Assembly (NCBI RefSeq): GCF_000143415.4
Contig: NW_003314263.1
Span: forward strand, 2,072,749-2,136,748
DNA from: Selaginella moellendorffii
Lineage: Eukaryota; Plantae; Lycopodiophyta
DNA length: 64,000 bases
Reading direction: 5' to 3'
The position numbers were made by a program, and so were the translations under genes. The first letter of the stretch is position 1, and each line of letters opens with the position of its first letter. Shown in pieces: positions 1-64,000 of this stretch. The notes beneath the pieces are model-generated. The model ran no database searches. It saw nothing but the letters and a program-made list of their open reading frames with translations, and was not told the origin of the DNA.

Positions 1-2615
1 GCCTGGAATCTCCGAGACTTCTCCCGGTACAACGAAGGCTAGGGGCCTTTCTACGGACAAACCAAAAACTTCGAACTCCAAAATGAGGAGGCATTCTCCG
101 GTGAGACATGGAACGGAAACCTCCAGTCTCGTTTCAGAAAGAGGTACGACTGAAAGCCACTCCGGTGAATCTTTAGCGAGTGAAAACGAACACACGTCTG
201 CGAGAACAAGCTCTTTGAGAACGAAGGCCGCAGGACATCAGGATTCATTCAAGCTGAATGATATTTCAGCGTCGAAGCTTCATAGCGACAACAACGTTCG
301 GAAAGCGTAAGTATTTTCTGCTATCTAGTGAACGTTTCTTCTTAAAACTGGTTCACATTTACAGGTATGAAGCTGCCAAGGAGCTGAAGCAGAAGCTGGC
401 GTCAAAAGACGGTGATACATCCACGTCTATGAAGTATATAATGGCAGCAGTTCAGTCCAAAGTACCAGGACCTGTGACTCCGATGGATGTTGGTACCGGA
501 CCTGAAATTGTTATGGAGCAGGCCTCTGGAGCGAGCAAAGATTTACCTTCTCTGCCGACTGCTAATGATGAAGCGGAAACTGCGAGGAATGTCTTTGAGG
601 GGTTACTGGACAATTTGTCTCGCGCCAAAGAGAGCATACATTGTGCGACACGGCAGGCTATAGATTGTGCTAAGCTCAATCTTGCCGACCAGGTTTCTTT
701 CGATCCTTTTGACTTTCATATATATTGTATTGACGTTGCTGTTATCAGGTAATCGATATCATAGCGAAGAGATTGGAAGCGGAACAAAGCTTATCCCGGC
801 GCATCGACTTATTCTTTCTTGTGGATTCCATTACTGTGAGTTCACATAATTTGCGAGGTACAGATGCATGTTTTCCTTTTCGTTTTCCTGGAGTTCTAAC
901 TTTGCGTGCTTTGTTCCAGGTACACCCGCTGGCGTGTACCGACACATTGTACACAATGCCTTACCCCGGTTGTTAAGCTCTGCAGCACCACCGGGGAATT
1001 TTGCTAGGGAAAACCGTCGCCAATGTTTAAAAGTAAGGTTTGTGCATATACCTGCATTCTTCTTGACAGTTAAGCTATGTGGTCTTGCAGGTGTTTAAAC
1101 TCTGGCATGAACGAAATGTATTTCCCCCGACTGTCATACGGCACTTCATGCGCGAGATTGAGCTACACAATTGCGACAGAGTGCTTATGAATATGAGCCG
1201 ACGGCCTGCTAGAAACGAACGCCCCGTCGATGACCCCATACGAGAAATGGAAGGAATGCAAGTCGACGAGTATGGAAGGTAAGTTCTCGTTTTATACATT
1301 CGGAGTTGTCAATTCTCATATCATTTTTTGCAGCAATGCGAGCTTTACGTTACCTGGTGTCAGTATCCCGCGTATGTTTGAAGAAGAAGAAGAAGCCAAC
1401 GCGGGTGGAACGGAAGCAAACGCCGGTGAAGATTACGCAGTTGCGACTGTTACACCTCACGATCCCGTGGAGAGACATCGTCATGTCCTGGAAGACGTGG
1501 ACGGGGAGCTCGAGATGGAGGACGTCTCGCCAGAGACGGATACCTGGCAAAGGCAGTACGTTTCTCCAGCGTCTATTCTTACAGGTCCGCCGCTCCCGAT
1601 CTGTCCCCCTCCCAGTCCGCCTCCGCTACCTTCCTCTCCGCCTCCGAGCACTCCTCCTCCACCGCCACCTTCATCTCCGCCGCCACCACCTCAAGACGTA
1701 GCCGATCCAGGTGCCTATCCAGACAGCTTCTCTCCAGGCTACCACCATGCTCGAAACGCTGTGCAGCAGCCATCCAACGGGCCTGAATCTTACGAGCACT
1801 ACAACCCGGGTGTCTACGGTGACGAAGGCTACGGCATGCCAGTGGATCACGGCTACAATTCTTACGGTGGATTTTCAGACATGCCACCGGGTCCGATATC
1901 TCCTCAGTACGACGGTCACCACGGACATCACTACGGTGGACAGCACTATCCGGCCGATGGTCACTCTTACCAGGGAGATTATCCTTACCAGGCTTATGGT
2001 GAAGCTGGAGGCCACTGGTCCGAGCCGTCTCCCAGGAGCCGATACATGCACAGCGCTCCAGACGACCACTACTATCACTCGCACCACGATAACAGATATG
2101 GGGATCACGGGGCGGACTACTATCACCAGAATGGGCCGCATTATATGCAAAGTCACTACGATGGTAAGCTCTTTTCTTCTTTTGGTTGTGATCTTCGTGA
2201 CTAAGCTCCGCTGAACAGGAGGCTATTCTTCCCACGGGCGTTATTCGTCGGGTTACATGACGCCACCTCCGGATCATCAAATGCATCATGGAAGCAGTGG
2301 AAGATCGTCACGGCGGCACGGGCACTACTCCCACGACGCTGGTGGTGGCTACTCGCATGACTATGGCGGTCACGACGGTGGTGGATACTCGCGGTCTCAC
2401 TCACACTCGCATTCTCACGATGGTGGCGGCGGTGGATACCAGCACTCTCACTCTCATTCTCACGATGGTGGCGGCGGTGGCTACTCCCACTCTCATCCTC
2501 ACCACGATGGCTACTCTCACTATCCAAACTGGTGAGTGCGAGAGACCTCTCTTCCTCTCTGTCTCTCTCTTTTCTGTGTTTACTTTGTCCATAAAATCGC
2601 TGCTCCAGGCGTTGA
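1..2615 (+). CDS. HUA2: HUA2/HULK-like nuclear protein (CID domain, Pro-rich and Tyr/His/Gly-rich C-terminus); 3' part of a multi-exon gene
   Basis: Spliced peptides include FEGLLDNLSRAKESIHCATRQAIDCAK, RRIDLFFLVDSIT, LPRLLSSAAPPGNFARENRRQCLKV, RRPARNERPVDDPIREMEGMQVDEYG/SNASFTLPG and RHVLEDVDGELEMEDVSP, all typical of the HUA2 family. Introns are GT-AG. A probable last intron at 2532-2608 gives ...NWR* at 2615. The 5' end lies outside the window. Confidence 0.85.
2330..2520 (+). repeat. Coding tandem repeat (HDGGGGGYSHSHSHS-like units) in the HUA2-like C-terminus
   Basis: Repeated cacgatggtggcggcggtgg...tactc(t)cactctcat units. Confidence 0.8.
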
Positions 2616-2972
2616 GGTGGTGGTGGTGATCCGATTCGTCCAAGGTTTTGGAGGAAAAGTTTTTGGGGAAAGCCCCGCGTGACCAATCATGTAAATACTA
2701 TCATCACAGTAGCGTGTTAGCCAGTCGAATAGTACGCATTAGCCGTACGGTGTTTAGGCAGCCGAATATTCGTCTTACGAGCAGTGTCGTACAAAAGGCA
2801 TCTTTGACAGAATATACTGTTCGCGGCTATGCCCGCCAATGAAGAAATGCTTGAGAGCTTTGATCCAATAAAGAATGCTTGTTCTGCAGCGAGAGTTTGA
2901 TCACGCAAGCAGCGATGGAAGAAAAGGTAAAGCTTCTCTTTTTTTCTTTGATCGTTTTTTCTTTGACGGCGC

Positions 2973-4498
2973 AATGTGGGAGGTGATCCACGCTATAGAA
3001 TCGATCGGCGCAGCAGCGCGAGCTCGCGACCGAAACTTTTTCTCACGAGGAATGTGCCCCGGTGCTGGAGGAGCTTGCTGATAGCTCCAGAGAATCGCCC
3101 AATCCATCCAAAGCATCCAAAGAAGCTCCGGACATTCAGCGGCGGAGCAAGACGATCCAAGGCAAGCGCGCGGTTATCGCCCAGCAGGATCAAGAGGAAG
3201 AAGACGATCAAGAGGAAGAAGATCAGGAATGGGGCCAAGTTCACCACTGCCACTGGCTTCCTCCTGGGACGTGGATCTTTCCATTCTCGCGGAGCCCAGC
3301 GCACGACAGCTCCAGGAGGCCCTGGGCCTGGACGAGTTCGTGGCGCAGCCCCTCCCGTCCCTCGATCGCTCCCTCTGCGACGAGTTCCTCACAAACTTCG
3401 ATCATCAGAGCTCCAGCGCCATGGTCAGAGGCGAGCGCGTGGTGATCGACTCCACCAGCGTCTCTGCGGCCACCGGGCTCCCGATCGGCGACTTAGAGCA
3501 CGATGGCAGCGAGATTTCCTCCACTGGGCAGAGTGCTGACGAAGGAGGAACGCTCGCACTGGGCACGATCGTGCTCGATCTCAAGGAGCACACCTCTCGC
3601 GGATACTCTGTCCACGACCTTGTTCTTGGCGAAAATGTGGAGGCGTGGAAGGCGATTTGCGAGATGCTTATGGTGAAGCTCGTCGCCTCATTGCATGCCG
3701 GTGGAGATGCTCCTCGCGCTGGATCGATCGTGCAAGCTCGGTATCAAGATGCGGTGGGCGGAGTACCTGGGAAAGATGATCGCCCACGGCGTGAAAACGA
3801 GCTCCAAGAGGAAGAGCACTCACGGCGAGTGGCTCACTGGGATTACCAAGAACAAGCTCGGACAGCAAGATCAAGTTCGCTTGGACGAGGATCACAAGCT
3901 TGGGCAGCAAGATCGCGCGGAGAAGGAGGAGGATCACGCGGGCGTGGGCACGGACAAGATGGTGATCGCCGAGGACGTCCACTCGAGCATCCAGCGCAGG
4001 CAGCAGCTCGATGCCAGCGTTCCAGGAGGGATGGAGGGAGAGATCGGGAGCCCGCCAAGCTGAGAGAAGAGATTCGATTGCTCCGCGGGTACGTCGAGCG
4101 GGGACGAGCGATGGTGGCCTCGCTGAAAGAGCAGAGCAAGCAAGGGGCTATCACTCCACAGCGCAAGAAGATCGATCAGAGGTAACTTGGAGTTTTGCGA
4201 TGTTCTTGCGAGTTCCACGATCTTTGGGAGAACTGATGGGTTTTTTTTTCTTTTTTTTCTTCTTGGGTTTCGTCCTGACAGCATGGATTCGCGTCCAGTG
4301 GCAGCGGCTGGCAAGAAAAGGTAGATTTTGCATCAAAGTTGTGGTTTTTCTTCACTCTTTCTCTTGTGTTCTTCTAGTTTTCGTAAAGAAGGGATTGCCC
4401 CGTTTGATGAGGATGTGGAAATGGAGAATGCGTTTCCTCCTCCGCTACCATCTTCACCGCCGCCGCCTCTCCCATCCTCGCCGCTACCCAATCGCTAA
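2973..4498 (+). pseudogene. Frameshifted paralogue of the unknown gene at 7944-9508
   Basis: Colinear with 7944-9508, including both small 3' exons. The homologous peptide is split over ORFs 2976, 3229, 3695 and back, which means at least 3 frame changes caused by deletions. Confidence 0.85.
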
Positions 4499-6169
4499 AG
4501 TGTGTGTCAACTTAGAGCTTTTTCCTTAAAAAACTTGTAGCTTTTTTTTTTATATGCCGTGGGTTTCAGCAGGTTGTGTTCATCCAGGAAAATCTTACCC
4601 CAACCAAAGTGAAAGAGTGCCCTACTTTGGGTTTGACACTGAAAAACTTGGAAAGTTTGACTCTAGAACTTGTTTATAGAATATCTGATTTGATATTATG
4701 AAGATAATAAATAAGACTTAGGGTTTCCAGAGATAGTAAAATAGCTTTAATGATTACATAATTGCAGCTATAAAAATAAATAAAAATAAAAACTTAAAAG
4801 TAATCATATTAATATAATTAATAATTTAAATAAAAAATATTTAATATTTTTACAATATATATAGATATTTATTTATTTATACTTTTAAAATATCCAAAAT
4901 TGTTATGATGTTAATTTCATTTGTAATCAAATCTATCAGTGAGATGGTAAAACATTATTTTTCAAGAAGAAAATATATCCATAACCTTTCAAAAAATAAA
5001 GTTTACAATAAATAACTTTTATTTATTAATACATACCAAGAATAAGTTTATTTTAGGTCGTAGTTTGCCTTTCTCCCATAAGTGAGTTGCATGAAAACTC
5101 TCGGGATAAATACTCCGTAACTTCCAAAAACTTGGCACTTAAAGGATTCATTGGTAAACGCTTGCAATCCACGATTACTAGTTACCATTTGTGGAGTATG
5201 CATAACCTTGTTCACTTCAAACATTTTTCATTTTAATATTTTTTTTGAAATATTCAAAAAAAATTACCATTCTATGAGAGATAAAACATCTTTTGAAAGG
5301 TATAAAATCAATTAAATTTAAGGTATGGCAAATATATACATATTATATATAAATTCCACAAATAAATTTTATCCAATGCATTTTGGATGCATACTAATAT
5401 CTTTGCAACGTTTATGAATTTTTGATATGTAAGATCTTTTGCAGCTAAACTTTGTAAATAATACAACGTAAGGAACCAGTCAACAATAATTTTTAGCTGC
5501 ATAAATATATATACATTACATCAAATTCCACAAGTGAAATATTTTACCCTAGTAGAAATAATTATGTTTGTTGTACTAACTGTAAAAAACTATTAGTAAA
5601 ACATTAATGAGTTGTTATTTTTTGTAATAGTTTTTGTTTCCCACCAAAGATTAAAAGTGCAAATGCAATTAAAAAAATTAATATTTAAATAATTTTAAAA
5701 TTAATAAATATTTTTTATAAAGTTATGTATCATTTATTTTATCACTTTATTATAAGATATCATGGTTTACTATTCTAAAATTTTGATATTATGCTTGGTT
5801 AGCAAAGAAAGACATTATTTTAGATATGTGCTAATTCAATCTTTTATTTATAAATTTTTGTATAATATGTAATATATAATTTTTTTTCTTTTATTCATTT
5901 ATGATTAATTTATAAAAATAATAATTATTAATTTTTTAAATATATTAAAATAATAAATAAATAAATATTATTTAAATGTAATGGACATAATTTTCTTGTG
6001 TTTTTAACCAAAACTTATAATGAAATTAATCATGACACCTAACACACCCCTTCCTTTGCACATACTTGAGCCATGGCTCTTGAGCACTTGGACAAATGTT
6101 TTGCACTCATGCTGTAGCTTTTCTAACACCTTCTCAAGCAAGTCTTAGCATACTTCTGATTCACCAACG

Positions 6170-6568
6170 TTTTGCATGTTTAACACCACTTTCATGTGCT
6201 CCAACATCCTGATGCTCAACCAGGATGACATTGAAAAGCGCTTCTCCAAGGACTTTCGAGCAGAGGTAAGCAAGCTCAACCAATCATGGCAAAATTGATC
6301 TTTTCTTTCTTAGGTGCTTTTTGGCGAGACTGATGGATTTTCGTCCCCTGTGGCACCTGTGCCGTCGCTGATAGAAGACAATGGTGGCTTGCCAATGGAA
6401 GCTTTTGCCAAAGTCCAGGGGCTCTTCAGTAGCGGGGACTGGCTAGACAGTGGTGGAGACGCGGCATTGAAGTTTCTCCAGCAGCTGACCACGGTTAGCA
6501 ATGATAGGAGGTTGACAATGGATCGAGCAGCACTAACAACGACCTGGCAACAAGTTCTAAGTGAATAA
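6170..6568 (+). pseudogene. Class II formin fragment (end of the PTEN-like C2 domain plus the downstream conserved block)
   Basis: MFNTTFMCSNILMLNQDDIEKRFSKDFRAE|VLFGE..GGLPMEAFAKVQGLFSSGDWLD..DAALKFLQQL matches plant class II formin motifs (SNILML, KDFRAEVLF, LPMEAFAKVQ). There is an intron at ~6266-6313. No FH1/FH2 domain follows, and the frame stops at 6568. Confidence 0.75.
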
Positions 6569-7626
6569 GCGGCACACCCTGTCAGTAGACCAGATCATGT
6601 TGTCCAGCCTCACATCACGCTGAACAAGGCCCAAATTTGTGAAGAGCAGCCAGAGCAAGCTTCGTGCACTCGTCCTCAGATTTAACCTTAAACCGTACCG
6701 GGATTTCCAGTGACCCCCTTTAAGAAAAGAAAGAAAGAAGAAAAGGTCACCATGGTAGCATGGGACTGTGGCTTTGTGAAGTCTTGTGCGCTCACTGATA
6801 TGGGAACGCAGAAGCGTAGTCGGTCCTCAAGGCATTGAAGGAGATACGCTGTGAGTGCTGCATGCACGTTGCAGAGAAATCGGGCCATGGAGAGCGAGCA
6901 GAAACAAGCTGTTGAATACCACCACTGTCGGTGTAATTTAGCAGTTCCATAATTTCTCTTGTAATCCACTCAATTATGGATGCTGTTTACGCATCCCTCA
7001 CCATCACCCTCTGGTGTTTTTTGAAGAGCAACAGATTCTAAGAACAATGATAAAGAAAAGTTGGCATACGAAGAAACAGAAACGACATACCCGCTAGGCA
7101 CCTGGTCCCTGCCTAGATGCTCAAGCACAGGAAGTAGAGCTCAGTTCAATAAGGTTCAAGCTGTACGCAACACAAGTCGGCATACTCGAACGGGAAGCTG
7201 GCAAAGGAGGGGGGCAATTGGTGTGGGTCTCCCTCTTGCCCAAGATTGGCATCTGCGTGGACGAGGAAGAATAACAGGGCGTCTCCACTCTGGGGTCCGA
7301 GAGAACTTGAACTTAAAAAACTCGGGAATGCGACAGACAATCTCTCCCGTGGCCTGGACGTTGGAAGCCCGTTTTTCTATCCGGATAGCACTCTGGGGCT
7401 GGCCGTTGAGAATGCGATCGAGGTTGGCTTGCCACGGGGTAGCTTTGCCTCGCTTTCCACCCAGCGATCGCGAATCCCCACGGATATCAAGCCCATCAAG
7501 CCCAACCAGAAGAAATCTTCCACGTAGGCTGTGAGCTGCTCGGACTCGGTTGGCTCGCCTACTTGGGCCCAGGAGAAGTAAGGAACACCAGAGTGTTGGA
7601 TCATGGCTATAATCCTTACGGTGGAT

Positions 7627-7840
7627 AGACAGGAGGCTATTCCTCTCATGGAAGATCGTCACGGCGGCACGGGCACTGCTCTCACGACGCTAGTCGCACG
7701 ACCATATGGCGGTCACTACGCTCACACTCGGCATTCTCACGATAGACTCTCTCTCTCACTCTCACGATGGCGATGGTGGCAGTGGTGGCTACTCTCACTC
7801 TCATCCTCAATTATCATAGTCGAATATTCGTCTAGCAGTT
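7627..7840 (+). repeat. Degenerate duplicate of the HUA2-like 3' exon and 3' flank
   Basis: caggaggctattc, ggaagatcgtcacggcggcacgggcact and tatggcggtcac match 2216-2500. cgaatattcgtct matches ~2763. Confidence 0.85.
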
Positions 7841-7943
7841 TTTGACGTACGGACGCGTGGTACGGTTAGCGTGAATTAGTTAATTACCTTATCCTTTAGT
7901 ACTACACAAGGACATGCTTAGCTAGTGAACTGCGAGAGAGAAA

Positions 7944-9508
7944 ATGCGATGGCCTGGCAGTGATCCGCGCTTTCGAATCGATCGACGCAGCAGCGCGAGC
8001 TCGAGAGCGAAGCTTTTTCTCGCGAGGAATGTGCCCCGGTGTTGGAGGATCGTAGCTCCAGAGAATCGCCCAATCCATCCACAGAAGCTCCGGACCCTCC
8101 GGACATTCCATCGGCGAGGCAAGGCGATCCGAGGCCAGCGCGCGATGATCGCCCAGCAGCATCAGCAGCAGGGAGAGAAGATGATCAAGAAGAGGAGGAA
8201 GAGGTACGGGGCCAAGTTCGCCATGCCTACTGGCTTCATTTACCGCAAGGTCTGGGACGTGGATCTTGATCCCATCCTCGCGGAGCCCAGCGCGCGACGG
8301 ATCCTGGCCACCCTGGGCCTGGACGAGTTCGCGGCGCAGCCCCTCCCGCCCCTCGATCGCTCCCTCTGCGACGAGTTCCTCAAAAATTTCGATCCTTGGA
8401 ACTCCAGCGCCATGGTCAGAGGTGAGCGCGTGGTGATCGATGCCGCCAGCGTCTCTGCGGCCACCAGGCTCCCGATCGGCGACGATGGCGGCGAGATCTC
8501 GACCTCGGCAGTGCTGACCAAGGAGGAGAGATCGGCCTTGGGCGCGATCGTGCTCGATCTCAAGGAGTACAGCTCTCGCGGCTACTCTGTGGATGCCCTT
8601 GTTCTTGGGGAGAATGTGGAGGCGTGGAAGGCGATTTGCATGATGCTTATGGTGAAGCTCGTCGCCCGCCGCGAGTGCTTCCATTGCGTGCCGGTGGAGG
8701 TCCTCCTCGCGCTGGATCGATCGTACAAGCTCGGTATCAAGATGCGATGGGCGGAGTACCTGGGAAAGATGATCGCCCGTGGCGCAAAGACGAGCTCCAG
8801 GAGGAAGAGCACGTTTGCTCACGGCGAGTGGCTCACTGGGATCATCAAGAACAAGCTCGGGCAGCAAGATCAAGGTCGCGTGGAAGAGAATCACAAGCTT
8901 GGGCAGCAAGATCGCGCGGAGAAGGAGAAGGAGCACGCGGGCGTCCTCACGGACAAGATGGTGATCGCCGAGGACGTCCACTCGAGCATCCAGCGCAAGC
9001 AGCAGTGTGATGCCAGCGTCCAGACGATGATCCAGGAGGAGAGTAGAGATCGTGTGATCATCGCCAGGCAGAGAGAAGACATTCGATTGCTCCGCAGTGA
9101 GGTCGAGAGGGGACGAGCGATGGTGGCGTCGCTGAGAGACAAGTATTTGAAGATCAAGCAGGAGGGTATCACTCCACCGCGCAAGAAGATAGCCGATCAT
9201 GATCAGAGGTAACTTGGAGTTCTTGCGAGGTTCCACGATCTTTGGAAGAACTGATTTTGTTTTCTCTTTTCTTTTGGGGTTTTGTCCTGACAGCATGGAT
9301 TCGGCTCCAGTGGCAGCGGCTGGCAGCAACAGGTAGGAGCAAAGATTTTGGCTCAAGTTCTTTATTCTTTCTCTTGTGTTCTTCTAGTTTTCGTGAAGAA
9401 TTGATTGCCCCGTTTGATGAGGATGTGGAAATGGAGGATGCGTTTCCTCCTCCGCTACCATCTTCGCCGCCGCCTCCTCTTCCATCCTCGCCGCCGCCCG
9501 ATCGCTAA
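7944..9508 (+). CDS. Unknown protein, 3 exons (7944-9208, 9294-9332, 9388-9508); core resembles a plant retrotransposon accessory-ORF domain, followed by a coiled coil and an acidic/Pro-rich tail
   Basis: A 422-aa ORF plus two phase-2 GT-AG introns keeps the frame to ...DEDVEMEDAFPPPLPSSPPPPLPSSPPPDR*. The motif pattern is LCDEFLKNF..AMVRGERVVIDAASVSAATRLP..WAEYLGKMI. The domain assignment is inference. Confidence 0.7.
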
Positions 9509-9599
9509 AGTATGATCAAGAGATTCCCTGCAATGCCCTCTCTGGGCATTTGCTGCTGCGAGGGATGGTGAGTGCGAATGTGGAGAGTTTGTCACCTTT

Positions 9600-9912
9600 T
9601 CGATTTTACCAGCATTTGCTGCCTCTGATGTCTGTGGATAGTTTCTTCCTTCCATTTTTTAGGGCTCTTGAGTATTTGGATATCTTAAAATCCCTCCTCT
9701 TGATCCCCAGCAGCCGCGGGTAATGTTCTCCAAACAGGAATTGGCTCACCGAAATCCGCCTCGTTCCCGTACGCCCCGGATCCATGCGTGACGCTCGATC
9801 CTGGTAGACCCACTGGACTCCATCTCCAGGTACGTTGCGTCTTCGATCGACGAGAGAATCCTCTCGGGAGGGAGGAAGCGGTGGTGGAATCTCACGCTCT
9901 TCATCTGGTGCG
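9600..9912 (-). pseudogene. Heavily deleted remnant of the FAD-oxidase gene and its 3' flank
   Basis: The reverse complement matches 16238-16350 (HQMKSMRFHHRFLPRG..YL..GVQW), 17310-17400 (GSGAYGNEADF..LFGEHY.RLL) and the 3' flank aatactcaagaaccctaaaa at ~17504. Confidence 0.85.
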
Positions 9913-10455
9913 GTTCTACCTATCAGCCTAGTTATAATTGCTTCTGGGCATCCACATGATCAAAATATTTCAGGTTTCACTTTAATAGCAAACAGTGATT
10001 GAGCTTCAGACCTCTGAGAATTCCATCACCCGTGCTAAAACATTTGAGAGGAGTACTTCTTTCAGATTCACTGGTTCTCTATCGTCAGTAAACTCGTGTT
10101 TAATTTTTCTTGTCATATACTTAATAGTAGTTATATACTGTTTCTGTTTAATAAGTTAATAGATATATGTCCACTTTTCAGATTATAAATAAGATTTGGA
10201 AACTCGAATATATTTAGCAACGAAATTTTATATCCAACGCGATAGGCTAAACAAGATGTTTTGCTAAGTTAAGAATCTAGTAAATATGATAAACTATTTT
10301 ATAATTTTAATATACACTATAGTTTAACTTTTATGATAGTTTCTAGAAACAGTTTCAAAATGACAGTGGCATATGTTTAGACAAGTCTGAAGCATAGAGA
10401 AAAAACAGTCTTTTGCATACCAAAGCGCTTAACCTTTTTAGATATAAATCCTCTT

Positions 10456-11238
10456 ATGGTTGTAAGTGCTCTTATAAATTTTATTGGAATTGCACTTCCT
10501 TCAGGACAATATACACCAATAAACTCAACTCTGCCAATGTCTTATTTAATGGGAAATACATTAAGAAGAACAATGGATTTACGGATTTTTATTTTTACAA
10601 CTTTTGTAGACTGTGGTGTTAATTCTCAAGGTAAGGCACTAGTCAAAAATAATCAAGTAGTGAATGTACTTAGAAGAGCTGGTGCAGATATTCTTCCAAT
10701 AATTTTGACAAATAGCCCAGCCCATTTCTTAATGATTGTTTTTGATCCAGAGGTTGGAATATTTGGTTTATTATACAGTGTAAGAGGTTTCTTTCCAAAA
10801 TCTCCATCTAGTACTGCTGAAGTCTTAACAAAAATTCCCTTTTATTGCAACCCACTAAATACAAGGCTTATAAGTGGGTATAAAGATATGCCATTAGCAA
10901 CATTAAAAGTTGGAGAAGAATTAATTGATTATATAAAACGTTTTACAATAATAATGCAATATGATTGTAATATTGTATTTTATATTAGTGTTAATGCTTT
11001 TTGGAGTACAAAAACGTATGGGAAAAGTTTTTATTGTAAATTGAGATTGCAAGAAGATGGTAATCTTGTTTTATATGGTGCTTTTGATATAACTAATTAT
11101 TGGTCAAGTAAAAGTTACTGTAGAAAATATAATTGTGCTGTACTATCAGAATTTCATGTTCAAAAAGATTGTAATTTAGTCATTTATAGATATGGAAAGA
11201 AAAATATACTAACATGGTCAAATGGTAAAGTTTGTTAA
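10456..11238 (+). CDS. Bulb-type (GNA-related) mannose-binding lectin domain protein with an unknown N-terminal region
   Basis: Three intact QxDxNxVxY motifs: QYDCNIVFY, QEDGNLVLY and QKDCNLVIY. The frame is open back to 10381, just after TTTAG, so an upstream exon is possible. The ORF is markedly AT-rich. Confidence 0.75.
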   Translation: MVVSALINFIGIALPSGQYTPINSTLPMSYLMGNTLRRTMDLRIFIFTTFVDCGVNSQGKALVKNNQVVNVLRRAGADILPIILTNSPAHFLMIVFDPEVGIFGLLYSVRGFFPKSPSSTAEVLTKIPFYCNPLNTRLISGYKDMPLATLKVGEELIDYIKRFTIIMQYDCNIVFYISVNAFWSTKTYGKSFYCKLRLQEDGNLVLYGAFDITNYWSSKSYCRKYNCAVLSEFHVQKDCNLVIYRYGKKNILTWSNGKVC

Positions 11239-13406
11239 CCATAATTATAATATAGTATAATATAATTATTATATAATGATATTAAGCAATAGAGACTCAA
11301 ATTTGGATCACAGCCTCCAAAGTTTTCAAACCTCCAAGAAGCATCCCAAGTTTTTCCCCAAAGTTTTATATTGTTGACAATATTCACATGGACTCTTGAC
11401 ATGTAAAGTTATTGTTTTAAGTTTATCAGTATAGATAATTTATATATTACAATAATTTACTGTTCATTGCATGTAGCAACATTTGGTTTGTTTAATAGTA
11501 GTGTTATTCATATTTATTAATCTAATTGATTAACAAGTTTATAGTTATAAATATGTATATAATTTATAAATACAAGATTAGTCTACTAGAAAGTATTTAG
11601 GAAAATTTATAAATTATAAATACAAGTTTAATCTAAATAAATAACAGCTGTTAGATGGTAGATCCTAAAATATCCAAATATATTTCTTAAGCACACAAAA
11701 AAACATTAAATTTAATTAATAATAATTTTTTATACATAAAACTTATAAATATAAAAATCTTGTTTATATTTATGTTTAACTTATTTTGATTAGGGCACCA
11801 TGAACTTAGTGATGGAGTTTTCTTGTTTAAGCACATTTGTCAGATTCACCAGAATGGCAACCACTTAGATGGCCCATCCCATTTTCTTTGTTTCCCTTTC
11901 TTATATCGAGAGGAATTCAGGCACTATACTTTTTGGATCTTTGCGTGCTTAGGGGTGCACTGAGCTTTCCACTCACCACCACTGGCCTGAATTTCCTCTT
12001 GTTCCTTTGCAATGGTCATCCCATTCCCTTCGTCACTCTTTCGTTCCCCTACACCTTTCATACATATTTCTACACAAACAGGCCACTGGGCCTCATCGAA
12101 ATCCGCCTCGTTCCCATACGCCCCCGATCCAGGCGTGAGGTCGACCAGAATCGCATTCGCGGCGCTCAGCTCCGCCCTCGCTCGATCGTCTCCGTCACTC
12201 CAGCTGCTGCCGAGGATCACATCACATGCCACAGTACGCGGCGCCACGCGGGATTCACAGCATTGTCTCGACCGTCGCGGCTCACGGCGCCGCCCCCGAC
12301 GAACACGCCAGTGAGGGACACGCGCGGGAAGAGCTCCCGGATGCGCACCATCGCCTCCGCTAGATTCCCCGGCGAATATGCGACCGTTGTCCTGGGAATG
12401 CGCCGCGACGCCAGTGGAATCCCCGCGGTGGTGGCGGTGTCCACATCGCGGCAGCTCGATCGCCCCTGGCATTGGATCGCCAATCGAAACTCCTGGAACG
12501 AGGGGAAGGATTGGAGGCTCCCGCTGGATCGAAGCTGAGGATCCTCCCGCGCGAGCTCTTCCAACGGTGCCCCGAGCGTGGCGCTGGCGAGCTCCATCCC
12601 GCTGTTTGGGAGGAGATACGAGAGCGTGAGCTCGGTGGTGTTGGTGATCAAGAAGGTCCCCGCCCAGCCGGCGCGCTCGAGCGAGGGGTGGAGCTCGGTG
12701 AATTGAGCGAGCGTTCGCTGGAAGCTGGGCTTGTCCGGGGTTGAGAGGTTGTACTGCGCGAAGACGAGGCTGTCCAGCGCCGGGTAGAGCCAGTGCGTGG
12801 CCGCGATGCCAAACGTTCCGCCGCCGCCGCCGCCGCCGCGCATCGCCCAGTAGAGATGCTGGTTCTGGCAGCGATTGGCAACGGCGAGGCTTCCATCCGA
12901 GGTCACCACCGAGAACTCCAGGACGTTGTCCGCGGCCAGGCCGAAAGTTGGCGAGAGTGGGCTGCGCCCTCCGCCCTGGGGATGGCCTCCGGCAGCTCCC
13001 ACGGAGCTCGATCCACCGCCGACGAGCACGAACTTGCGATCAAACACCGCCTGGTAGAGCTCTTCCCACTTGACTCCAGCACCGACCGTCACTGCCGGGA
13101 GGTACGTTGCTCCTTTGGATCGATGAGAGCATCCACTCGGGAGGAAGCGGTGGTGAAATCTCATGCTTTTCATTTGGTGTGTCCGGATGCTCAGCGCTCC
13201 CGCGGCGGTGCTCCGCCCGAGGTAGGCGCAGGTTCCTGGCGGCCGCGAATCCCACCGTGGATTGACGCCGAGCCTTGCGAGCACGATGAGTTTCGAGGGG
13301 AGTCTATCGAGCAGCGATCGGTTGATCCCATTTGCCAGTTGCTAGCTTGCATGGCTCCCCTCCAGAATGGGAAGCTCCATCGCTGGCGTGCGTCTCGGCA
13401 GGCTCA
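10470..13406. repeat. Left arm of a large inverted duplication
   Basis: The reverse complement of 10470-12073 matches ~17830-19198, and that of 12074-13406 matches ~15932-17375. Confidence 0.9.
12074..13406 (-). pseudogene. Truncated and deleted copy of the FAD-linked oxidase
   Basis: Near-identical to 15932-17375 but lacks the signal peptide, the C-terminus and the VVKNTGHD segment. Several frameshifting deletions are present. Confidence 0.9.
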
Positions 13407-13499
13407 AGCTAGAAACTTTAGCAACGCTCTAAAACTGAAATAAATACTAGCCGAGCCACTTAGGGCTCAGGGCTCCTCAGATAATTTTTTTCCCCTCTC

Positions 13500-14300
13500 T
13501 AGTTTGTGGTGAAAATCCCTGTTGCTGCCAGGCCGAGAAAGCCTTCTGGCTCAATCTGAAGAGATCAAAATCGAGCTTTATGAGTCTGATTTTCACGATG
13601 CCAATATGTGACGAAGGTGAGGTTTTTCTTTTGGTAAAAGGCCACTGGCTGAGTTGCCGAACAAGGCGATATAGCGGGATCCGAGAGCTTGTTTGATCCT
13701 TACAGGACAATCCTGGGTGGATATTGGTCGGCATTGGAGATCAGGTGGATAGGAACAGCCTCGAGCTCTTCGAAACCACAAGTACGTCTTTTCTCGTTTC
13801 TTTCCTTGCTTTTCCTTGTAACTTGTCTGACAGATTGTTGTCCATGGCACACGAAGAAAACTTAGCTCTCTAGCGCAAGTCCTGCAAAAGGTAGATGGTG
13901 GATTTACGTTCTTCTTACAGGCCTCGTTCGTGATCGGTGGACAGGCTTTTACAGCGCTTGCTATTCAGTTCAAGCATAAAGCTCCTGCACATCGTGCTCA
14001 AAATCGTAAGAAACAAACCACTTGTTCTCGAGACTGAATTGTCTACTTGCACTACACGAAATCGAACTTACATTGGAACAAACGAGCTTTGCATCCATGA
14101 CAGCGTTTGCTCTCAGTTGTATGCTTTTGCATTCCAGATTTACAAACGCTTTGACTGTTTGCAGGTCAAGGTGTACACCACAGAAGTTCAGCAGCTGAAT
14201 TCTCCGCTCCACAACTACATCCGAGCATCAGTTGGACTCGGCATGATAAAGTCCTGATTCCGTGCTCTACACTCATGTGCAGGATTTACCTCCGGCTGTT
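13500..14300 (+). pseudogene. DUF547-family gene remnant with introns
   Basis: The peptides SESLFDPY..DIG..EIRWIG, QK|ASFVIGGQAFTALAIQ and VKVYTTEVQQ..HNYIRASVGL..KVLIP resemble DUF547 blocks. Stops and frameshifts are present. Confidence 0.6.
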
Positions 14301-14607
14301 ATCAGGGAAGTTCTTGAGCTTCAGGAATGTTTCAATTGTGGCATTTGGATTTTCGGTTCCAATACCTGTTTCTTGGAATGCAATAGTAAAACAGAAGTTC
14401 TTTAATATTCCAGGGTGATGGATCCTTATACTAATATCCTCCAACTCAACCTCTGAAGTTTTGATCTTTAGTCACTTCTACCATCCGACCAGTCTTGTTG
14501 TGTTGGTGTTGGCTTGCATAAGAATGTCATTATATGTATGCTAATTGGAATGAATTCGATGATATATCTGATGTAGATCATAAGAGACACAAATCTTATC
14601 CAACACT

Positions 14608-14771
14608 TTTTAGATACGTATTAGTCTCTTCATAATGTTTATTAGTTTTAGATACGTATTAGTCTTTTCATAATGTTTATTAATTTTATGTAGGATCTTC
14701 TAAAGCCAAATTATATTTTATAAATAACACAATACAAGGAATCAATTAATAATAATTTTTTAATTGCAAAA

Positions 14772-14805
<34 letters not shown>
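14608..14805. repeat. ~37 bp tandem duplication and (TA)n microsatellite
   Basis: tttagatacgtattagtct(c/t)ttcataatgtttatta occurs twice at 14608-14683. There is a TA run at 14773-14804. Confidence 0.85.
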
Positions 14806-14810
<5 letters not shown>

Positions 14811-15559
14811 ATTTCAAGAATGAAACATTTTACTTAAATAGAAAGAATTATGTTAATGGCAATAGTTACAAAGAACCCTTGATAAAACATCAATGAACTA
14901 TTGTATTTTGTAACACAATTTGCCATAAAATTTTGTTCCCCACCAAGATTGGAGATGAAACCAGATCAGTTGCAAAAGAATTTTTAACATCCCTTGAAAG
15001 TATAATTGGCATGGTGAGAATGTTTTTTTTTTTCTGGGAGAGCAACTCAAAATGAAACAAGATATAATCAAGCTTAACTATAAACATTATAAAATGAGTG
15101 TTTTAATTAAAAACATGTAAAATATTTACATAGACTTCTTATCGTGCTAGAAGCAAGAGCATAGTATACAAGCTGCAAACAAATGGCATGAGTTTAAGTC
15201 CATGGCAGTTGCAAGGCCATCTGCAATCCAAAGTTGGAGAGGGAATCCACATCTGTGCCTGTCTCTTTTGACAGGGACCTTGTAGCGAAACGAGAATAAG
15301 AGAATTAATTTGTCTATAAGATCACATCTAGAATTTCTGAACAAGTAAAAAACACAGTCTTCGATTTTCTAGACGTATAACTGGCAAGGTTTGACAATGT
15401 CTGATCAACGCGCAAAAAAGAGCACTCACATAGCAAGAGTCAGACCTTAGAAGTTTTCCAGTGTCAAAGCCCAAAGTGCGGTTCTTTTGTTTTTGGCGGC
15501 CGCTCAGAGTAAGATTTTCCTGGATGAACACAAGAACAAGTCCCCGCGGAAAGCCACGG

Positions 15560-15570
15560 TATATAAAAAA
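15560..15570 (+). promoter_or_regulatory. Probable TATA box of the FAD oxidase gene
   Basis: TATATAAA lies ~160 bp upstream of the ATG at 15721. Confidence 0.5.
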
Positions 15571-15720
15571 AGGAGCAATCAATTCGTGCTCACATCATTC
15601 GCTCCATCCTTTGATCATTCGAAGCGTTTGACAAGAGCTCTATCGTTCCGATAGCTACAATTTCTTTACGAGTCCATGTCAGGAAAGAAGAAAAAGGTTG
15701 TACGTTGACATCACACAGCC

Positions 15721-17496
15721 ATGAAAACAGCCACGGTACCTCTGCTCCTCATCGTGATCGTCGCATTCCATCTGGCTCAATCCTTCCGGCCTCCATGCCA
15801 ATGCACAGCCTTCGATCGCCACTGCTGGCCCGACTCTCAATCCTGGGCCACCTTCAACGCCTCCATCGATGGAAAGCTCATCCGCGTGGTTCCTCCGGCC
15901 TCTCCTTGCCACGATCCAGCTTTCAATCGGCGAGCCTGCCGAGAGGCACGCCAGCGATGGAGCTTCCCGTTCTGGAGGGCGGACCAGCCGGGAGCCATGC
16001 AAGCCAGCAACTGGGAATCAAACGGGATCACCGATCGCTGCTTGATAGACTCCCCTCGAAACTCATCGTGCTCGCAAGGCTCGGTGCCAATCTACGCAGT
16101 AGCAGCGAGAAAAGCCTCCCACATCCAAGCAGCGGTGGGATTCGCGGCCGCCAGGAACCTCCGCCTCGTCGTAAAGAACACCGGTCACGACTACCTCGGC
16201 CGGAGCACCGCCGCGGGAGCGCTGAGCATCTGGACACACCAAATGAAAAGCATGAGATTCCACCACCGCTTCCTCCCGAGAGGATGCTCTCGCCGATCGA
16301 AAGACGCAACGTACCTCCCGGCAGTGACGGTCGGAGCGGGAGTCCAGTGGGAAGAGCTCTACCAGGCGGTGTTTGATCGCAAGTTCGTGATCGTCGGCGG
16401 TGGATCGAGCTCGGTGGGAGCTGCCGGAGGCCATCCTCAGGGCGGAGGCCACAGCCCACTCTCGCCAACTTTCGGCCTGACCGCGGACAACGTCCTGGAG
16501 TTCTCGGTGGTGACCGCGGATGGAAGCCTCGTCGTTGCCAATCGCTGCCAGAACCAGGATCTCTACTGGGCGATGCGCGGCGGCGGCGGTGGAACGTTTG
16601 GCATCGCGGTCACCGCCACGCACAGGCTCTACCCGGCGCTGGACAGCCTCGTCTTCGCGCAGTACAACCTCTCAACCCCGGACAAGCCCAGCTTCCAGCG
16701 AACACTCGCTCGATTCACCGAGCTCCACCCCTCGCTCGAGCGCGCCGGCTGGGCGGGGACCTTCGCGATCACCAACACCACCGGGCTCACGCTCTCGTAT
16801 CTCCTCCCAAACCGCGGCATGGAGCTCGCCAACGCCACGCTCGCGGCACCGCTGGAAGAGCTCGCGCGCGAGGATCCCCAGCTCCGATCCAGCGGGAGCC
16901 TCCAATCCTTCCCCTCGTTCCAGGAGTTTCGATTGGCGATCCAATGCCAGGGGCGATCGAGCTGCCGCGATGTGGACACCGCCAACACCGGCATCGCCAC
17001 CGCGGGGATTCCACTGCTCCTGGCGTCGCGGCTCATTCCAAGGACAACGGTCGCATATTCGCCGGGGAATCTAGCCGAGGTGATGGTGCGCATCCGGGAG
17101 CTCTTCCCGCGCGTCTCCCTCACTGGCGTGTTCGTCGGGGGCGGCGCCGTGAGCCGCGACGATCGAGACAATGCTGTGAATCCCGCGTGGCGCCGCGCGC
17201 TGTGGCATGTGATCCTCGGTAGCAGCTGGAGCGACGGAGACGATCGAGCCGAGCAGCGCGCCAGGGCGGAGCTGAGCGCCGCGAATGCGATGCTCATCGA
17301 TCTCACGCCCGGATCGGGGGCGTATGGGAACGAGGCGGATTTCAATGAGCCCCAGTGGCAAGAATCCCTGTTTGGAGAACATTACACGAGGCTGCTGGCG
17401 ATCAAGAAGAGAGTCGATCCGGCGGGGATTTTCCGATGCTACCACTGCGTCGGGAGCGAGGAGTGGAGCGAGGATCTTCTATGCGCCACGCGATAG
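15721..17496 (+). CDS. Secreted FAD-linked oxidoreductase (VAO/BBE superfamily, fungal isoamyl-alcohol-oxidase/ZEB1-like type), intronless
   Basis: 591 aa with a signal peptide. Motifs include CWP..W..FN.SI.GKLI, CSQGSVP.YAV, NLRLVVKNTGHDYLGRS..GALSIWTH, GGGHSPLSPTFGL.ADNVLEF, DLYWAMRGGGGGTFG, and C-terminal GAYGNEADF..WQESLFGEHY.RLLAIKKRVDP. Confidence 0.92.
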   Translation: MKTATVPLLLIVIVAFHLAQSFRPPCQCTAFDRHCWPDSQSWATFNASIDGKLIRVVPPASPCHDPAFNRRACREARQRWSFPFWRADQPGAMQASNWESNGITDRCLIDSPRNSSCSQGSVPIYAVAARKASHIQAAVGFAAARNLRLVVKNTGHDYLGRSTAAGALSIWTHQMKSMRFHHRFLPRGCSRRSKDATYLPAVTVGAGVQWEELYQAVFDRKFVIVGGGSSSVGAAGGHPQGGGHSPLSPTFGLTADNVLEFSVVTADGSLVVANRCQNQDLYWAMRGGGGGTFGIAVTATHRLYPALDSLVFAQYNLSTPDKPSFQRTLARFTELHPSLERAGWAGTFAITNTTGLTLSYLLPNRGMELANATLAAPLEELAREDPQLRSSGSLQSFPSFQEFRLAIQCQGRSSCRDVDTANTGIATAGIPLLLASRLIPRTTVAYSPGNLAEVMVRIRELFPRVSLTGVFVGGGAVSRDDRDNAVNPAWRRALWHVILGSSWSDGDDRAEQRARAELSAANAMLIDLTPGSGAYGNEADFNEPQWQESLFGEHYTRLLAIKKRVDPAGIFRCYHCVGSEEWSEDLLCATR

Positions 17497-17584
17497 TCCT
17501 GTGAATACTCAAGAACCCTAAAAAGGGGGTTCTTAATTGTTGGTAAAAATCCAATAAAAGGAGGGGTAAAAACTCCACATTGAT

Positions 17585-17781
17585 TGATTGAACCAAAATC
17601 TTTGCTCCTACCTTTTGCTGCCACCCGCTGCCACTGGAGGCGAATCCATGCTGTCAGGAAGAAACCCAAGAAAAAAAGAGACCAGTTCTTCCAAAGATCG
17701 TGGAACTCACAAAGAACCTCGCAAGAACTCCAAGTTCGTGATCGGCTATCTCATTTTCGGCCCTCGCATTTTCTCTCGCGA
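17585..17781 (-). pseudogene. Remnant third copy of the unknown gene with almost all of exon 1 deleted
   Basis: The reverse complement reads gcgagagaaaatgcga.ggcc (= 7932-7954) joined to agatagccgatca (= ~9187), then intron 1 and exon 2 (= 9210-9355). Confidence 0.85.
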
Positions 17782-18442
17782 TATTGTGGTAAAGGAAGAA
17801 TAGGCTGATGGAGGAGTTGGGGTCGTTGAAGTAGAAAAATGTATGAAAAGTGTAAAGGAATGATGAGGAAAGAGTGACGAAGGGAATGGAGTGACCATTG
17901 CAAAGGAACAAGAGGAAATTCAGCCCAGTGGAGGTCACACAACTCCCAGTGCACCCCAAGATCCAGAAAGAATAGTGCTTATAAGTTTAATTAGGCTGAT
18001 GGGATCTACCATTTAACAGTTGTTATTTATTTAGATTAAACTTGTATTTATAATTTATAAGCTTTCCTAAATTAGTATATTTTAGTTTATTCTACCATTT
18101 AATGGTTGATATGCAATAAGATTAATCCTGAGTATATAAATTATATACATGTTTGTAGCTTTAAACTTGCATTTGATCAATTAAATTAATAAAAATAACA
18201 CTACTATTAAGAAAACCAAATGTTGCTACATACAATGCACAGCAAATTATTGTTTAATATTTAAATTATCTATGCTGATAAATATATAATAATAAGTCAA
18301 GATTCCATGTGAATATTGTCAACAATATACACTGTTTCTTATTCTTGTATCAAAGGTTGAAAGTTTGAACATATATGAATCAGTCTAGAATATATTTATA
18401 ATATTAAATTTGTTTAATAGTACTTATATTATACTATTATGG

Positions 18443-19198
18443 TTAACAAACTTTACCATTTGACCATGTTAGTATATTTGGATTTCCATCTCTATAAATG
18501 ACTAAATTACAATCTTTCTGAACATGAAATTCTGATAGTACAGCACAATTATATTTTCTACAGTAACTTTTACTTGACCAATAATTAATTATATCGAAAG
18601 CACCATATAAAACAAGATTCCCATCTTCTTGCAATTTCAATTTACAATCAAAAATTTTCCCATACTTTTTTGTACTCCAAAAAGCATTAACACTATTATA
18701 TGATATAATATTACAATCATATTGCATTATTATTGTAAAACGTTTTATATAATCAATTAATTCTTCTCCAACTTTTAGTGTTGCTAATAGCATATCTTTA
18801 TACCCACTTATAAGCCTTGTATTTAGTGGGTTGCAATAAAAGGGAATTTTTGTTAAAACTTCAGCAGTATTAGATGGAGATTTTGGAAAGAAACCTTTTA
18901 CACTGTATAATAAACCAAATATTCCAACATCTGGATAAAAAAAAATCATTAAATAATATGCTGAGTCAAAATTATTGGAAGAATATCTGCACCAGCTCTT
19001 CTAAGTACATTCACTACTTGATTATTTTCGACTAGTGCCTTACCTTGAGAGTTAACACTGCAGTCTACAAAAGTTGTAAAAATAAAAATATGTAAATCAA
19101 TTGTTCTTCTTAATGCATTTCCCATTAAGACATTGGCAGAGTTGAGTTTATTGGTGTATATTGTCCTAAAGGAAGTGCAATTCCAATAAAATTTATAG
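18443..19198 (-). pseudogene. Frameshifted, 5'-truncated copy of the bulb-type lectin gene
   Basis: Highly similar to 10470-11238. A 5-nt deletion near 19125 creates a stop, and there are further indels near 18945-18965. The lectin domain itself is still open. Confidence 0.8.
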
Positions 19199-19561
19199 TC
19201 AATGTCCTCAACACTAAAACCCTAAATCCTGCTTTACACTGCTTTCCAGTCAATGATATTTGGGCAATGATATTGTGTTTGCAGTTGCACACACAAACCT
19301 CAAACACAGCCCATGGAATGTTTATATATAATGAAGTTGTTTTGGGGGCTATTGTGATATTTGCTAACTATTTTAGATCTTTAAAGTTATGACCGTCTTA
19401 AATTTAAATTTTGTTGTTAAGATCATTACCAGAACTTCCCAATTACACTCGTTTAAGCTATTCCTCTTGGCATTGTCCTTTCAATTGTGGCATGGTGGGT
19501 TAGCTGCGAAGAAAACGTTATTTGTAGTTCCAGGAAGAAGGCAAGAGTTACCGCTTGGATA

Positions 19562-20642
19562 TTACACGCACTTCTTATGCTTGATAAGCCATGCTCGGAT
19601 CGTCCTGTACCATCCGTATTGTATGAAGAGCGAGATGATTCGCGTGACCGGAAGGAAGACAATCTCTGCAAGAGTGTAGCAAACAGACATGTGTGGGGAC
19701 ATGCCTGTGCAAAGGATGGCGAGAAGATGGCCATCAAAGTTGCAAGAAACGTTGAACCTCCCTGCTCTGATCCCGTCCATGGCTTTTCTTGCGACGTCGA
19801 TCGCCACCATTGCACTGGAGGACTCAGACAAGATCTTTGTTATCTCCGGTTTGAACTTGTTCTCTGCATGTTTAACACACGAGAAGAGGAGAAAAAGAGG
19901 AAGCGAAAAGGCATACCTTCTCGGAGTCCGGGAGTGTCTGTGTCAGGAGGATAGATGACCGAAATCTGGATCTTCCGGAGGAAGAGCTCTTGTTTGAGGC
20001 TCTCCGCGAATTTTACCAGCGCAACCTTTGCTCCCGAGTAGCATGCGAATCCATAAATTCCAGCCTACGAAAGAAGAAGACCGTGATAGAAGACCAACAG
20101 AAAAGAAGTACCTGGGCTGCTTGAGAAGAGAAGATCGCAATGCTGCGAGGATACACCCCGCCATCTCTCACCATCCCTGGCAACGCGGCCTTGATCACAT
20201 TCATCGTCCCCATGAAATTAATCCCCACCACCGTGTCGAGATCCTCGTCTCTGGCATCCTCAAACGCGCAAGGAATAGAAATCCCGTGGCTGCAAACCAG
20301 CACATCCACATCCCCAGCCTCAACCATTGCCCTCCGCAGCCCTGCTCGATCCAAAACATCGGCACTGACAAATCCCACCTCCGTGTCACTAGATCCACTC
20401 ACAGCCGCCGCGACCGCATCCCTGGCCTCTTTCAACCTCTCGACATTCCGCGCCAAGAGCGTCACCTTGCGCGCGCCATGCGCAGCGGCAATCTTCGCGA
20501 GCTCAAGCCCGATCCCGCTCGATCCACCAGAAATAAGAATGTGCCTGCCACGGATCTCCACCGGAGACGACGGCACCTTGAGAACCCACAGAGCGAGCAG
20601 CACGATCGGGAGCAGCAGCAAGATCGCTAGAACGAACACCAT
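19562..20642 (-). CDS. TSC10: 3-dehydrosphinganine (3-ketosphinganine) reductase, SDR family, multi-exon
   Basis: N-terminal TM segment, RHILISGGSSGIGLELA, DVLVCSHG, SSQAAQ, FPPEDPD/DTDTPG and RFNVSCNFDG..LCTGMSP. Confidence 0.88.
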
Positions 20643-20973
20643 CGCCAACGCCCATAAACCCTAAATTCCCCACAAGCCCTAAAACTCCAAGTAGTGGATT
20701 ATACAAAGAAATGTACACTTAAAGCGACAAAATTACCAACATAAATAAAGAACGTTAGAAAGGACGTCCCGTTACAGTGCTACCACTCTGGTCTTCTTCT
20801 TCTTCTTTACTTCTCTCTTCTCTTCTCATTTCTTCTCCCCATCCTCCACAGGGTACAAAAGTTATTACACTATTTACGTCTGCAAACAACACAACAGAGA
20901 ACACAAATTTACACTTTAGTTGCAAGAGGAAAACTTTTGCTGTGCCTGTTTGGTTTGACGATTTCTCGCTCGC

Positions 20974-23900
20974 TTAGATCGTCGCGTGAGCAGCAGCGCC
21001 ACGCCTCTCTGGAAGGGAAATCTCGAGACGCATTAGCTCTCTCTTAAACTTTAGAGCAAACAAAGCTAGAACAAGAGAGAAAGCTTGGTTCGTACCTCCA
21101 GCAGCCACGAGCTTTTCCACCCGCGCAACGATGTGCTTGCCATAAGTGTACTTTTTTAGAGCGTGGAGGTGGACTTTGATACGACCCAGGAGCATCTCTC
21201 GTTGCTGGTCACTGCAAGTCTCCAAAACCTTTTGCACCACGTAGTTTGCAAACTGGTCCTTCATCATCGCCTGCGTGGAGTGGAGCCGAGCGTGAGCAAA
21301 ACGAAAAAAACTCTCTTTTGCTGTTCATCTCTTTACCTGTAATGGCGCGTTCTCGTCCGTGGTGCCAAGCATCTCATCCACCAAAATTTGCCGCTCCGCC
21401 GGCCCCCCAAACTCTAGGCACTTCTCCACTACATTCGAAGCGAACTTGTGCTGGCTCATCTGTACAATCTGCCCGGCCAGCTTAGTTATTATCTCGCTCC
21501 TCTCATGGGGTTTCCCATGTTCCAAAACGTGCTGCACAAAATTTACAACAAACAATCAAAAACAGAATCCGCAATAAAGCCACCTTGGATTTACCTGAAT
21601 AACGTAATTCCCATACTGATCCTGCGCTAGACTGCAGGTGGCGCCCAGGATTTCTTCCATGATTCCTGCCTGTTTCTGATCGTCTGTACAGTGCTCCAGA
21701 ACTCTCTGCACCAACGTAAAAGATTTCACTCCAATGATTAACTCCCACAGCAGTCTTTTCGTAAGTTACCTGAATCACCCGGCATCCATACGGATGAGTC
21801 GAGAGGACGAGTACTTGACCATAGAACGCGGATATGATAAACTGTATTTTGTCCGGCGGGACACATTCAATACATTTCTGAATGACATGATTCCCGTTTT
21901 GGTCTCGCACACATCGCATGACATGCCCATCCAGTTCTACTACGAGTTGAGTTTGTTGGTCCACATCACAGACCTCCAATGCCTACACAAACATATAGCA
22001 AGCTCTTTGTCTGTCTACAACTTCAAAGAGAAACAATGCATACCTTTTGTATGACACGACAGCCATACATCTGCAAGCTCAGCTCCAACATATGACCAAC
22101 GAGTAAATTTGCGAGCTCTCTGCGCTGCTGAGAGTTACCGTGTTCAAAAAACTGCACAAGGACGGACATGTAAGATCCTTCAGTTCTTACGTGCGACATA
22201 AAAACCATACCTTCTGGATCACATAGTTTCCGAAAACATCTGTCATGAGTGTAAACGCCTGAGGCAGAACCTCGTCAAAGACCATGGCTTTCTCCTCCGC
22301 AGTCGCGGCCTCCAGCTTTTGCTGAATGAAACGGCTACCGTGTTGATCGGCACTGTTAAAGAAGATCCTCAGTTTCTCTCAGCAACAAAAACTCCACTTT
22401 AAATACCTGAATTCCACAACGTGTCCCACAATGTCGGAGAGCTCGAACCGGCGGCTTTTACTGCTCTTAAACTCTTCCAAAAGTACAGATCCTCTGATGT
22501 CATCACCAAGATCACTTCCACGCTGCCAGCCATAATTTAGACCCGATCGCAGAGACGCCAGTGCCTCGCGATGAAGAACGCTTGATGAAGCCGAGGTCGA
22601 GCCGAGTGACGAGTAATACGGTGGAACAGTCCGCCCCCCATAGTACAAAGGATTCGGCTTCAGTGAGCTAGAAGAAGCACTCCTACCAAAATGATGCTTG
22701 TGATCCCCAATGTATCCCAGGTCGGAAGATTCAGACTGCAAATAATTGCGCAAAGCAACTTCGTCCGCAGCACGTTGCAGATACTGCAGATATAGAGCCT
22801 CCTGAAGCGAGCTCGACGAAACCCCGCCATCAACTTGCTGCTGCTGCTGCTGCTGCTGCTGAGCATATTTGTACAATTGCTGCCTGTCGATCCCACCAGA
22901 GGCACCTGCCAGTGCCGACCGTGCACTGAGCCTCGCTGCTGCGTTGTCGAACAAAGCGTTTGGAGACGAGTACGTGCCTCCCATAAGTGGAGTCGACTGA
23001 TAACCACTTAAACCATACTGTTGTTGGCCGTAAACGGACTGCAAGTTCTGGTAGTAAGGATTTCCAGCAGCTATATACGACATGGCTGCGGCGGCGGCGG
23101 CGGCGGCAAACGCGTTGGAGTTCGAACTTCCAGGCTGAAGAGGCGGCGCCGTTCCGGCCTCGTTGGTAAGGCCAAACTGCTGCATCTGATCCTCGAGAAA
23201 TTCCGTGTACGTTTGTGACGAAGGCTGCTGTACAGGTGCACGCTGAGAGCGTCGCTGATGCTGATGCTGCTGCTGGCGATATCGCATTTGACTGTGTTGG
23301 TCTCCTCCCTTGTCACGCTGGGACTGCTGCTGCTGTACAGTGTCGAAATTAGTTGACTCTTGCATGCTCAAGCCTTGCAGTGCTGCGCCAAGGTCGATCG
23401 CGTTCGAGCTTCCGGATCTTTTTACAGCGTTCCCCATGCCTATACTTCCTAGTTGGTCCCCGGAGACGGTCGGCTCAGCAGACGGGCTACGTTTCGGGGG
23501 AAACGGACTATGACGGCCACTTGACTCTGGAACCACTTGAGAGGAATCCAAGTGCGACATCTCCTGCAAATGCATTAGTTGCATCTCTACGTTGGACATG
23601 TTGGACGAGCTATCCTCTTTGCCATCGTGGTTGTAACTGTACACAGGTGATGGTGTTCGAGGAAAATCTTGCTGCCAAAAAAGTCCACCGATCAAAATTT
23701 GAAAACAGGAAACTCAACAAACACACTTACCTGAATGAGATCGACTAAGCTTCTGCCATGGGCTCCAAACCCATGGCCCAAAGCTCCCTCTAGCGCTGCC
23801 TTGTGCTGCTCTGGGTCGTCCTCAACATGTTCCAACGAGTCCTCGGGCATTATTGGCTGCGACGCGAACAAGGACCTGCTATTGTTGTCGTCGAAAGATC

Positions 23901-24345
23901 TCAGCTTCCAGTTGCTATCTTTGTTTCCACCGGCGAGGCGCTGAGCCAGCCTCAAGTTGTCCCACGAGATAATCGGTGGTGGCAGCCTGGGATTCAAGTT
24001 TATGTGCGAGTTGTAGTACGCAAGGTAGGCAGGATCCGAGCGCAATTGCTCCTCGCTCTCGTAGCTTTCTTCCCTCTCGGCCAGTCCCTTGGAAATCCTT
24101 CCGGGGCCAAAGCTGCTCGGATCCAGTAACCCACTGACCGCCGCCAAGGACCCCTCCACACTCGGCGGAGCACTCTCACTCCTGTGCATGAGAACGTCGC
24201 CATTCACCATGCTCTCGTAGCGCGATCGCTCCTTGAGCAGCATGGAGAGCTCTGAGTCGAGTGACGGAGCCGGGGCCCCGGAGGTGCGAATGCCATTACT
24301 CAAGCTTCCTCCTGGCATCAGTCTCACCGGGCTCTCAGTAGCCAT
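20974..24345 (-). CDS. APUM: Pumilio/PUF RNA-binding protein (APUM1-6 type), multi-exon
   Basis: MATESP start, [33 protein letters not shown] and [21 protein letters not shown] repeats include [41 protein letters not shown] and [10 protein letters not shown]. Confidence 0.95.
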
Positions 24346-25124
24346 CGAACGATCAATCCCTCCCGAAATTTCGAGCGCTGCCGGCAAAAAGGCAGCGCCG
24401 GAAAAGAATCGAGCAGCGCCTAGCTTCCCTTGCTCCTCCTCCTGTGCTTCTTCCTCCTCCTCCTCCTCCCCCGCCACGAAATCAGGGCAGACAAACGAAC
24501 CTCGACGCGTGCCGCCGGCGGCGCTACCGCCGTCCTCCTCCAAGCTCAGGCACGCCAAACCCTAGGCGCCATCGCCGCTAGCACCATCGCTCTACCTAAG
24601 AGCAGTGAAAAAAGGGGAGAAACCACACAGAGCATCACATTCTGTGAAAGCAGCACGGTATAAATACAAGAACTGGTAGAACGGTTAGAGCCGTCGGATC
24701 GAGCATCTGACGGCCCAGCGCCCACCACGACAATTTTAGGGCTTCTGGCTGCCGTTAACAAGTGCTGTCCGTACGGACGGCCCCCCAGCCGCACGATGCC
24801 TCATCCGACGGCTGGCGTCGGCCGGCGCCGCTCTTAGGGCTCCTCGTACCGTTTGTGACCGGAATTAGGGCTCCATTGGCTAGCGCATTTACGTACGCGT
24901 ACGGGGCAGACAAGCATATCATACAAAAGGCCTTTTATTTTTTCCGCCCAAAGAAAATCGTCTCCACTCCCACAGTGTTAGGTCTTTGAAGAGACGATGT
25001 GCGTTGACTAAACCGCCCCGTCGATACGATATGATTCCTCTGGAATGTCACATCCCACACCATTATAAGTTCCACGAATATTCTAGAGGCACCAAAATCT
25101 TGGAGCTTCCATTGTTTTGTAGCT

Positions 25125-25619
25125 ATGGCCATAGCTACAATGTTTGCCGGGAAATCATCCTTCATCCACCGGGGCTCCATCGCGCCGCAAATTTCCCACT
25201 TGGGCAAATTTCCCAGCCGGGCGCTCCACTTTGCCTCTCCAAGGGCTGAGAAATCCCTCTCTTCGTCCTCAACTGGGGAGATAGCCGCCATAGCCGGTAC
25301 CTCCGTGGCAATCCCAGTAGTGGCTTGGTCCCTCTTCACGCTCAAGACCACCGGTTGTGGCTTGCCACCCGGTCCCGGGGGATCACTTGGGGCGCTAGAA
25401 GGGGTGAGCTACCTCGCCATTGGAGCTCTCATCGCTTGGTCCATTTACACCAAAGCCAAAACCGGGTCTGGCCTCCCATCCGGTCCCTATGGACTGCTTG
25501 GGGCGTTGGAGGGCGTGTCCTATCTGGTCCTTCTCGGGGCTCTAGTGGTCTTTGGCTTGCAATTCATCGATCACGGCTACATCCCAGGGCCTCTCCCAAA
25601 CGAGCAATGCTACGGTTAA
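25125..25619 (+). CDS. Conserved small plastid-targeted membrane protein with a twofold internal repeat
   Basis: Transit-peptide-like N-terminus. The repeat pair is WSLFTLKTTGCGLPPGPGGSLGALEGVSYL / WSIYTKAKTGSGLPSGPYGLLGALEGVSYL. Confidence 0.85.
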   Translation: MAIATMFAGKSSFIHRGSIAPQISHLGKFPSRALHFASPRAEKSLSSSSTGEIAAIAGTSVAIPVVAWSLFTLKTTGCGLPPGPGGSLGALEGVSYLAIGALIAWSIYTKAKTGSGLPSGPYGLLGALEGVSYLVLLGALVVFGLQFIDHGYIPGPLPNEQCYG

Positions 25620-25900
25620 AAAAAAGCGCGCTAAGTGTGTAATTTAAATCTACTTTGAATTTAACTGGCGCCAAATGGGCACTGGATATTCTCCACTTGA
25701 AATTTTTCACCACGACTAGCGCCACATGCCACCACCTTATCCTCAAACACCTTATCGCGCCAAGCGTTCTCTTCGAGCCACTGTGGTTCTAAGATGTTCG
25801 GCCCATCGCAGCCCTTGGTACTGCCACGTGTCTAGATCCTGTAAGAGCTCATGAGAGCTAGGTTGCATTTTCACTGTGCTTGGGAGGAAGAGGTATAGCT

Positions 25901-26857
25901 ATGGCGTGCTCGTCGTCGGCAACATGCGTGATCAATTCCGCTAGGGCAGCTCCGGGCGAGGGTTTTAGGAATTCACATTGCGTCCCGGCGGCATTGCGGC
26001 CGGGTCTAGGATCTTCATCGCTTCCATCGCTTTCCTCGGGCAAAATCTCGTCCAGGACACTAGGTATGGATGGATTTTGGCGATTGCGCTGTAGATTTTC
26101 TTGTTCTTGCGGTTTTTGCCGCCCCGATCTGGCATTTTAGAGCGCATTTGTCACAGAGATTCCATCAGCATTGACGATTTGCGCATTCATCGATCGTGTG
26201 CTTCCATCAGCATTGACAAATTCGCACTTCCCATGCTTTTTTATTCATTTCTTGTGTGTCAGAGCTAAGAACGCCCTCTCGGATGGTCGCGTTTGCGACG
26301 GAGACATCCTCCACTGAAGCAGCCGCTAACGATTTTTTGAAGAAGATCCAAGACGCTGTAAGTACGCTAGCCTAGTGAATGCATTCTATAGTATACTTTT
26401 TATCTCTTTTTTTTCTTTGCCTTCTTCCAGTGGGAGAAAACTGATGACAAGCTCGCAGTTGGCGGCCTGGGCTTTGCTGCGTTGCTAGTTTTGTGGGCTT
26501 CGACTGGACTTATCGCGGTGAGCTTCAAACTTCCAGCGTCTTAAACTATAGGTGCTTCTTTCTTACACCAGGCGATTGATAAGCTTCCAATCCTGCCTAC
26601 GTTCTTCGAGCTCGTTGGCCTTTTGTTCTCCTCAGTAAGTTGAAAACTTCTCTCAAATTTTTTGCACTTCGATCTGTGACACTTTGATTTCGTTGTCCAG
26701 TGGTTCGTCTACCGATACTTGCTCTTCAAACCTGACAGGTAAGTTACCTCCTACGTTCCTAAATTCCAAAACTAACGCAAGACCCTGGTGATCATGCAGA
26801 GAAGAGCTGCTCAAGAAGATCGACGAAACAAAAGGAAAGATTACCGGCTCCGAGTGA
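25901..26857 (+). CDS. CURT1: CURVATURE THYLAKOID 1 family protein (CAAD domain), multi-exon
   Basis: Spliced KIQDA|WEKTDDKLAVGGLGFAALLVLWASTGLIA|AIDKLPILPTFFELVGLLFSS|WFVYRYLLFKPD|REELLKKIDE, preceded by a transit peptide. Confidence 0.92.
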
Positions 26858-26982
26858 GTTCTTTCTCCTTCGGTTCAACTTTTGCAGCGAGAAGCCTGTA
26901 ACTTCTACAACCGAGCCAGTAAATAAAAACCTTGATGATTTTCCGAGCTAGATGATCACAACAGTTGCGATCGCAAACACGA

Positions 26983-27896
26983 CTATCTGAGAGGCTGGAT
27001 ATGACACCTGAGAACGAAACAAACTCGTCAAGACCGAGGAAAACAATACGAGAGAACAAACTTACCCGAGAAGACCACTTCCTCCCCACCTCCGAGGAGT
27101 AACGTAGAGATGTTCTTCAACACCTCGCCTCAGGACGATGACTGCGATGGCACGGTTCTCGTGGCTCTGGCCTTCGAGCGCAAGCCTTCGCAAGCAATCG
27201 TCTCCGCCACCCTCGACGCTCCCAAACTTGACCAGCTGATCTCCAACGACGATTCCATCTCTTGCTGCGGGTGACCCCTCGGCTACTTCGTCAAACACTG
27301 CGAAAGGCAAGCGTCCGGGATTATCCTCATCCATAGCTACAGCAGCGTTTTCGATCGACGAAGCTCCTCCACTGCCGGACTGGAAAAATCTGTGTGGAAC
27401 TTGCTCGCCTTCAGCTAAACGAGAGAAAAAAAACGAAGAAATGAGAAAAACAACGTTTTGCATCCTGGACGATACCTGTTCTCTTCTGCGGGAGAGAAAA
27501 ATCCAAATCCTTGCTGCCAGAGTGAAGAATATGGATGTTCTTCTCTATCCTATCAGTGATTTCCTTACGATCGTTCTTTAGCACTGCATTTTCACAAAAC
27601 TCCGTGAGAAAAAAAGCAACTTTGATCGAGGAAATCTAACCAGCCAGCTTTTGGCGATCGCTTCTCACGGCAGCTACGTCAATGTCCGCTCTTGGAAATC
27701 CCTGTTACACGACACAACTTGATGAGCTCCTCGCCGATCTAGCTCAAGGATTTACCTCGCTATCGACGAGATTCCCAGATAATCCAGGCCCGCCGGGGCG
27801 ACACAAGCGCTGGATGATGCCATCCATCTCCTCCTCCATGGCGGTGCGCTGCTCCATGAGCGCCATCGTCTCCGCCTTGATGTTTGCACCCACCAT
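26983..27896 (-). CDS. PSMD9: 26S proteasome assembly chaperone Nas2/PSMD9 (PDZ), multi-exon
   Basis: MVGANIKAETMALMEQR..GPGLSGNLVDSE|GFPRADID..; PFAVFDEVAEGSPAARDGIVVGDQLVKFG..TPRRWGGSGLLG|CHI. Confidence 0.92.
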
Positions 27897-28041
27897 CGCT
27901 GAAATCTGTTAGCCCTAAAATCTATGACAATATAGCATACCAATCAGTTCTAAACAAGAAAAAAATCTCTTACACACTTTGGAAGTTTCTTCTCAATCTG
28001 AGACAATGAGGTAAAATCCAATGGAGAAAACTTGGTACTCA

Positions 28042-28410
28042 GCAAAATTCTCGTCAGTTTCCACGAGTTTAGCAAGATCTATGAATAAGGAGCAAGAGAC
28101 AACCATTAGAACACAAGGGAAAAAAAAGAGGACGACGAAGAACCTGGTTTGCGTGTGTTCTATTTAGTGATCGCAGCTTCGTGACCCACAACTCTCGTCG
28201 ATTTCCACGACTCCAGCAAGATCTATGAATGAAGAGCGAGAGACAACCATTAGAAAACAAGGAGAAAAACGAGGACGACGAAGAACCTGGTTTCTATCAG
28301 CTTCGTGATACAAAATTCTCGTCAGTTTCCACGACTCCAGCAAGATCTAAGAATGAAGAACCATTAGAACACAAGGAATAAAAAGAGGACGACGAGGAAC
28401 CTGGTTTGCT
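28042..28410. repeat. Three diverged tandem copies (~110-130 bp) spanning the PPR stop codon region
   Basis: Recurring tctcgtc..tttccacga..agcaagatcta..accattagaa.acaagg..gaggacgacga.gaacctggttt. Confidence 0.9.
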
Positions 28411-29859
28411 TGTGTTTCTCCTGCCGATTATCTGTGAGTGTTCTTCCCACATTCCAACGCTCCTGTAAACGTTCGCCATGAGAACGTAAGCCAGTCCCTG
28501 TGTAGCGTCCAGCCGCAACGACGCCTCAAACGCAACCTTGGCCACTTCCACGTTTCTCCACTTCCAGCAAGCTCCTAGAATGGTGTTCCAAGTCACTGTG
28601 CTTGCTTCGAACGGCATGCTCTCGGCCATAGCCACTGCCTCGTTGAGTAAGTTTGCCTGGCCGAGGATGTCCACCATGCAGTGGTAGTGCTCAAGGCTGG
28701 CACGAATTCCATACTGCGACACCATAGCTGCGAAGAACTCCTTGGCCTTCTCGACGAAGCCACCATGACCGCAAGCTCGGAGGAGCGACAGGAAAGTGAT
28801 CCCATCCGGACGAACGCCTTCTTCTCGCATTCTCTGGAAGAGCTGGACTACTCGCTCGGCGTCTCCTATCCGGCCATACCCGGCTATCAGAGTGCTCCAA
28901 GTCACTAGATTTCTCATCCCGCTGCTCATCGACTCGAAAACTTGTAGAGCAGCAGCCATGCTCCCACACTTGCCGTAGAAATCCAGCAGCGAGTTGCAGA
29001 GAAATCCATCTCTCGACAGGCCGCGCTTGGAAATCTCGTCGTGAATCTTCCTCCCACTTTGTAGAGCCGAGAGGATGCTACAGGCCTTGAGAGCAGCGGC
29101 AAAAACCCGAGCATCCGGCTCGATGTTCATGCTCTCGAAGAGCTCCAATCCAGACTTTGCCTCCCCATTTTCTACGCAAGCCACTATGATCGAAGTCCAT
29201 GAAACCACGTCGTGACTGGCCATCCTGTCGAAAACCATCCGAGCGTCGAGCAAGCTCCCACACTTGGCATACGTATCGATCAACCTGTTGGCGAGAAAAC
29301 CATTGAAGAGATCCTTCTTCTTCCGAGCCTGGGAGTGTAGATCCAGTACTCTCTCCAGAAATTCCAGCTTGACGAGCTTCTCATCGATTAGAGTGCCAGT
29401 CGATCCTTCTGCCAGGCCGGAGATGGCTAGAAGCGCTGCGACGTAAGTCCTGGAAGTCGGAGAAAATCCCTGCGATCCCATTCTTTCGAAGAGCTCCCAA
29501 GCTCTCTCGGCCTCCCTGTTCGTGGTGTGGCCGAGTATCAGTGTGTTCCAGGACACCACATTGCGGTGCTCCATCGCATCGAACACCAGCCTCGCATCGG
29601 CCAAGCTCCCGCATTTCAAGAACACGCTCGCCAGATTGTTGGCGAGGAAGACGTTGGAGAGATTCTTGCTCTCGGCGGCCAATGCGTGGATCTTTCTAGC
29701 AGCACCGAGGTCCCTGGAGCAACCGCATTGCCTGAGCGCCGCGAGGAGCGCTGGAATCTGGATTGCATCGTCCTGTTCTCGACGAAATCGCAAAGCGCTG
29801 CTTGCTGATCGATGCGAGAGCCGCTGGAAGGAGCAGCGCCGCGATCGCCAAGCTCCCAT
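28297..29859 (-). CDS. PLS-class pentatricopeptide repeat protein (E-type C-terminus), intronless
   Basis: KCGSLADARLVFDAM..NVVSWNTLI, PDGITFLSLLRACGHGG, LEHYHCMVDILGQA and W.TILGAC. No DYW domain. Confidence 0.9.
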   Translation of the reverse strand: MGAWRSRRCSFQRLSHRSASSALRFRREQDDAIQIPALLAALRQCGCSRDLGAARKIHALAAESKNLSNVFLANNLASVFLKCGSLADARLVFDAMEHRNVVSWNTLILGHTTNREAERAWELFERMGSQGFSPTSRTYVAALLAISGLAEGSTGTLIDEKLVKLEFLERVLDLHSQARKKKDLFNGFLANRLIDTYAKCGSLLDARMVFDRMASHDVVSWTSIIVACVENGEAKSGLELFESMNIEPDARVFAAALKACSILSALQSGRKIHDEISKRGLSRDGFLCNSLLDFYGKCGSMAAALQVFESMSSGMRNLVTWSTLIAGYGRIGDAERVVQLFQRMREEGVRPDGITFLSLLRACGHGGFVEKAKEFFAAMVSQYGIRASLEHYHCMVDILGQANLLNEAVAMAESMPFEASTVTWNTILGACWKWRNVEVAKVAFEASLRLDATQGLAYVLMANVYRSVGMWEEHSQIIGRRNTSKPGSSSSSFYSLCSNGSSFLDLAGVVETDENFVSRS

Positions 29860-29923
29860 TCGAGCTCCATGCGCGATCTAGAGAAATATTTCGCGATTCT
29901 AGGTTTAGGGTTTAAGGTAAGCG
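29860..29923. promoter_or_regulatory. 64-bp inter-ATG gap with a telo-box (TAGGGTTT); putative bidirectional promoter
   Basis: Divergent ATGs at 29859 (-) and 29924 (+). taggtttagggttt lies at 29900-29913. Confidence 0.55.
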
Positions 29924-32900
29924 ATGGAGGAGGAAGAACACCACAGCGCATCCGAGGCGGAGGACGATGGCGGCGATGGCGGCTTCCCGATGGCAGGTGT
30001 GGCAGATTTCATGAATGTCGACACCAGATCGGCTTCCCGGATCAAGCACGACAAGAAGCTCAAGAAGAAGGCCAAGTCCGGGGGTTTCGAGAGTCTCGGC
30101 CTCAGCCCCAGCATCTATCAGGCAATCCGGAAGAAAGGCTACTCCGTGCCGACGCCAATCCAGAGGAAGACGCTGCCGCTGATCCTGGCCGGGAACGATG
30201 TGGTGGCCATGGCTCGGACAGGGTCGGGTAAGACTGCCGCATTTCTCATTCCAATGCTGGAGAAGCTTAGAGCTCACAGTCCCAAGCCTGGAGCTCGAGC
30301 GCTCATTCTCTCGCCGACGAGAGAATTGGCCTTGCAAACGTTTAAGTTTTGCAAGGAACTTGGGCGAAACACTGGTACGTGGTGCTTTTCACTCTCCTCC
30401 GTCCTCGATTTTTTTCTTATCGCTTTTTCTGTGTGCCTAGATTTGAGGATCACTGTCCTCGTCGGTGGTGATAGCATGGAGACGCAATTCGAGCAACTTA
30501 GCAAGAATCCGGATATCTTGATCGCTACTCCTGGTCGACTCATGCACCATCTCTCGGAAGTGGAGGGTATGTCACTCAAAAGCGTCGAGTACGTGGTTTT
30601 TGACGAGGCCGATCGACTGTTTGAGATGGGATTCGCGGAGCAGCTCAGGCAGATTCTAACCCAGCTTCACGAGCTCCGACAAACTTTACTTTTCAGCGCT
30701 ACGTTGCCAAGGCTACTTGCGGATTTCGCCAAGGCCGGGCTCAAGGATCCATTGACGGTGCGTTTGGACACCGAGACGAAGATCAGCCCCGACTTAAAAC
30801 TGGCGTTTTTCACCATGAGGAAGGAAGAAAAGCTCGCGTGCCTCGTCCATCTTTTGAGGGAGGTGGTTTCTTCGGAACAGCAGACCGTGGTTTTCGTCTC
30901 GACGAAACATCACGTCGAGTTTTTGTTCGAGGTTTTGAAGAGTGAAGGCATCGATCTGGCAGTCGTCTACGGGGCAATGGATCAGACGGCTCGGAAGATC
31001 AACGTTGCGAAGTTTAGAGCTCGGAAGACGATGATACTCCTCGTGACAGACGTTGCGGCTCGAGGAATCGATATCCCCCTCTTGGACAACGTGGTGAACT
31101 TCGACTTTCCTGCAAAGCCCAAGCTTTTTGTTCATCGAGTTGGCCGTGCTGCTCGAGCGGGAAGAACAGGCACAGCTTATTCGTTTCTCACATCGGACGA
31201 ACTTCCTTATCTACTCGACCTCCACCTCTTTCTTTCCAAGCCGGTGCGTCCAGCGCCAACAGAGGAAGATATCGTCTCATCTCCGGGTCTGTTATCAGAA
31301 ACTGAAGAGGCAGTATCCAGAGGTGAAACTGTCTATGGGCGATTTCCACAGTTGGTTCTAGATACCACTATGGAGAGAGTACGAGAAAGCATTGACCAAA
31401 GCACAGATATCTTGGCATTGCAGAAAGCATGCAGCAACGCTTACAGGCTCTATTCCAAAACCAGGCCTACACCGTCTCCTGAATCCTGTAAGAGAGTGAA
31501 AACTCTAGCCAAAGAAGGCCTTCATCTGCTCTTCAGGAAGAAAGCCGGCACGGCTGATGCAGCTGCAGCGTTCGCAGAACGTCTCAAAAACTTCAAGTAA
31601 GCTGTTTATATATTTGTTTTGTTTTGTTTTTTCCTTACATGATTAACCTTGTAGACCAAAGCAAACGGTTCTTGAAGCAGAAGGTGAAGCTGCTAAAGCG
31701 AAGAAAAGAAAGGTGCGAAAGTCATTCCATTATCTTCTTATGACTTTAGCTAACTTACTTTTGATATAGACTCCCCTCGCAGACTCTGTGGACGTTATGA
31801 AGAGAAAAAGGGAGGTGCACGACAGATTTGTAAAACCCCGGGAAAATGCGCAAAATTCCCTCCGGGAAAGTGTCCAACAGTTATCAAGTAACGAGGTCAG
31901 CATACTCTCTCAAAATATCTGTTTTTAACACGTCAATTTATAGACCGATGAGTGCTCGATGCCACCAAAGAAGAAGAGTAGAAATGGTTTGTTGGATGCT
32001 CCAATACACGACGTAACTAACCAGCTTAACATTTTGCAGGTGGAGAAGGCCTTAAAATTATCTCCAACAATTTTCGCGATGAAGAGTTCTACATCAACTC
32101 CATACCCTCAAACAGGGTCGGTGAATTATTTCACAGTACATTTCTGCATGTGTTAAATTTCGTTTGTTTTGTGACAGCACTCGGAATTGGGTCTAGCTGT
32201 TGATGCCTCTGACGGGTTTGGAAAGAACAGGTGATGCCACGACTGCATACGGCTTTTAATGTAACATAAATGTTTTACTGCAGACTGGACACCGAAGTAC
32301 TTGATCTTGTTCCTGAAGACGACTCCGGAGTACAAAAGCAAAAGGCTACTTATCACTGGGACAAAGTAAGCTTCACTTTTTTGAGACTTGTTTAACGTTT
32401 TTCCCGGTGCTCTGCAGCGAAGCAAAAAGTACATCAAGCTCAATCGTGGAGAGAAGATAACTGCATCTGGAAAGGTTTGGGCGGCTACTAAAAGCGGAAT
32501 TTATCTGACTTGGAACAATTTTTACAGATCAAAACGGAGAGCGGTGCCAAGGTTAATGCCGGAAACCGCAACCTTTACAAGAAGTGGGCAGAGCGAAGCC
32601 ACATGAAAGTTTCTAAGTTTTCAAACGAGAATGATGGTTCGTCCAAAATCGCAGCTCGTTTCGAATCTTAAACTTTTTATCCGTGCCTGTGCAGACGACG
32701 AAAAAACGGACGGCCGCAAGAGGAAGGGTGGGTTCGACAGAAAAAATGGCAGCGGAAGGAACAAGAGGATGAAGCAAATTCCAAACGCAGGCGCTCGCAG
32801 GGAGCTCAAAGGCGTTGAAGAGGTGCGAAAGAAAAGGCAAGAGAGCAAGAACAAGTCCACAAAGAAAGGTGGTTTTGCTAACAATAGAGGCAAAGGCAAA

Positions 32901-32948
32901 GGTGGCCCTGTTGGAAGAGCCAAAGGCAAAGGTAGCAAAAGGCGTTAG
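29924..32948 (+). CDS. RH29: DEAD-box RNA helicase, DBP10/DDX54 type, multi-exon
   Basis: [54 protein letters not shown] and [11 protein letters not shown]. The C-terminal part has YHWDK..KKYIK and KIKTESG. Confidence 0.95.
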
Positions 32949-33827
32949 AAACTTAGGCCCATATTCCATTAAAGTTGTTTTGGCCTTTGAGGAAGGAACA
33001 GTTTGGAATGCCTCTCTTACAGCACTTCAAAATAATTTATGTTTTTGTAGTGTGAACTAGAGAGAAATCAAGATGTAATGAAATAACCATAAATCATCCT
33101 TCCTTCCAACAAATAGAAATTTTCATTTAATCCAACATCATTCTCAAATGCTTTAATAGTGTATTTTTCTATAATATTTCTTGATTTTCATTTATTTTTA
33201 AGTGTTTCTTCCATGCCAGGATAAATTATGGTATGTTTGTTAAATCTAAATTTTTAAATTCCAAACCAGTCAATTCTAATTTTTCTAATTTCAAACCATC
33301 CAACTATAAAGCATTCAATTGTAAAAAAGAAAAAGTAAAAATGGTGAAAAAAAAAGTTGAATTGAAAGATAAATTTAAATGGCCTTTAAAGCCAAAAATA
33401 GACAATTAAGAAAAATTGATTATATTTCTATTCTTTAAAATTTAAATTGTTTAACCCTCTAAAATGTTTTATTTAAATTTAAATTCTAAAAAAAACACCA
33501 CTAATATATTAAAACTTTTGTGTGCTATATTATTTTAAAGTTTCATCTTAAATTCCATTATTTGAAAGTTACTTTATATCATTGACTAAAACGTCTTGAT
33601 GCTTCTTTTGTAGGGGATAAATTTAAAATGTGGAGATTGACTTTTAAATAAAAGGTAATTTTTTTATTTACTTTTCATCTAAGAAAGGTTAAATTTTTTT
33701 CCCATTGATAAAAAGGGCTAAAAACTATATTGAAAGGAAAATTACATAGATGTCTTTCTTTCTTTATATTCTAAATTTAAATTGTTTTACACCAGTCCAC
33801 ATTATCTTAATTAGAAGCATTCATTGA

Positions 33828-34203
33828 GAAGACGTATGAGTTGATTAAGTGCAATTTTTATTGGAAGAATATGAAGGTTGATATCCTTAAATATTGTAAA
33901 TCATACGAACTTTGTCAGCAGGTTAAGGTGCCACGGGAGAAGCCGGGGGGACTTTTGCAACTTTTACCTATTCCTCAAAGCTGTTAGTATAGTATCTCTA
34001 TGGACTTCATCACTTGTTTGCCACGAACACAGAAGCAAAAGGAGCAAGTATGGGTCATAGTGAATCGGTTGATGAAGTATGTGTGGTTGTTAGCTCTTCG
34101 GAAGACTATCACTGCCTCAGATTTGGCTGCGGTTTATTTGGAGAAGGTTTTCCCTGATTTTGGTTTGCCAAAAGACATCATTAATGATCAAGATTCAAAG
34201 TTC
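33828..34203 (+). mobile_element. Ty3/Gypsy integrase fragment (degenerate)
   Basis: FYWKNMKVDILKYCKSYELCQQVK..PGGLLQLLPIP..*..ISMDFITCLP..WVIVNRLMKY..FGLPKDIINDQDSKF. Confidence 0.85.
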
Positions 34204-35921
34204 AATGTTTTTAACATTTCCAAAGTAAGTTGACTTTTAACAGTATTAGTTGGAATTGTCATGCAAAGTTATTATAACCTCATAAGATCTAAAAAACAAA
34301 AGTTAAAATTAAACTTGAATAAAACTTTTTTTTACTTAGAAATATACTCCACCAAACCTCCTTCATCTCTATAGTCATGTCTAACTTTTCAAATAGCTCC
34401 TTGAAGTGTTAATAGCAATTTGCACTCCTTCCTAGTCAAGAATATACTTTGTTTGGGATAAAGTCTATAAACTTGAAAAACTATTCATCTATTTTGAATT
34501 TATCTTTTGTTGTCAATGATTATCTATATGTTTTATAATGCATACTAACTAATCCTGGAATATTATTTTTGAAATGCTAGACAACTCTTGTAATAAACCC
34601 CAACATAATGTTGTATTCATTTGTTGTTAAAGCTACAAGTTTATTCCAAGTTTAGATTTAAGTGTGTACTACTTAAATTAGGCTATTGTAAATTAATTCA
34701 ACTGTATCATTCTAAAGAAGTAATAATTGAATAAACCTTGTAGTTTGAACACTTTTTCCTTTGTCTCTGATATAGCTCTCATAAGGAATTAAATGTTGTT
34801 CAAATCAATTGTACTCTCTTACAATATCAAACTAAAAAAAGAACTTCCTTGCAACTCTAAAAAAAATTCCTCTTTTAACAGCATTCTCAATTGCTAAAAC
34901 CATTTCTATCTTTAAGATTGGATTCATGTAAGAATTATATTCACCACCTCTTCAGAAATCTGATGTACCAACTTTCCTATATCTCTCACAAAGTTTCTCA
35001 AAATTTGTGTAGTGGTATGTTTAGAGTAACACAAATATAACTCAGTTTTATAACTTGTATAATCTTCCTTTCCTCTTATAAAACCAAATTACTTATTGAT
35101 GCTTCTATTCTCTCTTGTTTGTCCTCTTTAAGTCATTGTTTGTAATTTTTATTCCTCTTTACAAGTGCATGATCACTAAAATTATCATGATCTTCCAAAC
35201 CTCCCAATTGAATAGTAGTAGATTCTATTTTAGTAAATACATTTCTTTTCCTAGCTTAGATACACCAAGCACAAAAAATTCTCAAGTCCCCTATATAAAA
35301 TAATTAACAAAAAAGAAAAAGCTTAAATCTACTTTACCTTTGTCATCAGTCTTAATAAAAGCCCAAGGATAACAAAAGGCTCAATTTAGCTATTTCTTTT
35401 TTGATGTATAAGCTTCTTCCCCTTGTGTTTTCTATACTAGTATTTTAGCTCTACCTAGAAATCCAAAACCCAAACCAAACAAACCCCTTCTAAGGTTGTT
35501 TGGGTTTTTTTAAGCCAGTTTAACAATGGACCATGTTTTTTCCTAAAATCTATAAGTTAAATGCATTGAAATAGAAAAGATTCAATGTATAATATACATA
35601 CCTTCTAAAACTGGATGAAGATTCTAAACAAGACAACTATGGTGTGCAGTTTAAATTCCAATCAATTGAGAGAGCAATACTGTCAGCACCTCATTCATTT
35701 AATTTGGAATATTCATTGTCCATTAAGAAAGAGAAAATATTCTGAAAGAATGGAAAAAAGGCTATATGCAAACACATTTTTCACGTGAAAGAAATTTCGG
35801 TAATTTCTACAAAAGGCATTTTGAAAACACACCCATTTTTGCAAGGTAAAATGGCTCAAAAAAGGGGCTGAAGGGCATCAATTTTGTGCCGTGTTATTTT
35901 GGCTCTGCATTTCCTGGCCAT

Positions 35922-37373
35922 ATGAAGCATATCCTGGTTCTTCCATTTCCACTCTCGGGCCATGTCATTCCCATGCTGAATCTCTGCTGCAAGCTCGCGT
36001 CGAGAGGTATCGGCCAGATCACGCTCCTCATCAACGAAGATTGCGTAGAAACGGTGGAGAAACTCCACGAGGAGCTCGTGGCCCGCGGAGATCTCAGCAA
36101 GGAGGTAGTCTTCACTGTGGAGTCCATTCCGGTCACCTGGCCTCCAGCATTTCGAGGCAGTGCCGAGCAGATCGAGTGCTTGTCCCGAGCAATCGATGGC
36201 ACGGGGAAGTTTGCGGAGGAGGTGGCCATCCGAGCCCTGCAGAGCACCAGTGTTCCTCCGGTCTCGTTTCTCCTGTCCGATTTCGGACTATGGTGGAGCC
36301 AGGATCTCGCCAACAAGCTGGGAGTTCCCAGGATTCTTCTCTCCATCATCGGGTTCCAGGAGTTCGGGATCATCCTCCAGATGCCGCGGCTCATCTCCCA
36401 GGGGATTTACAATCCTTTCGCCGGTAAGTCTCTCGAGTTTTTCTTTGCTGGCTAAGTTCCATCCTTCCCAGAGACCGAAGACGATGATCTCGAGAACAAG
36501 TTGATAGAAGTGCCTGGATTTCCAGCGTTCAGGGCCTCTGAAATCCCGCGGATCTCGCAGTTCCCGGACGCTCTCAAGTGCTACTGGGACGCGCTCATGC
36601 GATACATGACTCGTGCGAGAGAGGCCAAGCTCATCCTCGTCAACTCCTGCTACGAGCTCGAAGGCGAGGCCTACGACGCCACCCTTCGAATCCACAAGCT
36701 GCCGATCCATCTCGCCGGACCACTGCTCGCCAGCCCGCTCGATTCTGTTGCTACCTCCGACTGCTTGAAGTGGCTGGACACGATCAGATCCCCAAGGTCG
36801 GTGCTCTTCTCGTCTTTCGGTACGTTCTTACAGCTTCCATCGTCCGAGCTCGAGGAGATTCTCTTCGGCATCGAGGCTAGCGGCCAGAGCTTTCTACTGG
36901 CATTCCGGACGGATGTTGTGGTTGGAGATCCTTCTCCAACGCTGCTTTCCTTTCTGGATCGTTACAAAGAACCACAGTCAGATCCACGGAGCAAGCAGAG
37001 AGGATTGATCGTACCTTGGGCTCCTCAGCGAGAAGTTTTACTCCATGGCTCCGTGGGTGGATTTTTCACTCACTTTGGATGGAACTCGGTGCTGGAAAGC
37101 CTCGCGGCTGGCGTTCCCATGATCGGGAAGCCGATCGTGGGTGACCAAGTTGGCAACCGGAGGCTGGCGGTGGATCGCTGGAAGGTGGCGCTGGAGATCC
37201 CAGAGGACGATGAGAAGAAGTTGCGCAAAGAGGCCGTGGAAGCCACCGTGCGTGAGCTGTTTAGCAACGAAAAACTCCGGGCCAATGCTGCTCGGCTCGG
37301 TAAATCTCTCGAAGAGATCGTCCAGGAAAATGGGTGCGCGTACAAATGCTGGGACATGGTTGCTAAGATCTAA
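35922..37373 (+). CDS. Family 1 UDP-glycosyltransferase, 2 exons (48-nt intron 36424-36471)
   Basis: HILVLPFPLSGHVIPML contains the catalytic His. The PSPG box is WAPQREVLLHGSVGGFFTHFGWNSVLESLAAGVPMIGKPIVGDQ. The intron restores the frame. Confidence 0.92.
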
Positions 37374-38163
37374 CAAAAAAAAAAAAAGGCATTAAATCAT
37401 TAGACTAATTTAATTCTTAATTTCTTATTTAATATTAAATTTGAACATTACATTAAGTTGATAAAAACTTAATGCCTTAATTTTTCACTCTGGAGAGTTT
37501 AAAAATCAACGGTCGAGATCAGCCAAATCATGTGATCCAATGTGAAAAGCCTGTCTGTGAAGGATAGTGTAGGCCCGATCCCACACACGACCATTGGCTC
37601 GCGCTTCATCTCCCCGCGCGCGCATCGGGGCCGTCCAATATAGGCCCGTGCCACATCGACCGCCGGCAGCGCTCCAGCGCACGGGAGATCCGGCCGCCAG
37701 CGTGGGGGCATTGTACGGCTGGATCCCTTCGCTGGGCGGAGCGGATGGCGCCACGTCGGACGGCGAGGGCTAGTGTTGATTCGAGAGTGTGTTCTTTGCA
37801 TGTTTCCCTGTGACCACTCAAAGAGAGGAAAAATACAGGCAGGCCATAGCTCTAGGGTTCCATCGTCTTCTTCTTAGGGCGCGCGGGGCGGATCCGGTGG
37901 GCGCCATTGATTTCGGCATCGGCACAGGTTTGCTCCTCGCATTCTTGATCAAAAGATCGATTTTCGCGTTCTTTGATTCGCGTGCTTGCTCGTAAAAGGG
38001 TATTGCCGCAGGTTCTACGCTGATTGTGAGCAATGCAGTGCTGCATGGTGTGTGATCGGCATGGCATTGCTCTCTAGGCTGAATTTTTCACTCTTGGCTT
38101 CTTCCTTGGCTTGGTTGATTCACTTTGTTTGAGAGATTTTGAAGCTTTTGCTGTCCATGCAGT

Positions 38164-38717
38164 ATGTCGGCACCAGGAACTAACAAGAGCAATGGCACGG
38201 ACAAAGACCCAAATGAGGACAAGACTGACTACACCATAGCCAAGGCAGCGGGCGCGGTAATCGCGACTGGGATTGCCTGGACTGTTTTTAAGACGTTCTG
38301 GCCGAAGAAAGCCGACGAGGAATACGAGCGCTATAGCGAGGGAGTCTCATCGTTCGAGTCCGAAGCCCAGGTATCCAAAACTTCTCATCTCCACCATTCT
38401 CGTGCTCATCTCTCAAGTTGGTGCCAGGAAAAAACCGAGGGATTGGCGGACAGAGCTGCGTCCACGATCAGCAAAAAGTTCCCGAAGTTCTCGCGGAAGC
38501 ACAAATCCGGAGCGTACGAGGTCTGCCCGGGTGACACACTATATGGACTCTCGAGAAAATACGGGGTAAGGTTGCTATAGTTTCTCTACGCTGGAATTCT
38601 CACAACGATCATCGCAATCCCTCTATCTAGGTGACTGTGGAATCGATCAAAGCTGCCAATGGTATTCATAACGATATCATAGTCGTGGGAGATAAGCTCG
38701 ACATTCCAAGCTACTAG
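38164..38717 (+). CDS. Small LysM-domain protein with one hydrophobic segment, 3 exons
   Basis: YEVCPGDTLYGLSRKYG|VTVESIKAANGIHNDIIVVGDKLDIP. Confidence 0.85.
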
Positions 38718-39120
38718 AGCCGCGAAGAAGAACAAGAACAAGAACTAAGTTCATCCATCGGGTTTTTCTTTTTTCTTTTGTTTCCGTTTTTCTCGTCCCT
38801 CTTTTTTTTCTCTTGGTTTTTTTTTCCCTGGCCTCACAGCTATTATCATCCTCGTTTTTGTGGAGATTTTTTTTATCCTTGCGTTGTTTCAATGTGGAAA
38901 AATAGCATGTGGCTATACTTTCTAAACATTGTGTGTGATTGACACCTTGTAGAATTCCTGTCTAGCCACATTGGACGTTTGTATAGGATCGTGCGTTTAA
39001 CTTTATCTCGATTTGGTTATTATAAGTGGGATTAGTTTAAGGGGTAAAGGAGATGCGCGAATATGCCTCGAGCTAACGCTTTTGCGCTGCCGTCTTTGCT
39101 AGCGCTCGAGAGGAGGAGGA

Positions 39121-40597
39121 ATGGCGAATGCGATAGACCCTAATTTCCTGGCGCTCACGGCGATCATCACGGTAAGTTTGATTCTTGCTTGCTAGCGGCG
39201 CGCTTGCCTCCCTGGCTGGGATTCCCGAGCGGTTGATTGATATTTTGATGTTCTCGCGATTCATCCGGGGATTTTTCTCGTAGATTTTGTACCAGGGCTT
39301 GTTCTTCGCGATCGCGGCCACGTTTAAATTCGACAAAGTCACGGATTTCGCAGGTACTTGTATGCGCGTTTTCTATCGATTCTAGCCGCCTTGCTCTTCT
39401 TCTCAGGTAGCACAAACTTCGTTTTGCTCGCATTTTTGACGGCCGTCATCAACGGGACGTGGTTCACTCGCCAGGTTCGTTTGATTCTCACGCCTCGAAA
39501 GAAAAAGAAAAAAGAATTCTCACTTCTCACAAAGGCAGATCGTTTTGACACTGCTCGTCTTTGTGTGGGGGACGAGGCTCGCAGCCTTCCTGCTTATAAG
39601 GTACGCAAGTTCTTTCGCTCCAAACCTTTCAGGAACCAATCCTTGATCTCTTTTAGAATCTTGAAATGGGGAGAAGATCGAAGATTTGATGACAAGCGCA
39701 ACAACTTAGGCGCATTTGCGATCTTTTGGATAATGCAAGTAAGTCTTTGGATTCCACACGAAGTTTTCTCTATGGTTTTTCTTTCTATCTAGGCGGCATG
39801 GGTCTGGACTGTGAGCTTGCCGGTCACGATAGCCAATGCCAGCGACATGGATCCACCACTGGAAGCTCGCGATGCGATTGGATGGTTTCTCTGGATCTGC
39901 GGCATTGTCATCGAGATGACCTCCGACTACCAGAAGCTCAAGTTCAAGGAAGACATGGACAACAGAGACAAATGGTGTGACATTGGCTTTTGGAGCGTCT
40001 CTCGTCACCCCAACTATTTCGGAGAGGTACGTTCGAGCTTCCATTTCCATTTATCACAGGGAAAGCTTACAAACCATATGTTTCCTCCATAGATGCTACT
40101 TTGGTGGGGGATCTTCGCAGCCGCCTCGCCAGTTTTTCGAGGCGGCCAGTGGGCAGCCATCTTCGGGCCACTTTTCCTCATGGCCATCCTCCTCTTTCTC
40201 AGCGGCCTGCCTTTGCTCGAGGTGAAAAAACTCGTTAATACTTTGGAGTGCGTTTCTAAGATCTTCCACCTTACTCCAGGCATCTGCTGATAAGAAGTAT
40301 GGTTCCAATCCAGCGTACAGGATGTACAAGGAAACCACCAGGTGCGTAAAGCTTTTTCTCCAGATCTCAAAGTAGCAATCCCTCGTTTTTACAGTCCCTT
40401 GATACCTTTCCCGCCCACAAAGTATGCACAGCTCCCACCTTGGGTGAAGAAGACGTTCTTTTTCGAGTTTCCAATCTACAGCAAACATTTGGGTGAGAGA
40501 TAAGCTTTCAAATATCCCATTTTTACCTGTAAAACTACGCATAGCAAAGCTCGAGTTTATTGATTCTTTCAACCTCATTATAGGTGTTGTCGATTGA
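39121..40597 (+). CDS. DUF1295 / steroid 5-alpha-reductase-like membrane protein, multi-exon
   Basis: FDKVTDFAG|STNF, ILKWGEDRRFD, WVWTVSLP, WSVSRHPNYFGE, LFLSGLPLLE and FFFEFPIY. Confidence 0.9.
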
Positions 40598-40629
40598 TCA
40601 ATCGCTCGCTGCCAGCCTTGTTGATCAGC

Positions 40630-43385
<2,756 letters not shown>

Positions 43386-43806
43386 GGCGCTACCTCCTGC
43401 GCAGTGAGATCAAACCCTGGACCTGGAGAGAGCAAAATCCAAGAACCACATTACCCTAAATTGTGCCTTTTCCAGCTCCTCGCACTAAATATCGGGAGAT
43501 CGCGATCGATTGATCGAGCCGATCGCGTGTTTGCCACTAGATTCACCGCTCCACGCGCTTTCGACAGCTTCGGATCGAGCAACAGTGCTCCGGCTATGGA
43601 TGAATCGCCCGGCGACAAGGAAGGATCCTCGCGCCCTAGGAGGTGGGAGCCAAAGGATCGAAGAAGACAAAGAGAGGGGACTTTAAACTCTAGATCCGCC
43701 AATGTCGCCTCTCATACACACAATAAGGATGATGACGTGGCGGAAACAAAGCCAGTATTCTTGGCAGAATATTCTACGATTTAGGGTTCGCCAGGGACTT
43801 TAGGAC

Positions 43807-45100
43807 TCAAGCTGGTTCATTTTCCCGCTGGAGTCCCCTTATTAAACCACCAACATTGAGCTTATGAGGTGAAAATAAATACTTTTCTTCCACAACTTTG
43901 CAATTAAAGCTTGGGACCTGGACAAAAGTTTCGTGTACCTCACCAACTAAACATAAGCACTCCAAGTGTGGATGATGATACCAAAAGTTTTTGAAAGAAG
44001 GTGAAGTCCATATTGGCTCTGTCCCATGAATGTCAACACTCTTCAAGTGCAAGTTTTGCATAAGTTGTAACATATTTGGATGACTTTCACAATTATACCT
44101 TATGCGGTTATAAACTTGCATCAAGTGAAGTCATATCCAAATGTAGCAAGCTATCTCTCATGAAAGCCAAGGACAAGAGTTTCTTGACGTTCTTGTACTG
44201 CCACCTTTGCAGCAGAGTTTGGATAGCTCCACAAGTCTAGAGCTTACATTCACAACACAATCTCCATGAATTTCCAGCTCTTGCAAGCCATTGCAATTGA
44301 GCTGCAATACATGAAGTGGCGTTGCCAGCAATTCGTCTTCAAGATCAGTGAACGCATATGCCGGCTGTAAGCTAAACTTCTGGCGAGGAAGACATGACTA
44401 CCACTGGCGATTTCAAACTATCGCTGACCCTCAGCAAGGCCAAGAGTCTTGAGCAGTCGACAGTTGGATACAAAACTCGAGAGTTCATCATTAGTCAAGC
44501 TGTTAACCTCCCATAGTCTGAGCTCCTATATCAGAGAGAAGCATGAGTTTGTGCGTTCAGCCATTACAAGCTCAACTTCTCAAGCCTGTTACAACCTGTA
44601 ACTTTCAAAACAATGTCTTTTTCTTAAGAAACTAGCTCTTTCAGATGCTGAGGACCAGCGATAGCCAGAGTTGTACTCCCATATAGGCTACACTGCGCTA
44701 TATCTAGTACTTCAAACTTAGGGGAAGCTCGCACCAATGTTTGTATATCATCATATCTTAAATTCCACAAACAGAATAAGATTATTCTCGTGAGACTTGA
44801 AAGCGAGGGGAGCATTGGAAGTCCAGTTTTGAATCTTATATACTTTAGTGTCATGCTTGAGAAAACCCACTCAAAATCTCCCAGAAACCAGAAACTTCAA
44901 CTGCTGACAAACACAACTCAAAGATGCACAATGAATTTTTAGATTTGTCAAGCTTTGGTCAATCCAGCCCCTCACCTCCATATTGCAGCAATCGCCTACT
45001 AGCTTCTGCAAGCCATCCATGTGTTTACTCGCCAAAGCACCATTTACCATCGTTTACCCCACTATATAATGCTATAAGCATGAATAAACTTTCTCAACAC
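43807..45100 (-). pseudogene. Degenerate F-box/LRR-like gene
   Basis: LRR-like peptides (LSSLTRIILF..LVRASPKFEVLDIAQC, HLKSVDI, HPHLECLCL) are broken by many stops. Confidence 0.45.
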
Positions 45101-45704
45101 CAGGGCAGGCCAATGGAGTTCACAAAGGAATTTCGCAGCACCACTACAGTTGCAGAGGTCCTTTACATCCTCTTCAACCAACTTCTCCATTTAAAATCTA
45201 ATCTGGGGAAGTTTTTATTCACAGCGTCTCAGAGAACTAGAGATTTCTCAGTCTGGTGATTGCCGGCCTTGGCAAAATCAATGTAAATAGAAACTCCTGC
45301 AAAGGCTGTTCTTCTCTACTGATGCGTCATTTTTTGGGATTGACCTTGGAGCAGTCCGGTGCAGTGTCTCTCTCCTCCACACTTGCCTTGCTGTTCTAAG
45401 CAGGATCTGAAAATGGAGAGGAGTTTAAGTGAGAAACTCAACACCTGGAGAAACTCAACTCCTGTAAATTTAAGTGAGAAACTCAACTCCTGTAAATTCT
45501 ATTTCCAAGTTTGATAACAATTTTGAGGTTATCTTTGAGCTCCTGCCCCTAAATTCATCTGCCCTATTGTGTCATGGGTAGGTAGATAGCCAACTATGAC
45601 TGCAGTTTGTCAATTCCCACAGCTTTATCCATGTTCCATGTTTGGATTGCCGACTGGGTAATACCTTGACAGATGCTGCACGTGCTTGCCACCAGAGTGG
45701 AGAA

Positions 45705-48290
45705 TTAGTGTGGTTCATAAAAACTTCACTCCAGCCACATGGCTAGGGCACCCTAAGGTAGAAAGTGGGGAGAGTACCCACAAAGTTTATGTAGAGCCAC
45801 AGTGTTTCAAATGTTATCCCAAAATGAAAAGGAGAAAAACAATCCTTTTGAAGGCATGGTGAGGAAATTGGTCAAGCCTTTAAACCCTAACTAAATGGTA
45901 GTGTTGGTGAACACTGTTGTGGATGGAGTAGGATTTAGTAGGGATTGATGGAGGAAGGATGTTCCCCATGTCTCTAAACATCTTAAAGGTGCTAAGGTGT
46001 GGTCAAGGGATGATCACTCATGGATGGATAGCTTAGTTTTTGGGAAATGGGTTTGTGGTATAAATGGTATTAGGTGAATGGATATAGCTTTAGCATAACA
46101 AATTAATATGTCAATGTTACCTTTGGGTGTTTGTAATGAAATTGGACATGTGGAGCACTTAGGCCAAATGTAAAGATTGAGTGGCATAAATGCCATTTAG
46201 GAGAATGGAAAATTTAATCGCTTACAATTTGGTATCATAATTGTTCCTTAGTTCGACTTTGATTGGTGGTAAAGTATATCACCACTTGGCATCTGGATCC
46301 TACAACTGGATCTATCCTCAAGGAATAGCATGTCAAGAGGGCATGACTTTCCATTTGAGTTCATACGTATATATGTAAGCAATATGGTAAATAGAAAAGG
46401 GTTAATAAAGAAACGACTTTGGGATCTTGGGAACAATAGAAAGTTTTTCTCAAAGAGTTGAGGATATAATCTTTATAAGTGTGAAACACAAATCTTAGAT
46501 CCCCAAAAGTGGAGTTGAAAGGGTGCCATGTGGTAGTGGCTGAAGCTAAAGCCAAACAAAAGTAACACGTTTGAATTAAAAGTTTCGACTTGAAAAGTCA
46601 GAAGTGGGAGTGAACTCTCAACAAACTCTTAAGGAACGAGCACAAAGCGAACAATAAGTGAATCTCTAAAAAAGGGACATAAGAGGACTAACATATGATA
46701 CATGAAAGTGTCAAGATTAGAGTCTGAGATAGAGTCTAAGATAGAGCTGAGATGGAATCCCAAATGGAGTCCCAGATGGACCCAAGATGGACCCAAGATG
46801 GAGTTTAAAATGGAATCAAGACCAAGATTGACTTTGAGTCTGAGTCCAAATATTAATATAGATTGTTGGGTGAAAGCCCAAAGAGATTATCCCCCAGTAA
46901 GGGGGGGGGGGGGTTGCAAGAAGTTCCAAAAGTATAGTAGGGAGAGTGTGGGGTTGGACTCTAGTGGAACCAATTTGGCCAGGAAAGGTCAATGTGACCC
47001 AAGAAGGCTATACCCAAGTGTTGGGTGATGATATAACCATTGAAGAGTCCAAGGCTAGAGTGAATATGAACAAACAAGTGGGGTAATTTGGTAAACTATT
47101 CAAGAGCCGACTCTAGCTCCCTTGAGAGATCAAATGGTCGATGTTCCCAATTTAGATGTGGGTGGCATTATCTACTTGGATACATGGTGTGGCTAATTAG
47201 AACCTTGCTCTAGCCCTATGGTTAGGGCACCCAAAGGCAGAAGGTGGGGAGAGTACCTATGAGACTTGCGTAAGGCTGCGGTGTTTCGAAATGTTGTTAT
47301 AAAGTCCCAAACTAAAGAAAGGAAGAAATGCAATCCTCTTATGTGGTGACCAAAGATGCAATCATATGGCAAGGAAGTCCTAGAGGTTAGTGGTACATAG
47401 TGGTCGGGCCTTTAAACCCTAATTCAATGGTAGTGTTAGCAAATATGGCTGTGGAAGAAAAGAGATTTGGTAGACACTAAAAAATGGATATTGAGGAAGG
47501 TTATTCCCTATGACTACGAGATGTTAAGGAGTGGATCTAGGATAATCACTCCTAGATGGATGACTCAGTCTTTGAGAGACAGACCGTAATGCAGGTGGTG
47601 GTCCAACGGTGGTGTTGGACAATCGGAGTGACAAAGGTGAATGGGCATGGCTTTAGTATAATGGGCTGATATATCAATGGCACCTTTGGGTGTCAATCAT
47701 GGGATTGGACATGTGAAGCACTTGGACCAAGTGCAATGGTTGAGTGGCATGGATGCCATTCTTGAGGCTAGCAAGTCCCCAAGTTTGGAATAAAACTTAT
47801 AGAAGTTGTAAGTGAGACTTCTCCAAGTGGTCAGAGGTGTGGCTAAGTGATTAAAGTAGAATGGAAAATTTAGTCGTTTATAGTAAGTGTTTCACTTATC
47901 AAATTAGCTAATATGGTTGTGGTAAACAACTATAGTTGGGATCATGGGAAAGGTACTCTAAGACAATAAAAAAGTCATATAATTATCTATATAGTTAAGG
48001 ATGGTGCTCATAAATTTAAGAATAAAGTTAATGATAGTGAGAGGTCAAATACAAAGTAATGTTCTTGAAATAGTAGTTAGTGCTACCTTTAATAAAAGCC
48101 TGAATAACCTAAGGAATTGGGGGGTGTACTTAAAGGATGAGTTAGTGTTCTCATTATATGAGAAAATAATTCTAAAAGGCAAAAGTAGCCTATATAAAAC
48201 AAAGGATAAATAAGTGTTGGAATAACACTTGTAAAGACAATCCTTGTGAATAAAAGGCAAATACAATAAGTTATATTCAAGTATGGTGGC
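45705..48290 (+). mobile_element. Degenerate LTR element: partial 5' LTR ending CTTACA (46226), PBS TGGTATCA (46230), and a non-coding internal region interrupted by a solo LTR
   Basis: The LTR part matches ~51285-51977. The internal parts 46230-46479 and 47883-48290 are homologous to the reverse complement of ~55250-55910. Confidence 0.75.
46480..47882 (+). mobile_element. Long solo LTR nested in the internal region of a related element
   Basis: Runs TGTGAAACAC...GTTTATA (decayed CTTACA), with flanks ATAAG/GTAAG. Homologous to 50411-51977. Confidence 0.8.
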
Positions 48291-50410
48291 ACCTCAAAGT
48301 AGCTAAAAGGTTAGGACCTTACAGGGATTTGGTCTCCTTGAGTTCTTTTTTGTTTAATTGATAGGGGGGATGAACCACTACTATAGCACCCTCGACCAAC
48401 TCAATGTTTTTTATTGATCGGGCAGGGGGTAACCTTGCCAATAATTCCTCTAGCATAGTATCTTGAAATCAATCTAACATCTTCTGGATCATTAAAGCTA
48501 AATGACTTAGTAAAGTCAAAGGATAATCCCAAAGGCTTGAAAGAATCCCACTTGAATGATGTGTTGTACTTTACAAATGATTAGGAGGATTATGAGATCT
48601 AAATTTGAGAACAGTGGGTATTTTATTGATAGCAGAAAGTATCATTCTAAAGTTGTGAAAAGGTGTTTATGAAAGATAACAATTTTAGCAAAGAATTATA
48701 TATGAAAACTATGGAGTAGTGCTAACCAATAGTTGGTATAAAAAACAATTGCTTTCGTTTTGATAAAACTTATGAGGGTAGTCTCATGGAGTTGATAAGG
48801 TGGAAACCCCAAATGTCTCAAGAGATGATGTCTTGAGGTCAAGTTTGTGGGTTCATGGGAACCCCTTATTAAAGGAATCTCAATAGAACTGAGATTAACA
48901 AAGCCTAAGCTAAAAGGCATATGACTCAAGTGTATTGACCTAAATAATGATAAATGTATGAAAGAATTAGCAATGAGTTGTAAGACTTAATAATTATAAA
49001 GCAACTAAGTGAAAGATGTGGCATAATTATCTTAATAAAAAGTCTTGGGAATATTCACTTCTACCAATCTAATCAATTATGATAAAAATGAGGTTATTAA
49101 GGGATAACTTGTTTATGTTGCAATACAATAAATCAATGACATAAAAGGAAATGCTCATTGTTAAAAAAGGCAATCATTGAACACCTAAGCACTCTAAACC
49201 ACTAAGAAGTGGTATTTGGTATTAAGAGGGCATTAGATAAAGTTTAAGGGACTAAGTCCCTAATAAATAATGGATAAAAAGTGTTATTCAATGTCCAAAG
49301 TTGCAGAAACAAGAGAAGCCCATTTATCTAAATTAAACAATACCAAATTATTTTTGGCAAGACTAGTGACGAGCATAAAAAAGCCCATAAGTAGCAACAT
49401 TAATTCTAATGTATGGAATTACAATGTGAACATATCCAAATTGAAGAATCACTCCTTAGGTCATTGAGTAAATTCATCCTTAATAATACTTGCTAATGCA
49501 TAATAGAAAGTGTAAAGCTACCCTCATAGTTGAGAGGGGAATAACCGAAAGGAATGTGTAAGGCAAGAAGCAAATAATAAAAGGATAAAACTAAACTATA
49601 AAAATTGAAGGGCATAGCCAAAAGTGGTTGTACAAATTAAGAGTAGGGAATTAAGTGAGTGCTCGAAAGTGTTGTTACTGGCAACCATGGTGCTATGATG
49701 AGTTTAAAATATAGGATTATCCATATTAGACTATATGCCAGATAAGAAACTTGCAAAAAAAGAAGCTTTAATAAGCTAAGGGACAAAGTCCATTCAATGT
49801 TTCCAAATAATTTTCTAGGTGGTCACCCTTTTGCTGCACCATTTTAATTTTACACATTTCTATAAACCATTTACACTTATCTTCCTTGAAGCTTGCCATA
49901 AGGTGAAACTATCAAAGTTGGGGAAGTAGTTCCCAAGTGTTCAAAGAAATAGCTTTGAACAAAAGTTAATGTTTAAGGACTTTCACACTTATGCATAGAA
50001 CTATATTATGCTTGTCATGTGACTTGCTAAGCGAAAATGGTAAGTCGGAGGAAAAAAGACCTTAGTTGAAGGTGTTGATATAAAAAGGGGTGGCCCATGG
50101 GGCCAAACATGGAAGAGTCCATGCACAATCATAGGCTGATTAACTAGCTTGTCAAGTGAGAAGACTTGGAAATTTGGAAGAACTAAATTCTTAAACTGTG
50201 ATCCATAACACATTTTGGGTATAAGTTGGTACACTGGCATGGTGAGTCATGCTAGGCATCCTAGATAATACTATCTATAGATGCATATGCAGAGGTTAGG
50301 GTATGGTGATGGTTTAGAATATGAAAACATTTATTTTTCGATGGTCATGGATTCTCAGTAAGAAGGCTGGCTTGGGCACACCACCAAGTGGGGGATGCCC
50401 TAGAGTCCTG

Positions 50411-51977
50411 TGTGAGACACAAATCCCTAATCCCCAAAATGGAGATGAAAGGGTGCCACATGGTAATGGCTGAAGCGAAAGCCAAACAAGCGTAACACAT
50501 TTGGACTAAAAGCTACAACTTGAAAGGTCAAGAGCAAGAGTGGAACTCCTAACGAAGTGCTCGAGGAATAAGCACAAAATGAGCAATAAGTGAGTCTCTA
50601 AAAAAGGGACACAAGAGGGCCAACACATGACACGTAGAGGAGTTTGAGATGGACCTGAGATGGAGTCTGAGATGGAGTTCGAGATGGAGTCCAAGATGGA
50701 TCTGAGATGGAATCTGAGATGGAACCCAAGATAGAGTTCGAGATGGAGTCTGAGATGGAGTCCGAGATGGACTCAAGATGGACTCAAGATGGAGTTCAAG
50801 ATGGACCTGAGATGGAGCCTAAGATGGACCGAGATGGAGTTCGAGATGGACCTGAGATGGAATCTGAAATAGAGACCGAGAAGGACCCGAGGTGGAGTCC
50901 GAGGTCGAGACTGAGATCGAGACCGAGGCCGAGACCGAGTTCGAGTTTGAGTCTGAGTCCGAGTCCGAGTTTGAATCCGAGGGTGAAAGCCCAAAGTGTT
51001 CATCTCCCAGACCCTAGGGGGTTTGGTGAGCTCCAAAAGTATAGTAGGGGGAAGGCTCTAGTGGAGCCAGTTTGGCTAGGAAAGGCTAATTTGGCCCAGG
51101 AAGGTTGTACCTAGGTGTTGTGTGATGGGATAACCACTGGGAAGTCCAAGGCTAGAGTGAATACAGATTGATAAGCGAGGTAGCTTGGTGAAGTGTTCAA
51201 GAGCCAATTCTAGTTCCCCTGAGAGATCGAATGGCTGATGCTCCCAATTCAAGTGTTGGTGGCACTATCTACTTGGATACCTGGCGTGGCTCAATGGAAC
51301 TTTGCTCTAAGCCCATAGCTAGAGCACCCAAAGGTAGAAGGTAGGGAGAGTACCTATGAGGCTCACGTAGGGCCACGGTGTTCCGAAATGTTGTTCCAAA
51401 GTCCCAAACTATAGAAAGGAAGAAGAGTGGTCCTTTGGTGTAGTGACCAATGATACAATCATGTGGTGAGAAAATCCCAGAGGACAGTGGGACTTAGTGG
51501 TCGAACTTATGGGCCTTGTCTCAGTGGTAGTGTTGGCAAACACGGCCATGGACAGAAAAGGGATTTGGTGGGGACTGTAAAAGAAATATTGGGAAAGGTT
51601 GTTCCCTATGTCTGCGAGCATCTTAAGGATGCTAAGGAGTGGACCTAAGATGGTCACTCATGGACGGATGGCCCAGTCTTTGAGAGACGGGACTGCGATG
51701 TAAGTGGTGTTAGACCACCGGTGTGACCAAGGTGAATGGGCATGGCCTTAGCATAATGGACTAGTATGTCAGTGGTACCTTGGGGTGTCAGTCATAGGAT
51801 CGGACACATGGAACACTTGGACCAAGTGCAATGGTTGAGTGGCATAGATGCCATTCTCGAGGCTACCAAGTCCCTAAATCCAGAATAGGATTTACAAAAG
51901 TTGTGAGTGAGACTCCCCTAAGTGGTCGAAGGTGTGGTTAAGTGACTAAAGTAGAATGAAAAATTTAGTCACTTACA
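50411..51977 (+). mobile_element. Long solo LTR (1567 bp) with an internal 10-12 bp tandem array
   Basis: Runs TGTGAGACAC...CTTACA with TSD TCCTG/TCTTG. A GAGATGGA(GT)CC-type array lies at ~50640-50980. Confidence 0.88.
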
Positions 51978-53330
51978 TCTTGATACATGGTTAGATTGAT
52001 TAATGTAAAACTCAGTATATCTAACTTGAACAGTCTAGTGCAAATAGCATCGAGGATGTGGTGAATGAGATGAGAACACCCAATCTCAGTTGCTATGGAC
52101 TTTTTGCTGGAAGGGGTAACTTGGGTGCACTACCAAGTGTGGGGGATGCTCCTAGAGTCATGGTCAACAACTTAAAAGTTTGGAAGACCTAGTATTTATT
52201 AGCAAACCTGTTAAGAGGTCAAGGTGAGATCATTAAGTGATCTTTTAGCTAAATAAGAATAAAGTTCTTGTTAGGTTAAGGAATAAGGTTTTTAGTTTAA
52301 AGTGTTGATTTGAACTATTAGCAATGGTGTAACTTGGTCAAGGTGATCAAGTGGGAAGGACACTTAAGGGAAATGAACTATGACAATACAATGGTATTAT
52401 GAGTTTAGGAAAATATCTTTATAGAAGGACCTATGGGTAGGTCACAAAGTTGGGCTGTAGATAAAGCCCACAACCAAAAAATGTTAAAAAAACTTACTAA
52501 GGGTGAACACATCTAGATTTGGTAAAATAAAACCTTTGCTAAGAAGCCAAAAGGATACCTCAAAGATGGAAGTAGTAATCATATAGCGTTTGATGCAAAA
52601 ATCAAAGGATAGAAGCAAAAAACTAATGGCCAAGAATGGGCCTTGGAAATTATTGGAGGGTATTCAAATGACAAGTTAAGTAAAGAACCACCATCTAATG
52701 GATGCTAACGGATTGTAGGAAAGAAAATGTATTTCTAATGATGGAATTCCCAAATGCTCTAATTTGTGAAGATGAAAGCTCCAAAAGATTGAGTGGCAAG
52801 GTAGCCAAATGATAGGGCTATAGGCAGCCCTAATATAAATGATGGATAAATGGAATTTAGTGTTTAGGGTGGTATGAAATAAAAGAGAGGATAATTATGC
52901 TCTTAATTAAAGGATTTCCTAGAATGGGGAAGTGGAATTTACACAACATGTGCAATGCAAGGTGTTTGAGACATTAAAGAAATTGACTTGAGAAGTCAAT
53001 ATTATAATTTTAAAGTATGATGGTTATGTTGATGGAGGCTAAGACTACTTTAGAATGAATAGTAAGATTGAGATAAAGAAGGTATCTCTAACAGGTTTAA
53101 TAAGAACTAAACGAACAAAGGGAGAGAACCATCACATGTGATCTAATGAGACTTTAAGTTGGAGAGATTATACTCCTTAAAGGATGGAAAAAGCAAAGTG
53201 AGCCTTTAGTGTTGTACCATTAATAAATATTAGCTTGGTGCTAAGGAAAATGGTAATCTATGATGGGGTTACTTTATGAAATGGTTATCATTTGATGAGG
53301 ACATTGAACTTCGTTTATAGGTGGTAGAGT

Positions 53331-53716
53331 TGTGAGACACAAATCCCTAAGCCCCAAAGTGAAGCCGAGAGGGTGCCACGTAATAGTAGCCAAATAAAAG
53401 CTAAACAAGCATAACACATTTCGATTAAAAGCTTCAACTCGAAAAGTTGAGAGCAAGAGTGGAACTCCCAATAAAGTGCTCAAAGAATGAGCACAAAGTG
53501 ATCAATATGCAAGCCTCTAGAAAAGGGACACAATAGGACTAACACATACATGTGGAAGTGTCAAGACCAAGTCCGAGATGGAGTCCAAGAAGGAGTCCAA
53601 GATGGAGTCCGAGATGGAGTCCGAGTTGGAGTCCAAGATGAACCTGAAATGGACCCGAGATGGAGTTCGAGAAGGAGTCTGAGATGGACCCAAGATGGAG
53701 TCTGAGAAGGAGTTTA
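53331..53716 (+). mobile_element. 5' part of a long LTR preceded by a purine-rich tract (probable truncated 3' LTR)
   Basis: aggtggtagagt|TGTGAGACACAAATCCCTAAG. Homology stops within the tandem array. Confidence 0.75.
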
Positions 53717-53979
53717 TAGCATATGTGGTTTTCACCTTTTATCCTATAGTGATTTACCATAGGATAACCACAAAGCGAAACCTAAACTCTCTATATGCCA
53801 CATGTTATATACCATATGCCACATGCCACATGTCCAAAGGATAATAGAGCAAAACCCAAGCTTCAAGGCCTTGGGCCATTGAATGAAGGAACGGAGCTAA
53901 ACTTCTAAGCGTAGAGCCAAAGAGCAAAGAAATTGAAGTATAGAGCAACTCCTAAGTGTACAGCCCAAAGAGTTAAGGG

Positions 53980-56107
53980 TGTAAGCGACTAATTTTTCCA
54001 TTCTACTTTAGTCACTTAACCACACTTCCAACCACTTAGAGGAGTCTCATTCACAACCTCCATAAGTCCAATTTAGGACTTGGGACTTGCTAGCCCCAAG
54101 AATGGCATCCATGCCACTCCACACTTGCACCTGGTCCAAGTGCTCCACGTGTCCGGTCCCAAGACCGACACCCAAAGGTACCACTGACATCTCGGCCCGT
54201 TACGCTAAGGCCATGCCCATTCACCTTTGCTGCACTAGTGGTCCAATACCACTTGCATCACCATCCCGTCTCTCCAAGACTGGGCCGTCTATCCACGAGT
54301 GGTCATCCTAGATTCACTCCTTAGCATCCTTAGGATGCCCACAGACCTGGGGAATCGCCTTCCCCAAAGTCCCTTTGTCAGTTCCTACCAAGTCCCTTCC
54401 TGCCCCTGGCCGTGTTTACCAACACTGCCACTGGATCGAGGCCCACAGGCCCGACCACTAAGTCCCATGGTCCTCTGGGACTTCCTCACCACACGACTGT
54501 GTCCTTGGTCACTACCCCAAAGGACTGCTCCTCTTCCTTTCCACAGTCTAGGCTTTTGGGACAACATTTCGGAACACCGTGGCCTTACGCGAGCCACCTG
54601 GGTACTCTCCCCGCCTTTCGCCTTTAGGTGCTCTAGCCATGGGCTTAGAGCGAGGTTCCGTTGAGCCACGCCTGGTATCCAAGTAGGTAGTGCCACCCAC
54701 ACTTGGACTGGGAGCATCGGCCAGTCGATCTCCCGGGGGAACTAGAGCCGGCTCTTGAACACATCACCAAGCTACCCCGCTTGTCGGTCTGTGTTCACTC
54801 TAGTCTTGGACTTCCCAGTGGGCAGCTCATCACCCAACACTGGGTCTGGCCTTCCTGGGCCAAACTGGCCTTTCCTGGCCAAACTGGCTCCACTGCAGTC
54901 CTCCCCCTTCGTGTCTAAGTCTTTGCCAAGACCAACACCGCTCTTTCTCATGCCAACCATTAGCACTGCCCCATAGAGGTCACACACAACTTTATGTCAA
55001 AGTTGTTTTCTTCTGGGAACACCTTTCCCATAACTTTAGCATGGCACATTTTGCCATCGATGAGATACTCTCTGTTCTCATCCTTGGATCCTATGATCCC
55101 CCCCCATCCTTTGTGGGGTACAACGCACCTTAGTCCAAGTGCTTCATTCAGTCCCTTTTAGGACCTTCCCTTGACTCTACTTGAGTCGTCTAGCAGTTTT
55201 GGACTTGGTTAATCCACCGACCCGTAAGGTCCTACTTGTGAGGCACTAGCTCACTGGAATACACATCTTGCATTCCGGTCCTACTCAAAAGGACTATTTT
55301 CACAAGCGTTACTCCGACACTTGATTTTGTTCTCTAGGGGCAACCTTTGCCCCTTAGGACTACTTGTCCATGTGATGAGAATACCAACTCATCCACTTAA
55401 TACACCCCCAACTCCTTGGGTTGTTCCAGCATTTATTAGAGGTAGCCCCGGCTACCATTTCAAGGACTTGAGTCCTCTTCCGTATTTGACCTTCCACGGT
55501 CATTACCTTTGGTCTCACATTCATGAGCACCAACCTCAACTATATGAGGATAATCTTGTGACTCCTTTATTGTTTTGGAGTCTCTATCTTTCCCGTGATC
55601 CCAACTTTAGTTGTTTACCACAACAACCTAAGCCAATTTGCTGAGACAAATGCTCATCCGGATCACATCCTCAACTCAATGAGGAAAACCTTGCATTGTT
55701 CCCAAGACCCCAAAGTCGTTCCATTATTGGCCCTTTTCTATCCACCACCTCGTCTACAAGTTCACACATGAACTGTAATGGAGAGCCATGTCTTCCCGAC
55801 TTGCTACTCCTCAAGGATAGGCCCACTCCTCGGACCTTCCAATGCCAACACTAGTGGTGATATACTTGAGCACCAATAAAAGTCGGACTAAGGAACAGCT
55901 CCGATACCAAGTTGTAAGCTCTTGAGTTTGGACTTCCTGGAAGGTCACCCAGCCCAGTACTATTCAAACCCAAGGACACTTAACTCCAAAATATCCCAAG
56001 ACCCTTAACCGATTGGAAAAGGGGGTGCACTCTTGTTCATGGGCCCTTTCCCTCTATATTTGAACCCCATGGATCGTCTCTCAAGTCGTTCTCTTTGGTT
56101 GCTTACA
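53980..56107 (-). mobile_element. Chimeric non-autonomous LTR element: 195-bp 5S-bearing 5' LTR (56107-55913), PBS, ~1 kb internal region, PPT, unrelated 918-bp 3' LTR (54897-53980)
   Basis: Perfect TSD AAGGG at 53975-53979 and 56108-56112. PBS TGGTATCGGAGC at 55909-55898 and PPT GAAGGGGGAGGA at 54910-54899. Both LTRs run TG..CA. Confidence 0.82.
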
Positions 56108-56691
56108 AAGGGATAGAGCAACTTGGAATAGTCCTAGAGCATCTAATATCCCAATACTAAGACCAACATGCAAAACGGAACCAAATGGAGTTCAGCACTA
56201 TTTTAACATACCAATGGTCTAATGCAAGAATATGGGTACTCCACCAATTAGCATGGTATGGAACTTGGGTTTAAACCCAAACCGGATACAGAACAAAAAC
56301 AAATACACAAGTGGGAGCTAGATTATACCTTAAGTTGGCCATAGACATCAAACAAAGCAATAGACGTTCGTCCAACTTGAGAGAAAAGCTGGAGAAGCAT
56401 CTCAGTGCCACCCCAATGGATATAGCATTTAGGTCACGCTAGGTCACGGTTAATGAACTTTGGCTTTGTGAAATTGCTACCTGTGTCCATGCATGTAGAG
56501 GTAATGCCTTCTGCTGTTTGGCTCTAATAGGCTGGACGAGACGAATTCGGAGGATGAGTTCATTGCCAACCTTTAGGATACTGTTTAGTGGCTTAGAGGT
56601 ACCTCTTTCTTGCCACCTCTTTCTCTATTGTTACCTTACCATGGATTTTTACTTCAAAGAGAGTAATCCTTTCCACATAAACATACCCTCA

Positions 56692-56885
56692 TGTAAGCAA
56701 CCAAAGGGAACGACTTGAGAGACGATCCATGGGGTTCAAATATAGAGGGAAAGGGCCCATGAACAAGAGTGCACCCCCTTTTCCAATCGGTTAAGGGTCT
56801 TGGGATACTTGGAGTTAAGCGTCCTTGGGTTTGAATAGTACTGGGCTGGGTGACCTCTCGGGAAGTCCAAACTCAGGAGCTTACA
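56692..56885 (+). mobile_element. Cassandra-like solo LTR carrying a 5S rRNA internal promoter segment
   Basis: Runs TGTAAG...CTTACA with perfect TSD CCTCA. 56813-56868 AGTTAAGCGTCCTTGGGTTTGAATAGTACTGGGCTGGGTGACCTCTCGGGAAGTCC aligns to the plant 5S box A-box C region. Confidence 0.9.
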
Positions 56886-58611
56886 CCTCACTTGATAAAC
56901 TCTACAGCCTTCTCGTAGAGTGTTCTAGGCTACTTTGTTGTGGACCGTGATTCCAACTGGATCATCACTTTGGAGAGCTCGATGGTCCAGCCTTGTTGCA
57001 CTCACATCAATATTGCTTTTCAAAGTCTACCAATGCAATCCTAGACAAGTAGAAGAGCTAGAGTTTTTTTGCACATCAATCTTGAAAGGCTTTGGAGGTT
57101 TTCTTTGTCCTAGTTCCCATGAACTTCTCAAAAATCGGTGACTCCAAACATTGTTAAAAGATTTTCCAGAGAAGTTCCTTGGCTAATTACACTAGAGGAA
57201 GGTGCATGGAAGGCAAAGTTCCATGGCCAATGAGGCAGCACATATTCCTTGAGCAGCCAATCAATTGCATGCCTACATAATCTTCCAATTAGAACTTCCC
57301 GAAAATGAGAGGAATTAGGGATTTGATTGTGAACATTAAACCTTTAAGGGAGTATTTTAGTCAACAACAAAACTTTTTTAGACTCGATACTAGTTCTATA
57401 TAATCTTATTCATTCAATCTCTTCTTTTCTAAGTTGCTGCTAAAGAGAGTGAAACTATTGATCCTTTCTAAAGCAAAACTAGTCTAAGGTGGAAAAATAT
57501 TGTCAACAAAGCTAAGCTGAAGCTTAGAGTTTGGACATGTTTGAAACTATAACAAAGGATGTGAAAGGAAAGGTGATTTTTGAGATTCTTTGTTTAGAAT
57601 GCAACAAAGATTTCAATAGTGGTGTTAAGCATGACATAGTGAGAATTTTTGTCTCATTTGAAAATTGAAGGGCATAAGAAAGCAATGAAACAATTCCTAG
57701 GAGAGAGTACTAATGACAGCTCGATCAATTCACTTCCAATAATTGAGATTGAACAAAAAGCTTGTAGAGGAAATTATGGCTGTGGTTATTGAATTTTGCA
57801 AGACACTGAATTGTGACTTGGTCTTATTGCCACTTTAACAAGATAACTTTTTATTTTTGGTATTTTTATTGATAGGTATTTTTTTTCTTATTCTGGATAG
57901 ATATTTAAAGATAAATGCACATGTTTTTTAATACAAAACTTTTTTCAAAATGAGACTGTTACTCAAAAGTTTTCATTAGGGGTGATGATGTTGCACCAAA
58001 ACATTGTGGAGACAATGTGATATTAATCCCAAGGATGTGTACATTGGATACCTTCCTCTTACACACATTCTTGAGTTGACTGCAGTAGTAAGTTCTTTGG
58101 TTGCTTTGGTCTTAGAAGAAAAGATGCACATGTTTCGCATGCATGTAGAATACAATGAGTGCTAATGATATATACATCAAGAAACCAAAGTGCCAACACT
58201 ACTCCGTAGTAGTGGTTTGTGGCCATAATGGCCTCAGTTGTGATGTTTTATATAGTTGCCATATATGGCTTTTATGGTTCTCTTGAAGTGCTCTTTGTAT
58301 GGCAAGGAATTTGTTTGCTTTTTTTCTTCTTTACACTAACATATTACATTTGTTTTAGATTTCTGTTGAACAGCCTCTGTGTTGGATGCCATGGAATTGG
58401 ATTGGCATGATATATTTTGACTTGCACAAAACACAAGACTGAGAAGGGACAAAGATAATGTGGACTTAAGAGTTTTTGGTATCATCTTGCATTAGCAATG
58501 CACGCTTTAGAATGCTTAGGTAAAACTTTTATCTTGAAGAACGAAGAGTTTCTCACTACATAAACTCAACAACCCTTCTATAGTTGGGCATAAGTCAAAC
58601 AAAAATAATCT

Positions 58612-58893
58612 GATTTTGGGTCCATCTCAGGTTCATCTCAAGTTCATCTCAGACTCAATCCCAACACTTCTACATATCATGTGTAGGTCCTTTTATGTTC
58701 CTTTTCTAGAGGCTCACTTATTGATCACTTCGTGTTTATTCGAGCACTTTGTTGGGAGTTCCACTCTCACTCTCAATTTTTCAAATTAAAGCTTTTAGTC
58801 CAAACGTGTTACATTTGTTTAGCTTCTACTTCAACCACTACTATATGACACCCTCTCAACTCCACTTTAGGGCTTAGGGATTTGTGTCTCACA
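58612..58893 (-). mobile_element. 5' fragment of a long LTR
   Basis: The reverse complement starts TGTGAGACACAAATCCCTAAG. Confidence 0.8.
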
Positions 58894-59107
58894 TACCATT
58901 TAGAAATGTTATAGTACAATAGCACTTGACAGGCCTGTGGCCCTCACCATAGTGTTGCTTAGCTAGGGGCCATAGCCATGGCACTACCAAATGAAGGCTG
59001 TGGCTAGGCTATGCTAAATCACTTGAGTTAAGCAAGAAATGGCAATGGGAGGTGAGTATCAAGATGGAACCTAACATTTAGTAGATCTAACACAATATCA
59101 AGCAATT

Positions 59108-61229
59108 TGTAAACAACTAAATTTTTCATTTTACTTTAGTCACTTAACCATGCTTTTGACCTTTTGGAAGAGTCTCACCCACAACTTCCATAGGTCCTTA
59201 TCTGCCTTGAGGTACTTGCTTACCCCCAAATGTGATCTCAAGATTTAAACTTAATCCAAATGTTCTATGTATCAAAAGTACCACTAACATCTTAGTCTAT
59301 TACATTAAACTTATATCCATTTGCATTTGTCTCATTGATAGTCCAATATCACCCACAACACAATCCCATTTTTTCAAGATTGGGCCCTCTATTCATGAGT
59401 AGTTATCATATGACCACACTTTAGCATCCTTAACACATGAGGAACACTATCCCTTGATAGCCTCCCAACACCACCACTAGTTTAGGGTTCGAAGGCCAAT
59501 CCCATTAACCTTTAAGACTTCCTTACCACATAACTATACCTTTAGTCACCAAGCAAAAAGACCACTTCACTTTGTTTCCATGATCTGAGATTTTAGGACA
59601 ACATTTCAAAACACTGTGGCCGAATGCAAGCATTGTAGGTACTCCTCTCACCTTTCATCATTAAAGTGCCCTAGCTATATGGCTAAAATGAGGTTTTGAT
59701 AAGCCATGCAAGGTATCCAAGTAGGTAGTGCCACCCACACTTGGATTAAAAGTATTGACTATCCAATCTCCTAAGGGAGCTAAAGTTACCTTTAGGACAA
59801 TTCACCAAGTTACTCCATCCATATTCACTATAGCTTTGGATTCCTTAATAGTTATATCATCTCCCCCCACATATGTGTAACCTTCTTCGGTTACACTAGC
59901 CTTTTTTGGCTAAATTAGTTACACTAAAGTCCTCCCAGTATTATCCCATAGGGACTCACTAAACCCCCTAGGGTTTAGGAGACAACCTCTTTGGGCTTTC
60001 ACCCTCAAACTCAAATTTGGATGCAAATTCAAACCCGGTCTCAAACTTGATCTTAATTTGGGTCTCGGTCTTGAACTCCATCTTGGACTCCTTCTCTGAC
60101 TCCATTTTAGACTACATATCAAATTCCATCCCAGACTTCATCTCACATTCCTCGGACTCTATTTTAGACTCTAGTGTGTGTAACCTTCTTTAGTCACACT
60201 GGCCTTTTTTGGTTAAATTAAATCCTCCCAATACTATTCAAGACTCGTATTAAGCCTAGTCTTGACACTTCCACATGCCACAACACTTGCCATAAGTTGG
60301 TAATTTTTTTGTCCCCTTTTTGAGACTCACTCCCCAATTGCTTCATGATCGTTCCTTGAGCACTTCTTTGGGATGGTAAGTGTTAGTAATTTTTTTGTCC
60401 CCTTTTCAAAACTCACTCTCTAATTGCTTAGAAATAAACACTTTATTGGGATGGTAAATGTTGGTAATTTTTTGTCCCCTTTTCGAGACTCAATCCCCAA
60501 TTTGCTTCATACTTATTCCTTGAGCACTTCTTTGGGAATTCCACTCTTGCTTTCAATTTTCTGAGTTAGAACTTTTAATCCAAACATGTTATGCTTGTTG
60601 GGCTTTTACTTCGGCCACTACCATATGGCACACTTTGGGCTCCACTTTGAGACTTAGGAATTTGTGTAATGTCTTAAATTTAGACTTTTTAGGAGGTCAC
60701 CCAATCTAATATTAAGGACATTTAACTCTAAGTATTCCAAAACCCTTAACTGATTAGAAAATAGGGTGCACTCTTGTTCATAAGCCTTTCCTTCTATATT
60801 TAAACTCTATGGATCGTTTTTCAAGTCATTCTCTTTAGTTATTTACAATTCACCATATTTCTCTACAAGTTCACGCCCTCGTGAATGGAAGCTGAAAACC
60901 ACAACTCTCCCGAAAGCCCCACTCTCTTGACACCCTACCCCTAGAAAACTAGACATGCTAGATGTCAATTAACATGTGGTATAATTCCCTTAAGCAACTA
61001 ATAGAGTCGGATTTAAGACCTTTTTAATACCAAATGTAAGCTCCTGAATTTAGACTTCCAGAAGGTTACTCAACCCAGTAGTATTCAAACCCAAAAATAC
61101 TTAACCCCAAATATCCCAAGACCCTTAACCGATTGAAAAAGGGGGTGCACTTTTATTTATGGGCCCTTTTTCTTTATATTTAAACCCCATGGATTGTTAT
61201 CTTCAGTTTCTTATAATTTTTTTCTCACA
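59108..61229 (-). mobile_element. Long solo LTR (decayed) containing a nested TRIM
   Basis: Perfect TSD CAATT at 59103-59107 and 61230-61234. Homologous to 50411-51977, with an internal ~85 bp triplication at 60290-60530. Confidence 0.85.
60665..61215 (-). mobile_element. Full-length Cassandra-like TRIM (~550 bp, decayed)
   Basis: Two copies of the 5S-bearing LTR (60665-60847 and 61035-61215) flank a ~190 bp internal region. There is a decayed PBS TGGTATTA, a purine-rich tract before the 3' LTR, and flanks ATTTG/ATTTT. Confidence 0.8.
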
Positions 61230-62279
61230 CAATTTATGTAGTAGGTATTTCACAATAAAACTCTCTTTAGTGGTTAAGTTATAAATTTTCCTTTTCTAAT
61301 TTGCCAATTTACTTTGTCTATCCAACTATTACCTTAGCCTCAATTAAGTTCCCTTGCCAAGGTTCCCGCCTATTTTACCAACTCTTACTTGGTCTTATTC
61401 AGATTCAACTTCTCACTACACAAGTAACAAAGTGTTATCTATTTATCTATAGATTCCCAAACTTTCTCTTAATTCCCTTCCTTAGGTTAAGCTAAATTTA
61501 AAGTTAGACTACACTCCCCATAGACTCAAGAAGCCAAACATACCAAACCTCCAAGTTTCTAACATCCCTTAGTAAAACAAAATTTAATCACAAAACCCTT
61601 TAAATCCTAAGTTTTTGGTGCATCTCTTTTACAGGGAAATATTTTAATAACCCAGTATGGATACCCCTACTCTCCCACCTCCGTCCCAAAGGGAAAGCCC
61701 AAGCCCTTAAGAAGGAGCAAGGACTAGTACTCAAGTGGGGCAACATCCCATCTGAGCTAAAAACATTGCAATCAATTTTCCTTCTGGGAGTGAGAGTTGT
61801 TTTTGAGCTTTCTCTTGAATGGCTTCTTTGGCACCCCTCGAGTCCATGTTCACCCACCAAGGCCACCAACCCCCCAATCTTAACCTCAACTCGATTTAGA
61901 AACACAATTGGAGAGTTCTTTCAAAATTAAGTCCATCCCTACTATCCTTTTAGAACCATCCCCATCCGCCCATCCCCCCCCCCCCCTCGAATCTTGGACT
62001 CAACCTCGGACTTAGTTTCAAACTTCATCTTATATGATGAACTCTTTATCATTTCGGTCATGATTTCGAAAATTCTTTACCCTATGATGTTTGGAGGTTT
62101 TATGATGCAGTACAAATCCCACTATATCAACTACCATCAACATGTTAGTTCAATTTGGAGGATTAAAGGGAGAGTTAGCCAGATTGCACAGCCAAGATTA
62201 TAACCCTAATAGCAAAGTATATTGTATTGTGGTAATGCTCATTTTTGGTTTTTGATATCTAAGTGTAGAAATATTTCAC

Positions 62280-62800
62280 AGAAGTATTCAAACTTCCCCT
62301 ATAGCTCTGGCAAATTTTGCAACCCTAGAAGAGAAGAACACATTCGAACTTTTCAAGAATTACTATGATGAAGCATTACTCTAATAGGATCATTTGGTAT
62401 TTGTATGAAGAGGTTTAATCCTTTCTTTTTCTTCGTGTGATGAGTGAGTATTCTATGGCTTATGGAAACAACATAGAGATCTGTCCATCTACCTCAATGT
62501 TGTGGATTGCACAACTTTGCCTTATGGACTGATTGCAATTTGTCATTAGTTAGTTCGAGCAAAAACTTTATATATGCAAAGCTACTATAACTAAAGAGTA
62601 GTCAAGATTGAACATTAAGTGTTTTGTCTAGATACCCAGGCTTACATGTTACTTCAAAAACTTATAGAGGATGTAGAGGTAGACATAAATATTAGGAATG
62701 TGATAGATTACTAAACTTACAATTCAAAAAAGGAGATTGGTTTTATCAAGTTGAAGAATCAAGGAGCAACCTGCTACATGAACTTGCTAATTCATATATA
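62280..62800 (+). pseudogene. UBP12/13-like (MATH + USP) ubiquitin protease fragment
   Basis: NFSRITMMKHYS, GNNIE.LSIYLNVVDCTTLPYG and VIDY*TYNSKKEIGFIKLKNQGATCYMNLL. Stops and frameshifts are present. Confidence 0.8.
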
Positions 62801-63843
62801 TTACAGCCATAAGATAACTTTTGTCTCTTATCACTAAACAAACAAGACATACTATTCATTCAGCAAGAAGAATTGATAATTTTAAGCATTAAAGCATACC
62901 ACATTACTTGTCTCCAATGCAATTAAAATCAAGGGGAAGGGTTTGATGATGTTGTTAAGAAGTCCATCTCAAGAGATATTGGTTATGCTCATGTGGTGTC
63001 TATATTTGTCTCCAAAGCAACTTGCTGCATGAGGAGGAAACAATGGCCTTAGATGAGCATAAAGCACATGCTTAGATGCCATGCTTGAAAGATGACATCC
63101 CTCTATTTGGGATGAGACACTGTTTATGGAGCTAACACTCTATTACATCACCTGCTTGTCAAATGCCAAAAGGAGTGCTTCTGCTAGAACATTGGGTTGG
63201 GACTATGTGTGAATTAGTTGTTTATACAGAAGAATAAACTAAAATATACTATGAAGTATTTAGGAAATCTTATAACTTATAAATACAAACAAATAATACC
63301 TGTTAGATAATAAAATATCATAGAATATCTAAGTATATTCTACAACCCCAGCCCCCTATAGGTTTGTTGAAACAAACCAAACCTATGTGTTTTAAAACCA
63401 AAACTGGTATCAATTTTAGATATTTGTACTTTTTATATAAGTTTTGTTCAAAAATAAATATATATATATAGAAGTACTTTGAACCAAAAATGGCTGTTAA
63501 AAATATGCTTTCCTTGATAAGTTTGAATATCTTTTTCTAGCACTAGAAGCTTTACTTAGTTATGATATACTGCTTATCAACACTTCTGTGGTAAAGCATT
63601 ACCTCCAACAAAGCAAGCCACTACTCTTGCCACATATCACTCACTTGGGAATGGGTTTTGATCTTCTTACACACCAGACCCAATAAACTCATGGCCTCTC
63701 AATTCATTGAATATTCAATTGAAAAGAAATATCACCAATCACTCCAAAGGAAACTGAGGTTAAAGTCTCATTTGCACTTAAATAGTGCATTGGATTAGCC
63801 TTTGGATTTTCATTTGTGTCATGAGTCAAACTTCTAAACTCCT

Positions 63844-64000
63844 TGTGAGACACAAACTCCCTAGGCCCCAAAGTGGAGCCGAAAAGGGTGCCACGTGGTA
63901 GTGGCCGAAGCGAAAGCCCAAATGAGTGTAACACGTTTGGATTAAAAGCTCTGACTTGGAAGGTCGAGAGCGGGAGTGGAACTCCCAACAAAGTGCTCAA
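63844..64000 (+). mobile_element. Start of another long LTR (runs off the window)
   Basis: TGTGAGACACAAACTCCCTAGGCCCCAAAGTGGAG, as at 50411. Confidence 0.85.

What the first reader, a model, noticed from the sequence alone, without database searches (positions are those of the whole stretch)
15721..17496. Fungal-type secreted FAD oxidase in a plant chromosome: horizontal-transfer candidate
Seen: an intronless gene among intron-rich plant genes. Established: typical plant BBE-like enzymes have RSGGHDYEG. The VKNTGHDYLGRS..GALSIWTH motif, the N-terminal CWP..W..LN and C.QG.VP are hallmarks of fungal isoamyl alcohol oxidase/ZEB1-like secondary-metabolism oxidases. Inference: acquisition from fungi, or ancient retention, followed by local amplification. 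The substrate is unknown. Fungal-like FAD oxidases in non-seed plants may already have been reported.
Basis: partly seen in the sequence, partly recalled or inferred. Interest (0 to 1): 0.7.

Follow-up and report, generated by a model that had tools for sequence, protein, structure and literature searches.

The report
Fungal-type flavin oxidase gene in Selaginella
An intact, intron-free gene in the spikemoss Selaginella encodes a secreted flavin oxidase of a type centred on fungi; its family is shared with ferns and most likely entered early vascular plants from a zygomycete-like fungus, but this copy was not detectably transcribed and its substrate is unknown.

Summary
Window 15721-17496 (+) is one uninterrupted 591-codon ORF with FAD_binding_4 and BBE domains. 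It sits in Selaginella moellendorffii scaffold GL377567.1 between ordinary plant genes.

Its closest solved relatives are the Myceliophthora oxidases MtVAO615 and MtVAO713, by sequence and by predicted fold. Canonical plant BBE-like enzymes are far more distant.

About 17 Selaginella relatives were listed (a few are alleles, fragments or rival gene models), on ten or so scaffolds, and ferns also carry the family. In bacteria-rooted trees these plant sequences fall inside a clade of zygomycete fungi and bdelloid rotifers. Moss homologues sit elsewhere, with chytrids and tardigrades. A single clade of all plants is rejected (AU p = 5e-54). Selaginella plus ferns as one clade is not rejected (p = 0.46).

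The best reading is an old fungus-to-vascular-plant transfer followed by family expansion. Locally, an inverted duplication left one frameshifted pseudogene that lacks the FAD-linking histidine, plus a smaller relic.

Predicted chemistry is a secreted oxidase with FAD linked only through His156, which produces H2O2. No transcripts of this copy were seen.

A fungal origin was already published for a Physcomitrium gene with the same domains. This scan has flagged two other copies in this genome. This is therefore a new member of a known kind.

The parts
15721..17496 (+). Intact single-exon coding sequence of the 591-aa fungal-type FAD-linked oxidase (identical to P0001; GL377567.1, about 2,088,469-2,090,244)
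   Evidence: ORF listing; Pfam FAD_binding_4 + BBE; exact match in the public S. moellendorffii assembly; AlphaFold2 model with pLDDT 94
15721..15780 (+). Predicted N-terminal secretion signal, residues 1 to about 20 (MKTATVPLLLIVIVAFHLAQ)
   Evidence: Mean Kyte-Doolittle hydropathy is 2.73 over residues 6-17. This is the only low-confidence helix at the N-terminus of the model. MtVAO615/713 have 26-residue secretion signals (PMC6017366). No dedicated signal-peptide predictor was run.
16090..16536 (+). FAD_binding_4 (PCMH-type) domain, residues 124-272
   Evidence: Pfam PF01565, E 2.9e-18
16186..16188 (+). Codon of His156, the predicted 8-alpha-N1-histidyl FAD attachment site (equivalent to His157 of MtVAO615)
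   Evidence: HMMER alignment to 6f72 read against the residue numbering in PMC6017366. The residue is invariant in 115 aligned homologues, including bacteria.
17320..17439 (+). BBE C-terminal domain, residues 534-573, containing the invariant Y535-x-N537-E538
   Evidence: Pfam PF08031, E 2.6e-10. Glu538 aligns with Glu519 of MtVAO615.
12082..13405 (-). Inverted pseudogene copy of the oxidase (public gene model P0006, 401 aa, starts at the equivalent of M175)
   Evidence: tblastn splits it over three reading frames. The DNA alignment shows loss of the first ~210 nt, 4-nt, 38-nt and 26-nt deletions, 1-nt and 5-nt insertions, and loss of the 3' end. The 26-nt deletion removes the VVKNTGHD codons, including His156. 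The core is 95.5% identical at nucleotide level, with dN/dS 0.36 and dS 0.089.
9187..9910 (-). Relic of a third oxidase copy; only short fragments remain
   Evidence: tblastn fragments matching residues 170-206 and 528-564. blastn fragments are 78-88% identical to 16237-16316, 17296-17411 and 17588-17751.
10473..13405 (.). Left arm of an inverted segmental duplication. The right arm is 15932-19197. Each arm carries an oxidase copy plus a lectin-like ORF.
   Evidence: Self-blastn: 10473-11665 matches 19197-18002 (84.6%), 11921-12073 matches 17978-17831, and 12082-13405 matches 17359-15932 (86.7%)
13598..14723 (+). Small spliced plant gene in the spacer between the two inverted arms (annotated product 175 aa, no Pfam family)
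   Evidence: Gene call in the public assembly. RNA reads and a Logan contig join across GT..AG introns at 13889-13942 and 14006-14164.

Best explanation
Window 15721-17496 is a genuine nuclear gene of Selaginella moellendorffii. It encodes a secreted, probably N-glycosylated flavoprotein oxidase of the VAO/PCMH superfamily. Within that superfamily it belongs to the MtVAO615/MtVAO713 branch, which also holds fungal ecdysteroid-22-oxidase and isoamyl-alcohol-oxidase-like enzymes.

Inferred mechanism:
- FAD is attached covalently through His156 only. The second (cysteinyl) attachment position is Ser229, as in MtVAO713.
- A substrate C-H next to a hydroxyl is oxidised by hydride transfer to the flavin.
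- The reduced flavin is re-oxidised by O2, producing H2O2. The small 'gatekeeper' residue Val232 is compatible with this.
- Glu538 occupies the position where most BBE-like oxidases carry the catalytic tyrosine.
- By analogy with characterised relatives, the substrate is most likely a bulky, hydrophobic secondary alcohol. It is not known.

Inferred evolution:
- The gene is one member of a Selaginella family (about 17 listed relatives, some of them alleles, fragments or rival gene models) that is shared with ferns.
- The family descends from a transfer out of a zygomycete-grade fungus (Mucoromycota / Mortierellomycota-like) into an early vascular plant, and was later lost or never fixed in seed plants.
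- Mosses obtained their related genes separately.
- At this locus a recent inverted duplication produced a second copy that has decayed to a pseudogene, and an older one that survives as fragments.
For: Identity:
- Pfam finds FAD_binding_4 and BBE.
- PDB sequence search gives MtVAO615 at 1.6e-82 and MtVAO713 at 8e-69, against about 1e-18 for plant BBE-likes.
- The AlphaFold2 model has pLDDT 94. Foldseek TM-scores are 0.84-0.90 to 6f72/6f74 and about 0.62 to PpBBE1 and EcBBE.
- Residues were mapped from the alignment and the published structures (PMC6017366). H156, V232, H244, R491, Y535, N537 and E538 match the conserved set of the eukaryotic branch.

Plant residency:
- The sequence is identical in the 4.46-Mb scaffold GL377567.1.
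- It is flanked by a short-chain dehydrogenase, a PUF/NABP gene, a CAAD gene, a PPR-E gene, a DEAD-box helicase and a UGT.
- The adjacent gene is spliced in RNA reads.
- Relatives lie on ten or so scaffolds. One of them carries a ~53-nt intron.
- Fern homologues sit on chromosome-scale assemblies.

Phylogeny:
- IQ-TREE LG+G4, 115 rows, rooted on 20 bacterial sequences (100/100).
- Selaginella and ferns fall in a 96/98 clade with Umbelopsis, Calcarisporiella, Basidiobolus, Mortierellomycota and bdelloid rotifers. Its sister is Ascomycota plus chytrids.
- The same clade has 97% SH-aLRT under LG+C20+F+G4.
- AU tests: all plants as one clade rejected, p 5e-54. Selaginella plus ferns as one clade not rejected, p 0.46. 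Excluding the plants from that fungal group costs 34 lnL units, p 0.037.
- No seed plant, alga, liverwort or hornwort appears in the top 120 hits of searches seeded with Selaginella, fern and moss proteins.

Local history.
Against: - No transcript of this copy was detected. In about 12% samples of three 10.8-Gb RNA-seq runs, the only reads on the gene were partial matches carrying paralogue-specific differences. Two exact 151-nt Logan contigs come from a run whose RNA status is only a guess. This particular copy may therefore be silent, condition-specific, or on its way to decay.
- Relationships inside the zygomycete + plant + rotifer clade are unresolved, so no donor lineage can be named.
- The AU test for nesting is only marginal (p 0.037), and the group was defined after the tree had been seen.
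- Absence from seed plants and algae rests on three capped, word-seeded top-120 lists, not on an exhaustive named search.
- GC3 (0.76) is somewhat above that of neighbouring genes (0.54-0.66). This is uninformative about the age of the gene.
- Substrate and physiological role are inferred by analogy only. MtVAO615 has no known substrate, and MtVAO713 has only a very poor one.
Confidence: 0.72

Rival explanations
1. Ancient vertical inheritance. The gene was present in the common ancestor of plants and opisthokonts (or in early Archaeplastida). It was retained in non-seed land plants and fungi and lost almost everywhere else.
For: The family is old and broad: all fungal phyla sampled, and about 260 bacterial loci. 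Selaginella plus ferns can be one clade. Ferns nest among Selaginella paralogues, which implies presence before the lycophyte-euphyllophyte split.
Against: Plants are not monophyletic (AU p 5e-54). Vascular-plant sequences nest inside a fungal subclade, and moss sequences inside another one with chytrids and tardigrades. No alga or seed plant appeared in three searches. The scenario needs at least two ancient paralogues and very many independent losses.
Confidence: 0.1
2. The direction is reversed. The family arose or diversified in early vascular plants and was passed to zygomycete fungi (and rotifers).
For: Inside the 52-row clade the branching between plants, Umbelopsis, and Calcarisporiella/Mortierella/rotifers is unresolved. 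Plant-to-Mucoromycota transfers have been proposed for other genes (bioRxiv 10.1101/2021.12.02.471044).
Against: With bacteria as outgroup, every successive outgroup of that clade is fungal: Ascomycota plus chytrids, then Basidiomycota and chytrids. The eukaryote-branch signatures C107/C117, H244 and R491 are shared by all fungal phyla. A fungal ancestor is therefore the parsimonious state.
Confidence: 0.07
3. This copy is a silent recent duplicate, an incipient pseudogene. It says little about function; only other family members are active.
For: No reads specific to this copy were found in three RNA-seq runs. It lies in a duplication-prone block whose two other oxidase copies are dead. A ~97% identical copy exists on the same scaffold.
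Against: The 591-codon ORF is intact, and every invariant residue of the family is kept. dN/dS against the dead copy is 0.36, not about 1. Only about 12% of three libraries of unknown tissue or condition was read.
Confidence: 0.2
4. Contamination or assembly chimera. A fungal fragment was mis-joined into a plant scaffold.
For: Fungal-like sequence, intronless, with a GC content higher than its AT-rich flanks.
Against: GC-rich genes set in AT-rich spacers are the pattern across the whole window. Plant genes lie within 1-2 kb on both sides on a 4.46-Mb scaffold. A spliced plant gene sits between the two inverted copies. Relatives are dispersed over ten or so scaffolds next to RLK, La and rhomboid genes. 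One paralogue has a Selaginella-sized intron. The nearest fungal protein is only 46-47% identical.
Confidence: 0.01

Closest known systems
MtVAO615 (PDB 6F72) of Myceliophthora thermophila
   Same: Best sequence match (E 1.6e-82, about 31% identity in the structural alignment, TM 0.84/0.90). Same length class, secretion signal and N-terminal Cys-rich extension. Shares the flavin-linking His (157/156), gatekeeper Val (225/232), His237/244, and Glu519/538 in place of the usual catalytic Tyr.
   Different: MtVAO615 is bicovalent (Cys222), whereas the Selaginella protein has Ser229. Asp451 of MtVAO615 aligns with Gly473. No substrate is known for MtVAO615.
MtVAO713 (PDB 6F74, 'alcohol oxidase') and its close fungal relatives: ecdysteroid-22-oxidase of Metarhizium (Nomuraea) rileyi and the Hypomyces hypothemycin-cluster alcohol oxidase
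   Same: Top Foldseek hit (TM 0.85/0.87). Monocovalent histidyl-FAD with Ser at the cysteine position. Glu replaces the catalytic Tyr. These are bona fide O2-reactive oxidases acting on bulky secondary alcohols.
   Different: Only about 28% identical. The pocket residues were not compared in detail. The activities (ricinoleic acid, ecdysteroids, polyketide alcohols) cannot be transferred to the plant enzyme.
Physcomitrium patens FAD_binding_4+BBE gene reported as fungus-derived (XP_001770677.1; Li et al. 2018, PMC5982333); Toplak et al. 2018 describe a P. patens BBE-like 'gene #2' (PMC6001459); not shown here to be one and the same gene
   Same: Same domain pair and same fungal-type family. 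Li et al. interpret their gene as a fungus-to-plant transfer. Toplak et al. note that gene #2 is closer to fungal ecdysteroid-22-oxidase than to plant BBE.
   Different: The moss genes are 35-38% identical to the Selaginella and fern proteins. They form a separate 100/100 clade with Spizellomycetales chytrids and tardigrades. A single plant clade is rejected. The 2018 paper stated that there were no conserved homologues in other plants. I could not match the old accession to P0188 or P0192.
Canonical plant BBE-like enzymes (EcBBE, AtBBE-like 15, PpBBE1, THCA synthase)
   Same: Same superfamily, same two Pfam domains, secreted flavoprotein oxidases with a covalent histidyl-FAD.
   Different: Sequence E-values are only about 1e-18 and TM about 0.62. 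The GHD motif context differs (KNTGHDYLG here). They lack the ~100 extra residues, including the Cys-rich N-terminal extension. They use a catalytic Tyr where this protein has Glu538.

Membership tests
VAO/PCMH flavoprotein superfamily, BBE-like group | FAD_binding_4 (PF01565) domain followed by a C-terminal BBE (PF08031) domain | tested here: met
   PF01565 at residues 124-272, 66.4 bits against a cut-off of 26.4. PF08031 at residues 534-573, 40.6 bits against a cut-off of 20.6.
VAO/PCMH flavoprotein superfamily, BBE-like group | Two-domain VAO fold | tested here: met
   AlphaFold2 pLDDT 94, pTM 0.91. At least 316 PDB chains match at E <= 0.001, and all the top matches listed are VAO/BBE-type.
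VAO/PCMH flavoprotein superfamily, BBE-like group | Histidine for 8-alpha covalent flavinylation in the G-H-D motif | tested here: met
   His156 aligns with His157 of MtVAO615. It is invariant in 115 homologues. Covalent attachment itself cannot be tested with these tools.
MtVAO615/713-type oxidases (fungal isoamyl-alcohol-oxidase / ecdysteroid-22-oxidase-like branch) | Full-length similarity, including the extra ~100 residues relative to other VAO proteins | tested here: met
   phmmer E 1.6e-82 and 8e-69, covering residues 20-585. TM 0.84-0.90.
MtVAO615/713-type oxidases (fungal isoamyl-alcohol-oxidase / ecdysteroid-22-oxidase-like branch) | Glu in place of the catalytic Tyr of other BBE-like oxidases (Glu519/Glu543) | tested here: met
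   Glu538, invariant across the family
MtVAO615/713-type oxidases (fungal isoamyl-alcohol-oxidase / ecdysteroid-22-oxidase-like branch) | Small re-side gatekeeper residue that permits O2 reactivity (Val225/Pro234) | tested here: met
   Val232 aligns with Val225. Oxygen reactivity itself was not tested.
MtVAO615/713-type oxidases (fungal isoamyl-alcohol-oxidase / ecdysteroid-22-oxidase-like branch) | Signatures of the eukaryotic branch that are absent from the bacterial homologues: C107, C117-x-x-G120, H244, R491 | tested here: met
   All are present in the query and in essentially all fungal, plant and animal rows. C107/C117 and H244 are replaced in all 20 bacterial rows and R491 in 18 of 20.
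MtVAO615/713-type oxidases (fungal isoamyl-alcohol-oxidase / ecdysteroid-22-oxidase-like branch) | Secretion signal | tested here: inconclusive
   There is a hydrophobic N-terminal segment (KD 2.73 over residues 6-17) followed by the Cys-rich mature start, and five N-x-S/T sequons. No dedicated signal-peptide predictor was available.
MtVAO615/713-type oxidases (fungal isoamyl-alcohol-oxidase / ecdysteroid-22-oxidase-like branch) | Alcohol oxidase activity producing H2O2 | not testable with these tools
   Needs purified protein.
Canonical plant BBE-like enzymes | Close sequence and fold relationship to EcBBE / AtBBE-like / PpBBE1, with bicovalent His + Cys FAD | tested here: not met
   E about 1e-18 and TM about 0.62. 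The cysteine position is Ser229.
Horizontally acquired plant gene (fungal donor) | Recipient sequences nested within donor diversity with support, on a rooted tree | tested here: met
   96/98 clade with zygomycete fungi under LG+G4. 97% SH-aLRT under LG+C20. Rooted on bacteria. The AU test for excluding the plants gives p 0.037, which is marginal and post hoc.
Horizontally acquired plant gene (fungal donor) | Absence from the recipient's other relatives (algae, seed plants, other bryophytes) | tested here: inconclusive
   None appears among the top 120 hits of three searches. These lists are capped and word-seeded, so no exhaustive named search was made.
Horizontally acquired plant gene (fungal donor) | Physical integration in the host genome | tested here: met
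   Plant neighbours on a 4.46-Mb scaffold and a spliced adjacent gene. Dispersed relatives, one with an intron.
Horizontally acquired plant gene (fungal donor) | Expression in the host | tested here: not met
   No copy-specific RNA reads in the sampled parts of three RNA-seq runs. This is weak negative evidence and applies to this copy only.

The most novel reading that the evidence does not exclude
One fungal secreted oxidase family has been captured independently several times by organisms of the soil and moss-cushion habitat. Early vascular plants (lycophytes plus ferns) and bdelloid rotifers took it from zygomycete-grade fungi. Mosses and tardigrades took it from chytrid-grade fungi. In Selaginella it then expanded into a family that alternates between predicted bicovalent (Cys) and monocovalent (Ser/Ala/Gly) flavin attachment. 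That pattern would point to a recurrently useful extracellular oxidation, such as detoxification or defence through H2O2, rather than a neutral passenger gene.
Probability: 0.4. Interest if true: 0.65.

Novelty: new member of a known kind. Interest (0 to 1): 0.45.

Why it matters
Well-supported fungus-to-plant gene transfers are few. This one would date to the base of vascular plants, it would have founded a sizeable gene family in Selaginella, and it would add ferns to the recipients. It also shows that the published moss case is a separate event, not part of the same history. The enzyme class (MtVAO615/713-type) has almost no known substrates, so plant members offer a fresh route to finding its chemistry. 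The public name of these proteins already points to a fungal protein, a moss case is published, and this particular copy shows no expression. The finding therefore refines existing knowledge; it does not overturn anything.

Tried and rejected
- **RNA evidence.** One search for runs and one read-laying gave no copy-specific transcripts. Reads at 15979-16376 are partial, with loose ends and fixed differences, so they come from paralogues.
- **Site-heterogeneous trees.** LG+C20 on all 115 rows did not finish. The 'careful' version on 65 rows did not finish either. Only the quick C20 tree is used.
- **Locating P0002.** The look-up of encoding contigs for P0002, the ~97% identical copy, found nothing on record. 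Its position is inferred only from an earlier scan note.
- **Naming the Logan and metagenome proteins.** The listing of cluster members returned no organism names. 'Fern-like' and 'moss-like' rows are labelled by tree position only.
- **Literature.** Richards et al. 2009 (Plant Cell), which lists fungus-to-lycophyte transfers, is not held. I could not check whether this family is among them. A 2025 Plant Cell review does not mention FAD or BBE oxidases. PMC7730656 and the early-diverging-fungi HGT paper do not treat this family.
- **Contamination and vertical inheritance** were considered and rejected (see the rival explanations).
- **GC and GC3 comparison** is not informative about origin.
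- **The exhaustive representative search** was not run. It returns no names, and the taxonomic question needs names.
Full report
**Observation**

Window 15721-17496 (+) is a single 591-codon ORF from ATG to stop. Pfam finds FAD_binding_4 at residues 124-272 and the BBE domain at 534-573, both far above their cut-offs.

**Genomic setting**

- The annotated neighbours are ordinary plant genes:
  - a short-chain dehydrogenase (window 19500-20642, minus strand)
  - a PUF/NABP Pumilio gene (20974-24345, minus strand)
  - a CAAD-domain gene
  - a PPR-E gene (28297-29859, minus strand)
  - a DEAD-box helicase (29924-31600)
  - a UDP-glycosyltransferase
- GC-rich genes in AT-rich spacers are the pattern of the whole window.
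- The PPR and helicase genes are also long single ORFs, so being intronless is not exceptional here.
- RNA reads splice a small gene at 13598-14723 across two GT..AG introns of 54 and 159 nt. This anchors the region in an expressed plant genome.

**Local amplification**

- A self-comparison shows an inverted segmental duplication. The arm 10473-13405 is the reverse complement of 15932-19197. Each arm carries an oxidase copy and a weakly B_lectin-like ORF.
- The left-arm oxidase (12082-13405, minus strand) is 95.5% identical in its core, but it is dead:
  - it has lost the first ~210 nt and the 3' end
  - it carries several frameshifting indels
  - a 26-nt deletion removes the codons for VVKNTGHD, including the flavin-linking histidine
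- dN/dS between the intact and dead copies is 0.36, with dS 0.089.
- A third copy survives only as fragments at 9187-9910.
- A ~97% identical full-length copy (P0002) lies elsewhere on the same scaffold. Its public gene model splices out 55 residues. It probably corresponds to an earlier scan note placed 1.7 Mb upstream.

**What the protein is**

- Sequence search of the PDB puts MtVAO615 (6f72, E 1.6e-82) and MtVAO713 (6f74, 8e-69) far ahead of all else. Canonical plant BBE-like enzymes score about 1e-18.
- An AlphaFold2 model built on a 57-sequence alignment has mean pLDDT 94. Foldseek ranks 6f74 and 6f72 first (TM 0.84-0.90), against about 0.62 for PpBBE1 or EcBBE.
- I read the HMMER alignment against the published structures (PMC6017366) and obtained this mapping:

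| Query residue | MtVAO615 equivalent | Role or comment |
|---|---|---|
| His156 | His157 | 8-alpha-N1-histidyl FAD attachment |
| Ser229 | Cys222 | Second (cysteinyl) attachment position; MtVAO713 has Ser231, so monocovalent FAD is predicted |
| Val232 | Val225 | Gatekeeper residue, compatible with O2 reactivity |
| His244 | His237 | Active-site residue |
| Glu538 | Glu519 | Replaces the catalytic Tyr of other BBE-like oxidases |
| Gly473 | Asp451 | Differs from MtVAO615 |

- In a 115-sequence alignment H156, Y535 and E538 are invariant and V232 and N537 nearly so; H244 and R491 are near-invariant in the eukaryotic rows only. The query keeps all of them.
- The N-terminus is a hydrophobic signal-like segment. 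There are five N-glycosylation sequons and 14 cysteines. This fits a secreted glycoprotein like the Myceliophthora enzymes.
- Known activities in this branch are oxidations of bulky secondary alcohols:
  - MtVAO713 acts weakly on ricinoleic acid
  - fungal ecdysteroid-22-oxidase
  - the hypothemycin-cluster alcohol oxidase
  - MtVAO615 has no known substrate
- The substrate of the plant enzyme is therefore inferred only as a class.

**Are the motifs fungal hallmarks?**

Partly. A scan of one genome per bacterial or archaeal species found 260 loci encoding full-length relatives at 30-36% identity. They come from Mycobacteria, Myxococcota, Alphaproteobacteria, Acidimicrobiia and others. These share the GHD histidine motif, W36/P37 and W42. 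All 20 sampled have Cys at position 229. They lack C107, C117/G120 (the C.QG.VP motif) and H244, and 18 of 20 lack R491. Those four features mark every fungal, plant and animal member.

**Taxonomic spread**

- Searches seeded with the Selaginella protein, a fern protein and a moss protein each listed 120 best hits.
- Plants in those lists:
  - about 17 Selaginella relatives on ten or so scaffolds (a few are alleles, fragments or rival gene models)
  - ferns (Adiantum, Ceratopteris) at 43-47% identity
  - mosses (Ceratodon, Physcomitrium) at 35-38% identity
- Everything else is fungal (all phyla; Calcarisporiella is top at 45-47%), bdelloid rotifer, tardigrade or unnamed metagenome.
- No seed plant, alga, liverwort or hornwort appears. 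These lists are capped and word-seeded, so this is not proof of absence.

**Phylogeny**

- A FastTree of 267 rows gave the first picture.
- An IQ-TREE LG+G4 tree of 115 rows followed, with 1000 ultrafast bootstraps and SH-aLRT, including 20 bacterial proteins translated from the fetched loci.
- Rows left out were fragmentary or mis-predicted models (P0002, P0006, P0009, P0121, P0209, P0211, P0213), sequences under 450 aa, and, for the 115-row set, redundant fungal and rotifer rows.
- Results:
  - Bacteria form one clade (100/100) and serve as the root.
  - Selaginella and ferns lie in a 96/98 clade with Umbelopsis, Calcarisporiella, Basidiobolus, Mortierellomycota and bdelloid rotifers.
  - The sister of that clade is Ascomycota plus chytrids (93/77).
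  - Basidiomycota and other chytrids lie further out.
  - Mosses are in a separate 100/100 clade with tardigrades and Spizellomycetales chytrids.
- A quick LG+C20+F+G4 tree on 65 rows recovers the same two clades, at 97% and 99% SH-aLRT.
- AU tests:

| Constraint | Result |
|---|---|
| All plants held as one clade | Loses 196 lnL units, p 5e-54 (rejected) |
| Selaginella plus ferns as one clade | Loses 0.7 lnL units, p 0.46 (not rejected) |
| Fungi and rotifers of that region held together, plants excluded | Loses 34 lnL units, p 0.037 (marginal; group chosen after seeing the tree) |

- Ferns nest beside two Selaginella paralogues (84/97). This suggests that duplication had begun before lycophytes and euphyllophytes split.
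- Gene structures fit long residence in plants:
  - Selaginella P0013 and Adiantum P0027 are intronless
  - Selaginella P0003 has one intron of about 53 nt
  - Physcomitrium P0188 has about 280 nt of intron

**Interpretation**

- The most economical history is one transfer from a zygomycete-grade fungus into an early vascular plant.
- Expansion in lycophytes and ferns followed, with loss or non-fixation in seed plants.
- Mosses acquired their genes separately from a chytrid-like source.
- Rotifers and tardigrades look like further recipients.
- Vertical retention needs non-monophyletic plants to be explained by ancient paralogy plus massive loss.
- The reverse direction is contradicted by the fungal outgroups.
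- Contamination is excluded by linkage, dispersion and introns.

**Expression**

In roughly 12% samples of three 10.8-Gb RNA-seq runs of the same species label, reads on the oxidase are few. All of them are partial, with loose ends and fixed differences at 16338 and 16353, so they come from paralogues. Two exact 151-nt contigs (16496-16646 and 16713-16863) come from a run whose RNA status is only guessed. Transcription of this copy is therefore not shown.

**Prior knowledge**

- Li et al. 2018 (PMC5982333) listed a Physcomitrium FAD_binding_4+BBE protein as fungus-derived and stated that it had no conserved homologues in other plants.
- Toplak et al. 2018 (PMC6001459) noted that P. patens BBE-like 'gene #2' is closer to fungal ecdysteroid-22-oxidase than to plant BBE.
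- NCBI names the Selaginella proteins after the Arthroderma protein ARB_02478.
- I found no paper describing the Selaginella/fern clade. Richards et al. 2009 could not be read.
- This scan had already flagged two other copies in this genome with the same reading. My trees, run independently here, agree. They add the bacterial root, the separate origin of the moss genes, the local pseudogenes and the lack of expression.

**Verdict**

This is a real plant gene of a fungal-type oxidase family, with a well but not conclusively supported ancient fungal origin. It is a new member of a known kind and of moderate interest.

Noticed in passing
window 10456-11238 (+) and 18443-18949 (-): Each arm of the inverted duplication also carries an ORF with only weak similarity to bulb-type (B_lectin) mannose-binding lectins (E 0.05 and 0.006, below the Pfam cut-off). 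The right-arm one is an annotated 116-aa gene.
   Followed up: partly
window 2983-4504 and 7960-9514: A direct repeat of about 1.5 kb at 82% identity. It carries long ORFs on both strands with no Pfam family (318-484 aa; annotated as a 407-aa gene at 8145-9508). It may be an uncharacterised repeat or a lineage-specific gene.
   Followed up: partly
L003 (JGI metagenome contig Ga0620617_000216), proteins P0277, P0214, P0222: A metagenome clade of this oxidase sits on the eukaryotic side of the tree (100/100). Its 80-kb contig looks bacterial, with dense genes and a 7819-aa neighbour. This could be a fungus-to-bacterium transfer or an unrecognised lineage.
   Followed up: partly
Proteins P0203-P0217 (Paramacrobiotus, Hypsibius), P0204/P0207 (Spizellomycetales), P0143/P0188/P0192/P0199 (mosses): Tardigrade, chytrid and moss oxidases form one 100/100 clade, separate from the Selaginella/fern clade. 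Tardigrades carry at least eight copies. Moss-dwelling animals and mosses therefore share the same chytrid-like source lineage.
   Followed up: partly
Alignment position 229 across Selaginella paralogues: Among 14 Selaginella paralogues the cysteinyl-FAD position is Cys in 5, Ser in 5, Gly in 2, and Pro and Ala in 1 each. All 20 bacterial homologues have Cys. The family appears to switch repeatedly between bicovalent and monocovalent flavin attachment.
   Followed up: partly
Protein P0002 (SELMODRAFT_230086), same scaffold: The public gene model of a ~97% identical copy removes 55 residues (361-426 of the query) as an intron. The homologous stretch is coding in the window's gene, so that model is probably mis-spliced.
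   Followed up: partly
Protein P0023 (Selaginella, 717 aa): This paralogue's model carries an extra PF03083 (MtN3/SWEET) domain. This is most likely a fusion of neighbouring genes in the annotation.
   Followed up: no
window 53975-56112: An earlier scan note describes a retroelement insertion with two different LTRs here. It is unrelated to this finding.
   Followed up: no
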